DNA of 64,000 bases from Crocinitomicaceae bacterium (lineage in GTDB: Bacteria > Bacteroidota > Bacteroidia > Flavobacteriales_D > Crocinitomicaceae), in contig JBIKNN010000001.1 in NCBI GenBank assembly GCA_044358575.1, forward strand, positions 312,461 to 376,460. Direction: 5' to 3'. Under the pieces are notes generated by a model, which saw nothing but the letters and a program-made list of their open reading frames with translations, was not told the origin of the DNA and made no database searches. Below are positions 1-64,000 of the stretch, piece by piece. Numbering within the stretch: the first letter of the stretch is position 1; each line of letters begins with the position of its first letter. The translations under genes were made by a program, and so were the position numbers.

Positions 1-952
1 AGGTGCAGTAATGAAATTGGGTGATTCTCCCGTTGAAAAAGTAGAGGTAATCCCAACCGGATCTATAACATTAGATCTAGCATTAGGAATTAATGGCTAT
101 CCAAAAGGAAGAGTAGTTGAAATATACGGTCCCGAATCATCAGGAAAAACAACGCTCGCAATTCATGCTATTGCTGAAGTTCAAAAGCAAGGAGGAATTG
201 CAGCTTTTATAGATGCAGAGCATGCATTTGACCAGTTTTACGCTAAAAAATTAGGTGTTGATATCGCAAATTTATTAATTTCTCAGCCGGACAACGGAGA
301 ACAAGCATTAGAAATTGCAGACAACCTTATTAGGTCTGGAGCAGTAGATTTAGTTGTTATTGATTCAGTTGCAGCATTAACTCCAAAAGCAGAAATTGAA
401 GGTGAAATGGGAGATTCTCAAATGGGACTTCAGGCACGATTAATGTCAAAAGCATTAAGAAAATTAACAGGTTCTATTAGTAAAGCAGGATGCTGTTGTA
501 TCTTCATCAATCAACTTAGAGAAAAAATTGGTGTTATGTTCGGTAATCCAGAAACAACAACTGGAGGAAATGCTCTTAAGTTTTATTCTTCAGTAAGACT
601 TGACATTAGAAGATCAACTCAATTGAAAGATGGTGAAGAAGTAATTGGTAATCGAGTGAAAGTAAAGGTTGTTAAAAATAAAGTTGCCCCTCCGTTCAGA
701 AAAGCAGAATTTGATATTATGTATGGTGAAGGAATTTCCAAAGTTGGAGAAATAATTGATCTAGGAGTTGAACTTAACATCCTTAAGAAAAGTGGTTCAT
801 GGTTTTCTTATGGAGAAACAAGATTAGGACAAGGTAGAGATTCTATAAAGACCTTATTACTTGATAATCTAGAATTAGCGGATGAACTAGAAGCTAAAAT
901 CAAAGAAGCAATAGTAAGCCCAAATTTAAAATTAGAAGTTCTACAAGATTGA
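1..952 (+). CDS. recA: Recombinase RecA (5' partial, enters from upstream of window)
   Basis: The translation has the Walker A motif GPESSGKTT and [12 protein letters not shown], and is RecA-like throughout. The frame is open back to base 2 (GAV precedes the listed Met). About 25-35 N-terminal residues typical of RecA are missing. Confidence 0.97.
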
Positions 953-975
953 ATTAATAGTAGATTGGTTAAAAT

Positions 976-1002
976 TGAGGGGGAAACTCCTCTTTTTTTT
1001 TG
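976..1002 (+). terminator. Possible rho-independent terminator after recA
   Basis: Short stem GAGG(G)/(T)CCTC at 977-992, followed by a T9 run at 993-1001. It lies 25 nt after the recA stop. The stem is weak. Confidence 0.4.
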
Positions 1003-1153
1003 AAGTATAATTAACAAAATCTGTACTTCATAGTACTTTAATTATTTTTCTATTCATGCAAAACTATTGTATTTAAATAATTTAACTTCATTGGATTTTT
1101 AGTGTAACTCTTTTTTTTATTGTTCGTATTCAAACAGATTGGCTTAAAAACAC

Positions 1154-1161
1154 TATTTTTG
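1154..1161 (+). promoter_or_regulatory. Candidate Bacteroidota -7 promoter element (TAnnTTTG) for hppA
   Basis: TATTTTTG matches the TAnnTTTG -7 consensus used by Bacteroidota sigma-A. It lies 33 nt upstream of the hppA ATG. I found no convincing -33 TTTG at the canonical spacing. Confidence 0.3.
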
Positions 1162-1193
1162 CCCTCGATTAATTAAAATTTAAATAGAAAAAT

Positions 1194-3641
1194 ATGAATG
1201 CAATTATGATTTATGTTCCTATAGCTATGGCTATAATTGGCCTAATTTTTATGGCTATTAAACGATCTTGGGTGTTAAAGCAAGATGCCGGCGACGGTAA
1301 AATGAAGGAGATTTCTGATTACATCTATGAAGGTGCATTGGCTTTCTTAAAAGCTGAATATAGATTGTTGGCGATATTCGTAGTTATTGCGAGTGTTGTT
1401 TTAGCAGCTATTTCTCAAATTGTTGAGACCTCTTCTATATTAATAGTAGTAGCATTTATTTTCGGAGCCTTCTTTTCAGCATTAGCTGGAAACATGGGAA
1501 TGAAAATCGCTACTAAGACAAATGTTCGCACAACTCAAGCAGCTCGTACCAGTTTACCACAAGCATTGAAAGTAGCTTTTGGTGGAGGAACTGTTATGGG
1601 ATTAGGCGTTGCTGGATTAGCTGTTTTAGGACTAACAGCATTCTTTATTATTTTCTTTCAGGTTTTTATGGATGGAGTTTGGGGTGCTGATGGAACCGAT
1701 AAAATGACAATCGTTTTGGAAACATTAGCAGGTTTCTCTCTTGGAGCTGAATCAATTGCATTATTTGCGCGGGTTGGTGGTGGTATTTATACCAAAGCGG
1801 CTGATGTTGGAGCAGATTTAGTGGGTAAAGTAGAAGCTGGAATTCCAGAAGATGATCCTCGTAATCCTGCAACAATCGCAGATAACGTAGGTGATAATGT
1901 TGGAGACGTTGCTGGAATGGGGGCCGATTTATTTGGTTCGTACGTTGCCACCGTATTAGCGGCAATGGTTCTTGGCAACTATGTCATCAAAGATATGGGT
2001 GGCGATATTATTAAAGAGGGATTTGGTGGAATAGGTCCAATTTTATTACCTATGTCCATTGCGGGCTTTGGTATTCTGTTTTCAATTATTGGAACTATGC
2101 TAGTTAAGATTACTAGTAATGATGCAAAAGAAGCTCAAGTTCAAAAAGCACTAAACATTGGTAACTGGGTTTCGATTGTATTAACGGCGGTTGCTTGTTA
2201 TTTTTTAGTTACGTGGATGTTGCCTACTACAATGAAAATGAGCTTTTTCGGTGAAGGAATTAAAGAAATTTCATCATTAAGAGTGTTTTATGCAACTTTA
2301 GTTGGTTTAGTAGTTGGTGGTGCAATTTCATCTGTAACTGAATATTACACAGGACTAGGTACGAAACCGGTAATGAAAATTGTTCAAAAATCTTCTACCG
2401 GTGCAGGAACTAACGTAATTGCAGGACTTGCAACAGGTATGATTTCTACCTTTCCAACGGTTCTTTTATTTGCATTTGCAATATGGGGATCTTATGCTCT
2501 AGCAGGTTTTTATGGTGTTGCTTTAGCAGCTTCAGCAATGATGGCAACAACTGCTATGCAATTGGCGATTGATGCTTTCGGACCTATTTCTGACAATGCT
2601 GGTGGAATTGCTGAAATGAGTGAATTACCGAAAGAAGTTCGTCAGCGAACAGATATTTTAGATTCTGTAGGTAACACAACTGCCGCAACAGGAAAAGGCT
2701 TTGCTATCGCTTCGGCTGCATTGACATCACTGGCTCTATTTGCTGCCTATGTTACCTTCACTGGTATTGATGGAATAAATATCTTTAAAGCACCTGTGTT
2801 AGCGATGTTGTTTATTGGTGGTATGATTCCTGTAGTTTTCTCTGCATTAGCAATGAATTCAGTTGGTAAAGCTGCAATGGATATGGTATATGAAGTTCGA
2901 CGTCAATTCAAAGAAATTCCGGGGATAATGGAAGGAACTGGTAAACCAGAATATGGAAAGTGTGTTGAAATCTCAACTAAAGCAGCTCTTAGAGAAATGA
3001 TGTTGCCAGGAATTTTAACAATCGGTTTTCCTATTGCGATTGTACTTTTAGGAAAATTAGTATATGGTGATAACAATCAATTAATCGCTGAGATGCTTGG
3101 TGGATATATGGCAGGAGTAACCGTTTCTGGTGTTCTTTGGGCAGTTTTCCAAAATAACGCAGGTGGAGCATGGGATAATGCAAAAAAATCCTTTGAAGCA
3201 GGTGTTGAAATAAATGGTGAAATGACTTACAAAGGTTCTGATGCACACAAGGCTGCAGTTACCGGAGATACGGTTGGTGACCCATTTAAAGACACTTCTG
3301 GACCATCAATGAACATCTTAATCAAATTAACGTGTTTAATTGGTTTGGTAATAGCTCCAATTTTAGGAAGCGGGCATCATGATGCAAAAAAAGCGATTGA
3401 CTCCGAAACCAAATGTGAAATGGTAGACGGGAAATGTGTTACCAGCACTACAGGAAAATGCGATATGAGCCAATGTGCTTCAATGACCAAAGAAGAGTGC
3501 TCAAAAATGTGCGATTCTAAAGGTTGTTCTCCCGAGGAAAAGGCTAAGTGCTTATCAAATTATGGTGAAGATGGAAAATGGATTGGAAATCAAACAGGGA
3601 AATGTGAGAGTAGTAATAAAGATTGCTGCAAAAAAAAGTAA
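1194..3641 (+). CDS. hppA: Membrane-bound K+-dependent-type pyrophosphate-energised cation pump (H+ or Na+ PPase) with a Cys-rich C-terminal extension
   Basis: Signature motifs are present: GGGIYTKAADVGADLVGKVE, DNVGDNVGDVAGMGADLF and DTVGDPFKDTSGPS. Many TM helices are visible. GNTTAATGKG has Ala rather than Lys, which is the K+-dependent subfamily signature. The last 91 aa are non-canonical. Confidence 0.95.
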   Translation: MNAIMIYVPIAMAIIGLIFMAIKRSWVLKQDAGDGKMKEISDYIYEGALAFLKAEYRLLAIFVVIASVVLAAISQIVETSSILIVVAFIFGAFFSALAGNMGMKIATKTNVRTTQAARTSLPQALKVAFGGGTVMGLGVAGLAVLGLTAFFIIFFQVFMDGVWGADGTDKMTIVLETLAGFSLGAESIALFARVGGGIYTKAADVGADLVGKVEAGIPEDDPRNPATIADNVGDNVGDVAGMGADLFGSYVATVLAAMVLGNYVIKDMGGDIIKEGFGGIGPILLPMSIAGFGILFSIIGTMLVKITSNDAKEAQVQKALNIGNWVSIVLTAVACYFLVTWMLPTTMKMSFFGEGIKEISSLRVFYATLVGLVVGGAISSVTEYYTGLGTKPVMKIVQKSSTGAGTNVIAGLATGMISTFPTVLLFAFAIWGSYALAGFYGVALAASAMMATTAMQLAIDAFGPISDNAGGIAEMSELPKEVRQRTDILDSVGNTTAATGKGFAIASAALTSLALFAAYVTFTGIDGINIFKAPVLAMLFIGGMIPVVFSALAMNSVGKAAMDMVYEVRRQFKEIPGIMEGTGKPEYGKCVEISTKAALREMMLPGILTIGFPIAIVLLGKLVYGDNNQLIAEMLGGYMAGVTVSGVLWAVFQNNAGGAWDNAKKSFEAGVEINGEMTYKGSDAHKAAVTGDTVGDPFKDTSGPSMNILIKLTCLIGLVIAPILGSGHHDAKKAIDSETKCEMVDGKCVTSTTGKCDMSQCASMTKEECSKMCDSKGCSPEEKAKCLSNYGEDGKWIGNQTGKCESSNKDCCKKK

Positions 3642-3660
3642 TATAAATTATTGATATTTT

Positions 3661-3688
3661 AAAGCCAGGTTATCCTGGCTTTTTTTTA
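3661..3688 (+). terminator. Rho-independent terminator of hppA
   Basis: Perfect 7-bp stem AGCCAGG/CCTGGCT (3663-3669 and 3674-3680) with loop TTAT, followed by a run of T ending at 3687. Confidence 0.8.
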
Positions 3689-3723
3689 TACTGTTTTTTA
3701 TATCCACAAGTAAGAACAACCAT

Positions 3724-4068
3724 ATGAATACTTCACTAAGCACTAAAGATTTCTTTGAACAAGTGTATCAAGTGGTAAAACTGATTCCGAATGGGCGAGT
3801 TACATCCTATGGTGCTATTGGAAACTATTTAGGAGCTAGAAAATCGGCGAGAATGGTTGGCTGGGCAATGAATGCTTCACATGCACATTTGGATATTCCT
3901 GCTCATCGTGTAGTAAATAGAAATGGGATATTAAGCGGAAAATTTCATTTTGAAAAAGAAAGTACTATGCAAGAACGACTAGAATCAGAAGGAATAACTG
4001 TTGAAAAAGATCAAATTCAAAATTTTAAAATTATTTTCTGGGATCCCAACAAAGAATTAGCAATATAA
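3724..4068 (+). CDS. Alkyltransferase-like (ATL) protein: MGMT DNA-binding domain with the active-site Cys replaced by Ala
   Basis: The 114-aa protein consists only of the MGMT C-terminal fold (VPNGRVTSYGAIG...). The motif is IPAHRVVNRNG instead of PCHRV. Confidence 0.8.
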   Translation: MNTSLSTKDFFEQVYQVVKLIPNGRVTSYGAIGNYLGARKSARMVGWAMNASHAHLDIPAHRVVNRNGILSGKFHFEKESTMQERLESEGITVEKDQIQNFKIIFWDPNKELAI

Positions 4069-4130
4069 ATTCTATCCTTGCTTAGCAAAGAAAATTAAAG
4101 AATTCTATTAATTTTGCAGAAAAACTAAGC

Positions 4131-5270
4131 ATGAAATTCGGTACAAAAGCTATACACGCTGGTGTTCATCCTGATCCGGCAACAGGAGCTATTATGACAC
4201 CAATTTATCAAACTTCAACGTATGTTCAAGATGGTGTCGGAAATCATAAAGGATATGAATATTCGCGTACTCAAAATCCTACGCGTCATGCACTAGAAAA
4301 AAATATTGCAGCCATTGAAAATGGTAAATTCGGCGCATGTTTCGGTTCAGGTTTAGCAGCAATAGACTGTGTAATTAAAATGCTTAATCCAGGTGATGAA
4401 GTGATTTCTACTAATGACTTATACGGCGGTTCATATCGTATTTTTAAAACTATTTTTGAAAAATATGGCATCGTTTTTCATTTTGTGGACATGCAAAATA
4501 TATCAGAGGTAGAACGAGTGTTAAATAAAAACACCAAAGTCATATGGGTTGAGACGCCCACAAACCCAATGATGAATATTATTGATATTTCTGCGATGGC
4601 AAAGATTGCTAAAAAATCAGGCGCACTTTTATGCGTGGACAATACTTTTGCAACTCCTTACTTACAAACTCCATTAGATTTAGGAGCAGATATTGTAATG
4701 CATTCAGTTACGAAATACTTAGGTGGGCATTCAGATGTTATTATGGGCGCATTGGTTACTTCAAATGATAAGATAGCAGATGAAATGTATCGAATACAAA
4801 ATTCCTCAGGTGCTGTAACTGGACCAATGGATTCATTTCTTGTCTTACGAGGAATAAAAACACTGCATCTTCGTATGCAAAGACACTGTGAAAATGGAGA
4901 GAAAATAGCACATTACTTAAAAACCAATTCAAAAATTGAGAAAGTTTATTGGCCAGGTTTTGAAGATCATCCTAACCATACAATTGCAAAACAACAAATG
5001 CGTGGGTTTGGTGGAATGATTTCTTTTACATTAAAGGGAAATAATCTGGAAGATGCACTTGCAATTGTAAAAAAGGTAAAGCTATTTGCACTTGCTGAAT
5101 CCTTAGGAGGTGTAGAATCTTTGATTGGACATCCTGCAACAATGACGCATGCATCAATCCCAAAAGAAGTGAGAGAAAAAAGTGGTGTCGTTGATTCACT
5201 TATTCGCTTAAGCGTGGGTGTTGAAGATGTGGATGATTTAATAGACGATTTAAAACAGGCACTTATATAA
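4131..5270 (+). CDS. Cys/Met-metabolism PLP-dependent enzyme (cystathionine gamma-synthase / beta-lyase / gamma-lyase family)
   Basis: PLP-lysine motif SVTKYLGGHSD is present. N-terminal TKAIHAG, YSRTQNPT and C-terminal IRLSVGVED are family hallmarks. The exact subfamily cannot be decided by eye. Confidence 0.85.
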   Translation: MKFGTKAIHAGVHPDPATGAIMTPIYQTSTYVQDGVGNHKGYEYSRTQNPTRHALEKNIAAIENGKFGACFGSGLAAIDCVIKMLNPGDEVISTNDLYGGSYRIFKTIFEKYGIVFHFVDMQNISEVERVLNKNTKVIWVETPTNPMMNIIDISAMAKIAKKSGALLCVDNTFATPYLQTPLDLGADIVMHSVTKYLGGHSDVIMGALVTSNDKIADEMYRIQNSSGAVTGPMDSFLVLRGIKTLHLRMQRHCENGEKIAHYLKTNSKIEKVYWPGFEDHPNHTIAKQQMRGFGGMISFTLKGNNLEDALAIVKKVKLFALAESLGGVESLIGHPATMTHASIPKEVREKSGVVDSLIRLSVGVEDVDDLIDDLKQALI

Positions 5271-6047
5271 TTAGAGCGTCTCCAACATTTTAAAAAATTG
5301 CTCCTTTTTCGCCTGAGAAAGAGGGATTTCAGTGCCATCTTTCATAATAACACATCCTCCTTCATGTTTGTCGTAACGGTCAACATAATTCATGTTAATC
5401 AAATGAGATTGTTGCACACGAAAAAAAGAAAGATCAGATAACAACATATCATATTCTTTTAGTGTCTTAGAAACCAAGATTTTTTTTCCTTCAGCAAAAA
5501 AGAAAAAGGTATAATTTTTATCAGATTCACATCTAACAATATTGTCAATATCAACAATAAACATGCTCTCAAGTGTTTTTAAAATTAATTTCTTTTTTTT
5601 GTGAGCTTGTATGTTATTATCTAAAGCAACAAAAGGGTAATTGCTTTTCTTTTGGTCAAGTGATTTTATTGCTATTAACAATGCAGTCTTAAGTTCATCA
5701 CTCGCTAAAGGCTTTAAGATATAATCTAAAGCACTGAATTTAATAGCTTGAATTGCATATTCCTGATATGCTGTTATAAATATCACCTCAAATTTTTTGT
5801 CAGGAATAGCCTTTAAGACATCAAAACCGTTTCCGTCAGGCATTTGAATATCTAAAATAACTAAATCAGGTTGAATTCGTTCGATTGCAGAAATTGCTGT
5901 CTTAACATTTTCACCGTCAGTGTAAACATCTAAATTTAAACCAAAAGAATTAATCATTTTCTTGATTAATTGTCGCGTTGGATTTTCATCATCAACAATA
6001 AGAATTTTTTTATTCATCTTTTTTAAATTTAAATCAATTATTTTCAA
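5271..6047 (-). CDS. LytR/AlgR-family response regulator (receiver + LytTR DNA-binding domain)
   Basis: The N-terminal receiver has ILIVDDE and DLVILDIQMPDGNG. The C-terminal half resembles LytTR. The gene overlaps the upstream kinase gene by 14 nt. Confidence 0.9.
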   Translation of the reverse strand: MKIIDLNLKKMNKKILIVDDENPTRQLIKKMINSFGLNLDVYTDGENVKTAISAIERIQPDLVILDIQMPDGNGFDVLKAIPDKKFEVIFITAYQEYAIQAIKFSALDYILKPLASDELKTALLIAIKSLDQKKSNYPFVALDNNIQAHKKKKLILKTLESMFIVDIDNIVRCESDKNYTFFFFAEGKKILVSKTLKEYDMLLSDLSFFRVQQSHLINMNYVDRYDKHEGGCVIMKDGTEIPLSQAKKEQFFKMLETL

Positions 6048-8196
6048 ACTTAAGAGGAATTTTTATAATAACCTCTGTTCCAATTTCATTTAATTCATCA
6101 TAATCACGAATTTTTAAACTTCCTTTCGTCTTATATTTCTGGTTAATAATTTGAATTCTTTCGCGTGTAATATCAATAGCCATTGAATTATGACTCTTTA
6201 TTTTTTGGGTATTTTTTGAGCCCTTTCGTCCTACTCCATTATCAGAAATAATTATCTGAAGCATTTTATTCTCCTCTGTAATTGAAATATTTATACAGCC
6301 ATCAATAAGCGTGTGTAATTGTCCGTGTTCAATTGCATTTTCAATAAAAGGTTGAGTAATCATTGGGGGAATTAACGCTTGTTTATCAACTAAGAGCTCG
6401 TCAATATTTAACTTAAAATCAAATCTATCTTCAAAACGCATTTTTTGTGTTGTTAAATATTTTTCGATTATTTCTAACTCTAATTCAAGTGGTATAAACT
6501 CTTTCGATGAATTTTCCAATATAAGGCGAATCAATCTGGAAAAATTAACTAGAAATTGAGAGGACTTTTCTGGTTCGTGGCTATAAATATAACTTTGAAT
6601 TCCTGACATTGCATTAAAAATAAAATGTGGATTCATTTGAGAACGCAACAAAGACTGTGATAATTCAGCTTCTTTTTGACTTTGTTTTAATTTATTTTGA
6701 CGGCTCCTGAAAATCAGAAAAAACAATAGAAATAATAGTAATAAAGCAAAAATAACGATAATAAAAATCTGTCTGGTAAGCTGTATTGTTATCATTTCCT
6801 TCGCTTGAATTGATTCTTTTTGATAGGAAATCAACCTCTCTCGTTCTTCTCTTAAATTTGATTCTGTTAGTTGTAAAACTTTACTTCCCACTGTTGAAAA
6901 AGCATTGTCTTCCAAAATACTTAGGTATAAATTCTGATAATTGTAAGCTAATTGTAACTGATTCTTTTTAAAATATAATTCTGATAACAACTTATAATTT
7001 TGAGATGGCTCGCCTGATTTGCTTCCTTGGCTTAATACTTTTAACAAGTATAATTCTGCTTGTATTAAATCTCCCTTTTGTAAATAAAGTTTCCCAAGAT
7101 TATTGAAAACTAATTCTAACTCCTGCTTCTCACCCGAAATTCCTAAATAATTTATAGCTGAATTAAAATAATTTATAGCTGTTTCATAATCTGATTTTTG
7201 AGTAGCTATTTGACCTAAAACATTAGTGCATGTGCTAAGATTTCTATAATCATTAAAAGTTTTAAATGTAGCTAATGCCTCGCTTATAGTGTTGTTTGCT
7301 TTAGTAAGATTTTCACGAGCAAGAAACAATTTAGCAAAATAAATCTTCATTTTTGCCTCCTCATAAAAATCCGATAAACGAGTTGAAAAAGTAGTTGCTT
7401 TCTTTAAATATACAGTGGATTCGTCAAAATTACCTACTTCAAAAGAAATTTCGGCAATAGACCTGTAGGATAAAGACTTAAAATAAGTGTGATCTAATTC
7501 TTCAGCAAGATAGAGGAATTTAAATTCTTCGTTTATTGCTTCAAGATGATTTCTAAAAAAAAATTGAACCTTTGCTTGGTGATGCAAAGAAAGTGCTAAA
7601 CATATCTTTGTGTCTGAGCGTTTCGCGAAATCTGTTGCTAAATTGGCATAATAAATAGCTGAATCTTTTAACTGAGATTGCATGAAAAATAAAGAGCGAG
7701 AAATATAAGCTTCTGAAATGAACCTATTCTGCTTATTTTTTTTAGCAATTGCAATATGTTTCAATGATAAACTTGAAGCTAAAGCATCTTTTTTTGTAAC
7801 TAGATATTCTATTGCTAATTGTCTTTGAATATGATTCTCTTCAAACCTCAAAAACTTTTTATTAGCAATGTTTAATTCATAACACTTTTTGAAATCTAGA
7901 ATATTACCGAGCTCCAAATAGGCAGATCCCACAGATAGAAATAATCTTCCTTTTAATTCTTCTGATTCAATTTTTAGCGCCTCCTTGTTCAAAAGATCTA
8001 TTGATTCAAACCATTTTTGTCGATTAGTAGTTGAGTAATAATTATGAAGTTCTATTAATTTGTCAATTTTTGAGTTTTGAGTTTTTGAAGAACTAATTTC
8101 TCGAAGAAGAATTTCTTCCTTGTTTTGAGCAAAGTTGCAGACTGGAACATGCAGGGCAAGAAATAAAAAAACTAAAATCTGCAATCCTTTATACAT
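6034..8196 (-). CDS. Sensor histidine kinase (LytS/YehU type) with a large extracytoplasmic TPR-like domain
   Basis: It has a signal peptide, about 470 aa of TPR-like repeats and a single TM helix (IFIIVIFALLLLFLLFFLIF). These are followed by the His_kinase motif NPHFIFNAMSGIQ and the ATPase motif ISDNGVG. Confidence 0.85.
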   Translation of the reverse strand: MYKGLQILVFLFLALHVPVCNFAQNKEEILLREISSSKTQNSKIDKLIELHNYYSTTNRQKWFESIDLLNKEALKIESEELKGRLFLSVGSAYLELGNILDFKKCYELNIANKKFLRFEENHIQRQLAIEYLVTKKDALASSLSLKHIAIAKKNKQNRFISEAYISRSLFFMQSQLKDSAIYYANLATDFAKRSDTKICLALSLHHQAKVQFFFRNHLEAINEEFKFLYLAEELDHTYFKSLSYRSIAEISFEVGNFDESTVYLKKATTFSTRLSDFYEEAKMKIYFAKLFLARENLTKANNTISEALATFKTFNDYRNLSTCTNVLGQIATQKSDYETAINYFNSAINYLGISGEKQELELVFNNLGKLYLQKGDLIQAELYLLKVLSQGSKSGEPSQNYKLLSELYFKKNQLQLAYNYQNLYLSILEDNAFSTVGSKVLQLTESNLREERERLISYQKESIQAKEMITIQLTRQIFIIVIFALLLLFLLFFLIFRSRQNKLKQSQKEAELSQSLLRSQMNPHFIFNAMSGIQSYIYSHEPEKSSQFLVNFSRLIRLILENSSKEFIPLELELEIIEKYLTTQKMRFEDRFDFKLNIDELLVDKQALIPPMITQPFIENAIEHGQLHTLIDGCINISITEENKMLQIIISDNGVGRKGSKNTQKIKSHNSMAIDITRERIQIINQKYKTKGSLKIRDYDELNEIGTEVIIKIPLKFENN

Positions 8197-8347
8197 GAAA
8201 CTAAGTTAAGAAAATACTTGAGTATAAGAAAGGTTGAATAAAACAAAAATTAAAGCTGTATGTAAAACCTACTTATTTTTAGGAATTAAAGTCAAAAAAT
8301 ACAAATATCCCTGAATTATATTTAGTTTTATTTCTGAAAAAGAAATA

Positions 8348-8905
8348 ATGATTGAAGACCGCATAATTCTTGGAATTGACCCTGGAACAACCGTCATGGG
8401 TTATGGCTTAATTGAAGTGAAAAACGGAAAATTAACAATGCTTAATTTCGGAATTATTCAGTTAAATAAACTTGCTAATCATCCTGAAAAATTAAAACGG
8501 ATTTTGGATCGCTTAAATGGCTTAATTGAGGAATTTCATCCGGATGAAATGGCAATAGAAGCTCCTTTTTTTGGTAAAAATGTGCAGTCGATGCTAAAAT
8601 TAGGAAGAGCTCAAGGGGTAGCAATTGCTTCCTGTTTAAATCACAATATTCCTTTTGAAGAATATGCACCAAGAAGAATAAAACAAGCAATTACAGGGAA
8701 TGGAAATGCTTCAAAAGAACAAGTTGCTGCTATGCTTCAAAAATTATTATCATTTGATGATATTCCAAAATATCTAGATGCTACTGATGGATTAGCCGTT
8801 GCTGTTTGTCATTATTTCTCAAAAGGAATTGGAGAACACAATAAAGGAAATGGAGGGTCCTGGAAAGGATTTTTATCTCAAAATCCTAAGCGAGAAAAGA
8901 AATGA
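8348..8905 (+). CDS. ruvC: Crossover junction endodeoxyribonuclease RuvC
   Basis: [17 protein letters not shown] and [13 protein letters not shown] are present, and the length is typical. Confidence 0.93.
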
Positions 8906-9363
8906 AAATCATAAATATTTATACTGATGGGTCATCAAGAGGAAATCCTGGACCCGGTGGATTTGGAGTTATTTTACAATTTGGTGCTCAAGTGAAAGAG
9001 CTTTCTCAGGGTTTTCGTAGAACAACAAACAACAGGATGGAACTATTAGCAGTAATTTACGCCCTTGAAAATTTAAAAACAAACAAATACCCTGTTCATA
9101 TTTATTCTGATTCCAAATATGTAATTGACGCCATTTCTAAAAAATGGGTTTTTGGCTGGGAAAAGAAAAACTTTAAAGGAAAAAAAAATCCCGATTTATG
9201 GCTGCGTTATTTAGAGCTTCATCCTAAATTCGAGCTAAGTTTTATTTGGGTAAAAGGACACGATGGTCATCCAGAAAATGAAAAATGTGATGTTCTAGCT
9301 TATAATGCTGCATCAAATAACCCGCAAAACATAGATTTCTTTTTTGAAGAGGAAGAAAAATAA
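8902..9363 (+). CDS. rnhA: Ribonuclease HI
   Basis: [28 protein letters not shown] and [10 protein letters not shown] are present. The start overlaps the ruvC stop in an ATGA arrangement. Confidence 0.93.
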
Positions 9364-9367
9364 TTCC

Positions 9368-12300
9368 TTATTGATTAACGAGTGTAATATACCCAGTTTT
9401 ATCAAATTCGGTTCCTCCTGTTAACAAACCTTTCAGGCGATAAAAATAAACACCATCACTGCAATTTTCACCACCATTAGTTTTTCCGTTCCATAAAAAT
9501 AATGGGAAAGATGGATCCCTATCTTTTTCAAAAACTACATTTCCCCATCTATTCAAAGCAGTGAAAACATAAGATGAAAAATAGTCAGAATCTAATGCAA
9601 AAATATCATTAATACCATCTTCATTTGGAGTGAATACATTTGGTAGAATAGGAACGATATCTGGATTTACATTAATTATAAGACTATAAGTACTAGAGCA
9701 GCCAAGTGCATTTCCAATTGTTAAACTGATTGTATAAGGGTTAACAAGCGGAAAAGTTGTTGATGGAGGATTTTGAAGATTTGAAGTAGTGCCATTTCCA
9801 AAATCCCAAGACCAACTAATAATTGGTGATCCAGAAGTAGAAGAAGATTGATTAAGAACCGTTACAGCGGTGTTAATATCAACAGGATTGGGACTTGCTG
9901 AAAAATTAGCGCTAAGACCACTCGTGTTAGTTACTATTATTTGAGGATTTATAGGATAAGGAACATTACAACCTGCAGCATCGGTTAATATTACACTAGG
10001 CGAATAGGTTCCAATATTATAAACATAATCAAAACTTAGGTTTGTCTGAGTTGTCCCATTTCCTAAATTCCAAACTACTGAAGAAATATTATTTTGGTCT
10101 GTTATAAAAAAACTTGCTGTTTGAGTACAAACATCATAATTATATTGAGGATTCCCACTTGGACCTCCAACGATTATATAATCATTGAATAATGTATCAT
10201 CTTGACAACCATATTGATCTGTAATTGAAAGAGACAAATCATAGTTTCCAGGAAAAAAATAGGTATTTGAAGGGTTTTGTAATCCAGATTGATTGCCATT
10301 ACCAAAATCCCACAGCCAAGTATTTATCGTTCCATAAGAAGTTGATGCATCTAGATAAGCTCCTGTTATCGGAGGGCATGGAACAGAATTAGGTAAATTC
10401 TCTGTAAAATTAGCATTAGGAATAGAAGTAGTAAAGGAAATTGAAACAGTGTCTTTGCAGCCATTTATATCTTCTGCTATTAGAATCAAATTATGAATTG
10501 CACTTGTTTGACCAGGAGCTACATTTTGTTCAATATAAGGCTCATTTGGATTAAAATCTGTAGATAAGGTATCACCTATTGTATTATCAATATACCATTG
10601 ATAGTTTACAGGTGAAACACCAACTGATAGATTGTCTGTATTTAGCACCTCGCCATTGCAAACAATATTATCCAATGTAAAAAAGGCAGTAGGTTTTGTA
10701 AGAATTATTTCTTTTGTAGAAAAACTAGAACAACCAAAATCATTATAAGCCGTTAAGGTTGCAACATAAACACCTTCACCATTAAATGTATGTTGGATTG
10801 ATGTTTGAGGAGTTACTGGAACTGTTATAGGAACAGGTAAAGTAGTAATTCCAGGTGAACCATCGGAAAAAGACCAATCAAAATGATTCATTGGATTATA
10901 TGATGGGGGTTGAACTGTCAAATTTAAAAATGTAACCAAATGAGGAGAACATCCACCCTCATCTGCAGCTGGTGTCGATATTACAGCAAAAGGTGGAGCT
11001 AAAACTCTTATAAATTGAGTGAATGAAGCTGAACAACCAACATCATTTGATGCTACTAAAGTAATAGCAAAATTTCCAGGAGCAGGATACGAGTATGTCG
11101 GATTTGGACCATTATTTACAAATTCTTGATTTCCCATGTTGTAAGCCCAAGAATCAATTGAATGAGAACTCCAAGATGAACTCGAATCAGAGAGTTGAAT
11201 TTCGACTTCTTGGCAAATAGTATCATTAGGAATTGAGAAGTCGGAAGTAATGCGAGAAACATAAAAAAATTGTTTGCTTGTATCGCTGCAGCCTGTAGTA
11301 AAATTATTAATTACTTGCTGGATCTCATAGGTGCCATAATTCGTATAACTATGTGTAGTACTTCCTAAATTAGCGTCGTCTAGCTCAGCATCATTTAATT
11401 CTGTATTTGGTGAGCCATCACCCCACTGCCAAATCATTTGAACATTGTCACTTAAGAGTCCGTGAACAGAGGTATCACTTACTATCGCTACAGCTGGCCA
11501 AATAGCAGAAACTAAAGGAGTGGGATTACAGATTAGATTTGTATCAAGATCAAAAAATGCTATTGGAGCGTTGATATAGACCATATCGTTCATAACAAGC
11601 GTATCCGTACATCCTAAATAATCAACAACTAACATAACATCAAAATACCCTGAATCTGTTTCAAATTGATAAGTTGGGTTTTGAATAGTATCTGTTGATG
11701 AAGATCCATCGTTAAAATCCCAAAAATAGGTAATTGGAGCGCTTGGATTTGCAGGACTCACAACTACAGTAGGGGTAAATTCAACATCCGTTTTAATACA
11801 ATTAATAGGAGAATCAACAGTAAAGTTCATTGAGTTTATCTGACCTACAGTTATAAAACTATCTAAAACCGTTGTCCCTGAACAACCTGACTGAGTTGTT
11901 ACACTTAGAGAAACATTATAAAAACCTAAAGTAGTATATAATTGAGCTGGTGGATTTTGACCATTAAAAACTTGACCATTGCCAAAATTCCACGACCAAG
12001 AGGTAATAGGATTTAATGGCGAAGGAGGAATAGATTGATCTAAGAATTCAACAGTCAAGGGAGAGCAGCCCCCTTCAAAATCGGCAGAAAAAGATGGTGC
12101 TACATTGCTAATTGTAATAAAATTTGGAATTGAAGTACTTCCTGAACACCCTGCTGAAGTTGTTATCGTAAGAGAAACAGTGAAAGAACCATTAGTATTA
12201 TAAGTTTGAGCAGGAGGGTTTTCAAGAATTGACGTTGAACCGTTTCCAAAATTCCATAAATAAGATGATCCTGCAACAGAAGGTGTAGTATTATTTATAT

Positions 12301-12670
12301 TAATGGATGCAGGTGCACAATTACTACTTATTGGTGCTACAAATGTAGGATTAGGAACATCTTGAATAATTATTTGTTGAGATGCACTGGCGGTAAGTCC
12401 ATTTGCGGATGTTGTAAGTAAGGTTACATTAAAAGTTCCTGCACTAGTGAAAGTATGAGTTGGACTCGTTGAAGTTGAAAAAGTAGTATCGCCAAAATTC
12501 CAAAGATAGGAAAGTGGAGCAGTTCCTCCGTTAGATGTATTTGTAAATACAGTTGCTGCTCCAATACAAGCAGTTGTTGGAAGAGCAGAAAAACTTGCTG
12601 TTGGAACTTGTGAAAAAGAAAAACAACTTATAAATAGGAAAGGGAGAGTAAATTTAAACATGCTTATCAT
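9368..12670 (-). CDS. Large secreted PKD-repeat protein with T9SS type-B (gliding-motility-associated) C-terminal domain
   Basis: About 11 repeats carry W-x-[FW]-G-[DN]-G PKD signatures. The C-terminus PNVFTPNEDGINDIF...GVYFYRL matches the type-B CTD. I prefer the start at Met22 (12670) or Met25 (12661), which gives a signal peptide. The track's 12733 start adds a non-signal leader. Confidence 0.85.
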   Translation of the reverse strand: MISMFKFTLPFLFISCFSFSQVPTASFSALPTTACIGAATVFTNTSNGGTAPLSYLWNFGDTTFSTSTSPTHTFTSAGTFNVTLLTTSANGLTASASQQIIIQDVPNPTFVAPISSNCAPASININNTTPSVAGSSYLWNFGNGSTSILENPPAQTYNTNGSFTVSLTITTSAGCSGSTSIPNFITISNVAPSFSADFEGGCSPLTVEFLDQSIPPSPLNPITSWSWNFGNGQVFNGQNPPAQLYTTLGFYNVSLSVTTQSGCSGTTVLDSFITVGQINSMNFTVDSPINCIKTDVEFTPTVVVSPANPSAPITYFWDFNDGSSSTDTIQNPTYQFETDSGYFDVMLVVDYLGCTDTLVMNDMVYINAPIAFFDLDTNLICNPTPLVSAIWPAVAIVSDTSVHGLLSDNVQMIWQWGDGSPNTELNDAELDDANLGSTTHSYTNYGTYEIQQVINNFTTGCSDTSKQFFYVSRITSDFSIPNDTICQEVEIQLSDSSSSWSSHSIDSWAYNMGNQEFVNNGPNPTYSYPAPGNFAITLVASNDVGCSASFTQFIRVLAPPFAVISTPAADEGGCSPHLVTFLNLTVQPPSYNPMNHFDWSFSDGSPGITTLPVPITVPVTPQTSIQHTFNGEGVYVATLTAYNDFGCSSFSTKEIILTKPTAFFTLDNIVCNGEVLNTDNLSVGVSPVNYQWYIDNTIGDTLSTDFNPNEPYIEQNVAPGQTSAIHNLILIAEDINGCKDTVSISFTTSIPNANFTENLPNSVPCPPITGAYLDASTSYGTINTWLWDFGNGNQSGLQNPSNTYFFPGNYDLSLSITDQYGCQDDTLFNDYIIVGGPSGNPQYNYDVCTQTASFFITDQNNISSVVWNLGNGTTQTNLSFDYVYNIGTYSPSVILTDAAGCNVPYPINPQIIVTNTSGLSANFSASPNPVDINTAVTVLNQSSSTSGSPIISWSWDFGNGTTSNLQNPPSTTFPLVNPYTISLTIGNALGCSSTYSLIINVNPDIVPILPNVFTPNEDGINDIFALDSDYFSSYVFTALNRWGNVVFEKDRDPSFPLFLWNGKTNGGENCSDGVYFYRLKGLLTGGTEFDKTGYITLVNQ

Positions 12671-12747
12671 ATGAAAAATTAATTCGTAAAGGTATTTAAT
12701 TTTAAGACTAAAAACAACCAATAAAAGTTGCAAGCAAAATAAAAAAA

Positions 12748-13260
12748 TTAATTTCCTTTTTTTAAAATTAAAGTTGTAGAATACCCCGGAACAAAATCAA
12801 CGGTACAAACTGCACCACCATAACTTCTAACTTCCTTTGAGCCTACAATGTATTTTATATTTGAGGAATCTTTCTCCGATGCATCATAATCAGCACCCTT
12901 GATAAGTACATCGGGCTGTAAATCTTTAATTAAATCAAGAGGAGTTACCTCATTAAAAACTAAAACTAAATCAACAAAACCCAAAGCAGCTATTAATAAC
13001 ATTCTGGCTTCCTCTGAATTAATCGGTCGATTATCTGCTTTATTTAATCTTCTAACTGAATCATCGCTATTTACTGCTACAATTAGACGATTCCCAAAAT
13101 CTGCAGAAGCTGCTAAATAATTAACATGACCTAAGTGTAAAATATCAAAACAACCGTTTGTAAAGCAAATTTTCTCTCCTTTCAACTTCCAAGATATGAT
13201 CCTTCTTTTTGCTTCTTCAATTGAAACCAATTTATTTTGAAGAAAATCAAATCGAGTCAT
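12748..13260 (-). CDS. Cytidylyltransferase-fold protein, D-glycero-beta-D-manno-heptose 1-phosphate adenylyltransferase-like (RfaE domain II)
   Basis: The motif FTNGCFDILHLGHVNYL and the ~170 aa length are typical of stand-alone RfaE-II/HldC proteins. Confidence 0.8.
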   Translation of the reverse strand: MTRFDFLQNKLVSIEEAKRRIISWKLKGEKICFTNGCFDILHLGHVNYLAASADFGNRLIVAVNSDDSVRRLNKADNRPINSEEARMLLIAALGFVDLVLVFNEVTPLDLIKDLQPDVLIKGADYDASEKDSSNIKYIVGSKEVRSYGGAVCTVDFVPGYSTTLILKKGN

Positions 13261-13289
13261 TTTTTTTTATGTTGTTAGGGTTAAAACTA

Positions 13290-13357
13290 AATCTAATCTA
13301 ATCTAATCTAATCTAATCTAATCTAATCTAATCTAATCTAATCTAATCTAATCTAAT
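13290..13357. repeat. Pentanucleotide microsatellite, (ATCTA)13 perfect copies plus partial units
   Basis: Counted directly: 13 uninterrupted ATCTA units span 13291-13355, with one and two extra in-phase bases at the ends. The tract contains the panD stop codon and ends 29 nt before the next gene's ATG. Confidence 0.97.
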
Positions 13358-13698
13358 AAATTAGTTTGCTCATTTGGAAAAACAAGTGATGGCTTAAAAG
13401 TTTTTGCAAGTTCAAAATCCATTAATCCATAACCAATAATTATAATTATATCATTTACAGCTGCACGTCTTGCTGCAGGGCCATTTAAGCAAATCGTTCC
13501 AGAATTTCTTTTTCCTTTGATTACGTATGTTTCAAGTCGTTCGCCATTATTAATATTCACGATTTGAACTCTTTCGCCCTCGATTAAATTTGCAGCTTCC
13601 ATCAACGATTCGTCAATGGTTATGGAGCCAATATAATTCAAATCCGCTTGGGTGATTTTAACCCGGTGAATTTTAGACTTTAAAACATTTATTAACAT
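13348..13698 (-). CDS. panD: Aspartate 1-decarboxylase
   Basis: [24 protein letters not shown] contains the Gly-Ser self-cleavage site. The protein is 116 aa. Confidence 0.95.
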
Positions 13699-13738
13699 AT
13701 TCTTAAAATAGCAGGCAAAAATAATTCAAATTCTCGAA

Positions 13739-14581
13739 TTAGAGAACTATATTATCAATCAAACGCACTTTATTGCAATATGCAGCAATGCAACAAACAT
13801 TTGTCGCTTGCCAATCTTCAGCAATAGTAAGTGTCTTTTCATCAACAATCTCTAAATATTCTAGCTGTAAATAACCAGATTTAAAAAAATCTGTGGCGCT
13901 TGTTTTTAAAGATTGAGGATTCATTTTTGATTTATTTTCTTTAACAAAAAGTAATGTTTTATAAATAATTAATGCCGCTTCAATATCAGATGAATTCAAG
14001 CGCATATTTCGACTACTCATCGCTAAACCTGATGGTTCTCTTAAGGTTTCGCACGAGACAATTTCAGTTGAAAAATTAAAATGAGCTACCATTTTTCGAA
14101 TTATTGCAAGTTGTTGAAAATCTTTTTGTCCAAAATAAGCACGATTTGCTTTTATAATTTGAAAAAAATTATGAACAACATGAACTACACCCTTGAAGTG
14201 GCCAGGACGAAATTTGCCTTCCATTACAGCATCAATACCTTTAAAATCTATAGGTACAAAAAATTGACTTTGTGGATAAACTTCCGCTATTTCTGGATGA
14301 AATATGATACAATTATTCCTGGATCCTATTAACAATAAATCTGAGTCAAGCGTTCTTGGATATTGAGCTAAATCCTCCTGGTTATTAAATTGTGTGGGGT
14401 TGACAAATATACTAATTACCACCCAATCATTCTCGGACAAAGCTCTGTCTATAAGAGATAAATGACCAGCATGCAAGGCACCCATTGTTGGAACAAAACC
14501 AATTGACAATCCTTTTTCCTGCAATAAACTTAGTGCAGATCTTAAATCCCTTGAAGTAGTAAACAGTCTATTTTTTGGCAT
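13739..14581 (-). CDS. panC: Pantoate--beta-alanine ligase
   Basis: VPTMGALHAGHLSLI, FGQKDFQQ and MSSRN motifs are present. Confidence 0.95.
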   Translation of the reverse strand: MPKNRLFTTSRDLRSALSLLQEKGLSIGFVPTMGALHAGHLSLIDRALSENDWVVISIFVNPTQFNNQEDLAQYPRTLDSDLLLIGSRNNCIIFHPEIAEVYPQSQFFVPIDFKGIDAVMEGKFRPGHFKGVVHVVHNFFQIIKANRAYFGQKDFQQLAIIRKMVAHFNFSTEIVSCETLREPSGLAMSSRNMRLNSSDIEAALIIYKTLLFVKENKSKMNPQSLKTSATDFFKSGYLQLEYLEIVDEKTLTIAEDWQATNVCCIAAYCNKVRLIDNIVL

Positions 14582-14671
14582 TTTAAAGTCCTAAATAATA
14601 GACAAAGCTATTGCTTTTCACGAAAGTTCATTTAAAATCCTTAAATTTGCACTCTATTCATTTATAATCTA

Positions 14672-15490
14672 ATGGAAAAAAAGAAAATTCTATTCATAAC
14701 TCAAGAAATATTTCCCTTTTCACCAAAGACAGAAATATCTTCCACAGCAAGACGCTTACCTCAAGTGATTCAAGAAGCAGGAAAAGAAATACGTGTATTT
14801 ACACCTCGTTTTGGATCTATTAATGAGCGTAGGCATCAATTACATGAAGTTATTAGACTTTCTGGCTTAAATATTTGCATTGACGATAATGATCATCCTT
14901 TGATTATAAAAGTTGCATCAGTTTCTGCAGCAAGAATGCAAGTTTATTTTATAGATAATGAAGAATACTTTAAAAGAAAAACAAATTTACAAGACGAAAA
15001 AGGGAAATGCCACCCAGATAACGATGAGAAAGCAATGTTTTTCTGTCGTGGAGTGCTAGAAACCGTAAAAAAATTAGGCTGGCAACCCGATGTTATTCAC
15101 TGCCACGGTTGGATGACAGGAATTATGGCCCTTTATGTAAAACATATTTATAATAAAGACCCACATTTCAAAGACACAAAAGTAGTTTACAGCTTCTATA
15201 ATGATAAATTTGATGCTCCATGGGATAAAAGATTTTCTGAAAAATTACTTTTTGAAGGTTTCCCTCAAGATATTGCAGATAAGTTTAAAGACTCTAGTTT
15301 CCTAAATGTTTCTAAAATTATAACAGACCATTGTGACGGTGTGACTATAGCAATAGAGAGCCTTCAGTCAGACTTAAAAGATATTTATGATACTTCAGAA
15401 TGTCACAAGATGGCATTTACTAATGAAGAAAATCAAGCAAAAGAATTGTCGCTGTTTTTTGATAAAGTTATTGAAAATGTTCTAGTCTAA
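14672..15490 (+). CDS. Glycogen/starch-synthase-like protein consisting only of the N-terminal GT5 domain
   Basis: ILFITQEIFPF...PDVIHCHGWMTG resembles the GlgA N-terminal domain. The protein ends at 272 aa with no C-terminal GT-B half. Its position next to panC and DUF4270 is a conserved Bacteroidota arrangement as I recall it. Confidence 0.7.
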   Translation: MEKKKILFITQEIFPFSPKTEISSTARRLPQVIQEAGKEIRVFTPRFGSINERRHQLHEVIRLSGLNICIDDNDHPLIIKVASVSAARMQVYFIDNEEYFKRKTNLQDEKGKCHPDNDEKAMFFCRGVLETVKKLGWQPDVIHCHGWMTGIMALYVKHIYNKDPHFKDTKVVYSFYNDKFDAPWDKRFSEKLLFEGFPQDIADKFKDSSFLNVSKIITDHCDGVTIAIESLQSDLKDIYDTSECHKMAFTNEENQAKELSLFFDKVIENVLV

Positions 15491-15496
15491 CTGACA

Positions 15497-16789
15497 ATGA
15501 AGTCAAACAAAAAACTCTTTTTCTTTCTTTTTTTTATTACAGCAGTATTTATTTCTGCTTGTAAAAAAAAAGATACACTTGTTGGTCAAGGAGTCTTAAA
15601 TCCTGATGACTATCTTAATGGAATAACCACAGATACCTTTGATTTAGAAACCTATACAATAGAAGAAGATTCAATAATTACATCAAACCCACCAAATACT
15701 GTTTTAGGAAGTTATAAGGACCCAAAATTTGGAGATTTCGATGCTTCTTTTTACACGCAATTTCGTTTAGGAAGTTTAAATCCTGATTTTGGTGATCCAA
15801 GTCAAATTGTATTGGATTCCTTTGTTTTGGCTCTTGAGTATGCAGGGTATTATGGTGATTTAAGTGCTCAAACTTTTGAGATTTATGAATTATCAGAAAA
15901 TTTATCAATCGATAGTAATTATTATTCTTTCTCAAGCAAATCTGTTAATTCATCTAATTTAGTTCCAATTGGAATGGGGACTATTGTACCAAAACCAAAT
16001 CAAGCTACAATAGTTGGAGGAGATTCTTTGGATGCGCAATTGAGAATCCATCTCGATACAAATTTTGCTAAAAGTCTAATTTTGGAAGCAAATAATGGAG
16101 GAACAACCTTTTCATCAAATGAGACATTCCTTACTTTTTTTAAGGGTCTTTACGTAAAGACAAACAATCCTGCTCAAGCAAATGGGCAAGGTGCAGCATT
16201 GTACTTTAATTTAAATGATGCAGCCTCAAAACTTACAATTTACTATAAATTAGCTGCTATTAAAAAAACATTTGACTTCTTAATTAATTCATCGTGTGCA
16301 GATTTCACGCATTTGGAAATAAATAATTCTGGAACTAATATTGCTGCTATTTTACAAAATCCTTCATTAGGGAATAGTGAATTTTATGCCCAAGCATTTA
16401 AGCATAGAGCGGTAGTAAAAATTAAACATATTGATGACTTACCTCCTAATACAATTATTCACAAAGCAAGTCTCACGCTACCTATTCAATATCAAACAGC
16501 TTATCGTTTTAAACCGGGTGTTAGTGTCTCTATTGCAACAAAATTAAAAAGTGTAGATAATTTCTATACCAGTTTGGGGATATTTGGGGGATTCGAAGAG
16601 TACGAAAAGCATTTTAGAATTGAGGTACGCGATTATATGCAAGCTGTTTTAAAAGGTACTATTGAAAATACTGGACTAATTGTCTCACCTAGATTTTTCA
16701 TTAATTCAGCTGAAAGAATCATTTTCAATGGAAAAAATACTTCAAACAAGAAGAAACCACAATTAATTGTTACTTATACTACCTTCTAA
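15497..16789 (+). CDS. Lipoprotein, DUF4270-like
   Basis: A lipobox is present (FISAC). The size and the position between the GT5-like gene and glmS match the DUF4270 family. The assignment is from memory of gene context, not from an alignment. Confidence 0.55.
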   Translation: MKSNKKLFFFLFFITAVFISACKKKDTLVGQGVLNPDDYLNGITTDTFDLETYTIEEDSIITSNPPNTVLGSYKDPKFGDFDASFYTQFRLGSLNPDFGDPSQIVLDSFVLALEYAGYYGDLSAQTFEIYELSENLSIDSNYYSFSSKSVNSSNLVPIGMGTIVPKPNQATIVGGDSLDAQLRIHLDTNFAKSLILEANNGGTTFSSNETFLTFFKGLYVKTNNPAQANGQGAALYFNLNDAASKLTIYYKLAAIKKTFDFLINSSCADFTHLEINNSGTNIAAILQNPSLGNSEFYAQAFKHRAVVKIKHIDDLPPNTIIHKASLTLPIQYQTAYRFKPGVSVSIATKLKSVDNFYTSLGIFGGFEEYEKHFRIEVRDYMQAVLKGTIENTGLIVSPRFFINSAERIIFNGKNTSNKKKPQLIVTYTTF

Positions 16790-16792
16790 ACC

Positions 16793-18637
16793 ATGTGTGG
16801 AATTGTTGCATATATTGGAAAAAAACAAGCTTTTCCTATTATACTCAAAGGATTAAAGCGTTTAGAATACCGCGGGTATGATAGCGCAGGTATTGCTTTA
16901 ATAAACCAAGATCAACTAAACGTATTTAAAAAAGCCGGAAAGGTTAGTAATTTGGAGGAGTTTATGCTTCACCAAGACCATAGTGGGAATTCAGGCATAG
17001 GTCATACACGTTGGGCGACACACGGAGCACCAACTGACACAAATGCTCATCCCCATGTTTCTATGGATGGCTCAATAGCACTTATCCATAATGGAATAAT
17101 TGAAAACTACAATGCTTTAAAGCAAGAGTTAATAAGACAAGGCTATTTGTTTAAAAGCGAAACAGATACGGAAGTACTTGTTCATCTAGTTGATTTCATT
17201 AGTAAGAAAGAAAATGTGTGGTTTGGAGAAGCCTTACGTTTAGCACTTTTAAACGTTGTGGGAGCCTATGCAATTGTAGCCATTTCAAAAAACTTTCCTG
17301 GTCAAATGGTTGCCGCTCGAAAGAGTAGCCCGCTTGTGGTAGGAATTGGAGCAAATGGAGATTTTTATTTAGCCTCAGATGCCACTCCAATTGTAGAATA
17401 TACAAAGCGAGTTGTGTATTTAGAAGATGAGGAAATAGCGGTTATTAAGCTAGGTGAGGAATTAAAAATATACAACATCTCCGACCAAGAAAAAACACCC
17501 TACATTCAACAGCTAGAACTTGAGTTGGAAGCCCTAGAAAAAGGTGGCTACGACCATTTTATGCTGAAGGAAATTCACGAACAGCCTCGATCAATTCATG
17601 ATTGTTTCCGTGGAAGATTAAATTCAAGCGAAGGTTGGGTTTCATTAGGAGGCTTAAAAGAGTATGAACAAAAGATGATACAAGCAAAACGTCTTGTTAT
17701 TGTAGCATGCGGAACATCCTGGCATGCAGGGCTTGTTGGTGAGTACTTAATTGAAGAATTGGCTCGTATAAATGTAGAAGTAGAATATGCTAGCGAATTT
17801 CGTTATCGCAACCCAATTATTAGTGAAGAAGATGTTGTGATTGCAATCTCACAATCAGGAGAAACTGCAGATACATTGGCTGCACTTGAATTGGCAAAGT
17901 CAAAAGGGGCTACTATTTTAGGAATTTGCAATGTTGTTGGCTCATCTATTTCGCGTATCACAGATGCGGGTTCTTACACTCATGCTGGACCTGAAATTGG
18001 AGTTGCTTCTACGAAAGCATTTACTGCCCAAGTAACTATTTTAAGTCTACTTGCTCTTTCCTTAGCGCATAAAAAAGGAACAATTAGTGAATCAGAATTC
18101 CGAATATTAATAGCTGAATTGGAAGCTATTCCTGAAAAAGTACAGCGTGTCTTAGAAAATAATGCTCATATTGAGAAAATTTCCTCAGAATTTAAAGATG
18201 TAACAAATGCACTTTATTTAGGAAGAGGGAGTTTATTTCCTGTCGCTCTTGAGGGTGCTTTAAAATTAAAAGAGATTTCATACATTCATGCAGAAGGTTA
18301 TCCTGCCGCAGAAATGAAGCACGGACCGATTGCTCTGATTGACGAAAATATGCCAATTTTTGTAATTGCAACTCAGGGGAATTCATACGAGAAAGTTGTA
18401 TCAAATATTCAAGAAGTTAAAGCCCGAAAAGGGAAAATTATAGCCATCGTAACAGAAGGAGATGAACATTTAAAAGAAATTGCTGATTATCATATTGAAA
18501 TTCCTAAATCTCATGAGTTTTTTGTGCCTATTCTTGCTACAATTCCATTTCAACTTATTTCCTATCATATAGCAGTGATGAGGGGTTGCAATGTAGATCA
18601 ACCGAGGAATCTAGCAAAATCTGTAACGGTGGAGTAG
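16793..18637 (+). CDS. glmS: Glutamine--fructose-6-phosphate aminotransferase
   Basis: The N-terminal MCGIVAY supplies the catalytic Cys2. Two SIS domains are present, and the protein ends in the canonical KSVTVE. Confidence 0.97.
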   Translation: MCGIVAYIGKKQAFPIILKGLKRLEYRGYDSAGIALINQDQLNVFKKAGKVSNLEEFMLHQDHSGNSGIGHTRWATHGAPTDTNAHPHVSMDGSIALIHNGIIENYNALKQELIRQGYLFKSETDTEVLVHLVDFISKKENVWFGEALRLALLNVVGAYAIVAISKNFPGQMVAARKSSPLVVGIGANGDFYLASDATPIVEYTKRVVYLEDEEIAVIKLGEELKIYNISDQEKTPYIQQLELELEALEKGGYDHFMLKEIHEQPRSIHDCFRGRLNSSEGWVSLGGLKEYEQKMIQAKRLVIVACGTSWHAGLVGEYLIEELARINVEVEYASEFRYRNPIISEEDVVIAISQSGETADTLAALELAKSKGATILGICNVVGSSISRITDAGSYTHAGPEIGVASTKAFTAQVTILSLLALSLAHKKGTISESEFRILIAELEAIPEKVQRVLENNAHIEKISSEFKDVTNALYLGRGSLFPVALEGALKLKEISYIHAEGYPAAEMKHGPIALIDENMPIFVIATQGNSYEKVVSNIQEVKARKGKIIAIVTEGDEHLKEIADYHIEIPKSHEFFVPILATIPFQLISYHIAVMRGCNVDQPRNLAKSVTVE

Positions 18638-18704
18638 AACGAACGGGTATTTGGTTGGTCTGTTAGTGTTTTAGAAGGCAAACGAACAACCCTTTTCCTA
18701 AAAA

Positions 18705-18950
18705 TTACATTGATTTTTTAGAATGTAAAATGGGTTCTTTCGGTATTTTAAATTGTCCCCTTCGATAGATAAAAGTTGAATTAAACCAAACCTTTTCTTC
18801 TTCGGTCATCTTTTGAAGTATTTCTGCGGTATTATTCCCCAATTCAACGGGATCATACCCGAGTTGATTGATGTTAATGGTGTCTATGGATAGTTGTCCA
18901 TAACTCAGTCCTGACAATAGAAAGGACAATACGAAGATTAATTTTCTCAT
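18705..18950 (-). CDS. Small secreted hypothetical protein
   Basis: It has a signal peptide (MRKLIFVLSFLLSGLSYGQ). It shares a GY[DN]P...EE[ER]xxW motif with the neighbouring 115-aa ORF. Confidence 0.5.
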   Translation of the reverse strand: MRKLIFVLSFLLSGLSYGQLSIDTININQLGYDPVELGNNTAEILQKMTEEEKVWFNSTFIYRRGQFKIPKEPILHSKKSM

Positions 18951-18954
18951 ATTA

Positions 18955-19302
18955 CTATTTTTTTAGACTATCAGGTATAGTTGAATTTGGTGGATCGGGA
19001 AGTTGAATATCCATTTGTAAAGAATCTATTTTATTTAAAAAATTATCTTTTTCTTGTTCTGAAAATGAGCCATTAGATTTCCATTTGTTTCTTTCTTCTG
19101 GACCAAGAGATCGAAGGTAATAGGCAAAAGCTCGTTGATGTGGATTATATCCTGGTTCCAAAGTTGAATCTGGAATGACTTTGGAATAATCTCTGGTGTC
19201 CTCAATTATTATTGGATGAGTTACAACTTTTCTTCTTGTTGAACAACTGATCAATACCATAAAAGTCATCATTACTCCGATAATTAAAATCGAATTTTTC
19301 AT
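18955..19302 (-). CDS. Small hypothetical lipoprotein
   Basis: A lipobox is present (VLISCS). It looks like a tandem paralogue of the 81-aa ORF downstream. Confidence 0.55.
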   Translation of the reverse strand: MKNSILIIGVMMTFMVLISCSTRRKVVTHPIIIEDTRDYSKVIPDSTLEPGYNPHQRAFAYYLRSLGPEERNKWKSNGSFSEQEKDNFLNKIDSLQMDIQLPDPPNSTIPDSLKK

Positions 19303-19597
19303 AACGCGTGTACAGAAGAAAAGAATTATTTATTAAAAGAGCTTAAACAAAAATTTTAGTTTTGTTATTGTTTTAACGCTAATATATTGATTTGGTAACA
19401 TATTTCCTATTTGCCAATATTTATTTAAAAAGAATAGTAATGGAAAAGTCACAAGTGATCCTCACCTCCAAGGTCAGATAATCGGATAGATTAATATAAT
19501 TAACTTTGTTAGAAGTAATATTATTACCTATGAAAGAACTAATAGTCGTAGTATTAACCAATGTAGAGTTTTCCTCTACTGTAGAATAATTTCAGAA

Positions 19598-20185
19598 ATG
19601 GAGGAATTACTGAATTATTTTGGGCTTTCATTCACTGCAAGTAAGTTTTTACCTTATTTTATTGCTGTTTTTCTTGGAATTGTTTTTTCAAAACTGCTTT
19701 ACAGGCATATTTCTGCATCTAAAATTATACGCATCCTATTTATTACGCTAATTACTGTATTGCCATTTGGAATTTATTTTGCAATTCTTCCTATTTTTGA
19801 AGGCGACATATCTAATGAGGGAATTAATATTAAAAATAACTTAGACTTACCAAAGAACAAAGATTTATTAATTATTGCCTTGGCCGATTGCCCCTACTGT
19901 ATTCAATCTCAAAAAACTATAAAAATTATTCATCAAAAAAACACAAAAATAAAAGCCGAATATTTAATTGTAAACGGAACCAAGCAAGACTCTATTAGAT
20001 ATGCGCGCATGTTGAATGGTTTTGCAAGCTGTAGAACTATGAAAAATAGCATCCCTTTATTACAGATTATTCAGGGGAGTTTCCCATCCTTTATTTTAGT
20101 TCGGAAAGGAAAATTAAATAAAGTTTGGAGTAATAATACTTTTAGCGTTAGAGCTTGGGATGAAGTTGTTTCTTGTATCCAATGA
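19598..20185 (+). CDS. Membrane-anchored thioredoxin/glutaredoxin-like protein (CPYC motif)
   Basis: Two to three N-terminal TM helices are followed by a ~120-aa domain with LIIALADCPYCIQ, a CxxC redox motif preceded by a beta-strand as in the Trx fold. Confidence 0.5.
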   Translation: MEELLNYFGLSFTASKFLPYFIAVFLGIVFSKLLYRHISASKIIRILFITLITVLPFGIYFAILPIFEGDISNEGINIKNNLDLPKNKDLLIIALADCPYCIQSQKTIKIIHQKNTKIKAEYLIVNGTKQDSIRYARMLNGFASCRTMKNSIPLLQIIQGSFPSFILVRKGKLNKVWSNNTFSVRAWDEVVSCIQ

Positions 20186-20246
20186 TTTTTTTCTAAATTC
20201 TTAGTGAATTCAAGTAATTCATTTTTCAAAATGTTACTTTTGTGCT

Positions 20247-21407
20247 ATGTCTGAAAAAAATGGGATTGCCATTCTTGGATCAACTGGGTCAATCGGAACA
20301 CAAGCACTGGAGGTGATAGAAAATCACCCTGATTATTTTGACTTACAAGTTCTTACTGCAGGAAAAAATGCAGACTTATTAATTGAGCAAGCAAAAAAAT
20401 ATCAGCCTAATACAGTTGTTATTGGTGATGAGGATTCCTACCAGAAAGTAAAAGATGCTCTTTGGGGAGAAAACATTCATGTTTATTGTGGAGAAGACGC
20501 ATTGTGTCAAGTTGTTGAAGCAACAAATGTGCATACTGTTCTTACGGCACTCGTAGGTTACGCTGGATTAAAACCAACAATTCATGCTATCGAAGCGGGA
20601 AAAACCATTGCCCTAGCAAATAAAGAAACTTTAGTTGTAGCTGGAGAATTTATCACAAAATTAGCAAGAGAAAAAGGCGTAAATATTTACCCTGTAGATT
20701 CTGAGCATTCAGCTATTTTTCAATGCCTAGTTGGCGAGTTTCACAATCCAATAGAAAAAATATATTTGACAGCTTCTGGTGGTCCTTTTCGAGGATTTTC
20801 GATTTCAGACTTACAAAAAGTAACTTTAGAACAAGCTCTAAAACACCCAAACTGGTCAATGGGAGCTAAAATAACAATTGATTCTGCTTCATTAATGAAC
20901 AAAGGATTAGAGGTTATTGAGGCTAAATGGCTTTTTAATTTAAAGCCAGAGCAAATTGACGTAATCGTTCACCCGCAATCGATTGTACATTCGTTAATTC
21001 AATTCCAAGATGGAAGTATGAAGGCTCAAATGGGTTTGCCTGACATGAAACTACCAATTCAATATGCCTTGAGTTATCCAAATCGTTTACCAACTAATTT
21101 TCCGCGCTTTAATTTTATGGATTATCCCAACTTAACTTTTGAAGCACCAAATCGTGAGGTATTTAAAAACTTAGATCTTGCTTATCGTGTTATGGATGAG
21201 TTAGGAACAAGTGCATGCGCATTAAATGCCGCAAATGAAGTTGCGGTAGACGCATTTTTAAATAAAAAAATTAGCTTCTTGGAAATTGGCGAGCTCAATG
21301 AAACGGTTGTAAATGAGACAAAGAATATTTTAAATCCTAGCTACCAAGATTACGTTAACTCCGACCAAAATGCGAGAGAAAAAGCACTGCAATTACTCCG
21401 CAAATAA
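20247..21407 (+). CDS. dxr: 1-deoxy-D-xylulose 5-phosphate reductoisomerase
   Basis: ILGSTGSIGTQAL, LANKE, DSEHSAIFQC and NKGLEVIEA are present. Confidence 0.95.
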   Translation: MSEKNGIAILGSTGSIGTQALEVIENHPDYFDLQVLTAGKNADLLIEQAKKYQPNTVVIGDEDSYQKVKDALWGENIHVYCGEDALCQVVEATNVHTVLTALVGYAGLKPTIHAIEAGKTIALANKETLVVAGEFITKLAREKGVNIYPVDSEHSAIFQCLVGEFHNPIEKIYLTASGGPFRGFSISDLQKVTLEQALKHPNWSMGAKITIDSASLMNKGLEVIEAKWLFNLKPEQIDVIVHPQSIVHSLIQFQDGSMKAQMGLPDMKLPIQYALSYPNRLPTNFPRFNFMDYPNLTFEAPNREVFKNLDLAYRVMDELGTSACALNAANEVAVDAFLNKKISFLEIGELNETVVNETKNILNPSYQDYVNSDQNAREKALQLLRK

Positions 21408-21412
21408 TACAT

Positions 21413-21904
21413 ATGAAATCAATTCAATTCATAGCAATTCTTCTATTTTTTTGCTCTTGTAATAGCCAAAAATTAGCCATACATGTTGAGAAATGGAAAC
21501 CCTATTGCGGAGGTGCTAAACCAACAGAAGAAATGTCAAAAGGTTTAAAAACTCCTTTTTCAGGTGAAAAATTTAAATTGTATTTTAAAGGTGAAGCAGC
21601 TTCAGAAAAAATTATATCGCTTGACGAAAATGGAAATTGGAAAGGTAAAATACCAAAGAATGTGAGCTGTGAAATTTATCGATTAGATAAAACAATAAGT
21701 CTTGATGAACTTCGCAAAAAATACACAAAAGAACTAGGGAAATTTTATACTACCATTGAAGATAAAGAAATAATTCTTTGGCAAAATCAAGCTGACTTTA
21801 TTATTCCGATTGATTCAAAAAAACCAGTCAGTTTTGACATTCAAGATAAATGTTTTGTTGGATTAAATCCCTACATAAGATACATTGGTCCCTTGCCTCA
21901 ATAG
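21413..21904 (+). CDS. Hypothetical lipoprotein
   Basis: A signal/lipobox is present (LLFFCSCN). I recognise no family. Confidence 0.5.
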   Translation: MKSIQFIAILLFFCSCNSQKLAIHVEKWKPYCGGAKPTEEMSKGLKTPFSGEKFKLYFKGEAASEKIISLDENGNWKGKIPKNVSCEIYRLDKTISLDELRKKYTKELGKFYTTIEDKEIILWQNQADFIIPIDSKKPVSFDIQDKCFVGLNPYIRYIGPLPQ

Positions 21905-21913
21905 AATTAATTT

Positions 21914-22426
21914 TCAGGCTTCAATTCTTGAGTAGTGAAAAATTCGAAAGGAATTAGAATGAACTTCATTTTTTTCTTGGTAACCAATTTCTGTTTTAGA
22001 CCAATTTAAAGCATCAAACTCCGGAAAAAAGGTGTCTGCACCAAATATGCCATCAATATGTGTAATAAACATTTCATTTAAAACAGTAGATGTTAAAGCC
22101 ATACTGTAAATTTCACCACCACCAATTATAAAAATAGTTTTGTCGACTTCATTTTTAAAATGTTCTAAGCAAGTTTCAAAAGAATGAAAAACAAGGCAAT
22201 TATCAGCAGTAAAATTTTTATTGCGTGTCAGAATAACATTCAAACGGTTTGGAAGAGGTCGGTATTTTTCAGGGATTGAATCAAAATTTTTTCTTCCCAT
22301 TACTACAATTTGATTTTTAGTTGTTTCCTTGAAAAACTTCATGTCAGAGGGCAAATGCCACATAAGGTCATTGTTTTTTCCAATTCCACCTTCTAAATCA
22401 ATAGCAACAATTAATGAAACTTTCAT
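21914..22426 (-). CDS. folA: Dihydrofolate reductase
   Basis: GIGKNNDLMWHLPSDMKFFKETT, VVMGRKNFDSIP and IIGGGEIY are present. The stop lies 1 nt from the thyA stop side, giving a thyA-folA operon. Confidence 0.9.
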   Translation of the reverse strand: MKVSLIVAIDLEGGIGKNNDLMWHLPSDMKFFKETTKNQIVVMGRKNFDSIPEKYRPLPNRLNVILTRNKNFTADNCLVFHSFETCLEHFKNEVDKTIFIIGGGEIYSMALTSTVLNEMFITHIDGIFGADTFFPEFDALNWSKTEIGYQEKNEVHSNSFRIFHYSRIEA

Positions 22427-22427
22427 T

Positions 22428-23222
22428 TTAAATGGCTACTGCCGCTTTAATGTGTGGATGAGGGTCATAATTTTCTAATTCAAAATCCTCGTATTTGAAT
22501 GCAAAAATATCTTTGACTTCAGGATTTATTTTCATTTTTGGAAGCGGTCTAAAATCTCGTGCCAATTGTAAATTTGCCTGCTCTATATGATTTGAATACA
22601 AGTGAGCATCTCCCAAAGTATGAATAAAGTCACCGGGCTTTAAATTACAGACCTGAGCAACCATTAAGGTCAATAAGGCATATGAAGCAATATTAAAAGG
22701 AACACCCAAAAATGTATCAGCACTTCTTTGGTATAACTGACAACTCAATTTCCCATCAGCAACATAAAATTGAAAAAAAGCATGGCAAGGAGGAAGCGCC
22801 ATATTCTCAATTTCGGCAACATTCCAAGCAGAAACGATTATGCGTCTTGAATCTGGATTAGTTTTTAACTGAGAAATAATATTGGTAATTTGATCAATTT
22901 GCCGACCGTCTAAACAAGGCCATGAACGCCACTGAGAACCATATACCGGTCCTAAATTTCCATTTTCATCAGCCCACTCATCCCAAATTGAAACATTTTT
23001 CTCTTTTAAATACTGGATATTTGTTTCTCCCTTTAAAAACCAAAGTAACTCGTGAATAATAGACCTCATGTGCACTTTTTTAGTTGTTAAACAGGGAAAT
23101 CCCTCGTTTAAATCAAAGCGCATTTGGTATCCAAAAACTGAAATTGTCCCAGTACCTGTTCGATCTTCTTTTTTTGCTCCCTTGTCTAAAATATGATGAA
23201 GTAAATCGTGATATTGTTTCAT
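22428..23222 (-). CDS. thyA: Thymidylate synthase (ThyA type)
   Basis: MKQYHDLL...DRTGTGT and the active-site PPCH are present. The protein is 264 aa. Confidence 0.97.
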
Positions 23223-23399
23223 AAAATTTTTGAATTCTCAGAGACGAAATTACTTTAAAATCTTTTACTAAATAAACTGATTTAACACCTTTTTCTAACA
23301 AGTTACTAACTTTTTTTTTAAAATAAATAAGTTCTATAATCTTTATAGATATTAGGAAAATTGACTTTTTTTTTTTTTATTTTAAAAAAAATTTAATTT

Positions 23400-23464
23400 T
23401 GTTTAATCTTTTTTATAAAACATTAAACATTATTGTTTAACTTTACATCATAAATGTTAAACAA
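23400..23464 (+). promoter_or_regulatory. Two tandem perfect inverted repeats, TGTTTAAT-N14-ATTAAACA and TTGTTTAAC-N14-GTTAAACAA; candidate operator pair upstream of the ECF sigma operon
   Basis: Read directly from the sequence. The arms lie at 23400-23407 / 23422-23429 and at 23433-23441 / 23456-23464. Both have a 14-nt spacer, and their centres are 34 nt apart. The second repeat ends 13 nt before the ATG at 23477. Confidence 0.5.
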
Positions 23465-23476
23465 AAACTTTTTATT

Positions 23477-23989
23477 ATGTCAACTTTAGAATTTAATGAT
23501 GCCTTAATTGGAATTGAAAACAACCTAAAATCATTTGCTTTAAGTTTTACGCGCAATAAAGAAGATGCTTCAGATTTGACCCAAGAAACGATGTTAAAAG
23601 CAATTGTTTATCGTAATTATTACACTCCTCAAACAAATTTTAAAGCATGGGTTTTTACCATCATGCGGAATCTTTTTATTAATCAATACCGTAGAAAGTC
23701 AAAATCAAAAACAATTTTTGATAACTCAAAAGATTTATTTTTAATTTCAAATTCTGCAGGACATGAAGAAACTGCTTTAGAAATTATTTCTGAAAAAGAA
23801 ATTCAAAGTAAAATTCGTACTTTAGGCGATGAATATAAAGCTCCATTTGAAATGCATTTTCAAGGTTTTAAATACAAAGAAATTGCTGATGAGCTGAATA
23901 TTCCAATTGGCACAGTAAAAAGCAGAATTTTCATTGCACGCAAAAAATTAAGCGATTTACTTCCAGATTACTCGTTTTCTGAAAATTAA
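23477..23989 (+). CDS. ECF-type RNA polymerase sigma-70 family factor
   Basis: Region 2 (DLTQETMLKA...FKAWVFTIMRNLFINQYRR) and region 4 (YKEIADELNIPIGTVKSRIFIARKKL) are both present. The protein is 170 aa. Confidence 0.9.
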   Translation: MSTLEFNDALIGIENNLKSFALSFTRNKEDASDLTQETMLKAIVYRNYYTPQTNFKAWVFTIMRNLFINQYRRKSKSKTIFDNSKDLFLISNSAGHEETALEIISEKEIQSKIRTLGDEYKAPFEMHFQGFKYKEIADELNIPIGTVKSRIFIARKKLSDLLPDYSFSEN

Positions 23990-25465
23990 ATGGCAAAAAA
24001 AATTACTATTCTCGGTGCCGGTATTTCTAGTTTATCTAGCGCATGTTTTTTAGCCAAAGAAGGTTATGACGTGACTATTCTTGAAAAGAATGCAACTATC
24101 GGCGGAAGGGGAAGACAATTTTCTGAAAATGGTTTTACCTTTGATATGGGTCCAAGTTGGTATTGGATGCCTGATGTTTTTGAACGATTTTATCAGCAAT
24201 TTAACCACACCTCATCAGATTTTTACGAGTTAAAACGACTTGATCCTTCCTACAGAGTATATTGGTCTGATCAAAGCTATACAGATGTTCCAGCCAACAT
24301 GAAAGAAATTGAAAATTGGTTTGAATCTTTAGAGCCTGGAAGCTCTAAAAAACTTCAGTTATTTTTAAAAGATGCTAAGTTCAAATATGAAGTTGGCATG
24401 CAGGACTTAGTTCACAAGCCAAGTTTGAGCATCTTTGAGTTTGCTGATAAAAGAATTTTAAAGGGTTTAATGAACATGCATTTGTTTTCTTCCTTTTCAA
24501 AATATATTCGAAAATATTTTAAGCATCCAAAAATCCTCTCACTACTTGAATTCCCTGTTCTTTTTTTAGGTGCTATGCCCAACGAAACTCCTGCGCTTTA
24601 TTCTTTGATGAATTATGCTGATATTTCACTTGGAACTTGGTACCCAAAAGGTGGCATGTACAAATTTGTAGAAGCTTTTGAAAAAATAGCAAAAGAACAA
24701 GGCGTCAAAATTCGAACAAATGCAGAAGTCACTGGCTTTGTTGTGGAAAATGATAAAATTATTGCTGCAAAAGTTGGGGAGGAATTTGTTGAAGGTGATA
24801 TCTTTGTTTCCGGAGCCGATTACCAACATACAGATGAAAAATTATTAAAAGAAAATGCAAACTATTCTGATAAATATTGGGACAAAAGAACCATGGCACC
24901 TTCATGTTTATTGTTTTATGTTGGAATTAATAAAAGAGTGACAAATCTTCAACATCACAACTTATTTTTTGATGAATCACTTGATTTTCATGGCAAAGAA
25001 ATTTACATGGATCCAAAATGGCCAACAGCTCCCTTATTTTATCTTTGTGTACCCTCTCTTTCAGATGCTACAGTTGCTCCTGAAAATTCCGAAAATATGT
25101 TTTTCCTAATTCCAATTGCGCCAAATCTAGAAGACTCAGAAGAAATTAGAGAGAAGTATTTTACTATTTTACTTGAACGTTTACAAAAATTAACAGGAAA
25201 TACAATTCAAGAAAATATTGTTTACAAAAAAAGTTATTGTATTTCTGACTTTAAAAAAGATTACAATGCATTTAAGGGAAATGCTTACGGCTTAGCAAAC
25301 ACATTAATGCAAACCGCTATATTGAAGCCGAGATTAAAAAGTAAAAAACTTTCAAATTTTTATTATACTGGTCAATTAACAGTTCCTGGCCCAGGCGTAC
25401 CTCCTTCAATTATTTCCGGTGAAGTTGTAGCGAAAGAAATTATCAAAACACATAGTTTAAACTAA
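23990..25465 (+). CDS. crtI: Phytoene desaturase (CrtI family)
   Basis: The FAD motif ILGAGISSLSSACFLAKEGYDVTILEKN is present. GPSWYWMPDVFE is typical of bacteroidete CrtI. The C-terminus has TVPGPGVP. The ATG follows the sigma gene's stop directly. Confidence 0.9.
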   Translation: MAKKITILGAGISSLSSACFLAKEGYDVTILEKNATIGGRGRQFSENGFTFDMGPSWYWMPDVFERFYQQFNHTSSDFYELKRLDPSYRVYWSDQSYTDVPANMKEIENWFESLEPGSSKKLQLFLKDAKFKYEVGMQDLVHKPSLSIFEFADKRILKGLMNMHLFSSFSKYIRKYFKHPKILSLLEFPVLFLGAMPNETPALYSLMNYADISLGTWYPKGGMYKFVEAFEKIAKEQGVKIRTNAEVTGFVVENDKIIAAKVGEEFVEGDIFVSGADYQHTDEKLLKENANYSDKYWDKRTMAPSCLLFYVGINKRVTNLQHHNLFFDESLDFHGKEIYMDPKWPTAPLFYLCVPSLSDATVAPENSENMFFLIPIAPNLEDSEEIREKYFTILLERLQKLTGNTIQENIVYKKSYCISDFKKDYNAFKGNAYGLANTLMQTAILKPRLKSKKLSNFYYTGQLTVPGPGVPPSIISGEVVAKEIIKTHSLN

Positions 25466-25469
25466 GTTT

Positions 25470-26306
25470 ATGAAACAGATATTCGACGATCTTAGTCAAC
25501 AAATTAGTGAGATAACAACAAAAAAATACAGTACTTCCTTTTCTCTAGGTATAAAATGTCTTCACTCAGATTTACATAAACCAATTTATTCGATTTATGG
25601 TTTTGTTCGATTTGCCGATGAAATTGTAGATTCCTTTGAGGGTTTTGATAAAGCAGAACTTTTGAAAGATTTTAAGATTCAAACATATAAAGCCATTGAA
25701 AGTAAAATTTCCTTGAATCCAATCTTAAATAGTTTTCAGTGGGTTGTAAATAAATACGACGTTCCACATGAATTAATTGAAACGTTTTTAAATTCCATGG
25801 AAATGGATCTTGAAGAGAAAACCTATGACACGGAAAATTATGAAAAATACATACTTGGCTCTGCTGAGGTTGTAGGACTAATGTGTTTAAAAGTATTTGT
25901 TGAAGGGAATGACACAGAATATCAAAGACTAAAGCCAAGTGCAATGAAACTAGGCTCTGCCTTTCAAAAAATTAATTTTTTACGGGATTTGAATGCTGAT
26001 TTTAAAGATCTAGGTCGTTGTTATTTTCCAGGAATAGTCATGAAAGACTTTAATTCAGACATTAAAAAGCAAATCGAAGAAGACATAGAAAAAGATTTTA
26101 TAGCTGGATATAAAGGAATTTTAGAATTACCTCGAAAAGCAAAATTTGGTGTTTATATGGCCTACAAATATTATTTCAAATTATTCAAGAAAATAAAATC
26201 AACTGAGCCAAATGTTATTCTCAATGAGCGCGTTCGACTTCCAAATTATAGAAAAGCACGCATCCTTCTAACTTCAATTATTCGTCTTAATCTCAACCGA
26301 CTATAA
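25470..26306 (+). CDS. crtB: Phytoene synthase
   Basis: It belongs to the squalene/phytoene synthase family: YGFVRFADEIVD (Asp-rich motif 1), YILGSAEVVG and NFLRDLNAD. Confidence 0.9.
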   Translation: MKQIFDDLSQQISEITTKKYSTSFSLGIKCLHSDLHKPIYSIYGFVRFADEIVDSFEGFDKAELLKDFKIQTYKAIESKISLNPILNSFQWVVNKYDVPHELIETFLNSMEMDLEEKTYDTENYEKYILGSAEVVGLMCLKVFVEGNDTEYQRLKPSAMKLGSAFQKINFLRDLNADFKDLGRCYFPGIVMKDFNSDIKKQIEEDIEKDFIAGYKGILELPRKAKFGVYMAYKYYFKLFKKIKSTEPNVILNERVRLPNYRKARILLTSIIRLNLNRL

Positions 26307-26836
26307 TGAATCCAGATTATGTTGTTCTTGTTGATGAATTAGATCAAGAAATTGGTGTAATGGAAAAATTTGCGGCGCATGAACAAGGCAAACTTCATCG
26401 TGCCTTTTCTGTATTTATATTTAATGATAAACACGAATTATTATTACAACGTCGGGCTTTGGGGAAATACCACTCAGAGGGATTATGGTCAAATACCTGC
26501 TGTAGCCATCCAATGCAAGGTGAGGAAATAATTGTAGCAGCTCAAAGAAGGCTCAAAGAAGAAATGGGAATGAGCTGTGATTTAAAACACACTTTTAAAT
26601 TTATTTATCATGCTGAACTCGATAATAACTTAAAAGAACATGAAATCGACCACATTTTAATTGGTTTTTCTAATGAGACACCACATCCAAATCTTGAAGA
26701 AGTGATTGCTTTTAAATGGCTATCGCTAGAGTTTCTTCAAAATGATGTTGAGGTTAACGAAACTGCTTATTCTGCTTGGCTGAAATTATTAATTAGAAAT
26801 CATTACTCACAAATTTTAAATAATTTAAAACCATGA
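26306..26836 (+). CDS. idi: Isopentenyl-diphosphate delta-isomerase, type 1 (Nudix fold)
   Basis: LHRAFSVFIF, the catalytic Cys motif WSNTCCSHP and the EHEI motif are present. Confidence 0.9.
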   Translation: MNPDYVVLVDELDQEIGVMEKFAAHEQGKLHRAFSVFIFNDKHELLLQRRALGKYHSEGLWSNTCCSHPMQGEEIIVAAQRRLKEEMGMSCDLKHTFKFIYHAELDNNLKEHEIDHILIGFSNETPHPNLEEVIAFKWLSLEFLQNDVEVNETAYSAWLKLLIRNHYSQILNNLKP

Positions 26837-27237
26837 GGGTTTGTAGAAGAGCAACATTTAATGCTGCGCACCGCTTGTTTCGTAAGGATTGGTCAGACGA
26901 AAAAAACAATGCTGTATTTGGAAAATGTAATAACCCTAATTTTCACGGTCACAATTATGTTCTCGAAGTATGGATTGAGGGACCTATTGATCCAGCAACT
27001 GGTTATGTAATAGATTTAAAAATTGTGAAAGACCTAATTAAAAATGAAATTACAGATCGTTTTGATCACAAAAACCTAAATTTAGACTGCAAAGAATTTT
27101 TAAATTTAAATCCAACAGCTGAAAATATTGCAGTTGTCTGTTGGAATTTGCTTCGTACAGAATTAGATGCAAAATATGAATTGAGTATCAAACTTTGGGA
27201 AACAGAAAATAACCTCGTAGAATATAAGGGCCAATAA
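26833..27237 (+). CDS. 6-pyruvoyl-tetrahydropterin synthase family protein (PTPS-type C-x5-HGH motif, not QueD-type C-x3-HGH)
   Basis: FNAAHRL and GKCNNPNFHGHNY are present. The latter is nearly identical to the animal PTPS active-site segment as I remember it. The protein is 134 aa. Confidence 0.85.
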   Translation: MRVCRRATFNAAHRLFRKDWSDEKNNAVFGKCNNPNFHGHNYVLEVWIEGPIDPATGYVIDLKIVKDLIKNEITDRFDHKNLNLDCKEFLNLNPTAENIAVVCWNLLRTELDAKYELSIKLWETENNLVEYKGQ

Positions 27238-27256
27238 ATCACTTAAATCAAGAAAA

Positions 27257-28564
27257 ATGACTGCTCTTTTTTGGCATAGACGTGATTTAAGAATTAATGA
27301 TAATAAAGGTCTTTTTGAAGTTTTAAAGCAAAATGAGATTGTCCATCCAATTTTTATTTTTGATAAATCCATCTTAGATAAATTACCAAATAATGATCAG
27401 CGCATTTTATTTATATACCAAGAAATTGAAAGTCTAAAAAAAAGCTATCAAAATCTTGGGTCAGATTTATGGGTTTACTATGGTGAACCTTCAGAAATCA
27501 TTCCGAAAATAGCACAAGAATTAAACTGTTCATCAGTTTATTTTAATAATGATTATGAGCCTTATGCTCTACAACGAGACCAAGAAATTCAAGTATCATT
27601 AAATAATATAAAAATTGAATTCATAGGAAATAAAGACCATGTTATCTTTGAAAAAAATGAGGTCTTAAAAGATGATGGAAAACCCTATACAATCTTTACT
27701 CCTTATTCAAGAAAATGGAAGGCAAATTTAAAAGAAGAGGACCTAAGAGAATATTCCATAGAAAAATACAGTGGAAATTTAGTCCAAAAAGAACAAGAAG
27801 AAGCCTTAATTACTCTTGAAGAGATGGGTTTTGAATCAAAAGTTTTGCATGATTTTCCAGATAGAATTGCCAAGAACGAAATTTTAAATAAATATCACCT
27901 TTCTCGCAACTTTCCTTCTGTGAAAGGAACTAGCAAGTTAAGTCTTCATCTTAGATTTGGAACGATTAGTATTCGAAAGTTGGCACTAATAGCTCGCGAA
28001 CAAAACGAAACCTACCTCAACGAGTTAATTTGGCGTGACTTTTATCAAATGATTATTTTTCACTTTCCAAAAAGTGCTGAAAATTCATTTAAAGCGCAAT
28101 ACGACAAAATTATTTGGGAAAAAAACGAAGTCCATTTTGATTCTTGGTGTACTGGAAAAACAGGTTATCCTATAGTTGATGCTGGAATGCGAGAATTAAA
28201 TGCAACAGGTTTTATGCACAACAGAGTTAGAATGGTTGTAGCTAGCTTTCTCACAAAACATTTGTTGTTAGATTGGCGCTTAGGGGCCGCCTACTTTGCT
28301 GAGAAACTTTTGGATTTTGAACTTGCAAGTAATACTGGAGGATGGCAATGGGCAGCAGGTTGTGGTTGTGATGCCGCTCCCTATTTTCGTGTATTCAATC
28401 CGCAAGCGCAGCAGGAAAAATTTGATAAATCATTCGAATACATTAAAAAATGGGTTCCAGAATACGGAACAAGTTCTTATCCTGAGCCAATTATTGAACA
28501 TAAATTTGCAAGAGAACGAATTTTACAACGATTTAAATCTGCATTAAACGAAACCAATGCTTAA
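27257..28564 (+). CDS. Deoxyribodipyrimidine photolyase / cryptochrome family flavoprotein
   Basis: The N-terminus is LFWHRRDLRINDN. The FAD domain has TGYPIVDAGMREL..GFMHNRVRM...GGWQWAAGCGCDAAPYFRVFNP. CPD class I versus Cry-DASH cannot be resolved by eye. Confidence 0.92.
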   Translation: MTALFWHRRDLRINDNKGLFEVLKQNEIVHPIFIFDKSILDKLPNNDQRILFIYQEIESLKKSYQNLGSDLWVYYGEPSEIIPKIAQELNCSSVYFNNDYEPYALQRDQEIQVSLNNIKIEFIGNKDHVIFEKNEVLKDDGKPYTIFTPYSRKWKANLKEEDLREYSIEKYSGNLVQKEQEEALITLEEMGFESKVLHDFPDRIAKNEILNKYHLSRNFPSVKGTSKLSLHLRFGTISIRKLALIAREQNETYLNELIWRDFYQMIIFHFPKSAENSFKAQYDKIIWEKNEVHFDSWCTGKTGYPIVDAGMRELNATGFMHNRVRMVVASFLTKHLLLDWRLGAAYFAEKLLDFELASNTGGWQWAAGCGCDAAPYFRVFNPQAQQEKFDKSFEYIKKWVPEYGTSSYPEPIIEHKFARERILQRFKSALNETNA

Positions 28565-29021
28565 AATAGAAGATGCCTGTCCAATTTTTGAATTGCCAAA
28601 TCAATTTGGAGAGACTATAAAAATTAGTGAATTGTTAGGCAAAAAAATACTTGTTATTTTCTTTTACCCAAAAGATTATACTTCAGGTTGTACCCTAGAA
28701 GCTTGTGCTTTTAGAGATAATTATGCTGAATTTCAAGGTTTAAATTGTGAGATTATAGGTATTTCGTCGGATAATGAAGACCGTCACTTAGCATTCTCAA
28801 CAAAATATCTCTTAAACTACACCCTACTCGCTGATTCAAATAAAAAAGCACGAAAAGCATTTGAAGTTCCAACAAATTTATTTGGCCTAATTCCCGGAAG
28901 AGTTACATACGTAATTGGCTTGGATCAAAAAATTAAAGCAATTTATAATTCACAAACAAATCCCTTTGGTCACATTCAAAAAGCCTTGGAAATAGTTAAG
29001 GTTCTCAATTCCGACTCATAA
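28557..29021 (+). CDS. bcp: Peroxiredoxin, Bcp type
   Basis: FFYPKDYTSGCTLEAC contains the peroxidatic Cys plus a resolving Cys five residues later. The gene overlaps the photolyase 3' end by 8 nt. Confidence 0.88.
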   Translation: MLKIEDACPIFELPNQFGETIKISELLGKKILVIFFYPKDYTSGCTLEACAFRDNYAEFQGLNCEIIGISSDNEDRHLAFSTKYLLNYTLLADSNKKARKAFEVPTNLFGLIPGRVTYVIGLDQKIKAIYNSQTNPFGHIQKALEIVKVLNSDS

Positions 29022-29101
29022 AATAATTTATTGGTTATTTTAAGTTTCTTTTTGCCTGACAATGACACAAAATGTGTAACTTCACGAAAATTTAATTAGT
29101 A

Positions 29102-29701
29102 ATGGACTCAGATTTAGAAAAAGTAAGTTACGCAGTTGGAATGAGTATTGGAGAAAGTTTAAAAGCCCAAAACTTAGAAGACATCGATACGAAAAAGCTT
29201 TCGTTAGCAATGGATACAATTTTCAAAAATCAAGACCCACTCTTTACACCTGAAGAAGCGAACGGTATTATTCAAGCTTATCTTGACACAAAAAAAAATG
29301 CGGCTTATGGAAGTCTAAAACTTGAGGGTGAAAAGTTTTTAGAAAATAATAAATCAAATAAAGACATTAAAACCACAGAATCTGGTTTGCAATATGAAAT
29401 AATAAAAAGTGGAAATGGGGTAAAGCCTGCAAAAACAGATACTGTAAGCGTGCATTATCAAGGAACTCTTATAGACGGGACTGTTTTTGATAGTTCAGTA
29501 GAAAGAGGAACACCTGCTAGCTTTGGAGTTCATCAAGTAATTCCAGGATGGACAGAAGCATTGCAATTGATGGATATTGGCTCCAAATACAGATTATTTA
29601 TACCACAAGAATTGGCCTATGGTGCAAATCCACATCCCGGTGGACCAATACAACCATTTAGTGCGCTAATTTTTGAAGTAGAACTATTAAACATTAACTA
29701 A
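29102..29701 (+). CDS. FKBP-type peptidyl-prolyl cis-trans isomerase (no signal peptide)
   Basis: An FkpA/FklB-like N-terminal domain is followed by VHYQGTLIDGTVFDSS...VIPGWTEAL...LIFEVELL. Confidence 0.9.
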   Translation: MDSDLEKVSYAVGMSIGESLKAQNLEDIDTKKLSLAMDTIFKNQDPLFTPEEANGIIQAYLDTKKNAAYGSLKLEGEKFLENNKSNKDIKTTESGLQYEIIKSGNGVKPAKTDTVSVHYQGTLIDGTVFDSSVERGTPASFGVHQVIPGWTEALQLMDIGSKYRLFIPQELAYGANPHPGGPIQPFSALIFEVELLNIN

Positions 29702-30660
29702 TGATCAGATATTCCCTAATTATTGCCCTATTCTTTTTCCTACAATCTTGTGGTGGAGAAGAGAAAGTAGAATTGAAAACAGCTAAAGAAAAATACTCGT
29801 ATGTATTGGGTGTTGAACTCTCTAAACCATTTATTTCTGAAAGTCCGTTTAACAAAATGGATAAAGAACAATTAATCGAAGGATTCCACAGCAAAGTGGC
29901 TGACAGCGATTTGGAAGGGCTTTTCAAAACCGTGACAAAATGCATTGGAAAAAAAGGAAAAGAATTCAACGAAAAATTCAAAACCGAAGGATCATTGGCC
30001 ATTGGAAAAATCAACCGTCAACGTTTCGAAGGATACTTCAATGACCTTAATGCAATGACCTTAATTGATATTAAAATGGTGGAGCGTGGTTTTTCAGATG
30101 GATTAAACAAGTTAGACATCGAAGTCTTAAAAAATGAAGATCGCAAGAAAATCATGGCAGCTTTTCAAGTGAAGATGGATAAAAAATACGCAAAAATCAT
30201 AGAACAGTTCAAAGCAGCTGGAGAAGGTTTTTTAGCAATGAACAAATCAAAACCAGGAATCATCACAACTGCAAGTGGACTTCAATACCAAGTTATTCAA
30301 ATGGGTAAAGGTCCGAAACCAAGTGCTATATCCAATGTAAAAGTTCACTATCAAGGAACGATTCCGGAAGGTGGAATATTTGATAGTTCAATCGGGAGAG
30401 AACCTGTTGACTTCATTTTAAATCAAGTGATTCCAGGATGGACAGAAGGTATTCAGTTGATGAATGTTGGATCTAAATTCAAATTTTTCATCCCTCAAGA
30501 ATTAGCGTATGCTGGAAATCCACCACCAAATACGATTATCAAACCTTATTCACCGTTGATTTTCGAAGTGGAATTACTAAGTTTTGAAAAAGGTTCTGCA
30601 CCTGATAACGCAAAAACTGGAAGCTTTGTAAAACCAGAAATGAATCCAAACGGACAATAA
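29701..30660 (+). CDS. FKBP-type peptidyl-prolyl cis-trans isomerase lipoprotein
   Basis: A lipobox (FLQSCGG) and a long helical N-domain are followed by VHYQGTIPEGGIFDSS...VIPGWTEGI...LIFEVELL. Confidence 0.88.
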   Translation: MIRYSLIIALFFFLQSCGGEEKVELKTAKEKYSYVLGVELSKPFISESPFNKMDKEQLIEGFHSKVADSDLEGLFKTVTKCIGKKGKEFNEKFKTEGSLAIGKINRQRFEGYFNDLNAMTLIDIKMVERGFSDGLNKLDIEVLKNEDRKKIMAAFQVKMDKKYAKIIEQFKAAGEGFLAMNKSKPGIITTASGLQYQVIQMGKGPKPSAISNVKVHYQGTIPEGGIFDSSIGREPVDFILNQVIPGWTEGIQLMNVGSKFKFFIPQELAYAGNPPPNTIIKPYSPLIFEVELLSFEKGSAPDNAKTGSFVKPEMNPNGQ

Positions 30661-30684
30661 ATAAAAGTTTATATATTTTCACTT

Positions 30685-31836
30685 ATGCAAAAAATCAAGA
30701 AATACCTCTGTTTTATATTTATTAGTTTGGTTTTAATCGTCCTAAATTCATGTAACGAGAAAATTAAATTAATAGGAGATTTCGTTGAAACTGCTGTGGT
30801 TTATGGCTTATTAGATCAAGCAGATTCTCTGCATTATATTAAAATAAACAGGGCATTTATTGGGCCTGGAAACGCTTTAGAAATTGCACAAATAGCGGAT
30901 TCAAGTTATTTCACCAATGTAGAGGCAACCATATCTGAATATCTGAATGGAAATCTTACAAGATCATGGTTGTTGAGAGATACTATTTTAGATAATAAAG
31001 ATACAAATGGTGTTTTTTATGCTCCCGAGCAAAAAGTATATTACTTTAAAACAATGCCAACTGGATTTAATGGTGTAATTCAAAGTTCCACAAATCCACA
31101 AATGACTTCTTTAAATCCACAAGCAATTTATAAAATTGACATTGTTATTAATAATGGCGCATTTTCTGTTAGCGGAGAAACTGAATTGGTGAGAGGTATA
31201 ACTTCTGCTGCAGCTACTCAAAACTTTAATTTTAAGTTTGCTATTAATCCTGGAGAATATACATCAACAGGAATAACAGTTTCATCAACAGGGAATTCTT
31301 ATGTTTTAAATACTCAGCTGAAAATTGCTTTTAATGAATGGGAAAACAACACTTATTCAGAAAAATCATTCTTTTGGAAACTTGGCGAAGCAGATGTTCT
31401 ACCATCATCAAGTAAAATATTTACAGCAAATGGTGAAACGTTTTATGATTTAATGAAGAGTAATTGTACTGAAAGTTCATCTATTTCAAAAAGAACATTT
31501 AAAGGTGTTACTATAAAAATTACAGGTGGAGCAGAAGAACTCTACAACTTCATAGCAGTTAATAAACCCTCATCTGGCTTAGCTCAAAGTAAACCTACTT
31601 ATACAAACCTCACCGCAACAAATGGAAAGCGAGTGATTGGTGTTTTTTCATCCCGGCAAACAGTTGAAATCTATCATCCTTTTTATGTTTCACCGCAACA
31701 GTCATATTTAAGGGCACTTGATAAGAAAAGCACAAGAGAACTTTGCCAAGGACCTATAACTGGATTGTATTTATTTTGCTCTAATCATCCTGGAGATAAC
31801 GTAGTAAATCAAGAAGAAAGCTACGCTTGTCAATAA
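30685..31836 (+). CDS. Hypothetical lipoprotein
   Basis: A lipobox is present (VLNSCN). The protein is 383 aa and has a Cys pair at the C-terminus. I cannot confidently assign a family. Confidence 0.5.
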   Translation: MQKIKKYLCFIFISLVLIVLNSCNEKIKLIGDFVETAVVYGLLDQADSLHYIKINRAFIGPGNALEIAQIADSSYFTNVEATISEYLNGNLTRSWLLRDTILDNKDTNGVFYAPEQKVYYFKTMPTGFNGVIQSSTNPQMTSLNPQAIYKIDIVINNGAFSVSGETELVRGITSAAATQNFNFKFAINPGEYTSTGITVSSTGNSYVLNTQLKIAFNEWENNTYSEKSFFWKLGEADVLPSSSKIFTANGETFYDLMKSNCTESSSISKRTFKGVTIKITGGAEELYNFIAVNKPSSGLAQSKPTYTNLTATNGKRVIGVFSSRQTVEIYHPFYVSPQQSYLRALDKKSTRELCQGPITGLYLFCSNHPGDNVVNQEESYACQ

Positions 31837-31886
31837 GTTATTGTTCTAACTATTTAAAAATATAGGCGTTTTATTATTTTTACACT

Positions 31887-34370
31887 GTGAGTGATAGAAA
31901 AACTTTATTTGCAGATGTTTTACTGCCTGTTCCGATACACCAAGTTTTTACTTATCGTATTCCTTTTGAATTAAATAATTCAGTAAAATTTGGAGTCCGG
32001 GTAATTGTCCCATTCGGCAAAAACAAATTACAAACTGGAATTATTACAAGAATACACGAAGAAATTCCAAGTTCTTACCAAGCGAAATACATCGAACATC
32101 AGTTGGATGAACGCGCAATTATAACTGAAAACCAATTGCACTTTTGGCAATGGATTTCTTCTTATTATATGGCGCCTTTAGGAGATGTAATGAATGCCGC
32201 ATTGCCCTCTAATTTTAAATTAGCAAGTGAAACAATTCTTGTTATTCACCCAGAATTTAGTGCAGAGATAGACAGCCTAGATGAGAAAGAACAGATAATT
32301 GTTGATGCGCTAAGTGCAAAAGATTCACTCGACTTAAAAGAACTTTCTGTAATTCTCGGAATAAAAACAATTCAACCACTCATTAAAAAGATGATTGAAA
32401 GAAGAATTGTTATTTCAAAAGAAGAAATCAACCAGCGCTATACACCAAAGACACTGACATGTATTTCATTCTCTGAGGATTTTTCAAATGAACAAAATTT
32501 AGCTCAATTATTAGAAGAAATGGAGCAAAATGCACGTATGCAAAAGCAATTTGACACACTCTTAATTTTAATAAAAGATGCAATGGATTGCGGTTCTATA
32601 CTTACTCCAATTCCTAAAAAAATACTACTTGAAAAAGGAATTAGTGCATCAGCACTTTTAACATTGGAAAAAAGAGGTGTTCTTATTTCTGAGCGTTATC
32701 AAATTGATAGAATAAAAAATAAAATAGATGCCTCGAATGTATTTAAAGAGTTAACACAAGCACAAGCTCTTGCTTTAGAAGAAATTAAAAGTGCATTTGA
32801 GACAAAAAATGTTGCCTTGTTACATGGTGTTACAGGCTCTGGGAAAACTGAAATTTATGTTCAACTTATTCAAGAACAACTAGACAGCGGAAAGCAGGTT
32901 TTATTTCTTCTACCAGAAATTGCTTTGACAACACAATTAATTCAACGCTTATCTTACTACTTTGGAGCACAAGTTGGAGTTTATCATTCGCGGTTTAATC
33001 AAAATGAACGAATTGAAATATGGAACAAAGTACTTGAAAATAATGCAGAACAATTTCGAATTATTTTAGGTGCTCGTTCTTCGGTTTTTCTTCCATACCA
33101 AGACTTGGGATTAATTATCGTAGATGAGGAGCACGAAAGTTCCTTCAAACAATATGACCCCTCACCACGATACAATGCAAGAGATGCAGCAATTATTCTA
33201 GCAAAGCAATACGGCGCAAAAGTATTACTAGGAACCGCTACTCCATCGTTGGAAACATATTACAATGCAAAGACAGGCAAATTTGCGCTTATAAATTTAT
33301 TAGAGCGATATAAGGGCCTAGAGCTCCCAGAAATTATTTGTGCCGATTTAAAACGCGAGAGAAAATTAAAAAATATGCAAGCGCATTTTTCATCTCTTTT
33401 AGTCGATGAAATGAAAATAGCACTCGATAAAGGTGAGCAAATAATTTTATTTCAAAACCGCAGAGGATACACACCACTTTGGTCATGTGAAATTTGTGCC
33501 TGGACTCCAAGATGCATAAATTGTGATGTTTCATTAACCTACCACAAACACAGTAACTTGTTAAAATGCCATTACTGTAGTTATTCATCAGCACCTGTTG
33601 GATCGTGTCCATCTTGTGGAAGCAATCGACTTAAAATGCTTGGATTTGGAACGGAAAAAATAGAGGATGATTTGGCCTTAATTTTTCCAGAAAATACAAT
33701 TAAAAGATTGGATTTAGATAGCACAAGAAGCAAAAATGCCTACGAAGAAATATTGAGCAATTTTGAAAATCGAAAGATTGATATTTTAATCGGTACGCAA
33801 ATGGTAACAAAAGGTCTGGATTTTGATAATGTGAGTCTCGTCGGAATATTAGATGCTGATATGCTTTTAAAAAGACCAGATTTCAGGGCATATGAAAGAT
33901 CGTATCAACTGATGTCACAGGTTGCTGGAAGAGCAGGGAGAAAAGAAAAAAGAGGGAAAGTAATTATTCAAACCGCAGATCCAGAACAATGGGTTATTCA
34001 ATTAGTAATGAAACACGATTATTTAGGTTTTTACAAAAATGAAATCATAGAACGGGAAAATTTTTTCTATCCACCATTTTATAAGATGATAACGCTAACA
34101 TTGAAACACAAGGAAGAATTTCTCGTAGACCGAGCTGCATTGGAATTAGCACAATCCTTGCGAAATGTATTTAAAGAACGAGTTTTAGGACCTGAGTTTC
34201 CACTCATTAAAAGAATTCAGAATTTATTTTTAAAGGAAATAAAACTAAAAATTGAACGCTCTGCTTCAGATAAAAAAGTAAAGGAACGAATTGCTTTGAC
34301 AATCGATGAGTTTTATGCTAAACCCGCCAATAAACCAATTCGAATTGTTATTGATGTTGATTCACTCTAA
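31887..34370 (+). CDS. priA: Primosomal protein N' (replication restart helicase PriA)
   Basis: It starts with GTG. Walker A GVTGSGKTEIY, DEEH and the Cys-rich zinc-binding insertion (CEICAW..CINCD...CHYC...CPSCG) are present. Confidence 0.93.
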   Translation: MSDRKTLFADVLLPVPIHQVFTYRIPFELNNSVKFGVRVIVPFGKNKLQTGIITRIHEEIPSSYQAKYIEHQLDERAIITENQLHFWQWISSYYMAPLGDVMNAALPSNFKLASETILVIHPEFSAEIDSLDEKEQIIVDALSAKDSLDLKELSVILGIKTIQPLIKKMIERRIVISKEEINQRYTPKTLTCISFSEDFSNEQNLAQLLEEMEQNARMQKQFDTLLILIKDAMDCGSILTPIPKKILLEKGISASALLTLEKRGVLISERYQIDRIKNKIDASNVFKELTQAQALALEEIKSAFETKNVALLHGVTGSGKTEIYVQLIQEQLDSGKQVLFLLPEIALTTQLIQRLSYYFGAQVGVYHSRFNQNERIEIWNKVLENNAEQFRIILGARSSVFLPYQDLGLIIVDEEHESSFKQYDPSPRYNARDAAIILAKQYGAKVLLGTATPSLETYYNAKTGKFALINLLERYKGLELPEIICADLKRERKLKNMQAHFSSLLVDEMKIALDKGEQIILFQNRRGYTPLWSCEICAWTPRCINCDVSLTYHKHSNLLKCHYCSYSSAPVGSCPSCGSNRLKMLGFGTEKIEDDLALIFPENTIKRLDLDSTRSKNAYEEILSNFENRKIDILIGTQMVTKGLDFDNVSLVGILDADMLLKRPDFRAYERSYQLMSQVAGRAGRKEKRGKVIIQTADPEQWVIQLVMKHDYLGFYKNEIIERENFFYPPFYKMITLTLKHKEEFLVDRAALELAQSLRNVFKERVLGPEFPLIKRIQNLFLKEIKLKIERSASDKKVKERIALTIDEFYAKPANKPIRIVIDVDSL

Positions 34371-34371
34371 A

Positions 34372-35241
34372 TTATCCCAAGTAACTCTTTAAAGTTCTAT
34401 TTTTAGAAGTATGCTTTAAACGTCGAATTGCTTTTTCTTTAATTTGTCGAACCCGTTCTCGCGTTAAATCAAATTTAGTTCCAATTTCTTCTAAAGACAT
34501 TGGAGTTGCACCTTCCAAACCATAAAACATATTTACAACATCGCTTTCTCTTTGCGTTAATGAAGTCAGTGAACTCCGAATATCAGAGCGCAAAGATTCT
34601 AAGACTAGGTTAGCTTCTGGACCAGGCAGTGAATCACCCACCATGACATCGTACATGCTCGAAGAAGATTCATCACCATCAACAAGTGGTGCATCCATTG
34701 AAATATGTCGACCATTCTGTGCAAGAGATTGCTTAACCTCTTCCGTTGTGCATTCTAAAAACTCTGCTAATTCATCTGCTGAAGGCGGTCGCTCGAATTT
34801 TTGTTCCAATTCAGAATAAGCACGGTTTATTTTATTTATGTTTCCAATTTTATTTAGTGGTAAACGGACAATTCTAGCTTGTTCAGCAAGAGCTTGCAAA
34901 ATCGACTGGCGAATCCACCAAACAGCATACGAAATAAACTTAAATCCTCGGGTTTCATCAAAACGCTCTGCGGCTTTAATTAAGCCAACATTACCTTCAT
35001 TTATTAAATCCGGAAGTGCTAAGCCTTGATTTTGATATTGCTTAGAAACAGATACAACAAATCGCAAGTTTGCTTTTGTTAATCGCTCCAATGCCTGACG
35101 GTCACCATCGCGAATTTTACGTGCTAATTGAACTTCTTCATCAGCTGTAATAAGATCAACGCGACCAATTTCTTGAAGGTATTTATCAAGAGATGCCGTT
35201 TCTCTGTTTGTAACTTGTTTGGCGATTTTTAACTGTCTCAT
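34372..35241 (-). CDS. rpoD: Primary RNA polymerase sigma factor (Bacteroidota short RpoD/SigA)
   Basis: [28 protein letters not shown] and region 4 [17 protein letters not shown] are present. I place the start at Met31 of the track ORF (ATG at 35241, [14 protein letters not shown]), which gives the usual ~289 aa. Confidence 0.93.
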
Positions 35242-35521
35242 TTTGGCTTTATTTGTAAGTGTTGGAGTTATGAAACGTATTATGATTAAAAAGGTTAGTG
35301 TTTTCACGCTTTTTTTTTGAAATAAAAACAAGAAGATTATAATTTGTGTATAAATGAGTAGTATTTGACTAGTTTGGTTGAATATTTAACTTCCTTTTAA
35401 AATTTAAAAAAGGGTATTTTAGCACGATTTTTTATCTTTTCTAGAAACTTAATCCCAAAAAAAATAAATTATTGATTTGGAAAAACTACTTATTTTTTCT
35501 AAACTTGTTATAATCAAGAAG

Positions 35522-35884
35522 ATGGAAAAAAGAACTTGTTTAGAATGTGAGGCAAAATTATCTGGGAGGAAAGACCAAAAATTCTGTGCTGATTACTGTC
35601 GAAATACCTATAATAACCGACAGAATGAAGATGCCAATGCCACAGTGAGAAGAATAAACGGAATACTTCGAAAAAACAGAAGGATTCTAGCGCAGCACAA
35701 TCCAAATGGCAAAAAAACACTTGATGGAATCACCTTAGCAGAAGACGGATTCAATTTTCATTATTTTACAAATACCTACAAAACTTTAAAAGGGAGCCAC
35801 TACTATTTTTGCTATGATCATGGTTATATAAAGTTAGAAAATGACCAATATATGCTGGTGCTCAAACAAGATTATGTGAAATAG
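35522..35884 (+). CDS. Hypothetical protein with N-terminal zinc-ribbon-like CxxC...CxxxC
   Basis: MEKRTCLECEAKLSGRKDQKFCADYCRNTYN is present. I prefer the ATG at 35522 to the TTG at 35477. Confidence 0.55.
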   Translation: MEKRTCLECEAKLSGRKDQKFCADYCRNTYNNRQNEDANATVRRINGILRKNRRILAQHNPNGKKTLDGITLAEDGFNFHYFTNTYKTLKGSHYYFCYDHGYIKLENDQYMLVLKQDYVK

Positions 35885-35958
35885 AATAAATGAGCTACTT
35901 TATTTCGTTCTCAAATTTGCAAAGAACTTCTATCTTTGTAAAGTCAATAAAATAATCA

Positions 35959-37662
35959 ATGAGCTTAATAGAACTTTCTGAACAAGAAATACAAAGACGT
36001 GAATCTTTACAAAAATTACGCGACTTAGGAATAGATCCTTATCCTGCGGCATTATTTCCAGTAAATTCCTCCGCTAAGGAAATAAAGTGTGATTTCGAAG
36101 ATGGAAAGCACGTTTGTATTGCAGGAAGAATGATGAGCCAACGAGTGATGGGAAAAGCATCTTTTGCTGAACTTCAAGACGCTAGTGGAAGAATTCAAAT
36201 TTATATTAACCGCGATGAGATTTGCCCTGATGAAGATAAAACACTCTACAATGAAATTTTTAAAAAATTACTTGATTTAGGAGACTTTATAGGTGTAGAA
36301 GGAAAAGTTTTTAAAACGCAAGTTGGTGAAATTTCTATTCATGTTACAAAATTAACGCTATTAGCAAAAGCATTGAGGCCTTTGCCGCTTCCTAAAATTG
36401 ATGCAGAAGGAAGAATTCACGATGCTTTTACAGATGCTGAAATGCGCTCGAGACAACGGTATGTAGATTTAGTAGTAAACCCGCATGTAAAAGACACTTT
36501 TGTAAAACGATCAAAAACGATTTCTTCAATGCGCCGGTTTTTTGATGGGTTTGACTATTTAGAAGTTGAGACACCAATTCTACAAGCAATACCTGGTGGC
36601 GCTGCAGCACGCCCCTTTATCACTCATCACAATGCTTTAGATATTCCGCTTTATTTAAGAATTGCGAATGAAATGTATTTAAAACGATTAATTGTTGGTG
36701 GTTTTGAAGGCGTTTATGAATTTGCGAAAGATTTTCGGAATGAAGGAATGGATCGCACACATAATCCAGAATTTACAATGCTTGAAATCTACGTTTCCTA
36801 CAAAGATTATAACTGGATGATGGATTTCACAGAAAAAATGATTGAAAAGGTCGCTCATGATGTTTGCGGAAGCACAGAAATAGAAGTTGGCGGAAATAAA
36901 ATTTCACTGAAAGCACCTTATAAAAGAATTTCTATGCGAGATGCAATTCTTGAATTTACTGGAAAAGATATCAAAGGTAAATCAGAAACGGAATTAAAGG
37001 AGATCTGTAAAGAATTAGGAATTGAAACAGATTCTTCAATGGGAAAAGGGAAATTAATAGATGAGATTTTTGGTGAGAAATGTGAAGCGCATTTTATTCA
37101 GCCAACATTTATTACAGACTATCCAATTGAAATGTCGCCTTTATGTAAGAAACACCGCGATAATCCAGAATTAACAGAACGCTTTGAGTTAATGATTAAT
37201 GGGAAAGAAATTGCAAATGCTTACTCAGAATTAAATGACCCGATTGACCAACGAGAACGCTTTGAAGAACAAATGAGTCTTTCTGAAAAAGGAGACGACG
37301 AGGCAATGTTTATCGACCAAGATTTTTTGAGGGCTTTAGAATACGGCATGCCGCCAACTTCAGGGATGGGAATAGGAATTGACCGCTTGGTAATGCTTTT
37401 AACAAATAATATTTCCATTCAAGAAGTACTGTTTTTTCCTCAAATGCGTCCAGAAACTAAATCCGTTAAAGTCGAACTAAATGATTCTGAAAAAATCATT
37501 TTTGAAACGATGAAAGAATTGAAAGAACTGCAATTATTCCAGCTCAAAGAAAAATTTGAAATGAGTAATAAAGTATGGGATACAAGTATTAAAACTTTAA
37601 CGAAACATAATTTAATAAAAGTTACGAAAGAATTGGAAGAACTTTGGGTTCGACTTTCGTAA
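35959..37662 (+). CDS. lysS: Lysine--tRNA ligase (class II) with ~65-aa C-terminal extension
   Basis: An OB anticodon-binding domain is present. Class II motifs include FRNEGMDRTHNPEFTMLE and GMGIGIDRLVM. The canonical end FFPQMRPE is followed by about 65 more residues. Confidence 0.96.
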   Translation: MSLIELSEQEIQRRESLQKLRDLGIDPYPAALFPVNSSAKEIKCDFEDGKHVCIAGRMMSQRVMGKASFAELQDASGRIQIYINRDEICPDEDKTLYNEIFKKLLDLGDFIGVEGKVFKTQVGEISIHVTKLTLLAKALRPLPLPKIDAEGRIHDAFTDAEMRSRQRYVDLVVNPHVKDTFVKRSKTISSMRRFFDGFDYLEVETPILQAIPGGAAARPFITHHNALDIPLYLRIANEMYLKRLIVGGFEGVYEFAKDFRNEGMDRTHNPEFTMLEIYVSYKDYNWMMDFTEKMIEKVAHDVCGSTEIEVGGNKISLKAPYKRISMRDAILEFTGKDIKGKSETELKEICKELGIETDSSMGKGKLIDEIFGEKCEAHFIQPTFITDYPIEMSPLCKKHRDNPELTERFELMINGKEIANAYSELNDPIDQRERFEEQMSLSEKGDDEAMFIDQDFLRALEYGMPPTSGMGIGIDRLVMLLTNNISIQEVLFFPQMRPETKSVKVELNDSEKIIFETMKELKELQLFQLKEKFEMSNKVWDTSIKTLTKHNLIKVTKELEELWVRLS

Positions 37663-37721
37663 TACTTCATTTGCATTGCATATTCTTAGAGTAAATTATT
37701 CATTCTAAATCACTTATTGTT

Positions 37722-38492
37722 ATGACTACAAAAGAAGAAATTGTACATAATTGGCTTCCGCGTTATACTGGAAAAAAAATTGAAGATTTTGGTCAGTACA
37801 TTTTACTCACCAATTTCTCAGCATATGTTAACCTATTTGCAAAATGGAAAAATGTTGAAGTTGAAGGAATAGACCGGCCGATGCAATCTGCAACAAGCGA
37901 AGGAATCACCATCATTAATTTTAGTATGGGTAGCGCAATGGCGGCGACAATAATGGACTTATTATCTGCTATAGAACCTAAAGCAGTTTTGTTTTTAGGG
38001 AAATGTGGTGGATTAAAAAAGAAAAATGAAATTGGCGATCCCATATTACCAATTGCAGCGATTCGAGGTGAAGGTACTTCCAATGATTATTTTCCAGCGG
38101 AAGTTCCTGCCTTGCCATCTTTCAATCTTCAAAAAGCGATTTCTTCAACTATAAGAAGTAGCGGAAGAGATTATTGGACAGGAACAGTTTATACCACTAA
38201 TAGAAGGGTTTGGGAGCACGATGAAAAATTTAAAGAATATTTAAGAACAATAAGAGCCATGGCAATTGACATGGAAACAGCGACCATTTTTAGTGTTGGA
38301 TTCTTTAATGAAATTCCTGTTGGAGCATTGTTATTAGTAAGTGACCAACCGATGACGCCCGAAGGAGTGAAAACAGAAACAAGCGATGCAAATGTAAGTG
38401 CTAACTACTTATCTGACCATCTAAAAATAGGAATTGATTCCTTAAAAGAAATTCAAAATTCAGGAAATACAGTAAAACATTTGAAATTTTAA
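37722..38492 (+). CDS. Nucleoside phosphorylase-I family protein, short AMP nucleosidase-like
   Basis: It has a PNP_UDP_1-type core (GKCGGL, AIDMETATIF). The size and N-terminus resemble the short bacteroidete AMP nucleosidases. Confidence 0.65.
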   Translation: MTTKEEIVHNWLPRYTGKKIEDFGQYILLTNFSAYVNLFAKWKNVEVEGIDRPMQSATSEGITIINFSMGSAMAATIMDLLSAIEPKAVLFLGKCGGLKKKNEIGDPILPIAAIRGEGTSNDYFPAEVPALPSFNLQKAISSTIRSSGRDYWTGTVYTTNRRVWEHDEKFKEYLRTIRAMAIDMETATIFSVGFFNEIPVGALLLVSDQPMTPEGVKTETSDANVSANYLSDHLKIGIDSLKEIQNSGNTVKHLKF

Positions 38493-38507
38493 AGGCAAAG
38501 AAAAGAC

Positions 38508-39200
38508 CTATAGCTCTTCACTAAAAGTGTAGCCGACACCTTTAATTGTTCGGATAACTGAATCCCCCAATTTTTCTCTTAATTTTCGAATGTGAACATC
38601 AATTGTTCGTTCGCCAACAATTGTATCATTACCCCAAACTATCGAAAGAATTTGATCTCTGTTAAAAACCTTACCTGGGCGACTTGCGAGTAACTCTAAT
38701 AGTTCAAATTCTTTTTTTGGTAAGATTATAGATAAACCATCTACTTCTATTAAAAATTTTTCTCTGTCGATTTTTATTTTTTTAGAAGGTGAATCAACAT
38801 CGATTCTTTTTGTATTCTCAAACCTTCTTAACAAAGATTCTATTTTAGTAATCAATAAACGCGGGCGAATTGGTTTTGTGATATAATCATCAGCACCAGC
38901 TTCAAAACCTGCAATTTGAGCATAATCTTCTGCACGAGATGTTAAAAAAACAATAATGGGCTGCGCTAAATTTAAATCTTTTCGAATCATTTGACATGCT
39001 TCAATACCGTCTATTTTCGGCATCATCACATCTAAAATTATCAAGGATGGCATTATCTGCTGTGTTAATCGAACTCCCTCTTCTCCATTTGAAGCGGTAA
39101 ATACTTTGTAACCTTCTTTCCTAATCGTATAAGATAGAAATTCTAAAATATCTGGTTCGTCATCTACAAGTAAAATAGTATGCCCCCTTAAATTATCCAT
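38508..39200 (-). CDS. OmpR/PhoB-family response regulator (no cognate kinase adjacent)
   Basis: The receiver has ILLVDDEPDI and LIILDVMMPKIDG. The winged-helix output has REKFLIEVDG...LTKKEFELLELL...TIDVHIRKLREKL. Confidence 0.9.
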   Translation of the reverse strand: MDNLRGHTILLVDDEPDILEFLSYTIRKEGYKVFTASNGEEGVRLTQQIMPSLIILDVMMPKIDGIEACQMIRKDLNLAQPIIVFLTSRAEDYAQIAGFEAGADDYITKPIRPRLLITKIESLLRRFENTKRIDVDSPSKKIKIDREKFLIEVDGLSIILPKKEFELLELLASRPGKVFNRDQILSIVWGNDTIVGERTIDVHIRKLREKLGDSVIRTIKGVGYTFSEEL

Positions 39201-39209
39201 TCTTTTATT

Positions 39210-39244
39210 TTAAAAAAGGGCTGCCAAAACTTTTAACAGCCCTT
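39210..39244 (-). terminator. Strong hairpin / probable rho-independent terminator after the T9SS protein gene
   Basis: On the minus strand the stem is AAGGGCUG...CAGCCCUU (8 bp). It can be extended by 2 G-U and 3 A-U pairs around a triloop, and is followed by UUUU. It ends about 15 nt before the response-regulator ATG. Confidence 0.6.
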
Positions 39245-39256
39245 ACTATTTACTGT

Positions 39257-41824
39257 TTATTTTGCAACAATAAAGCTTTTTGTGAAGCTTGAATTTTGCC
39301 CTACAAAAAGTATTGAATACATGCCATTTGCTAAAGATGACACATTCATTGTTACAAAATTTTGATCTTCATCTTGAACATCTATTGTTTGAATGATTCT
39401 TCCAACTCGATCGCTTACAAGAAGTTTAAATGCTGATCCACTTTGATTTTCAAAAGCAACAACTAAACTTTCATTCGCAGGATTTGGATAAATCGTAATG
39501 TTATTTAATCCCATTAATTCTTCAATTCCAACTGTTATATTTACAGTAAGAAGAAGTGTATCAGTACAAGCACCATTGATTGCTGTTAAGATAACTGGAT
39601 ATGAACCATTTGAAATAAATGCATGACTTGGGCTAGTAGCAGAAGAATTCGTGAAATCTGAAAAATCCCAAGAGTAAGAAGATGCTCCAGTTGAAGTATT
39701 CGTAAATGTAACAACATTTCCGTTTGTTGAGAAAGAAGCTGCTGCAGAAGGAGAAGTTGTAAATGTAACTGTCGTTGGAACAGAATTACCTACACCATCA
39801 CAAGCATTGGAATTTGTAGTTATGACACTAAAGTTGCCAGATGCAGTTACTTGAATCGCTTGTGTTGTATCACCGTTAGACCATAAGTAAGCGTCTGCAG
39901 TTGAAGATGTTAAAGTTACTAATTCACCAGAGCAAGCTTGAGTTGAAGAAGCAGATACTGTAGGTATTGGAGCAGAACTTACATTTACAGAGGTTGCAGT
40001 AGATGTAGAAGAACATCCGTTGGTGTCTGTCACAGTTACTGAGTAAGTTCCAGAAGATGTAACTGTAATCGTTGGAGTTGTTGCAAATATAGTTGCTGAA
40101 ATCCAAACATTACCTGTTGTTGAACTAGAAGCTAAATCAACAGATCCACCTGTGCAGAATGATGTTGGGCCACTTGCAGAAATTATTGGAGTTGATGGGA
40201 GTGCATTAATAGTAACTGTTATTGCTACTCGTGGACTTTCATCATTATTAGAATTAGCTTGTGAAACGTAATAAGAGTATACTCCTGCTGTTGAAGTGCT
40301 CGGAACTGGTGCAGCTACCAATGGAGTTCCACCAGTTGGTAAATCATACCATTTCAAAGAATTACCATTAGAAGAAGTTGCTGATAAAATTGTAGCTGTT
40401 TCACCCTGACAATAAGTGTATGAATTTGTAGAAACAACTGGCGCAGCAACACTAAAGAATTTAGGATGTATAAATGCTGCACCTGAAGCTGCGGAAGAAC
40501 CACTAGACAAACGTGCATCTGGAGTTGTTCCAAGTGGCGTAAATAAATTTACCCACGATACTTGAGCTATAGATTGCGTTGAGTCATTTCCATCAGCACC
40601 CCAAAAAGAAGTATAGAAAGAACTTGTTGATGCAGCCCCACCGCTTGTACCGGCATTATAAATAGTATTTGTATTATTCGTGAAACCAGTAAGAACATTA
40701 TTAGAAAAAAGCAAAGTATCTCCATTTACATTATTTACAACTGGAGTCCCTTCGATTGATAATCCTTTTTCCCAACCTACAACAAGGGAATTAAAACATG
40801 AAACAGCCGTATTTCTTCTCAAACGAAACGCTTTTTCGAACTTCTCACCCACTGGAAGAACTATTGAACCATTTCCTTTAGGTCCAACTAATGTAACGTT
40901 AGAAAAAATAGCGGCAGTTTTTGGTTGACCAGCAGAACCTGCTGCATCATTATCTGATTCAAAACTATTAGAATCTCCAATTGCATCAGAAACATCTTTA
41001 TCACGGATTGATAAGGCAAACTGTATTTTTCCTCTGAAACCAAAGTCAGTATCAAAATCATCATCTAAACCTCTGTAGGCAATAAGATGCTTACAGTTAA
41101 CAGTTCCTCCAAACCATTCAAATGAATCATCCCCAGAATGAGAAACTTGAACAAAATCTATCGTTGTTGCAGATCCAACAGATCCACAAGTTAAACCATT
41201 AATCTCTTTGTTCGGTTCTAATGCAATACCAGCAAATTCAATTCGAACATATTTTATTGTGCCAGAATTATCGTTATCGAAACTTCCACCGTATTGTGTA
41301 TCAGTTGTTGGAACAATTCCTTCAATATTTGCTACACCACCCGGTTGATTGTTTCTTGCTAATCCTAAAAGTACAATTCCACCCCAATCTCCTTCATTCC
41401 TGTTGCCTATGCCTTCGTTAGATGTAAAAATAATTGGATTCGCTAAAGTTCCAATTGCATTTAATTTTGCTCCACGTGTAACGATTAATGAACCTTGTGT
41501 CGCTTTGTCACCACGAATAATTGTCCCTGGAGCAATTGTTAAAGTTGCAGAGTTTCTCACATATATTTTATTCTGTAATAAAATAACACCACTCCAAGTT
41601 GTACTTGTTGTAATGTCTGTTGAAACTGTAGTTGTTGCTGCTGGATAATCTGTATTTTCTGCATCAAAATTTGACCAGCCCGAGGTCCAATCTGATGCTG
41701 CAGTATTGTCCGTTACAGGAAATGCACCTTTGTAGGTTGTTGGTGTCCAAAATGCATCTTGAGCGTGTAGGTTAATCCCCAAGCTTAATACAAAGCTTGC
41801 TAAGTAAATGTTTTTCTTTTTCAT
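39257..41824 (-). CDS. Secreted protein with conserved ~450-aa N-terminal domain of unknown function, Ig-like/PKD repeats and T9SS type-A C-terminal sorting domain
   Basis: It has a signal peptide. The N-domain has a DDSFEWFGGTVNCKH / DDDFDTDFGFRG block. Thr/Ser-rich Ig-like repeats and one PKD signature (YSWDFSD) follow. The C-terminal ITIYPNPANESLVV...GMYSILF...FIVAK is typical of Por_Secre_tail. Confidence 0.8.
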   Translation of the reverse strand: MKKKNIYLASFVLSLGINLHAQDAFWTPTTYKGAFPVTDNTAASDWTSGWSNFDAENTDYPAATTTVSTDITTSTTWSGVILLQNKIYVRNSATLTIAPGTIIRGDKATQGSLIVTRGAKLNAIGTLANPIIFTSNEGIGNRNEGDWGGIVLLGLARNNQPGGVANIEGIVPTTDTQYGGSFDNDNSGTIKYVRIEFAGIALEPNKEINGLTCGSVGSATTIDFVQVSHSGDDSFEWFGGTVNCKHLIAYRGLDDDFDTDFGFRGKIQFALSIRDKDVSDAIGDSNSFESDNDAAGSAGQPKTAAIFSNVTLVGPKGNGSIVLPVGEKFEKAFRLRRNTAVSCFNSLVVGWEKGLSIEGTPVVNNVNGDTLLFSNNVLTGFTNNTNTIYNAGTSGGAASTSSFYTSFWGADGNDSTQSIAQVSWVNLFTPLGTTPDARLSSGSSAASGAAFIHPKFFSVAAPVVSTNSYTYCQGETATILSATSSNGNSLKWYDLPTGGTPLVAAPVPSTSTAGVYSYYVSQANSNNDESPRVAITVTINALPSTPIISASGPTSFCTGGSVDLASSSTTGNVWISATIFATTPTITVTSSGTYSVTVTDTNGCSSTSTATSVNVSSAPIPTVSASSTQACSGELVTLTSSTADAYLWSNGDTTQAIQVTASGNFSVITTNSNACDGVGNSVPTTVTFTTSPSAAASFSTNGNVVTFTNTSTGASSYSWDFSDFTNSSATSPSHAFISNGSYPVILTAINGACTDTLLLTVNITVGIEELMGLNNITIYPNPANESLVVAFENQSGSAFKLLVSDRVGRIIQTIDVQDEDQNFVTMNVSSLANGMYSILFVGQNSSFTKSFIVAK

Positions 41825-41955
41825 AATATTTTTTTTTTAGTTGGAACAAAATTCCACAGAAAAAGAAGTTGCCATGTTACACGATATTTAAATGTTCTTT
41901 AAGTTTAGGTTAAGAACTATCGGTATTTTGTTAACATTAGAAAAAGTGGGGGTTA

Positions 41956-44802
41956 TTAGAAATTGTATTTTAATGACATAGAAACAGTTTGCCCAAACGT
42001 TATTTCTTGCCAAGCACTGTCAGTGCCTTTATCATACTTCTTGTTTTTATTTATATCTTGGAAATAGATTAAATCTTGTGCAAGTAAATCCTTAACATTT
42101 AATTTTAATTCTAATTTTTTCTTAAACATTTTGGAAATCTGAAAGTCAATTACATTTCTACCATTCTCCCAAACACTAGGTTCTTGGATACTACCAGCAA
42201 TAGCAATTCGTTGACCAACTATATTATAAGACAAACTAAAATTAACATCCTTAGGAGCTGAATAATAAATACCCGCATTAATAATATAAGGAGATTGGCC
42301 TTGCAATGGTCTTGCGGAATTAGTATATTCTGCTTGACCTGCATACATACTTAAATCTACACTAGAACGAATAATTGAAGCATTTGCATAAAGTGTTATA
42401 TCCTTTAAGAACGAAGTTGAATCCTTAGAATTTAAAAATCCAAGATTCATTCTGTATTCAAATTCAGCTCCATAATTCTTAGTATTTCCAACATTGTCAT
42501 AATAAAGTTCTGGTGTTCCAGATGTTCCAGTTCGTAAAATCAATTCAATTGGATTGGTAAACTGCTTGTAGAATGCCGAGACACTAAAAATTTGTCCAGC
42601 ACCAGGAAAAAATTCAAATCTAGCATCATAATTATTAATAGATGCTCGCTTTAATGTGGGGTCTCCTGATGTTAAATTATCATTCAAGAAATTGTAAAAG
42701 GAAAATGGCGCTAACTCTCTAAATTCAGGTCGAGAAACTGTTTTTGACGCACTCAAACGAAAATTTATTTTATTCGTAAGAGAATAAATTAAATTCACGG
42801 AAGGTAAAATATCTACAACAGTTGTATCAATATTTTGCTGAAGATTAGAACCAAATTCTATGTATTTAAAATTCTGATGATACGACTCTAAACGCGCGCC
42901 ACCGACAATTCTAAACTTTTCAGTAATTTTTGTATCAAACATAGCATAAGCAGCATTTAATAAAGAAAATGCTTGATAACTGTCATCTACATTTGTTCCT
43001 TCTTCTAATTTAAAACCACCTTGACCATCCGCCATTAAACCTAAATTTGAATTTGAAAAGATTTGGTCTTCAGGTAATAATAATAATTGACTATTAAAAC
43101 TTGAGTTCCCTGCTGGATCGTATTTGGAAAAACCTAAATTTCTCGATTCAAAAGAACGCGTTCGGTATTGATGCATCCCCCCAATTTTTAGTTCCGTCTT
43201 TGTATTCAAGAACTCAAGAGGAATAGAAAGATCGTATTTCGAACTTACTATTTTTTCATTTAGCAGCGACCAAAACATATTTCCAGCACCAAGAGTTGAA
43301 ATATCATTATTTTGTATCACTGCAGCAAATGGAAGTGCTGTATCTGATTGCTGATAAACAGTTCTTCTTAGGAAAGGTATTTCACGTTTCACATCACTAA
43401 TACCAGCTATCCATTTAAATTTTATTTTATTTTTAAATTCATGATTGCCAAGTAATTGAGAGCTCAGAAGCTTATTTTGAGTGTACCAAATATTTGTAGA
43501 TTTCTCAGAGAAAACTGATTCAACATCCATGTCTCGCTTACCATTTCGAATATTCACTTTGTCATCTGAGGAAAGCGAATAAAGTGTTTTTAATTGAAGG
43601 GAATTATTTTTGTTTAGCTTGAATTTCATATTAAACATCGCACTATTTAATACAGACTGAGTAAATGCTGAATCTTTTAATTCATTTTTAGTGATAACTC
43701 CTGCTGTTGACTCTTCAAATTCTCTTCGTATAAGTTTATTAAAACTCATGTTACTTTGGTAATTGTAAGCAAATACATATCCGAAATTTCTCTCCTCAGT
43801 TAACTTAATTGTTTTCCCGATGCTGTATTGCAAATTTAGATTTGGTAAAGCCACACGATTATATGTCCCCCAACTATTTGGAATTGATTTCGCATACTCG
43901 GCTTTTTGAAGAGCGGAAAGATTATTAAATTCTTCTGTTGATGGTAAACCAGATGGAAGTGCCCTAGAAGAAGAACTAAAACCCAAAAAGTCTGTTTTGC
44001 TTCCATCGTATGTTTTAAAATCTTTAAAAGTTGTAATTAGATTGTAAGAACTTCCTATTTGGATACTTTGAAAATCATTTTCCTTGGGTTCAGTTGTATT
44101 AATATCAATTACACCGCCAGCAAATTCTCCAGGTAAATCGGGTGTTGCTGTCTTAATAATCACTAAATTATCTAACATGTTTGAAGGGAAAATATCAAAA
44201 GAGAAGGCCTTTCGATCGCTTTCAGAACTTGGCAAAGGGGCACCATTAATTAAGGCAAAATTGTAACGATCACTTAAGCCCCTTACAACAACAAATTTAT
44301 TATCCTGAACACTTGCTCCACTAATTCTTTTTAAAACATCTGAAGCTTTTGAATCGGGAGTCTTTTTAAATGTCTCTGATGAAATTCCATCTACAACCGT
44401 TGCGCTATTTCTTTGTAGTCGTAATATTTCAGTTGTTGATTCTCTGCTAACTTTTGCTTTGACAGTAACAGGGCCTAATTCTAAAACAACTTTATCTAAA
44501 GGAATATTTAAAACCAAATTCTCGTTTTCTTTTAGTTTTATTTCCGTTAATATTAGGTTGTTGTATGTTTCATTTCTAGCCTCTAATATGTAAGTTCCTG
44601 AGCTCAAACCTTTCAAAGAATAATTCCCGTCGCCATCTGTTACAGCACCTTTTCCAAGTCCTTGAAGAATTACTTTAGCACCAAATAAAGCTTCATTGGT
44701 TTTAGAATCGGTTATTTTTCCACTTAAGGAAGCATTTTGAGAAAATGTATAAGAAATTAAAATACAAGTAAATAGAAGGGTAAAAAAAGATTTATAGTGC
44801 AT
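41956..44802 (-). CDS. TonB-dependent receptor with N-terminal carboxypeptidase-regulatory-like domain
   Basis: LSGKITDSKTNEALFGAKV matches CarbopepD_reg. The plug has VVRGLSDRYN. A long beta-barrel ends in the aromatic terminus SLKYNF. There is no adjacent SusD-like gene. Confidence 0.9.
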   Translation of the reverse strand: MHYKSFFTLLFTCILISYTFSQNASLSGKITDSKTNEALFGAKVILQGLGKGAVTDGDGNYSLKGLSSGTYILEARNETYNNLILTEIKLKENENLVLNIPLDKVVLELGPVTVKAKVSRESTTEILRLQRNSATVVDGISSETFKKTPDSKASDVLKRISGASVQDNKFVVVRGLSDRYNFALINGAPLPSSESDRKAFSFDIFPSNMLDNLVIIKTATPDLPGEFAGGVIDINTTEPKENDFQSIQIGSSYNLITTFKDFKTYDGSKTDFLGFSSSSRALPSGLPSTEEFNNLSALQKAEYAKSIPNSWGTYNRVALPNLNLQYSIGKTIKLTEERNFGYVFAYNYQSNMSFNKLIRREFEESTAGVITKNELKDSAFTQSVLNSAMFNMKFKLNKNNSLQLKTLYSLSSDDKVNIRNGKRDMDVESVFSEKSTNIWYTQNKLLSSQLLGNHEFKNKIKFKWIAGISDVKREIPFLRRTVYQQSDTALPFAAVIQNNDISTLGAGNMFWSLLNEKIVSSKYDLSIPLEFLNTKTELKIGGMHQYRTRSFESRNLGFSKYDPAGNSSFNSQLLLLPEDQIFSNSNLGLMADGQGGFKLEEGTNVDDSYQAFSLLNAAYAMFDTKITEKFRIVGGARLESYHQNFKYIEFGSNLQQNIDTTVVDILPSVNLIYSLTNKINFRLSASKTVSRPEFRELAPFSFYNFLNDNLTSGDPTLKRASINNYDARFEFFPGAGQIFSVSAFYKQFTNPIELILRTGTSGTPELYYDNVGNTKNYGAEFEYRMNLGFLNSKDSTSFLKDITLYANASIIRSSVDLSMYAGQAEYTNSARPLQGQSPYIINAGIYYSAPKDVNFSLSYNIVGQRIAIAGSIQEPSVWENGRNVIDFQISKMFKKKLELKLNVKDLLAQDLIYFQDINKNKKYDKGTDSAWQEITFGQTVSMSLKYNF

Positions 44803-45093
44803 AAGAAAGGAATATTAAAATTCTATGCAAAGAAACTACCTTATCGTAATGCTAAAATTAAAATAATGTTAAGGTTATATTAAGGAATTATTTAACCTTG
44901 GTAATATTAAAATAATCTAGAGTCTAAAAAACATCCTTTTTAGTTATTTTTTTTCAGCATTGCTTAAGCTAAATTCAAATAGAATAATAAATGCCAAAAC
45001 ATAAAATCACTAATTTTAAGGGATTTTTTAATGTTTTAACACAAAACGTTGAGGAATCAACTAACTATCTTTACCAAAATTATCTTACTATAA

Positions 45094-46110
45094 ATGTCCT
45101 ATTTAAATCTTTTATTTTTATCGCTATCAATTTTATGTTATTCAACTTCTTACTCCCAAAACAAAGTAGTATTTATTGAAGGTGAAGCACAAGGAACAAC
45201 TTATCACATTACCTATTACGACAAGCAAGATCGAAATTTTGAAGATGAAATTTCAAAACTCTTATTTGAATTTAATTTATCACTTTCAACTTACAATCCA
45301 AATTCTATTATTTCTAAAATAAATAATAATGAAAAAGATGTTGTGCTTGATGACTATTTTCTAAGATGTTTTAAAAAAGGGAAAGAGTTATGGAAGAATA
45401 CAAATGGGGCATTTGACCCAACCGTATATCCATTGGTAAATGCGTGGGGATTTGGACCAAAGAAAAAAATTGAGGTTACAAAAGAAAAAATAGACAGTAT
45501 TTTAGCATTTGTCGGTTTTGATTTAATCAACATTAAAGAAGGAAAAATAGTAAAAACGGATCCCAGAGTTTCACTTGATTTTAATGCTTTTGCTCAAGGA
45601 TATTCTGTTGATATTATTCGGCAATTTTTTAATTCTAAGAATATTGACTCCTACATCATTGAAATTGGTGGAGAAGTTTATGCAAAAGGACTAAACGACA
45701 AAGATTCTTGGTTAGTTGGGATAGAAATTCCTATTGCCAATCAAAAAAGTTTAAATTCTTATCATACAATTGTAAAACTTGAAAATAAAGCGATTGCAAC
45801 TTCTGGAAATTATAGGCGCTATATTATAGAAAATGGCGAAAAAATAGTTCATCATATCGACCCTAAAACTGGATATCCAACAAAAAACAATTTACTAAGT
45901 GTTACAATTATTTCAGACTCATGTATTATTTCAGATGCAACTGCAACAGGGATTTTGGTTATGGGATTGAGAAAAGCAAGGAAATACCTCAAAAAACATA
46001 AGGAAATTGAGGCTTTAATAATTTACATGGATAGGAGAGGAATCTATAAAACTTTCCTTTCAGATGGTTTTAAAAAGTTTATTGTTAGCAGAGAAAAATC
46101 AAGTGCTTAA
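45094..46110 (+). CDS. apbE: FAD:protein FMN transferase (ApbE family)
   Basis: It has a signal sequence. FDPTVYPLVNAWGFG, the DxNAFAQGY-like segment, ATSGNYRRY and HHIDPKTGYP are ApbE hallmarks. Confidence 0.88.
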   Translation: MSYLNLLFLSLSILCYSTSYSQNKVVFIEGEAQGTTYHITYYDKQDRNFEDEISKLLFEFNLSLSTYNPNSIISKINNNEKDVVLDDYFLRCFKKGKELWKNTNGAFDPTVYPLVNAWGFGPKKKIEVTKEKIDSILAFVGFDLINIKEGKIVKTDPRVSLDFNAFAQGYSVDIIRQFFNSKNIDSYIIEIGGEVYAKGLNDKDSWLVGIEIPIANQKSLNSYHTIVKLENKAIATSGNYRRYIIENGEKIVHHIDPKTGYPTKNNLLSVTIISDSCIISDATATGILVMGLRKARKYLKKHKEIEALIIYMDRRGIYKTFLSDGFKKFIVSREKSSA

Positions 46111-46144
46111 TTACTTCTGGAGAAGAAATTGAAAATAGTTAAGC

Positions 46145-46717
46145 TTAATCTTTCTTTTCAGGATTTTCAATAATTTCTGCATTTAAAGGATTCCATGTAA
46201 GTGAAATCACATCAAAATTAGCATCTGCTGCTGGAGACTGTGCATCGGCATTTGGACCTTTCACAAATGAAAAAGACCTAACTACTGTTCCATTTGCACT
46301 GTGATTCCAAGTCTCTTCAATGGAAATTTTATAAATACCATCAGGGAGAAGATTCCCATTAACATCAGTTCCATCCCATGTAACAGATCTATTACCAAAA
46401 CTTGCTAAAGTCGCACCAGTGGTTGCACTAACAACATTGCAGTTTGGAGCAATTGCATTTGATGCAGCACCACCTGAATTAACCGCCCAAGTTTGTAAAT
46501 GATCTCTTGTAACCGAGCCAACATTTCTAGATATTGTTTTTACAAATTGACCTAAATCTGATTGAATCCAAACCGCAAGAACGTGTTTACCATAATTATT
46601 ATACGTTGCAGAAGCTGGTTTACTTACTTCATTAAAACTAAATGATAATGTCCCTGCTGTTTGTGCTATTCCAGAAAATGTAAATCCTAATGAGATAATA
46701 AATGCGATTTTTTTCAT
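46145..46717 (-). CDS. Secreted DUF2271-like protein with candidate ApbE flavinylation site (TGAT)
   Basis: It has a signal peptide. HVLAVWIQ...VSATTGATLASFGNRSVTWDGTDVNGNLLPDGIYKISIEE follows the DUF2271 pattern I remember (xVWIE...SGATRxPG...WDGxD..G..v..G.Y.l.vE). T100-G-A-T103 is encoded at 46409..46420. Confidence 0.7.
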   Translation of the reverse strand: MKKIAFIISLGFTFSGIAQTAGTLSFSFNEVSKPASATYNNYGKHVLAVWIQSDLGQFVKTISRNVGSVTRDHLQTWAVNSGGAASNAIAPNCNVVSATTGATLASFGNRSVTWDGTDVNGNLLPDGIYKISIEETWNHSANGTVVRSFSFVKGPNADAQSPAADANFDVISLTWNPLNAEIIENPEKKD

Positions 46718-46738
46718 GTTTTATTATTTTAAATTTAA

Positions 46739-47083
46739 TTAATTATTTTTTTTGCCTTGATTTATCCAGCATTCTACACGTTGAATAACACTGTCTGGCA
46801 ATGCATATCCAATATTAAAGCCATCTCTTGGCATCAACTTATAACCACTATTTCTCATTGCACCAATAATTGCAGAAGAATTAGATGAAATATTTGCATG
46901 ATTTGTAAAAGAATAACCATTCTGATTGTCATGACAGCCTGCACAATTATTCTGAATGAGTGGTAGAATTTCATCGTTAAAAGAAACCGTATCTGAACAA
47001 TTAGCATCTGCATAAAATTCAGCTTTATCTTTTTTGCAACTACAAAAAATTAATAGAGAAAGTATAAATATGCTAGATTTCAT
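46739..47083 (-). CDS. Small lipoprotein with a single c-type heme-binding motif (CAGCH)
   Basis: A lipobox is present (LIFCSCK). FNDEILPLIQNNCAGCHDN ... MP ... WINQG resembles the small haem-binding / PSCyt-like domains. The protein is 114 aa. Confidence 0.6.
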   Translation of the reverse strand: MKSSIFILSLLIFCSCKKDKAEFYADANCSDTVSFNDEILPLIQNNCAGCHDNQNGYSFTNHANISSNSSAIIGAMRNSGYKLMPRDGFNIGYALPDSVIQRVECWINQGKKNN

Positions 47084-47468
47084 TTTTTTTGATTAGTGGT
47101 GAAAGGGCTAGCCAAAAAAGTGGAAAAATAAAGTACAAAGGAATTACAAATCCAGGATAAAATTCAGTCATTTCTAATGTCTCTGGAAAATCTTCCTTCA
47201 TTATTGGAAATAGAATGCTACTTAGAGTTGCAAAAACAAGAACTATATTAAATATGATAGTGCCGAATTTTTGTGCTAATCGATTACTGAGAAAACATAA
47301 ACCGGATACGCTTAGTCCTAGAGTAAAATAAGTTGCTATAATTTTCCAAAGAGGAAGTATCAGAGAAAAGTTTGCCATTTCCTCATAGTATTTTGTCACA
47401 TAAACAGCTGCTCCGAGAGATGAAATTAAGGAAACTACTAAACCCAAAAGAAAATAGGACTTAAACAT
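47073..47468 (-). CDS. Hypothetical 4-TM membrane protein
   Basis: Four hydrophobic helices are visible and the protein contains no His. It is translationally packed between the YceI and heme-lipoprotein genes. Confidence 0.5.
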   Translation of the reverse strand: MFKSYFLLGLVVSLISSLGAAVYVTKYYEEMANFSLILPLWKIIATYFTLGLSVSGLCFLSNRLAQKFGTIIFNIVLVFATLSSILFPIMKEDFPETLEMTEFYPGFVIPLYFIFPLFWLALSPLIKKNEI

Positions 47469-47469
47469 G

Positions 47470-48009
47470 TTATTTTTTTTCTGCAGGAAGATTAAAAGAA
47501 ACTTTCATAATATCTGGAACGACATCACTCTTTTTACCAATGTTAAAATCCATTCTATTTACATTAATACTTCCAGAAAAAGAAATAGCATTTCCAGACC
47601 CGCTTTTCTTAGCCTTTACAACATAAACTTTGCTTGTCCCTTTGAGCGTTAAGTCACCTGTAATTTTATATAAATCATCTTCTTTTTCTACTGTTTTTGA
47701 TACAAACTTGATATTCGGGTATTTTTTGGCATCAAACCATTCTTCTGTTTGAGCTTTTTTATCTCGCATACCATTACCTGTTTTTATTGACGAAATCGCG
47801 ATTGAGAAATTAAATTTTGATGTCTCTAAACTTTGCTCGTTGAAATCTATTGTGCCTTCCATTTTTTTGAAAGAACCTGAAGGATCTGCACTCTTAAATT
47901 TAAGAGCGAAAGCGTCTGTAATTTCAAAACGATCTATTGGAAGAAAAGCTAGAGAAGTACTTATAACAAGTAAAAAAATGTAAGAAATGATAAGATAATA
48001 TTTTTTCAT
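47470..48009 (-). CDS. YceI-family (lipocalin-like, polyisoprenoid-binding) periplasmic protein
   Basis: It has a signal peptide. GTIDF......F.ISSIKTGNGMRDKKAQTEEWFDAKKYPNIKFVSK...YKITGDLTLKGTSK matches the YceI pattern. Confidence 0.8.
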   Translation of the reverse strand: MKKYYLIISYIFLLVISTSLAFLPIDRFEITDAFALKFKSADPSGSFKKMEGTIDFNEQSLETSKFNFSIAISSIKTGNGMRDKKAQTEEWFDAKKYPNIKFVSKTVEKEDDLYKITGDLTLKGTSKVYVVKAKKSGSGNAISFSGSINVNRMDFNIGKKSDVVPDIMKVSFNLPAEKK

Positions 48010-48019
48010 AGTTTAAAGA

Positions 48020-48907
48020 TTAAAATTTACGAGCTACACAAAAACCGAACCTAAATTGCCCTTTCAACCAATTTTCTGTAGTGTAAGGTATAAATTGAGT
48101 TTCACCTAAACCACCAGAATTAGTAAAATTGACAGTAAAGTTGTGCCCAAAAGTAAACCACTCCAAAGCAATTCCTAGACTATTCTTATAAAAACTTGAA
48201 GGGCGAAATTGTTCATTGTGAAAAACATGATAGTATTCAGCAAGTATTGCAAAGCGACTACTAATTTTCAAACGAAATGCGCTTCCAAGAGCAAATAGTG
48301 TATTTTGGTCATTTTGTGTAACATAATTTCGGTGAAGAAGCGTTGGAACAAGAGCAAGGGAAAATCGCTCACCAAAATGTTTTGCTAAATTAAGCTGAGT
48401 AAAATAAGCTAGTCGATGAGAAGCTTTTGGAAAAAAACTAACATCAGATTCAAGGGTTGAACTTTTCATGTAGGTAAAACTAGAACCTGAAATCACAGTC
48501 ATAGAAAGAGGCATAATGCCTTTTTTTTGCTCAAGGACTTTGTATTTTAAAAATCCATCTAAAAGCGAGCGATAAGGAGCTCCTGTTCCTTTAGATCTTC
48601 CTAATCCAAGCATGAATTTATCACTTACGCCATATTCTATTGCTATTCTCATGTCTGAGAGGTAATCAAAACCAAACATATTTTGGTATCCACCATTTGG
48701 TCCTGAAAAATCCCCGAAGCGATGCTCAATTCTCATTTCATATGTACCTTTTGAAAGCGTTTCATTGGAATGGCCATTTATTATTCGAGAAGAGGAAAAT
48801 GTTTTTGGTTCTTCAAATGGTATTTCGGATTCATCCTTAGTCTGAGCTAAAAATAAAGGTGAAACAGCTAGAAATAAAAATGTAAAAAAGGATAAGGAGA
48901 AATTCAT
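48020..48907 (-). CDS. Outer-membrane beta-barrel protein (DUF5777-like)
   Basis: I prefer the start at Met24 (ATG at 48907), which gives the signal peptide MNFSLSFFTFLFLAVSPLFLAQ. The sequence has an alternating-hydrophobic pattern and a C-terminal Phe (ARKF). The family name is from memory of YceI-neighbouring genes. Confidence 0.55.
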   Translation of the reverse strand: MNFSLSFFTFLFLAVSPLFLAQTKDESEIPFEEPKTFSSSRIINGHSNETLSKGTYEMRIEHRFGDFSGPNGGYQNMFGFDYLSDMRIAIEYGVSDKFMLGLGRSKGTGAPYRSLLDGFLKYKVLEQKKGIMPLSMTVISGSSFTYMKSSTLESDVSFFPKASHRLAYFTQLNLAKHFGERFSLALVPTLLHRNYVTQNDQNTLFALGSAFRLKISSRFAILAEYYHVFHNEQFRPSSFYKNSLGIALEWFTFGHNFTVNFTNSGGLGETQFIPYTTENWLKGQFRFGFCVARKF

Positions 48908-48972
48908 TTTTTTTGGTAAAATTAAAAATAAAAAAAATACTATTGGTATAATTTTTAGATATAATGTCAAAG

Positions 48973-49689
48973 TCATTGACCTGTTCCAATTAAGAAAACA
49001 GTTGGAATTTTACTCAAGTCATAGGCTTTTTCTCGCCATTCAATTACTGAATGAGTTTGAATCAATGCATTGTGAATTGTTAAATTAGAAGCAATACACA
49101 ATTGAGTGGTATCTATTAATTCATTCAATAAATCTTCTAAAACATTCATATTTCGAAATGGAGTATCCATAAAAATATGTGTCCCACCATGGCGCCGAGT
49201 ATCCATTTCCATATCTTTCATTTTTCGAATTCGGTCTTTTCGTTCCTTTGGTAAATAGCCATGAAAGGTAAAATGCTGTCCTGAAAATCCACTACCCATT
49301 AATGCCAAAAATATAGAAGAAGGTCCAACAAAAGGAACAACTTGAATTCCTTGACTGTGAGCTAAAAAAACTAATTCAGCTCCAGGATCTGCAATTCCGG
49401 CGCAACCTGCTTCAGAAATAACTCCAACATCCTCACCATTTGTTAGTTTGAGGAGCACCTTCATACAATCCGATTCTTTAGAATGCTTATTCATGAGTGT
49501 GAAATGACATTCATCAATTGGAAATTGGCGGTCCATTTTTCGCAGCAAACGTCTGGCAGATTTAATTTCTTCGACTGCAAAGTGGCGCAATAGAATTGTT
49601 GATTTTATAACATCATCTGGGATTATGTCCGATATAGATTCTCCTCCTAAGGTATTTGGAATCAAAAATAATTTACCTAATTTCTCCAT
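48973..49689 (-). CDS. SAM-dependent methyltransferase, tetrapyrrole-methylase (RsmI-like) superfamily
   Basis: GVISEAGCAGIADPGAELV is present and the protein is ~238 aa. Its position downstream of dnaA and LMW-PTP is the conserved one. Confidence 0.8.
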   Translation of the reverse strand: MEKLGKLFLIPNTLGGESISDIIPDDVIKSTILLRHFAVEEIKSARRLLRKMDRQFPIDECHFTLMNKHSKESDCMKVLLKLTNGEDVGVISEAGCAGIADPGAELVFLAHSQGIQVVPFVGPSSIFLALMGSGFSGQHFTFHGYLPKERKDRIRKMKDMEMDTRRHGGTHIFMDTPFRNMNVLEDLLNELIDTTQLCIASNLTIHNALIQTHSVIEWREKAYDLSKIPTVFLIGTGQ

Positions 49690-50167
49690 TTTTAATTTTC
49701 ATTATGATAACTGAAGTTACTTTTTCTACTAATTCATAAACAGCTTTAAAATCCTCTAAGCTGCCATAATAAGGGTCAGGAACTGAAAGATTTGAATTGG
49801 AATCTAATTCATCTAAAATTAACCGTACTTTTTTTCTATCAGAATTATTTCTTGCTAAACTTAAAATATTTTGTCGATTAGCATCATCCATTGCATAGAT
49901 AATATCGAAATCATCAAAATCATTTATTGTAAGCTTTCTAGCTACTAAATTTTTGATATTTGTGCCAAACTCTTCTGCTGTTGAGCACATTCTCGAATCA
50001 GGTGCTTTACCAATATGATAAGCAGCAGTTCCCGCAGAGTCAACAAGAATATTTAAGTTGTTTTCTTTTACTTTTCTGCGTAATAAACCGTCGGCGATAG
50101 GAGAGCGACAAATGTTACCCAAACAGACCATTAAAATTCGCAATGAATAGTTTGACTCTTGCTTCAC
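49673..50167 (-). CDS. Low-molecular-weight protein-tyrosine phosphatase
   Basis: The P-loop VCLGNICRSP (C-x5-R-S) and the DP motif (VPDPYYG) are present. Confidence 0.9.
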   Translation of the reverse strand: MKQESNYSLRILMVCLGNICRSPIADGLLRRKVKENNLNILVDSAGTAAYHIGKAPDSRMCSTAEEFGTNIKNLVARKLTINDFDDFDIIYAMDDANRQNILSLARNNSDRKKVRLILDELDSNSNLSVPDPYYGSLEDFKAVYELVEKVTSVIIMKIKNGEIR

Positions 50168-50170
50168 AAA

Positions 50171-51601
50171 TTAATGAATCGTCAATTTTTTCTCTAACTC
50201 CTCTAAATAATTTCGGAATTGTTTATCTGTCTCAGATAAATTAACAACTGTTCGGCAAGCATGAAGAACGGTAGCATGGTCTTTTCCACCACAGTGAGCA
50301 CCTATATTTGCAAGTGATGATTTTGTCATCTTTTTAGAGAAATACATTGAAATTTGTCTTGCTTGAACAACTTCACGCTTCCGCGTTTTAGATTTTAGCA
50401 TTTCAATTGGCAAATCAAAGTAATCACAAACTACTTTCTGAATGTATTCTATAGAAACTTCACGAGCTGTACTTCGAACAAATTTGTCAACCATTTGCTT
50501 TGCAAGTTCCAAAGTAATTGCTTTCTTATTAAGTGAAGCCTGTGCTAAAAGTGTATTTAAGGCACCTTCAATTTCTCGGATATTTGTATTTATTGAGTAA
50601 GCTAAATATTCAACAACCTCATTAGGCAACTCAATTCCGCTTCCGTACATTTTCTTCTCCAAAATTGCAATTCGGGTTTCAAGATCAGGTGTTCCTAAAT
50701 CTGCAGATAAACCCCACTTGAAGCGAGAAAGAAGACGTTGCTCCATTCCTTGCATTTCTACGGGCGCTTTATCTGATGTTAAAACAATTTGCTTTCCATT
50801 TTGGTGCAAGTGATTGAAAATTGAAAAGAAAACATCTTGGGTTTTTTCTTTACCAGTAAAAAATTGAACGTCGTCAATAATTAAAACATCCACCATTTGA
50901 TAAAAATGAACAAAATCATTGGTAGTATTATTCTTTATAGCATCTATAAATTGATGTGCAAATTTTTCAGATTGCACATACAAAACTGTTTTATTGGGAA
51001 AATTATCTTTTATCTCGATTCCAATTGAATGCGCTAAATGTGTTTTTCCCAAACCAACACCGCCATAAATTAATAGAGGATTAAAAGCTGTCCCGCCTGG
51101 TTTATTTGCGACAGCATAACCAGATGCACGGGCCAAACGATTACATTCACCCTCAACAAAATTTTCAAATGTATGAGATGCGATTAAATTAGATTCAATA
51201 TTTACCTTCTTTAAGCCTGGAATAATAAATGGGTTGCGAATTTGCTTCTCATTTGTGTTAATCGGCATATTAATAGGAGCGTTTTTTAAGGAGCTAGTAT
51301 TGTTTGTTGGGATTTTAACAGTGTAAGGACTTGAAGAATTTGAATTATTTTCCATAACAATACTGTATTCTAAACTCCCTTCGTTGCCTATTTCTTTTTT
51401 AACAACTTTTCGAAGCAGCTGAATATAATGTTCTTCTAACCATTCATAAAAAAAATGTGAGGGGACTTGGATCGTTAAAATGTTGTTTTCTAATTTAATT
51501 GGAACAATTGGTTCGAACCATGTTTTGAATGCTTGTAGAGAGATGTTGTCTTTGATTAACTTTAAACAAGACTCCCATACACCTTCGTGACTTTTAATCA
51601 T
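50171..51601 (-). CDS. dnaA: Chromosomal replication initiator protein DnaA
   Basis: The AAA+ Walker A GGVGLGKTHL, LIIDDVQF and the domain IV helix-turn-helix (GGKDHATVLHA) are present. Confidence 0.97.
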   Translation of the reverse strand: MIKSHEGVWESCLKLIKDNISLQAFKTWFEPIVPIKLENNILTIQVPSHFFYEWLEEHYIQLLRKVVKKEIGNEGSLEYSIVMENNSNSSSPYTVKIPTNNTSSLKNAPINMPINTNEKQIRNPFIIPGLKKVNIESNLIASHTFENFVEGECNRLARASGYAVANKPGGTAFNPLLIYGGVGLGKTHLAHSIGIEIKDNFPNKTVLYVQSEKFAHQFIDAIKNNTTNDFVHFYQMVDVLIIDDVQFFTGKEKTQDVFFSIFNHLHQNGKQIVLTSDKAPVEMQGMEQRLLSRFKWGLSADLGTPDLETRIAILEKKMYGSGIELPNEVVEYLAYSINTNIREIEGALNTLLAQASLNKKAITLELAKQMVDKFVRSTAREVSIEYIQKVVCDYFDLPIEMLKSKTRKREVVQARQISMYFSKKMTKSSLANIGAHCGGKDHATVLHACRTVVNLSETDKQFRNYLEELEKKLTIH

Positions 51602-51859
51602 AATTGAATTTTATAAACAGTTTATTTTTACTTTAAAAAAGTGATAAAAAAACACTTTCAAAGCGTATTTTTTTGGAGAGTACAAAGATTTGTATAAAAA
51701 AGTTAAAAAAAAAATCGATTTGCTATTGACTTTATAGTTTTTTTTACTTGTTTAAATTTAATCGTGTTTTTTTTACATTAATATGTACTTTCGAAAGTAG
51801 TTAAAAATATTAACTTACTGTTCTACTAATTGTTAAATAAAAAAAATAAAATTATAAAA

Positions 51860-52264
51860 ATGCTTAGAAAATTTGAAGGCGCTCATTTTGTTAGAGTGAG
51901 ATACAGCGAAACAGACAAAATGGGCTTCTGTTATTACGGGAATTATGCTGCATTTTTAGAGCTTGGTCGCGTTGAACTTTTAAGAGAAAACAAAATTGTC
52001 TACAAAGAACTTGAGGATTTAGGGATTTTATTGCCGGTTTCAGAATTAAGCATCAAATACCTTCACCCAGCAAAATATGATGACCTTCTAAAAATTAAAA
52101 CTACAATTAGCGATCTTAAAGGAGCTCGAATTTTCTTTAACTATGAAATTTATAATGAAGAAGAAATTCTTTTACTAAGCGCCACAACTACTTTGGTGTT
52201 TGTCGATGCAAAAACTATGCGACCGATAGCTGCACCAAACTTTATATTAGATATCCTAAAATAA
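51860..52264 (+). CDS. Acyl-CoA thioesterase, YbgC/4HBT hotdog family
   Basis: VRVRYSETDKMGFCYYGNYAAFLELGRVELLRE is present. I prefer the ATG at 51860 to the TTG at 51830. Confidence 0.8.
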   Translation: MLRKFEGAHFVRVRYSETDKMGFCYYGNYAAFLELGRVELLRENKIVYKELEDLGILLPVSELSIKYLHPAKYDDLLKIKTTISDLKGARIFFNYEIYNEEEILLLSATTTLVFVDAKTMRPIAAPNFILDILK

Positions 52265-52358
52265 ATAAAAAAGACTTCTTGAACTCAAAATCTTTTCTCT
52301 GAAGTGTCAAATCTAAAAGGAGTTCTTTAAGAGACAAAAATAAAATTAAATTTGTGGT

Positions 52359-54008
52359 ATGAAACAAATAATAGAATGTGTTCCGAACTTTAGTGAAGGT
52401 TCTGACATGAGTATAATTAAACAGATCACGAATGAAATTGAAAGTGTTGAAGGAGTTCGTCTTCTAGATGTAGATCCTGGGAAAGCAACTAATAGAACAG
52501 TTGTTACTTTTGTTGGAGAACCAATTTCAGTTATTGAAGCAGCATTCCGCGCTATAAAAAAAGCTGCAGAGCTAATTGATATGCGCAAACATACAGGTGA
52601 ACACCCACGAATGGGAGCAACAGATGTTTGTCCTTTAATTCCTGTGGCAAATATTTCAATGGAAGAAACCGCTGAGTGGGCAAAAAAATTGGGTGAGCGC
52701 GTAGGAAATGAATTGGCTATTCCCGTATATCTTTATGAAGCTGCTCAAAAAAATCCAGAACGCAAGAATCTTTCTATTATTCGTGCAGGCGAATACGAAG
52801 GTTTTTCTAAAAAAATTCTTTTGAGTGAGTGGGCTCCAGATTTTGGAAAGCCAGTTTTTAATGCTAAAAGCGGTGCAACAGTAATTGGCGCTAGAGATTT
52901 TTTAGTTGCATACAATATAAATCTGAATACAACATCCACGAGACGAGCAAATGCTATTGCTTTTGATGTTCGGGAATCAGGGAGAAAAATCCAAAATGAA
53001 AAAGGTGAAGAAATAGTACAGCCTGGCACACTAAAATCCGTAAAGGCTATTGGTTGGTTTATTGAAGAATATGGCGTAGCTCAAATCAGCATGAATCTTA
53101 CAAACGTAAATATTACTCCCATACATATTGCGTTTGATGAAGTTTGTAAGAAAGCAAATGAAAGAGGTGTTCGTGTTACTGGCTCAGAATTGGTTGGTTT
53201 GATTCCTTTAAAGTCTCTGCTGGATGCAGGAAGGTATTTTTTAGAAAAACAACAACGAAGTGTTGGCGTTAGCGAAAAAGAAATAATTCATATTGCAGTA
53301 AAATCACTAGGCCTTGATGAACTTTCAGAATTTATACCAGAGAAAAAAATTATTGAATACTTACTAAACGAGGAAAAACAAGACAAACTTATTAATTTAT
53401 CATTACAAGAGTTTGCAAATGAAACTGCAAGTGAATCGCCAGCTCCAGGAGGAGGGTCAATTGCAGCATACATGGGATCACTTGGAATTTCACTAGCAAC
53501 AATGGTCGCAAATCTTTCAGCACACAAAAGAGCTTGGGATGATCGATGGAAAGAATTTAGCGCTTGGGCTGAAAAAGGTCAAAAGATAAAAGATGAATTA
53601 TTGTACTTAGTTGATGAAGACACTAATGCATTTAATAAAATAATGGAGGCATTCTCACTGCCCAAATCCTCTGAGCAAGAAGTAAAATTTCGCTCTGAAG
53701 CAATTCAAAATGCTACAAAATATGCAACTGAAGTTCCGCTTAAGACAATGATTTTAGCTTATTCTTCTTTCCCAATAATAAAAGCAATGGCGGAGATAGG
53801 AAATCCAAATTCAATAAGCGATGCAGGTGTAGGTGCTTTGTGCGCAAGAAGTGCGGTTATTGGTGCATATATGAATGTGCGAATTAATGCAGCAGAACTA
53901 AAAGATGAGGCATTTAAACAAGAAATTTTGGCAAAAGCTGAAAAAATAAAAAACGATGCGATTAAAGAAGAAGAAGCGATTTTAAAAATCATTTACGCTG
54001 TTATTTGA
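52359..54008 (+). CDS. ftcD: Bifunctional glutamate formimidoyltransferase / formimidoyltetrahydrofolate cyclodeaminase
   Basis: The N-terminus IECVPNFSEG is a formiminotransferase hallmark. The C-terminal ~200 aa carry the cyclodeaminase motif ESPAPGGGS. Confidence 0.9.
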   Translation: MKQIIECVPNFSEGSDMSIIKQITNEIESVEGVRLLDVDPGKATNRTVVTFVGEPISVIEAAFRAIKKAAELIDMRKHTGEHPRMGATDVCPLIPVANISMEETAEWAKKLGERVGNELAIPVYLYEAAQKNPERKNLSIIRAGEYEGFSKKILLSEWAPDFGKPVFNAKSGATVIGARDFLVAYNINLNTTSTRRANAIAFDVRESGRKIQNEKGEEIVQPGTLKSVKAIGWFIEEYGVAQISMNLTNVNITPIHIAFDEVCKKANERGVRVTGSELVGLIPLKSLLDAGRYFLEKQQRSVGVSEKEIIHIAVKSLGLDELSEFIPEKKIIEYLLNEEKQDKLINLSLQEFANETASESPAPGGGSIAAYMGSLGISLATMVANLSAHKRAWDDRWKEFSAWAEKGQKIKDELLYLVDEDTNAFNKIMEAFSLPKSSEQEVKFRSEAIQNATKYATEVPLKTMILAYSSFPIIKAMAEIGNPNSISDAGVGALCARSAVIGAYMNVRINAAELKDEAFKQEILAKAEKIKNDAIKEEEAILKIIYAVI

Positions 54009-54553
54009 TTCTCCTAAAAATAATTTTTTGAGTGTACGCTTTCGAACCACTAATCATATTCAAAACGCGAACAATAATCTCAATTTAAGAAATTATTCTA
54101 TTTTCCTTTCTTTTTTTCTTGACAAAAAAAGAAACAAAAAAGTCAAGGCTCTGAATTTCCATTTTGTTCGCAAATCATTATTTTACAACTACTTACAACT
54201 CATTTCGAACAAGATAACTCCTTTCTGAAACTAAAATTTTTCAAAAATGTTCTTGCAGAAATTTTAAAAATTAACAGTTTCAGCTCAGTAGCAAAAACCA
54301 TGAAATTCAAGGCCGTATAGTGTTCGCTAATATTCACTAAATAGTTCTCACTTCGATTGAAATCTTGATTTTTAACAATAAAATATTTTACTAGTACGAA
54401 AATGAATACTCAAATAATTTTTCGTCTTTTCAACAAGATTTTGTTCTTCACATTTACAAGAAAAACGATAGTTTCAAAATTAACATTTGAACATTGATAA
54501 AGATTTAATTTTCTTAAAAATCAAAAAGTCCTTCAGCATAACTTTGCAAAGTA

Positions 54554-55432
54554 ATGACTTTAGATAATTCTTCTATACAAGCCTTAGTAAAATTAATTGA
54601 TGATCCAGATGACTCTATATTTGAGCACGTGCGAGGACAATTAATACAATTTGGACCTGATGCAATTCCTTATTTGGAACAATCTTGGGAAAATGATTAT
54701 TATGGATTAATTTTTCAAACAAGAATTGAAAATATCATTCAAGATATCCAATTTGAAGTCATAAAAAATCAATTACTTGAATGGACGGCCTCATCTGAGA
54801 AAGATTTGTTAGAAGGCGCGATAATTATCGCAAAATTCCAATATCCAGATTTAGATGATTCTCAAATATATAATTCAATACAAGCTATCCGAAAAGATAT
54901 TTGGCTTGAATTAAATGATAATCAGACAGCTTATGAACAGGTAAAAATCTTCAATCGTATCTTCTTTGGAATGCATCATTTTCAGGGTGACACAAAAAAT
55001 TATTATTCGCCAGTTAATTCCTGCATCAATGTTGTAATGGAAAGTAAAAAAGGAAATCCTTTAGTAATCAGTTTAATTTACAGTATTATTGCTCAAAAAT
55101 TAGATCTTCCCATTTATGGTGTGAACTTGCCGAATCATTTTATTTTGGCTTATATGGATGATAAAGGAACAGGATTTTTAAGTAATACCCAAAATGAATA
55201 TGGCGTATTATTTTACATTAACGCGTTCTCCAAGGGCAGTGTTTTTGATGCTGCAGAAATTAAATCTTTTTTGGATGAACTCAAATTAAGCTATGAACGC
55301 ACTTTTTTTGAGCCCTGCTCAAATACCAGTATTATATTGCGAATGATCAATAACTTAATCGCTTCCTATCAACAAATTGGAAATGCTGAAAAAGTGGAAG
55401 CACTTATTCGTTTAAAAGAGATTTTAGATTAG
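54554..55432 (+). CDS. Transglutaminase-like / SirB1 (UPF0162) family protein with C-terminal TPR-like region
   Basis: KKGNPLVISLIYSIIAQKLDLPIYGVNLPNHFILAY follows the SirB1 N-domain pattern (G.P..L..iy.e.a.rlgl...gvnfPgHFll). Confidence 0.65.
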   Translation: MTLDNSSIQALVKLIDDPDDSIFEHVRGQLIQFGPDAIPYLEQSWENDYYGLIFQTRIENIIQDIQFEVIKNQLLEWTASSEKDLLEGAIIIAKFQYPDLDDSQIYNSIQAIRKDIWLELNDNQTAYEQVKIFNRIFFGMHHFQGDTKNYYSPVNSCINVVMESKKGNPLVISLIYSIIAQKLDLPIYGVNLPNHFILAYMDDKGTGFLSNTQNEYGVLFYINAFSKGSVFDAAEIKSFLDELKLSYERTFFEPCSNTSIILRMINNLIASYQQIGNAEKVEALIRLKEILD

Positions 55433-55863
55433 CATTCCATTGACCTCAATTCGGACAACTGCGTTATCTGTGGATTTATAAAAGGTACTTTTTGAGCTAC
55501 CGCATCAAAATAAGAAAGTAAGCGTGTTTCATTTCCTTCTACCACTAAGACTTCCAGTCGCGTAAAAAAATCTATACCTAATTCTGAGCCCATTCGTTTT
55601 ACAAAATGAACAGAGGAGTCAATTGAACATCCAGAGGCAGATTCGATATTTTCATCTACTGAAAAGATTAAATACTGCGAAAAAAGTAAATTTGCATTGC
55701 ATTGTAATCTTTTGCCGTGAGCAGACCAGCTATCAAGAAATACAGTTAATTCCTCTTTTAAAAATTGCTCCTCTGAGGCTACTAATTTTCTATTAGCAAG
55801 GTGCAACCAAATGCGACTTGAATCAGGCAACTCAGGAAAAAGTGATTTAAAGATCTGCTGCAT
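55429..55863 (-). CDS. Conserved hypothetical protein, last gene of the Fe-S oxidoreductase operon
   Basis: The 144-aa ORF overlaps the upstream CCG-domain gene by 17 nt. I see no recognisable motif. Confidence 0.5.
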   Translation of the reverse strand: MQQIFKSLFPELPDSSRIWLHLANRKLVASEEQFLKEELTVFLDSWSAHGKRLQCNANLLFSQYLIFSVDENIESASGCSIDSSVHFVKRMGSELGIDFFTRLEVLVVEGNETRLLSYFDAVAQKVPFINPQITQLSELRSMEC

Positions 55864-56635
55864 TGGCTATTAATTCTGCTACATCTAAAACTTTTATAGC
55901 ATCTTCTTTTTCAACATTTTTAATGCCGTCTGTCATCATAGTATTACAAAACGGACATCCAGTTGCAATAATTTCGGCCGCTGTTTCCAAGGCATCCTCA
56001 GTACGCTCGATATTTATTTCTTTTGTCCCTGGTTCTGCTTCTTTAAACATTTGTGCACCACCTGCTCCGCAACATAAACCCTTTGATTTACAGCGTTTCA
56101 TTTCTACCAATTCTGCATCTAATTTTTCAATCAAACTCCTTGGTGCTTCATAGACATCATTTGCTCGACCTAAATAACAGGGATCGTGAAAAGTGATTTT
56201 TTTTCCTTTGTAGGTTTCGCTGCCTTCCAATGCTAATTTGCCCGTATTAATTAAATCTTGAATTAATTGTGTGTGATGAACAACTTCATATTCACCTCCT
56301 AATTCAGGATATTCATTTTTTAAGGTATTAAAGCAATGTGGACAGGCAGTAACAATTTTTTTTACCTCATATCCATTTAATACTTGAATATTCATCATTG
56401 CTTGCATTTGAAAAGTAAACTCATTTCCAGCGCGTTTTGCAGGATCACCAGAACAACTTTCTTCTGTTCCAAGAACTGCAAAATTCACCTTGCAATGGTT
56501 TAATATTTTAACCAAAGCTTTTGTGATTTTCTTTGCTCGATCATCAAAACTTCCTGCACAACCAACCCAAAAGAGAATTTCTGGCGTTTCACCTTTGGCA
56601 ATCATTTCAGACATTGTAGGAACATGTAAACTCAT
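55847..56635 (-). CDS. (Fe-S)-binding protein with two CCG (cysteine-rich) domains, HdrD/GlpC/DsrK C-terminal type
   Basis: WVGCAGSFD, TACPHCFNTL, KGLCCGAGG and TGCPFCNTMM are the duplicated CCG-domain signatures. Confidence 0.85.
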   Translation of the reverse strand: MSLHVPTMSEMIAKGETPEILFWVGCAGSFDDRAKKITKALVKILNHCKVNFAVLGTEESCSGDPAKRAGNEFTFQMQAMMNIQVLNGYEVKKIVTACPHCFNTLKNEYPELGGEYEVVHHTQLIQDLINTGKLALEGSETYKGKKITFHDPCYLGRANDVYEAPRSLIEKLDAELVEMKRCKSKGLCCGAGGAQMFKEAEPGTKEINIERTEDALETAAEIIATGCPFCNTMMTDGIKNVEKEDAIKVLDVAELIANAADL

Positions 56636-56638
56636 ATC

Positions 56639-57073
56639 TTATTCTTCAAAAACTTGAATATTTGTACTTTTTTCAATCATACTGGTAAATTTTCCTGTAA
56701 AACGAGTAGCACGTACTATATGATTGTCAATCCAATGATAATTTCCTCCTCTTGGTTTTCCCATTAACAAAACATGATAATTGAATCCATTTTCCTTGAG
56801 CCACAGTTCCGTAACAATTCTATGTTCTTCTACTCTAGAAGTAAAAAAAGTGATAATATGCCCTTCATTAAACCATGTGTTAATTGTCTCTAAAGCGTCA
56901 TCATAACGAGCGGCAGTAGCCATTCTTTCTGGTTCTTCATTTGGAATATCATCGCAAATTGTTCCATCAATATCGATAAGGTAATTTTTTATATGTTCAG
57001 GCAAAATAGGTGAAAGAGCTTTCCCATTTTCATTTATCTGAATTAAATCATTTGATACTAAATTACTCTTCAT
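56639..57073 (-). CDS. Small HAD-superfamily phosphatase-like protein
   Basis: LIDIDGTICDD is HAD motif I (DxDGT). FFTSR fits motif II and LMGKPRG...IDN fits motifs III/IV. The protein is 144 aa. Confidence 0.55.
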   Translation of the reverse strand: MKSNLVSNDLIQINENGKALSPILPEHIKNYLIDIDGTICDDIPNEEPERMATAARYDDALETINTWFNEGHIITFFTSRVEEHRIVTELWLKENGFNYHVLLMGKPRGGNYHWIDNHIVRATRFTGKFTSMIEKSTNIQVFEE

Positions 57074-58385
57074 TTGCCCAATTTAAGCGGTCGCTCTGTG
57101 AAAATTGCCATGGAGCACCATTGTTTTCTATATTCGTCAACATCCCTGTTAATTCTGTTGGCATCTTTGATTCTTCCATTACCAAAAATCTTCTTAAGTC
57201 GATTATGATCGAAAGCGGATCGATATTAATAGGACATTCTTCCACGCAGGCATTGCAACTTGTACAGGCCCAAATTTCTTCTTCGGAAATATAGGAATGC
57301 AATAAACTTTTTCCATCGTCAAAATCTTTACCAAATTTCCGTTGATTATTCCCTACTTCAACCATGCGATCTCGTGTATCCATCATGATTTTTCTTGGAG
57401 AAAGTAATTTACCAGTTTGATTAGCAGGACAGGCAGAAGTACAGCGACCACATTCCGTGCAAGTATAGGCGTCAAGAAGATTTTTCCAAGTTAAATCTGT
57501 TACATCTTTTACACCAAATCTCAATGGAACTGCATTTGGATCAACTGCTACAGCATATGGATCTGCACTTGGGTCAAGCATTAACTTAACTTCACTTGTA
57601 ACGGATTCTAAATTGGTAAATTTTCCTTTTTTTTCGAGATTAGAATAATAGGTGTTTGGAAAAGCTAAAAGAATATGAAAATGCTTAGAGTACGGGAGAT
57701 AATTTAAGAAAATGAAGACCATGATAATGTGTCCCCACCACCCTATTTGTTCTAATAAATGAAGGGTTTCTATTGATTTTATTCCGCCAAAAAATACAGG
57801 TCCAATAAATTGACTTACTGTAAATCCATAACTGGAATTTGAACTCAATACATGAGCGGCTTCATCAGCACCATTCATCGTAAAAATACAGACTAATAAA
57901 ATTACTTCAAAAATCAGGATTAAATTCGCATCTTTCGTAGGCCATCCTTTTAATTCACTCATCCTTAAGCGAGGGACTTTCAACATGTTTCTTCGCGCCA
58001 AGAAAGCAATTGTGGCAATAAAAGCTAGAACAGATAAAATCTCAATAAAACTTATCATGAAAGTATAAAATCCTCCCAAAGAAACACTTAATGAACGATG
58101 TCCTCCAGAAAGACCATCAGCAATAATTTCAATTAATTCAATTTGAGTGATTACAAAGGCGACATATAAAGCAAGATGGAGAAATGCAGGAATAGGTTTT
58201 GAAAACATTTTTTTTTGTCCAAATGCCACCAATGTCATTAGCTTTAAACGTTGCCAAAAATTATCAGAACGCTTAACATCTCTTCCCAAAAGAATATTAC
58301 TTCTAACTTTCCAAATGTTGTATCCAAAGAAACCGAATCCAACAATTACAAGTAGGGAAAAGATAATAATTTTAACCATAAACAA
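57063..58385 (-). CDS. Membrane-bound 4Fe-4S dicluster protein (NarI/DsrM/HdrE-like multi-TM N-domain fused to a 2x[4Fe-4S] ferredoxin domain)
   Basis: About 6 TM helices are present, one containing LPYSKHFHI. They are followed by CTECGRCTSACP and CTSCNACVEECP. Confidence 0.85.
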   Translation of the reverse strand: MFMVKIIIFSLLVIVGFGFFGYNIWKVRSNILLGRDVKRSDNFWQRLKLMTLVAFGQKKMFSKPIPAFLHLALYVAFVITQIELIEIIADGLSGGHRSLSVSLGGFYTFMISFIEILSVLAFIATIAFLARRNMLKVPRLRMSELKGWPTKDANLILIFEVILLVCIFTMNGADEAAHVLSSNSSYGFTVSQFIGPVFFGGIKSIETLHLLEQIGWWGHIIMVFIFLNYLPYSKHFHILLAFPNTYYSNLEKKGKFTNLESVTSEVKLMLDPSADPYAVAVDPNAVPLRFGVKDVTDLTWKNLLDAYTCTECGRCTSACPANQTGKLLSPRKIMMDTRDRMVEVGNNQRKFGKDFDDGKSLLHSYISEEEIWACTSCNACVEECPINIDPLSIIIDLRRFLVMEESKMPTELTGMLTNIENNGAPWQFSQSDRLNWANEE

Positions 58386-58387
58386 AA

Positions 58388-59425
58388 TTAATCTGGAATA
58401 CTATCCAATAAATTAATTAATTTGATTTCTTCCTCTGGAGTTAATACAACACCTTTATTCTTTCTGCCAATTAACGAAAAATTAATATACCTCTCAGGAT
58501 TAATTCTTATATCTGTAACAAGATTTTGTAGTTCATTGTTCGTTTCAACTAAATCATTATATAATTTATCATCATTTATCAACTTCCACAAAGTACCATT
58601 CCCATTGTCAATATTTTCGAGTATCAAGTTAAACTTTTCAAGAGCAGTATTAGCGTTTAGAACAACAGTTTTATAATCTGTAGTAATAAAATCGTCTGTT
58701 ATTTTCTCTGCATTTCCTAATATAGCAGTTATTTGGTCATTATTTTTTCTTAAATTTTCTGTAATTCCCTCAACATTTGTCATAATTCTCGAAAATTGTA
58801 ATTTTTCAGATGCAACAAAGCCCTGAATTTCATTTGCAACATTTCCAAATTTTTCGATAGTTAACTTTAATCGATTTAAACTTCCTTCAATTTGAGTAGT
58901 TGCTGATGTATCCCAAAAAGAAGAAAAAGATGTGATCATTTTATCAACCGAAACCATCATCCCTTGCAACTTCTGAGAAATAGGGTCTGCATAAGACTTA
59001 ACTTGAGAGAGAATATCAACAGATACTCTTCCTGGAATAGTTTGTCCAGGCTTATAATTTCCTTTCGATATATCTAATGGTATTTGAATTAGCATGCCTT
59101 TACTAAATAAATCTAGTGAGCCTATTTCTATAATTGTTCCCTTAGGTAAAAGAATGTTTTTATTGTCAAGGGTGAAAGTGATTTTAACGCGACGGTCAAT
59201 GGAATTTTGAGGTACATATACAATATTTTTAACCTTACCAACTATTACGCCATTAAGAGTAACGTTATTTGAAACGGAAAGCATTCCAGAATTTGGGAAA
59301 TAAGATTGATAGTCAGTCTCAGAGGCAAAAAGGTTAATGCCTTTTAAAAAGTTAACCCCTATCACTAAAATAATGATGCATACTATTGCAATGAGTCCTA
59401 CTTTTAATTCTTTCGCAAACTTCAT
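58388..59425 (-). CDS. MlaD/MCE-domain protein
   Basis: An N-terminal TM anchor is followed by an MCE fold (VTLNGVIVGKVKNI) and a long helical C-terminal region. Confidence 0.8.
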   Translation of the reverse strand: MKFAKELKVGLIAIVCIIILVIGVNFLKGINLFASETDYQSYFPNSGMLSVSNNVTLNGVIVGKVKNIVYVPQNSIDRRVKITFTLDNKNILLPKGTIIEIGSLDLFSKGMLIQIPLDISKGNYKPGQTIPGRVSVDILSQVKSYADPISQKLQGMMVSVDKMITSFSSFWDTSATTQIEGSLNRLKLTIEKFGNVANEIQGFVASEKLQFSRIMTNVEGITENLRKNNDQITAILGNAEKITDDFITTDYKTVVLNANTALEKFNLILENIDNGNGTLWKLINDDKLYNDLVETNNELQNLVTDIRINPERYINFSLIGRKNKGVVLTPEEEIKLINLLDSIPD

Positions 59426-60585
59426 TTTTTTAAATTTTTAGCTAAATTAATAGCTTTTTCAATACTAATTCTTTCTCCGTTCAAGAAAGCTACAACAAAA
59501 GCATTATTATATCCTTTTTCAATTAAGCTTTTTTTTAGGTTTTTAGCTCCCTCAAGATCATTTGGAAATACACCAGTACAATACTTATAAAATATATCTT
59601 GTTTATATGCGAATATATTTAAGTCTTTGAATATCTTAGCATTAGAAGTTATTTGTTTTTCAGATGACTCAATTTGAACTCGAAAAATTATAGCATTTGA
59701 ATCATTTTCAGCTATAATTTCAGAAGTATTTTTCTCTAAATTAGGCTCATCTACTTTATCGAGAGTTGTGTTTTTTCCTTCGATTTGATTTCGATATTTT
59801 TCAAATGCTTGAAACATCAACTCTGCCATATTTTTTTGTCCTGACACATTCCCCAAAAATTTCTCTTCGTTTGGATTCGTTAAAAACCCAGTTTCTATTA
59901 ATACACTTGGCATAGTAGTTTTATAAAGAACTAGGAATCCTGCTTGTTTAACTCCTCTATCATATCTCCCAAACTTTTTAAACTCCACTTGCAATTTTTC
60001 TGCAAACATAATAGAGTGGTCTAAAAACACCTTTAACTGAAGTTGGCGAATAATAATGGCATCAGTTGAAAGATCAATTTCATTGTATTTTGCGCCTTTG
60101 TCATCTTCTAAAGCAATGATAGAATTTTCTCTTTCCGCAACTTTTTGTTGAGCTTCAGTTCTGTGGAGGCCTAAGACATAAGTTTCCGTTCCATATGCTG
60201 CTTCGCTAGCTGCATTGGCGTGAATACAGATAAATAAGTCTGCTTTAGCACGGTTTGCAATATTAGCTCGTTCAATTAATTCTACAAATACATCCTTATC
60301 ACGTGTATAGATTATTTTTATTTCTGGAAACTTCTCCTTAATCAAAGCTCCCAATTTCAAGGCCATAGATAGACATACTTCTTTTTCAGATGCAAAATTA
60401 CCATGGCATCCAGGATCTTTCCCACCATGTCCAGCATCGATTACGACAGTTTTAATTTGTTGAGAAAACGTATAAGGTGAATAGAGAATAGAGAAAATAA
60501 AAAATAAAAGAGCAAATAGTTTAGAAACTGAGCCGTTGTTATTTAACACACTGAAAATTGGTAACTTTACACAACAATATTTCAT
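59422..60585 (-). CDS. N-acetylmuramoyl-L-alanine amidase (Amidase_3) with C-terminal SPOR-like domain
   Basis: VVIDAGHGGKDPG, CIHANA and the VLIETGFLTN motifs are present. The C-terminal ~80 aa fit a SPOR pattern (FRVQI......GYNNAFVV). Confidence 0.88.
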   Translation of the reverse strand: MKYCCVKLPIFSVLNNNGSVSKLFALLFFIFSILYSPYTFSQQIKTVVIDAGHGGKDPGCHGNFASEKEVCLSMALKLGALIKEKFPEIKIIYTRDKDVFVELIERANIANRAKADLFICIHANAASEAAYGTETYVLGLHRTEAQQKVAERENSIIALEDDKGAKYNEIDLSTDAIIIRQLQLKVFLDHSIMFAEKLQVEFKKFGRYDRGVKQAGFLVLYKTTMPSVLIETGFLTNPNEEKFLGNVSGQKNMAELMFQAFEKYRNQIEGKNTTLDKVDEPNLEKNTSEIIAENDSNAIIFRVQIESSEKQITSNAKIFKDLNIFAYKQDIFYKYCTGVFPNDLEGAKNLKKSLIEKGYNNAFVVAFLNGERISIEKAINLAKNLKK

Positions 60586-60607
60586 ATAACAAACTTATAG
60601 CATAGAA

Positions 60608-63142
60608 GTGGACTGCAAAAAATTAATTCAACAACTTTTCTTCGTTGCATTGTTAATAATGCTTTCTTTTTCTAATTTGATAGCGCAAATACCGATAAAA
60701 GATACAGTGATTAGCAAAAATAATTTATTAGGAAATGTAATTAAATATAGTGCTAATGATACAATTCATACAAATATAAAGACTAGGGAAGTTTACTTAT
60801 CTGGCAATGCTAAAGTTCAGGTAGACGATGTTATTATCACTGCGGGTTACGTCTGGATTGATTTAGAAAAAAATGAAATAAAGGCTTCTTATCGTTTTGA
60901 TAAAGACAGTAATAAAATTGAATTACCAAGTTTTACTAATGGTAATGAAGCAGTTGTTAGCGAAACAATACGCTATAATATGAAGACAAAAAAAGGCTTC
61001 TTGAAAGAATTAACAATTAAACAAGATGAATTTTTTTTTCAAATGATGGATGCAAAACAACATTCTAACAATGAAATTCATCTAAAACAAGGAAAGTTAA
61101 GCACCTGTGATTTAATTAATCCTCACTATCATTTTCAATTATCAAAGGCAATAATTATTCCCAATGAAAGAATTGTGTCAGGCCCCTTGAATCTATATAT
61201 TAATGGTATACCAACTCCACTTGGTATACCCTTTTTAATTATACCTAATCAAAAAAGGCAAACATCTGGACTATTATTTCCTGAATTTGTTCCTTTATCC
61301 CAATTTGGATTTGGACTTCAGAATTTAGGATACTACATTCCGATTAACGATAATTTACAAACATCTATATATGGAAACTTATATAGTAGAGGAAGTTGGG
61401 GTTTGAGAAACGACTTAGATTACGCAAAAAAATATGGTTTTTCAGGTAAAATTTCATTAGGATTTCAGCAATTTCGGTCGGGATTTCCAAGCAATCAAAA
61501 TAACAATAAGGTAAGTGTAAATTGGTCGCATAGAAAAGAAGTAAAATCAAATCCATATTGGGATTTCTCTTCAAACGTAAATTTTATTTCTGACAACAAT
61601 TCCAAGAATAACTTAGACCCGATAAACCCTGAATATTTTAACAATAGTTTTAATTCTGATATCAATATCAATCGATTATTTCCCGGAAAGCCCTTAACGA
61701 TGGGTATGAAAATCTCTGTTCGTCAAAATTCATTGGCTAAAAATATTTCCTTAATTAGTCCCATAATTAATGCCAATCTAACACGTATTTTTCCATTTAA
61801 AAATAGTTTTAAAATCAATAATACGGAATTTAAGAAAACCATTTCAAGAATTGGAATAAGTTATAACATGGAAGCACAGAATCGTTCTACATTTAAGGAT
61901 TCGTTAATTCAACAAGCTGATTTTGGAGCTATTTCAAGAGAATTTTTTAATGGTGTTTCTCAGAATGCAACTTTACAGACGACAATGGGCCTATTTAGGA
62001 ATACAGTAAAGATCAATCCTATTATGAATTATGGTAATAAAATCAACTTTCAACAAATTGAAAAAACATACAATTCCACTACAAACAATACAAATATTGA
62101 TACCTTAAGGAGATTGGGAATGGCTCAAGAATTCAACATGAGTATAAATATGACAAGTATTCTATACTCCTATTTTCGAGTAATTGGAAAATATAAGCCC
62201 CTAATGAGGCATCTAATGACACCTAGTATTGGATACCGATACGTACCAAAACTAAATTCTTTGATAACTTCTAATGCTGGTGTAAATCAAAATACAATTG
62301 TTTATTCTCCTTTTGAAAGAAGCGTCTATACTGCAGGAAATACTCAAGCTTCTTCGCTCCTAACATTTGGATTAAATAATTCTTTAGAGTTAAAAGTTAA
62401 ATCAGAGAAAGATACACTAACAGGATTCAAAAAAATTCGCTTAATCGATCAATTTTCTCTAACAGGATTCTATGATTTTTTAAAAGATTCTATGCAGCTC
62501 TCTAATATCGCTATGAATTTGAGAATCAGTCCAGCATCATGGATAAATTTCGTGTCTAATGCAACTTTCAGTCCCTACTCTTGGGATACAATAAGTGGGA
62601 AAACAACAGGTGCATATGCAAGTGCCAAAGGACAGGGAATTGGAAGGATTTTAAATACAAGTTTGACGACTTCTATTACACTAGCTCCAAAAAGTTCTCG
62701 GGCTAAAATTGCTGAAAGTGGAGAACAAAGGAATACAAATTGGGACAGTGACTTCAATTATTTTGCACTACATCCTGAGCAAGCTATTTATTTTGACATC
62801 CCTTGGAAAATTTCCCTTTCGCACGTTTATTCATTAAATGCTAATCAAGCAATATCTAATTTATCTAAAGAGAAGTTTTTTCAGACACAAACCTTAGTAA
62901 TGAATGGTGATGTGAGTTTTACAAAAAAATGGAATATTTCAGGGAATTTAAACATCAATGTAAATTCGTTAAAATTAACAAACGCATTTATTTCATTAAA
63001 TAGAAATTTACACTGCTGGGCATTATCCTTTTATTATGTCCCAGTAGGCGGAAATAGAAGTTTTTTACTAAGTATCAGAAATACATCTTCTATTTTTAAG
63101 GATGCTAAAATTGAGTTTAGAAAACCGCCAGGATTTTTATAG
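60608..63142 (+). CDS. Putative LPS-assembly outer-membrane protein, LptD/OstA-like
   Basis: It starts with GTG and has a signal peptide. An OstA-like N-domain (LSGNAKVQVDDVIITAGYVWIDLEKNEIKA) is followed by a long barrel. Its divergent placement from the amidase is as in other Bacteroidota. Confidence 0.65.
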   Translation: MDCKKLIQQLFFVALLIMLSFSNLIAQIPIKDTVISKNNLLGNVIKYSANDTIHTNIKTREVYLSGNAKVQVDDVIITAGYVWIDLEKNEIKASYRFDKDSNKIELPSFTNGNEAVVSETIRYNMKTKKGFLKELTIKQDEFFFQMMDAKQHSNNEIHLKQGKLSTCDLINPHYHFQLSKAIIIPNERIVSGPLNLYINGIPTPLGIPFLIIPNQKRQTSGLLFPEFVPLSQFGFGLQNLGYYIPINDNLQTSIYGNLYSRGSWGLRNDLDYAKKYGFSGKISLGFQQFRSGFPSNQNNNKVSVNWSHRKEVKSNPYWDFSSNVNFISDNNSKNNLDPINPEYFNNSFNSDININRLFPGKPLTMGMKISVRQNSLAKNISLISPIINANLTRIFPFKNSFKINNTEFKKTISRIGISYNMEAQNRSTFKDSLIQQADFGAISREFFNGVSQNATLQTTMGLFRNTVKINPIMNYGNKINFQQIEKTYNSTTNNTNIDTLRRLGMAQEFNMSINMTSILYSYFRVIGKYKPLMRHLMTPSIGYRYVPKLNSLITSNAGVNQNTIVYSPFERSVYTAGNTQASSLLTFGLNNSLELKVKSEKDTLTGFKKIRLIDQFSLTGFYDFLKDSMQLSNIAMNLRISPASWINFVSNATFSPYSWDTISGKTTGAYASAKGQGIGRILNTSLTTSITLAPKSSRAKIAESGEQRNTNWDSDFNYFALHPEQAIYFDIPWKISLSHVYSLNANQAISNLSKEKFFQTQTLVMNGDVSFTKKWNISGNLNINVNSLKLTNAFISLNRNLHCWALSFYYVPVGGNRSFLLSIRNTSSIFKDAKIEFRKPPGFL

Positions 63143-63145
63143 CGC

Positions 63146-64000
63146 TTATTTGATTTTTATTCCGTCCCGTTCAGCTAAAACAGCAGTAAATTTCGCTCCA
63201 AAAAATACAATTTGTGCAGAATAATGCACCCAAGCTAAGAAAATAAAAAGAGATCCTGCAATACCCATATTTCCTAGGAAAAAATAATTATGTAGGTAAT
63301 ACTTGATTAATAATTGGCTTAGAAACAATAAAACTGAAGTTACAAAAGCTCCTTTTATCGCCAATTTTATGGGAACAAAACCGTCATGTATGTATTTAAA
63401 AACAATGGTAAAAATCAAAATATTACTAAAAATTGAGATGAGCTGCTGAAAAAACTCTAAGGTAAAATCTACAAAGCCATTTTTATAATGAAACCAATTA
63501 GTTAAAGCTGAAAAAATAAAAACTTGCATAAAATAAAAAAGTATGATTATAAATGCAAATAATGCTAAAAAAGCAACTGATAAGAATCGGAATCCAATTA
63601 TGCTCATTAAAATATTTTCTTCCTTTCTTTTCTTTTTACTAATATCAAAGAATTCATTGATGCTTCTCTTTAGAGAAACTAAAAATGCTGAGCAGCCATA
63701 AAGTAATATTCCAATACTTACTATTTCAAGGAGAAGACTGGGCTTATCAAAATTTACACTGTTTAAAAATTCCATTATACCTTTAGTATCAGAAATTCCA
63801 ATTTGATTTTGAAGTAGATCCTCAATGATTTTTTGCATTTGATCTTTTCCTACCACTCGACCAAATATTGAAGTGCTCAAATAGACAATAGGAATAAATG
63901 CGAATAGAGTATAATAAGCTAAAGCAGCGCCGTGAAAGAATGCCCCTTCAGAAAAATAACCTACAATCGAATCTTTTAAAACACTTAAAAATGCGAACCA
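63146..64000 (-). CDS. YihY/BrkB-family membrane protein (5' partial, continues beyond window)
   Basis: The track ORF begins at a TTG, but the frame stays open to base 64000. That stretch translates as WFAFLSVLKDSIVGYFSEGAFFHGAALAYYTLFAFIPIVYL, which is the typical YihY N-terminal segment. Confidence 0.8.
   Translation of the reverse strand, partial: WFAFLSVLKDSIVGYFSEGAFFHGAALAYYTLFAFIPIVYLSTSIFGRVVGKDQMQKIIEDLLQNQIGISDTKGIMEFLNSVNFDKPSLLLEIVSIGILLYGCSAFLVSLKRSINEFFDISKKKRKEENILMSIIGFRFLSVAFLALFAFIIILFYFMQVFIFSALTNWFHYKNGFVDFTLEFFQQLISIFSNILIFTIVFKYIHDGFVPIKLAIKGAFVTSVLLFLSQLLIKYYLHNYFFLGNMGIAGSLFIFLAWVHYSAQIVFFGAKFTAVLAERDGIKIK

Follow-up and report, generated by a model that had tools for sequence, protein, structure and literature searches.

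The window, a stretch of 64,000 nucleotides from a Crocinitomicaceae bacterium, holds a previously undescribed five-gene cell-envelope operon beside an apbE gene (Table 1). An ORF check of the window found all six open reading frames at the positions given by a first, sequence-only reading of this DNA, and the spacings, the TGAT and CAGCH positions, the lack of His in the 131-aa protein and the C-terminal Phe of the barrel matched that reading too. From the barrel gene to the 190-aa gene, the five minus-strand genes are separated by 10, 1, -11 and 21 nt, and the last of them converges on apbE with 34 nt in between. The ORF listing places the barrel start upstream, at 48976; the start at 48907 is preferred, being backed by homologues of 295-297 aa and by the signal peptide. 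Searches with profile models assigned DUF2271, YceI and DUF5777 to three of the operon's products, gave no match for the 131-aa protein and only sub-cut-off scores for the 114-aa lipoprotein. The host is a freshwater Bacteroidota bacterium.

Table 1. Features of the apbE locus (positions are those of the window)
Feature	Position	Strand	Remarks
apbE, FAD:protein FMN transferase	45094..46110	+	N-terminal signal-like hydrophobic segment; Pfam ApbE 273 bits
190-aa secreted DUF2271-family beta-sandwich, predicted ApbE substrate	46145..46717	-	DUF2271 34.3 bits; without T9SS sorting domain
T100-G-A-T103, predicted flavinylation site	46409..46420	-	FMN attachment predicted at Thr103
114-aa lipoprotein, predicted mono-haem c-type cytochrome	46739..47083	-	lipobox Cys16, CAGCH, M84-P85
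CAGCH (C47-A-G-C50-H51) of the 114-aa lipoprotein	46931-46945	-	
131-aa four-helix membrane protein, no known family	47073..47468	-	11-nt overlap with next gene
179-aa YceI-family lipocalin	47470..48009	-	signal peptide; Pfam YceI 109 bits
295-aa DUF5777 outer-membrane beta-barrel	48020..48907	-	first gene of the operon; Pfam DUF5777 250 bits

The apbE product, placed in its family by the Pfam search, scores 175 bits with the NCBIfam ApbE equivalog, under the cut-off of 498. Its convergent neighbour had been read as a DUF2271 member with an ApbE-type acceptor motif, and our results bear this out. With Pfam models, the 190-aa protein clears the DUF2271 threshold of 27.3 bits and also matches FlgD_ig (35 bits), while its AlphaFold2 model is a beta-sandwich (pLDDT 90.7) with weak PDB matches, to FlgD Ig-like structures only. 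A single [ST]GA[ST] arises in 4.5% of shuffled versions of the mature protein, so the motif by itself proves little. Its conservation, on the other hand, lies far beyond chance, since G101 and T103 are invariant at the homologous column in 84/84 relatives; position 100 is Thr or Ser in 83 of the 84 sequences, position 102 is Ala in 80, and the motif is more strongly conserved than any other block in the family. Furthermore, apbE adjoins the DUF2271-like gene, usually in convergent orientation, in 56 of the 68 related loci with enough flanking sequence to hold it. In line with the sequence-only reading, DUF2271 is an ApbE substrate, flavinylated at [S/T]GA[S/T] as demonstrated experimentally, and is usually accompanied by PepSY-like proteins and DUF4198; its clusters have been tied to iron uptake (PMC8238504). 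We predict from this conservation that the 190-aa protein is built to receive covalent FMN from the neighbouring ApbE.

The other four genes encode a distinct set of envelope proteins. The DUF5777 barrel was modelled by AlphaFold2 with 12 strands (pLDDT 72.5), its Foldseek matches were OmpG, NanC, the COG4313 channel and FapF, and H62, H255 and several Arg/Lys residues are invariant in divergent DUF5777 members. A barrel of about 12 strands is too small to enclose a cytochrome, which makes a porin-cytochrome conduit unlikely. The YceI lipocalin is a predicted binder of isoprenoids or quinone, by analogy with YceI proteins that bind ubiquinone-8 and other polyisoprenoids and that act alongside cytochromes, as in BcnA/LcoA and Cbp2D/E (PMC9113575, PMC8981238). 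No Pfam or NCBIfam family matched the 131-aa protein; homologues occupy the same slot at 15 of 80 loci and also at L087-L094, and their alignment holds no invariant His or Cys. Against cytochrome models the 114-aa lipoprotein scored 16.9 and 16.4 bits in Pfam, and no match reached a curated cut-off in Pfam or NCBIfam. Across 16 homologues, C16, P41, C47, C50, H51, P85, W106 and G110 are invariant, and most of them share the Met of an 'LMP' motif before P85. This pattern is that of a predicted mono-haem c-type cytochrome, with M84-P85 as the candidate for the distal haem ligand.

The five genes are conserved together and in one direction in many genomes of Crocinitomicaceae and Flavobacteriales. 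The gene order of the window recurs at L001, L007-L011, L022-L027, L054, L070, L072, L087, L088 and L092, and DUF5777 still adjoins the DUF2271-like gene despite rearrangement at L003, L021, L031, L056, L057, L061, L062 and L073. The view of the five genes as a single unit nevertheless stands only in part. Among the 42 DUF2271-like loci with flanks of at least 4 kb each, only 16 show DUF5777 in the vicinity, for about 60% of the DUF2271-like/ApbE pairs no DUF5777 gene lies closer than 8 kb, and the four-gene set stands alone at L090. These are hence two often-joined modules and not one obligate unit, and the DUF5777–YceI–4TM–mono-haem lipoprotein set is an independent, widespread module. The absence of the usual DUF2271 partners was confirmed on a larger scale, neither PepSY nor DUF4198 being present in the window or at any of 80 related loci. 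Nor is a recognisable quinol oxidoreductase, a haem-b membrane protein or any other known membrane donor linked to the locus; the electron donor is, as had been noted, not evident, the four-helix protein itself having no conserved His or Cys.

The fifth slot varies between orthologous loci, being filled either by the DUF2271-like gene together with apbE or, with export through the type IX secretion system (T9SS), by a Reeler/"choice-of-anchor V" protein without apbE. Comparison of L093 with L001 makes this exchange visible: the four module genes are common to both loci, as are the two flanks, whose proteins are 65-89% identical, and where L001 has a TPR gene, the DUF2271-like gene and apbE, L093 has a Reeler/CxxCH T9SS protein. 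All five Reeler-cargo genes sampled (5/5) occupy the fifth slot of the module, and a set of 35 diverse members of the Reeler cargo shows no exception to the CxxCH. Judged by these cofactor motifs, the exchange is a flavin-for-haem swap, which matches the interchange of flavin and cytochrome that is a theme of PMC8238504.

Most homologues of the 190-aa protein are longer (260-310 aa) and carry a Por_Secre_tail, the T9SS sorting domain, and are therefore surface or secreted cargo. The clade of the window has lost this domain. Within the clade, dN/dS of the DUF2271-like gene is 0.10-0.25 for most pairs, values that indicate a gene under purifying selection and still functional. With the sorting domain lost, the protein of the window probably stays in the periplasm. 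The sequence-only reading had suggested a flavin/haem relay from periplasm to outer membrane: the sorting domain of the relatives and the exchange with an exported CxxCH protein agree with a redox chain whose end point lies at the outer membrane or outside it, but surface delivery does not apply to the window, whose protein lacks the export signal, and the relay is our interpretation of these data.

Taken together, we consider an envelope electron relay the most likely function of the locus, and assign a probability of about 0.45 to its being a two-part extracytoplasmic redox system, made of an ApbE/flavoprotein pair and a four-gene envelope module. We infer its mechanism and physiological role as follows. 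ApbE would join FMN covalently to Thr103 of the secreted beta-sandwich, producing a small flavin electron carrier whose gene would be co-transcribed with the four module genes. The periplasmic YceI lipocalin would carry an isoprenoid quinone, which in this phylum is menaquinone, and quinol-derived electrons would leave the inner membrane on it; the four-helix protein, placed in the inner membrane, may be the site where YceI is loaded or docks. Electrons would then pass to the mono-haem lipoprotein at the outer membrane and from there to the product of the fifth-slot gene, the terminal carrier. In most relatives this carrier would be exported by the T9SS, as an FMN protein where ApbE is encoded and as a Reeler/choice-of-anchor V CxxCH protein where it is not; in the clade of the window, where the export domain has been lost, electrons would go no further than the periplasm. 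The exported flavoprotein of the relatives, or its haem-motif substitute, suggests an envelope electron-transfer system of a kind not recognised before. With a barrel of about 12 strands, the model gives no account of how electrons would get across the outer membrane and onto cargo at the cell surface.

Several known systems share parts of this design. In the Listeria EET system (FmnB/PplA), an ApbE-family enzyme flavinylates a surface protein that serves as the terminal extracellular electron carrier, a pairing that resembles ours; it is however Gram-positive, with a lipoprotein (PplA) carrying FMN-binding domains and a dedicated NADH dehydrogenase and quinone, whereas the locus described here belongs to a diderm organism, its relatives rely on the T9SS for export, and no donor enzyme was recognised. 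The ApbE/DUF2271 PepSY-like clusters share with the window an extracytoplasmic ApbE beside a secreted DUF2271-family protein, the [S/T]GA[S/T] acceptor motif and the interchange of flavin and cytochrome parts between related clusters, but DUF5777, YceI, the 4-TM protein and the mono-haem lipoprotein stand here in place of the PepSY-like membrane protein and DUF4198, and the DUF2271 protein belongs to a divergent subfamily that usually has a T9SS sorting domain (PMC8238504, Meheust et al. 2021). Cbp2D/Cbp2E of Cellvibrio and Saccharophagus are single secreted multidomain proteins, while in the window the proteins are separate, there is no carbohydrate-binding module, and a barrel and a predicted flavinylated or CxxCH T9SS cargo are added (PMC8981238). 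Like Cyc2 and MtrCAB conduits, the module combines a c-type cytochrome with an outer-membrane beta-barrel, and like Cyc2 it is mono-haem; it differs in that cytochrome and barrel are unfused, the Cyc2 signature AxPxFAR[Q/K][T/Y] before CxxCH and the multi-haem chain of MtrCAB are missing, and the strands number about 12 against 16 in Cyc2 and 26 in MtrB (PMC8406198).

Another related system is BcnA/LcoA/PsrA of Burkholderia, which detoxifies lipid peroxyl radicals: a periplasmic YceI lipocalin (BcnA) has genetic links to a cytochrome and to a membrane protein, and BcnA with a cytochrome guards against lipid peroxidation (PMC9113575). The locus could be its Bacteroidota counterpart, an envelope antioxidant system. 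A quinol-type antioxidant held by YceI would then quench lipid peroxyl radicals or ROS, either in the outer membrane or in the periplasm, and would be regenerated by the haem lipoprotein and the flavin or haem cargo, unless these act as scavengers of peroxide and superoxide; DUF5777 would give access to outer-membrane lipid. Besides the Burkholderia precedent, this reading draws on SodA, haem peroxidase, CCP_MauG, AhpC/TSA-like and suf genes near the module in several syntenies, on the ECF sigma factor and putative anti-sigma protein that flank many of its versions, and on the invariant His/Arg residues of DUF5777, which appear to face lipid as in outer-membrane lipid enzymes. However, a cytochrome b561 partner such as LcoA is absent, with a c-type lipoprotein and a 4-TM protein devoid of conserved His in the window, which has additional barrel and cargo genes; the stress genes vary from genome to genome, and protecting membrane lipid creates no obvious need for surface-exported cargo. 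We regard it as unlikely, with perhaps one chance in four.

It is less probable still that the two modules are unrelated neighbours, a self-contained ApbE/DUF2271-like flavoprotein unit (for example a reductase, of ferric iron or another substrate, supplied by a membrane protein encoded elsewhere) next to a module devoted, for instance, to transport of hydrophobic compounds. The frequent separation of the two and the lone module at L090 are compatible with this, as are the role of YceI proteins as lipid carriers and the barrel's resemblance to NanC, the COG4313 channel and similar small substrate channels. Against it, the flavoprotein gene is co-directional and 21 nt downstream of the module, its adjacency to DUF5777 persists through several independent rearrangements, and the slot is filled at an orthologous locus by another T9SS protein with a cofactor motif, whose Reeler class was linked to the module in every case sampled.

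The TonB-dependent receptor divergent from apbE had been read as compatible with a role in metal reduction or uptake. This adjacency is confined to the close clade of the window (L007-L010 and L088), the best NCBIfam match of the receptor, TIGR01782 (TonB-Xanth-Caul), scores 205.6 bits under a cut-off of 310, and the next gene encodes a T9SS beta-helix/PKD protein, with no iron genes. The TonB-Xanth-Caul subfamily is mostly linked with carbohydrate uptake. Restriction to one clade and a sub-cut-off score give the receptor little weight as support for metal uptake. Iron acquisition, in which a periplasmic flavoprotein would reduce ferric chelates imported by this receptor, is improbable, even with the FecR/ECF-sigma/receptor set nearby in L003, the Peripla_BP_2 gene adjoining apbE in L005 and the iron-uptake link of DUF2271 clusters (PMC8238504) in its favour. 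Finally, it is very improbable that the 190-aa protein is a non-flavinylated, Ig-like or FlgD-like surface domain with a purely structural A-T-T-G-A-T block: its DUF2271 score is only modestly over the cut-off and equalled by FlgD_ig, many relatives fall under the threshold and long PKD/Ig variants mostly have no neighbouring apbE, but the acceptor Thr and its block are the most conserved part of the family, apbE is its usual neighbour, and apbE is missing where the cargo is Reeler/CxxCH, the pattern expected if ApbE serves the DUF2271-like protein.

The pairing of a flavin transferase with a candidate substrate, proposed in the sequence-only reading of this locus, was supported by profile searches. 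The apbE product gave a full-length match to the ApbE family of Pfam (PF02424; 273 bits, profile positions 2-266 of 266), and the 190-aa protein encoded by the last of the five minus-strand genes scored 34.3 bits against DUF2271 (PF10029), above the cut-off of 27.3 and in agreement with the membership first assigned to it, as well as 35 bits against FlgD_ig. Several of its relatives have a weak or absent DUF2271 score, so that the 190-aa family is best described as a divergent subfamily. An NCBIfam scan of the operon proteins added nothing decisive to the Pfam results. A profile search with the broad family alignment returned 240,963 matches, among which the T9SS sorting domain was dominant, and gave no link to canonical DUF2271; at E <= 1e-30 the same search yielded at least 330 representative clusters. 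AlphaFold2 folds the 190-aa protein into a confident beta-sandwich (pLDDT 90.7), and a search of PDB structures with this model returned weak FlgD Ig-like matches and no DUF2271-like structure.

ApbE has been reported to flavinylate DUF2271 at a conserved [S/T]GA[S/T] motif, and the usual partners of DUF2271 to be PepSY-like proteins and DUF4198 (PMC8238504), in agreement with the sequence-only reading. Since [ST]GA[ST] occurs once by chance in 4.5% of shuffles of the mature 190-aa protein, the lone TGAT motif is weak evidence. Homologue alignments show, however, that the A-x-T-G-A-T block is the most conserved stretch of the family. Among 84 aligned sequences (the window protein and 83 homologous ORFs taken from 80 reference genomes), every one has G101 and T103, 83 have T or S at position 100 and 80 have A at position 102. 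An apbE homologue immediately adjoins the DUF2271-like gene, mostly in convergent orientation, in 56 of the 68 loci with room for one. The motif and this linkage bear out TGAT as a predicted ApbE-type acceptor, and we conclude with high confidence that the 190-aa protein is an ApbE substrate, with Thr103 as the predicted site of FMN.

We found 63 homologues of the 190-aa protein, most of them 260-300 aa long with a C-terminal Por_Secre_tail, and a T9SS type A sorting domain (PF18962/TIGR04183) is present on about 75 of 80 relatives. The window protein is devoid of this domain, its gene ending 34 nt before the apbE stop. Sorted by size, the 80 reference loci comprise the window clade (L007-L010) with four ORFs of 190 aa, about 66 ORFs of 261-309 aa, sorting domain included, and nine of 577-1063 aa in which PKD and Ig_7 domains accompany it. 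The closest matches to the window come from Crocinitomicaceae MAGs of freshwater lakes (97-98% identity). The nearest relative beyond this clade (L011, 81% identity) retains the sorting domain, which implies that its loss in the window clade is recent; the dN/dS of the shortened gene inside the clade, 0.10-0.25 for most pairs, indicates that it is not decaying. Given the sorting domain, the flavoprotein of most relatives is predicted to be a surface or secreted cargo, and that of the window most likely stays in the periplasm as a derived form. In the long variants an N-terminal DUF2271-like domain with an intact motif is followed by PKD and Ig_7 repeats and the T9SS sorting domain. Most of these genes are without an adjacent apbE, and several adjoin DUF5777. 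Their extra [ST]GA[ST] sites were dismissed as acceptors, being a probable coincidence of repeat sequence.

The remaining operon genes form a four-gene module (DUF5777 barrel, YceI, 4-TM protein and mono-haem lipoprotein). All previously described coordinates, the spacings between the five minus-strand genes (10, 1, -11 and 21 nt), the TGAT and CAGCH motifs, the lack of His in the 4-TM protein and the terminal Phe of the barrel were recovered on the ORFs. In the 114-aa lipoprotein, C47, C50 and H51 are invariant across 16 homologues, in line with the single CAGCH noticed from sequence, and the family keeps the lipobox Cys, the CxxCH, a Pro downstream of it, preceded in most members by the Met of 'LMP', and a W...G motif near the C-terminus. 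Its scores fall below the curated cut-offs for Cytochrome_CBB3 (16.9 bits, cut-off 27) and for the NCBIfam c551 model (19.2 bits, cut-off 118); the conserved residues lend good support to its prediction as a c-type cytochrome with one haem. YceI (PF04264) was identified with 109 bits and DUF5777 (PF19089) with 250 bits, both above cut-off. The 4-TM protein has zero matches in Pfam or NCBIfam, and its family has no invariant His or Cys, which led us to reject it as a haem-b or b561-like donor. Most relatives carry a His in a conserved 'PLHF', where the window clade has Tyr ('PLYF').

The DUF5777 model has 12 strands (pLDDT 72.5) and resembles small monomeric barrels in structure searches, namely OmpG, NanC, the COG4313 channel and FapF. 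H62 ('HRFG'), H255 ('GGHxF') and five Arg/Lys are invariant even at about 30% identity. By strand periodicity the invariant His seem to point to the lipid side, a placement more suggestive of a catalytic or cofactor site than of a passive pore. A porin-cytochrome conduit was rejected as unlikely: the MtrAB/Pcc type holds a multi-haem cytochrome inside a barrel of about 26 strands, whereas the window has one CxxCH and an OmpG/NanC-like barrel of about 12. With this number of strands, DUF5777 is too small to house a cytochrome in the way of MtrB (26 strands), and even Cyc2 (16 strands; PMC8406198) is larger. Membership of Cyc2, a fused cytochrome-porin with AxPxFAR[Q/K][T/Y] before its CxxCH, was likewise rejected, as the window genes are separate, lack the PxFAR motif and encode ILPLIQNN before CxxCH.

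Features of the window operon and of related loci in other genomes (L numbers; coordinates within each locus)
Feature	Coordinates (nt)	Strand	Remarks
apbE	45094-46110	+	converges on five minus-strand genes across 34-nt gap
TGAT (T100-G-A-T103) of 190-aa protein	46409-46420	-	predicted acceptor motif
114-aa lipoprotein		-	lipobox Cys16; single C47-A-G-C-H51
4-TM protein, 131 aa	47073-47468	-	zero His in window copy
DUF5777 barrel	48020-48907	-	C-terminal residue Phe
Genes in place of ECF sigma pair, window clade only	38508-44802	-	three genes
ECF sigma factor and ~340-aa membrane protein	L087:11663-13259; L089:10154-11754; L091:9145-10730; L092:10649-12257		
Secreted TPR-repeat protein, 170-300 aa	L001:9023-9934; L087:9198-9713; L092:8183-8689; L043:12256-12861		
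Reeler/choice-of-anchor V T9SS cargo, ~288 aa	L089:9217-10083; L091:8216-9088; L093:6001-6867; L094:6001-6855		
Long DUF2271-like proteins (874-1063 aa)	L021:10001-13192; L031:2567-5533; L047:4360-7128; L061:10001-12625		
Stress genes near module	L087:4309-4911; L092:3309-3908; L093:1-1314; L091:1-174; L001:1781-3154; L090:1588-5992		

DUF5777 lies within 8 kb of the DUF2271-like gene in 26 of 80 loci. In the same 80 loci, YceI is near this gene in 18, with a more divergent YceI in 8 others, the cytochrome-like lipoprotein in 22 and the 4-TM protein in 15; the remaining recurrent neighbours are a secreted TPR protein (37/80) and lineage-specific genes. In several genomes the TPR-repeat gene sits between the cytochrome and DUF2271-like genes; it is absent from the window operon. 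The DUF5777 family is far larger than the DUF2271-like one (967 matches at E <= 1e-10), and the sampled DUF5777 contexts share a constant block in which DUF5777 and YceI are joined by a 4-TM protein (about 125 aa) and a cytochrome (about 115 aa). When the count is restricted to loci with 4 kb or more of sequence on each flank, DUF5777 is near the DUF2271-like gene in 16 of 42. The block is followed by DUF2271-like cargo and ApbE in L087, L092 and the window-like L088, by a protein of about 288 aa with Reeler/choice-of-anchor V and T9SS domains, and no ApbE, in L089, L091 and the P0084 context, and by no cargo in L090. An ECF sigma factor, paired with a membrane protein that has TPR-like repeats and is a candidate anti-sigma factor, flanks both cargo versions of the operon; the pair is absent from the window. 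The genes found there instead encode a TonB-dependent receptor, an 855-aa T9SS cargo (beta-helix, Ig_7, PKD) and an OmpR-type response regulator.

The alternative cargo scored 33.8 bits for Reeler in Pfam (cut-off 21) and 89 bits for choice-of-anchor V in NCBIfam (cut-off 42), and its family counts 626 matches. This family has an invariant G-A-P-x-E...C-T-x-C-H stretch together with invariant M114 and H137, a pattern suggestive of covalent haem binding. In L093 and L094, two more divergent members again follow the four-gene block directly. L093 and L001 are one locus in two genomes: their flanks (ABC transporter, cupin, rhodanese, sigma-54 activator, GPDH, amidohydrolase and NusG) share 65-89% protein identity, and both contain all four module genes. 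L093 lacks counterparts of three L001 genes (TPR, DUF2271-like and ApbE) and encodes the Reeler/CxxCH cargo in their place. As judged from gene content, this is a clean swap between a predicted flavin carrier with its maturase and a haem-motif carrier. Interchange of flavin proteins and cytochromes has been described for other systems (PMC8238504). No other finding argues as strongly as this swap for the fifth-slot protein as a redox partner of the module.

ApbE-dependent flavinylation feeds many extracytoplasmic redox systems, and an envelope electron relay is the best-supported reading of the locus. In such a relay ApbE would attach FMN to Thr103, YceI would ferry quinone between the inner membrane and the outer-membrane side, possibly with the 4-TM protein as its docking or loading partner, and the haem lipoprotein would hand electrons onward together with the fifth-slot carrier, be it FMN or haem. 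This last carrier would be displayed outside the cell through the T9SS in most relatives and be periplasmic in the window. What the barrel does, which way electrons flow, and between which donor and acceptor, is all inferred. A bolder version, to which we give roughly one chance in five, is that freshwater Bacteroidota possess a previously unrecognised extracellular electron transfer running from YceI-menaquinone to the mono-haem lipoprotein at DUF5777 and on to a T9SS-displayed flavinylated DUF2271 or CxxCH Reeler protein, with the window clade as a derived periplasmic form.

The main rival holds that the locus is an envelope antioxidant system. YceI biology speaks for it: YceI lipocalins bind ubiquinone-8 and other isoprenoids (PMC9113575, PMC8981238), and the YceI protein BcnA with the LcoA cytochrome defends against lipid peroxyl radicals (PMC9113575). 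Furthermore, oxidative-stress and Fe-S repair genes (SodA, haem peroxidase, CCP_MauG, an AhpC/TSA-like protein and suf genes) lie a few kb from the module in different syntenies and may be enriched there. The DUF2271-like/ApbE pair and the four-gene module may also be independent of each other, since the majority of such pairs have no module nearby and the module is found standing alone. Iron uptake through the neighbouring TonB-dependent receptor, which has an N-terminal CarboxypepD_reg domain, is a weak explanation, as the receptor is adjacent only in L007-L010 and L088, and is hence no conserved partner, its best subfamily match (TonB-Xanth-Caul) scores under the curated cut-off and a T9SS beta-helix/PKD protein comes after it; the role in metal reduction or uptake considered for it in the sequence-only reading gains little support. 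Taken together, the observations of that reading hold, and its interpretation is supported in part.

Comparison with known systems sets the locus apart from each of them. PepSY, DUF4198, NapH, MsrQ and DsbD-type partners are not recurrent in the 80 loci or found among window ORFs of at least 200 aa, confirming the absence of the usual PepSY/DUF4198 partners. The PepSY-like system of the flavinylation survey (PMC8238504) needs a PepSY-like membrane protein (PF03929/PF16357), missing from these window ORFs, and has a secreted DUF4198, neither found among these ORFs nor recurrent in the 80 loci. The locus belongs to the ApbE/DUF2271 class through its substrate-enzyme pair. BcnA/LcoA has a cytochrome b561 with bis-His haem, in contrast to the window 4-TM protein, without Pfam match or His. 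In the secreted Cbp2D/E, a YceI-like domain is joined with c-type cytochrome domains in one protein (PMC8981238); by analogy, the window operon may be a split, cell-bound form with a flavin carrier added.

The operon as a whole, five genes with exchangeable T9SS redox cargo, seems not to have been described before. Literature searches (DUF5777; YceI with ApbE; type IX secretion with flavinylation) returned nothing relevant, a full-text search for type IX secretion and flavinylation giving a mere citation of the flavinylation survey. This survey left many clusters unassigned, its main text mentions neither YceI nor Bacteroidetes, and YceI and DUF5777 do not occur in the searched parts of its supplement (PMC8238504). 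Our results define a conserved operon in abundant freshwater Bacteroidota and tie flavinylation to type IX secretion, with L001 and L093 as a natural experiment in which a flavin protein with its maturase and a haem-motif protein alternate at one locus. If the relay is true, it would offer a testable route of electrons to the cell surface, for instance to iron or other acceptors or for oxidant defence, and would assign a function to DUF5777, the 4-TM protein and choice-of-anchor V, three families for which none is known. For the window genome this is limited by its being a derived, probably periplasmic variant.

Read from 48976, the longest barrel ORF overlaps an rsmI-like gene at its stop by 4 nt. 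The true start is probably 48907, favoured because homologues are 295-297 aa long and because of the signal peptide. This leaves a 66-nt AT-rich spacer in which the operon promoter could sit; promoter/terminator scans and an inverted-repeat search gave nothing above chance in the AT-rich window DNA. Rfam and tRNA scans of the whole 64 kb returned zero tRNA genes and zero Rfam families above gathering score. The presence of dnaA at 50171-51601 places the window close to the replication origin. The regions 23990-28564 and 9368-12733 hold a light-related group, made up of a DNA photolyase and of carotenoid genes for a crtB-like phytoene synthase and a crtI-like amine oxidase, and, upstream of this group, the gene of a PKD-repeat protein (1121 aa) bearing a CHU_C signal for the T9SS.
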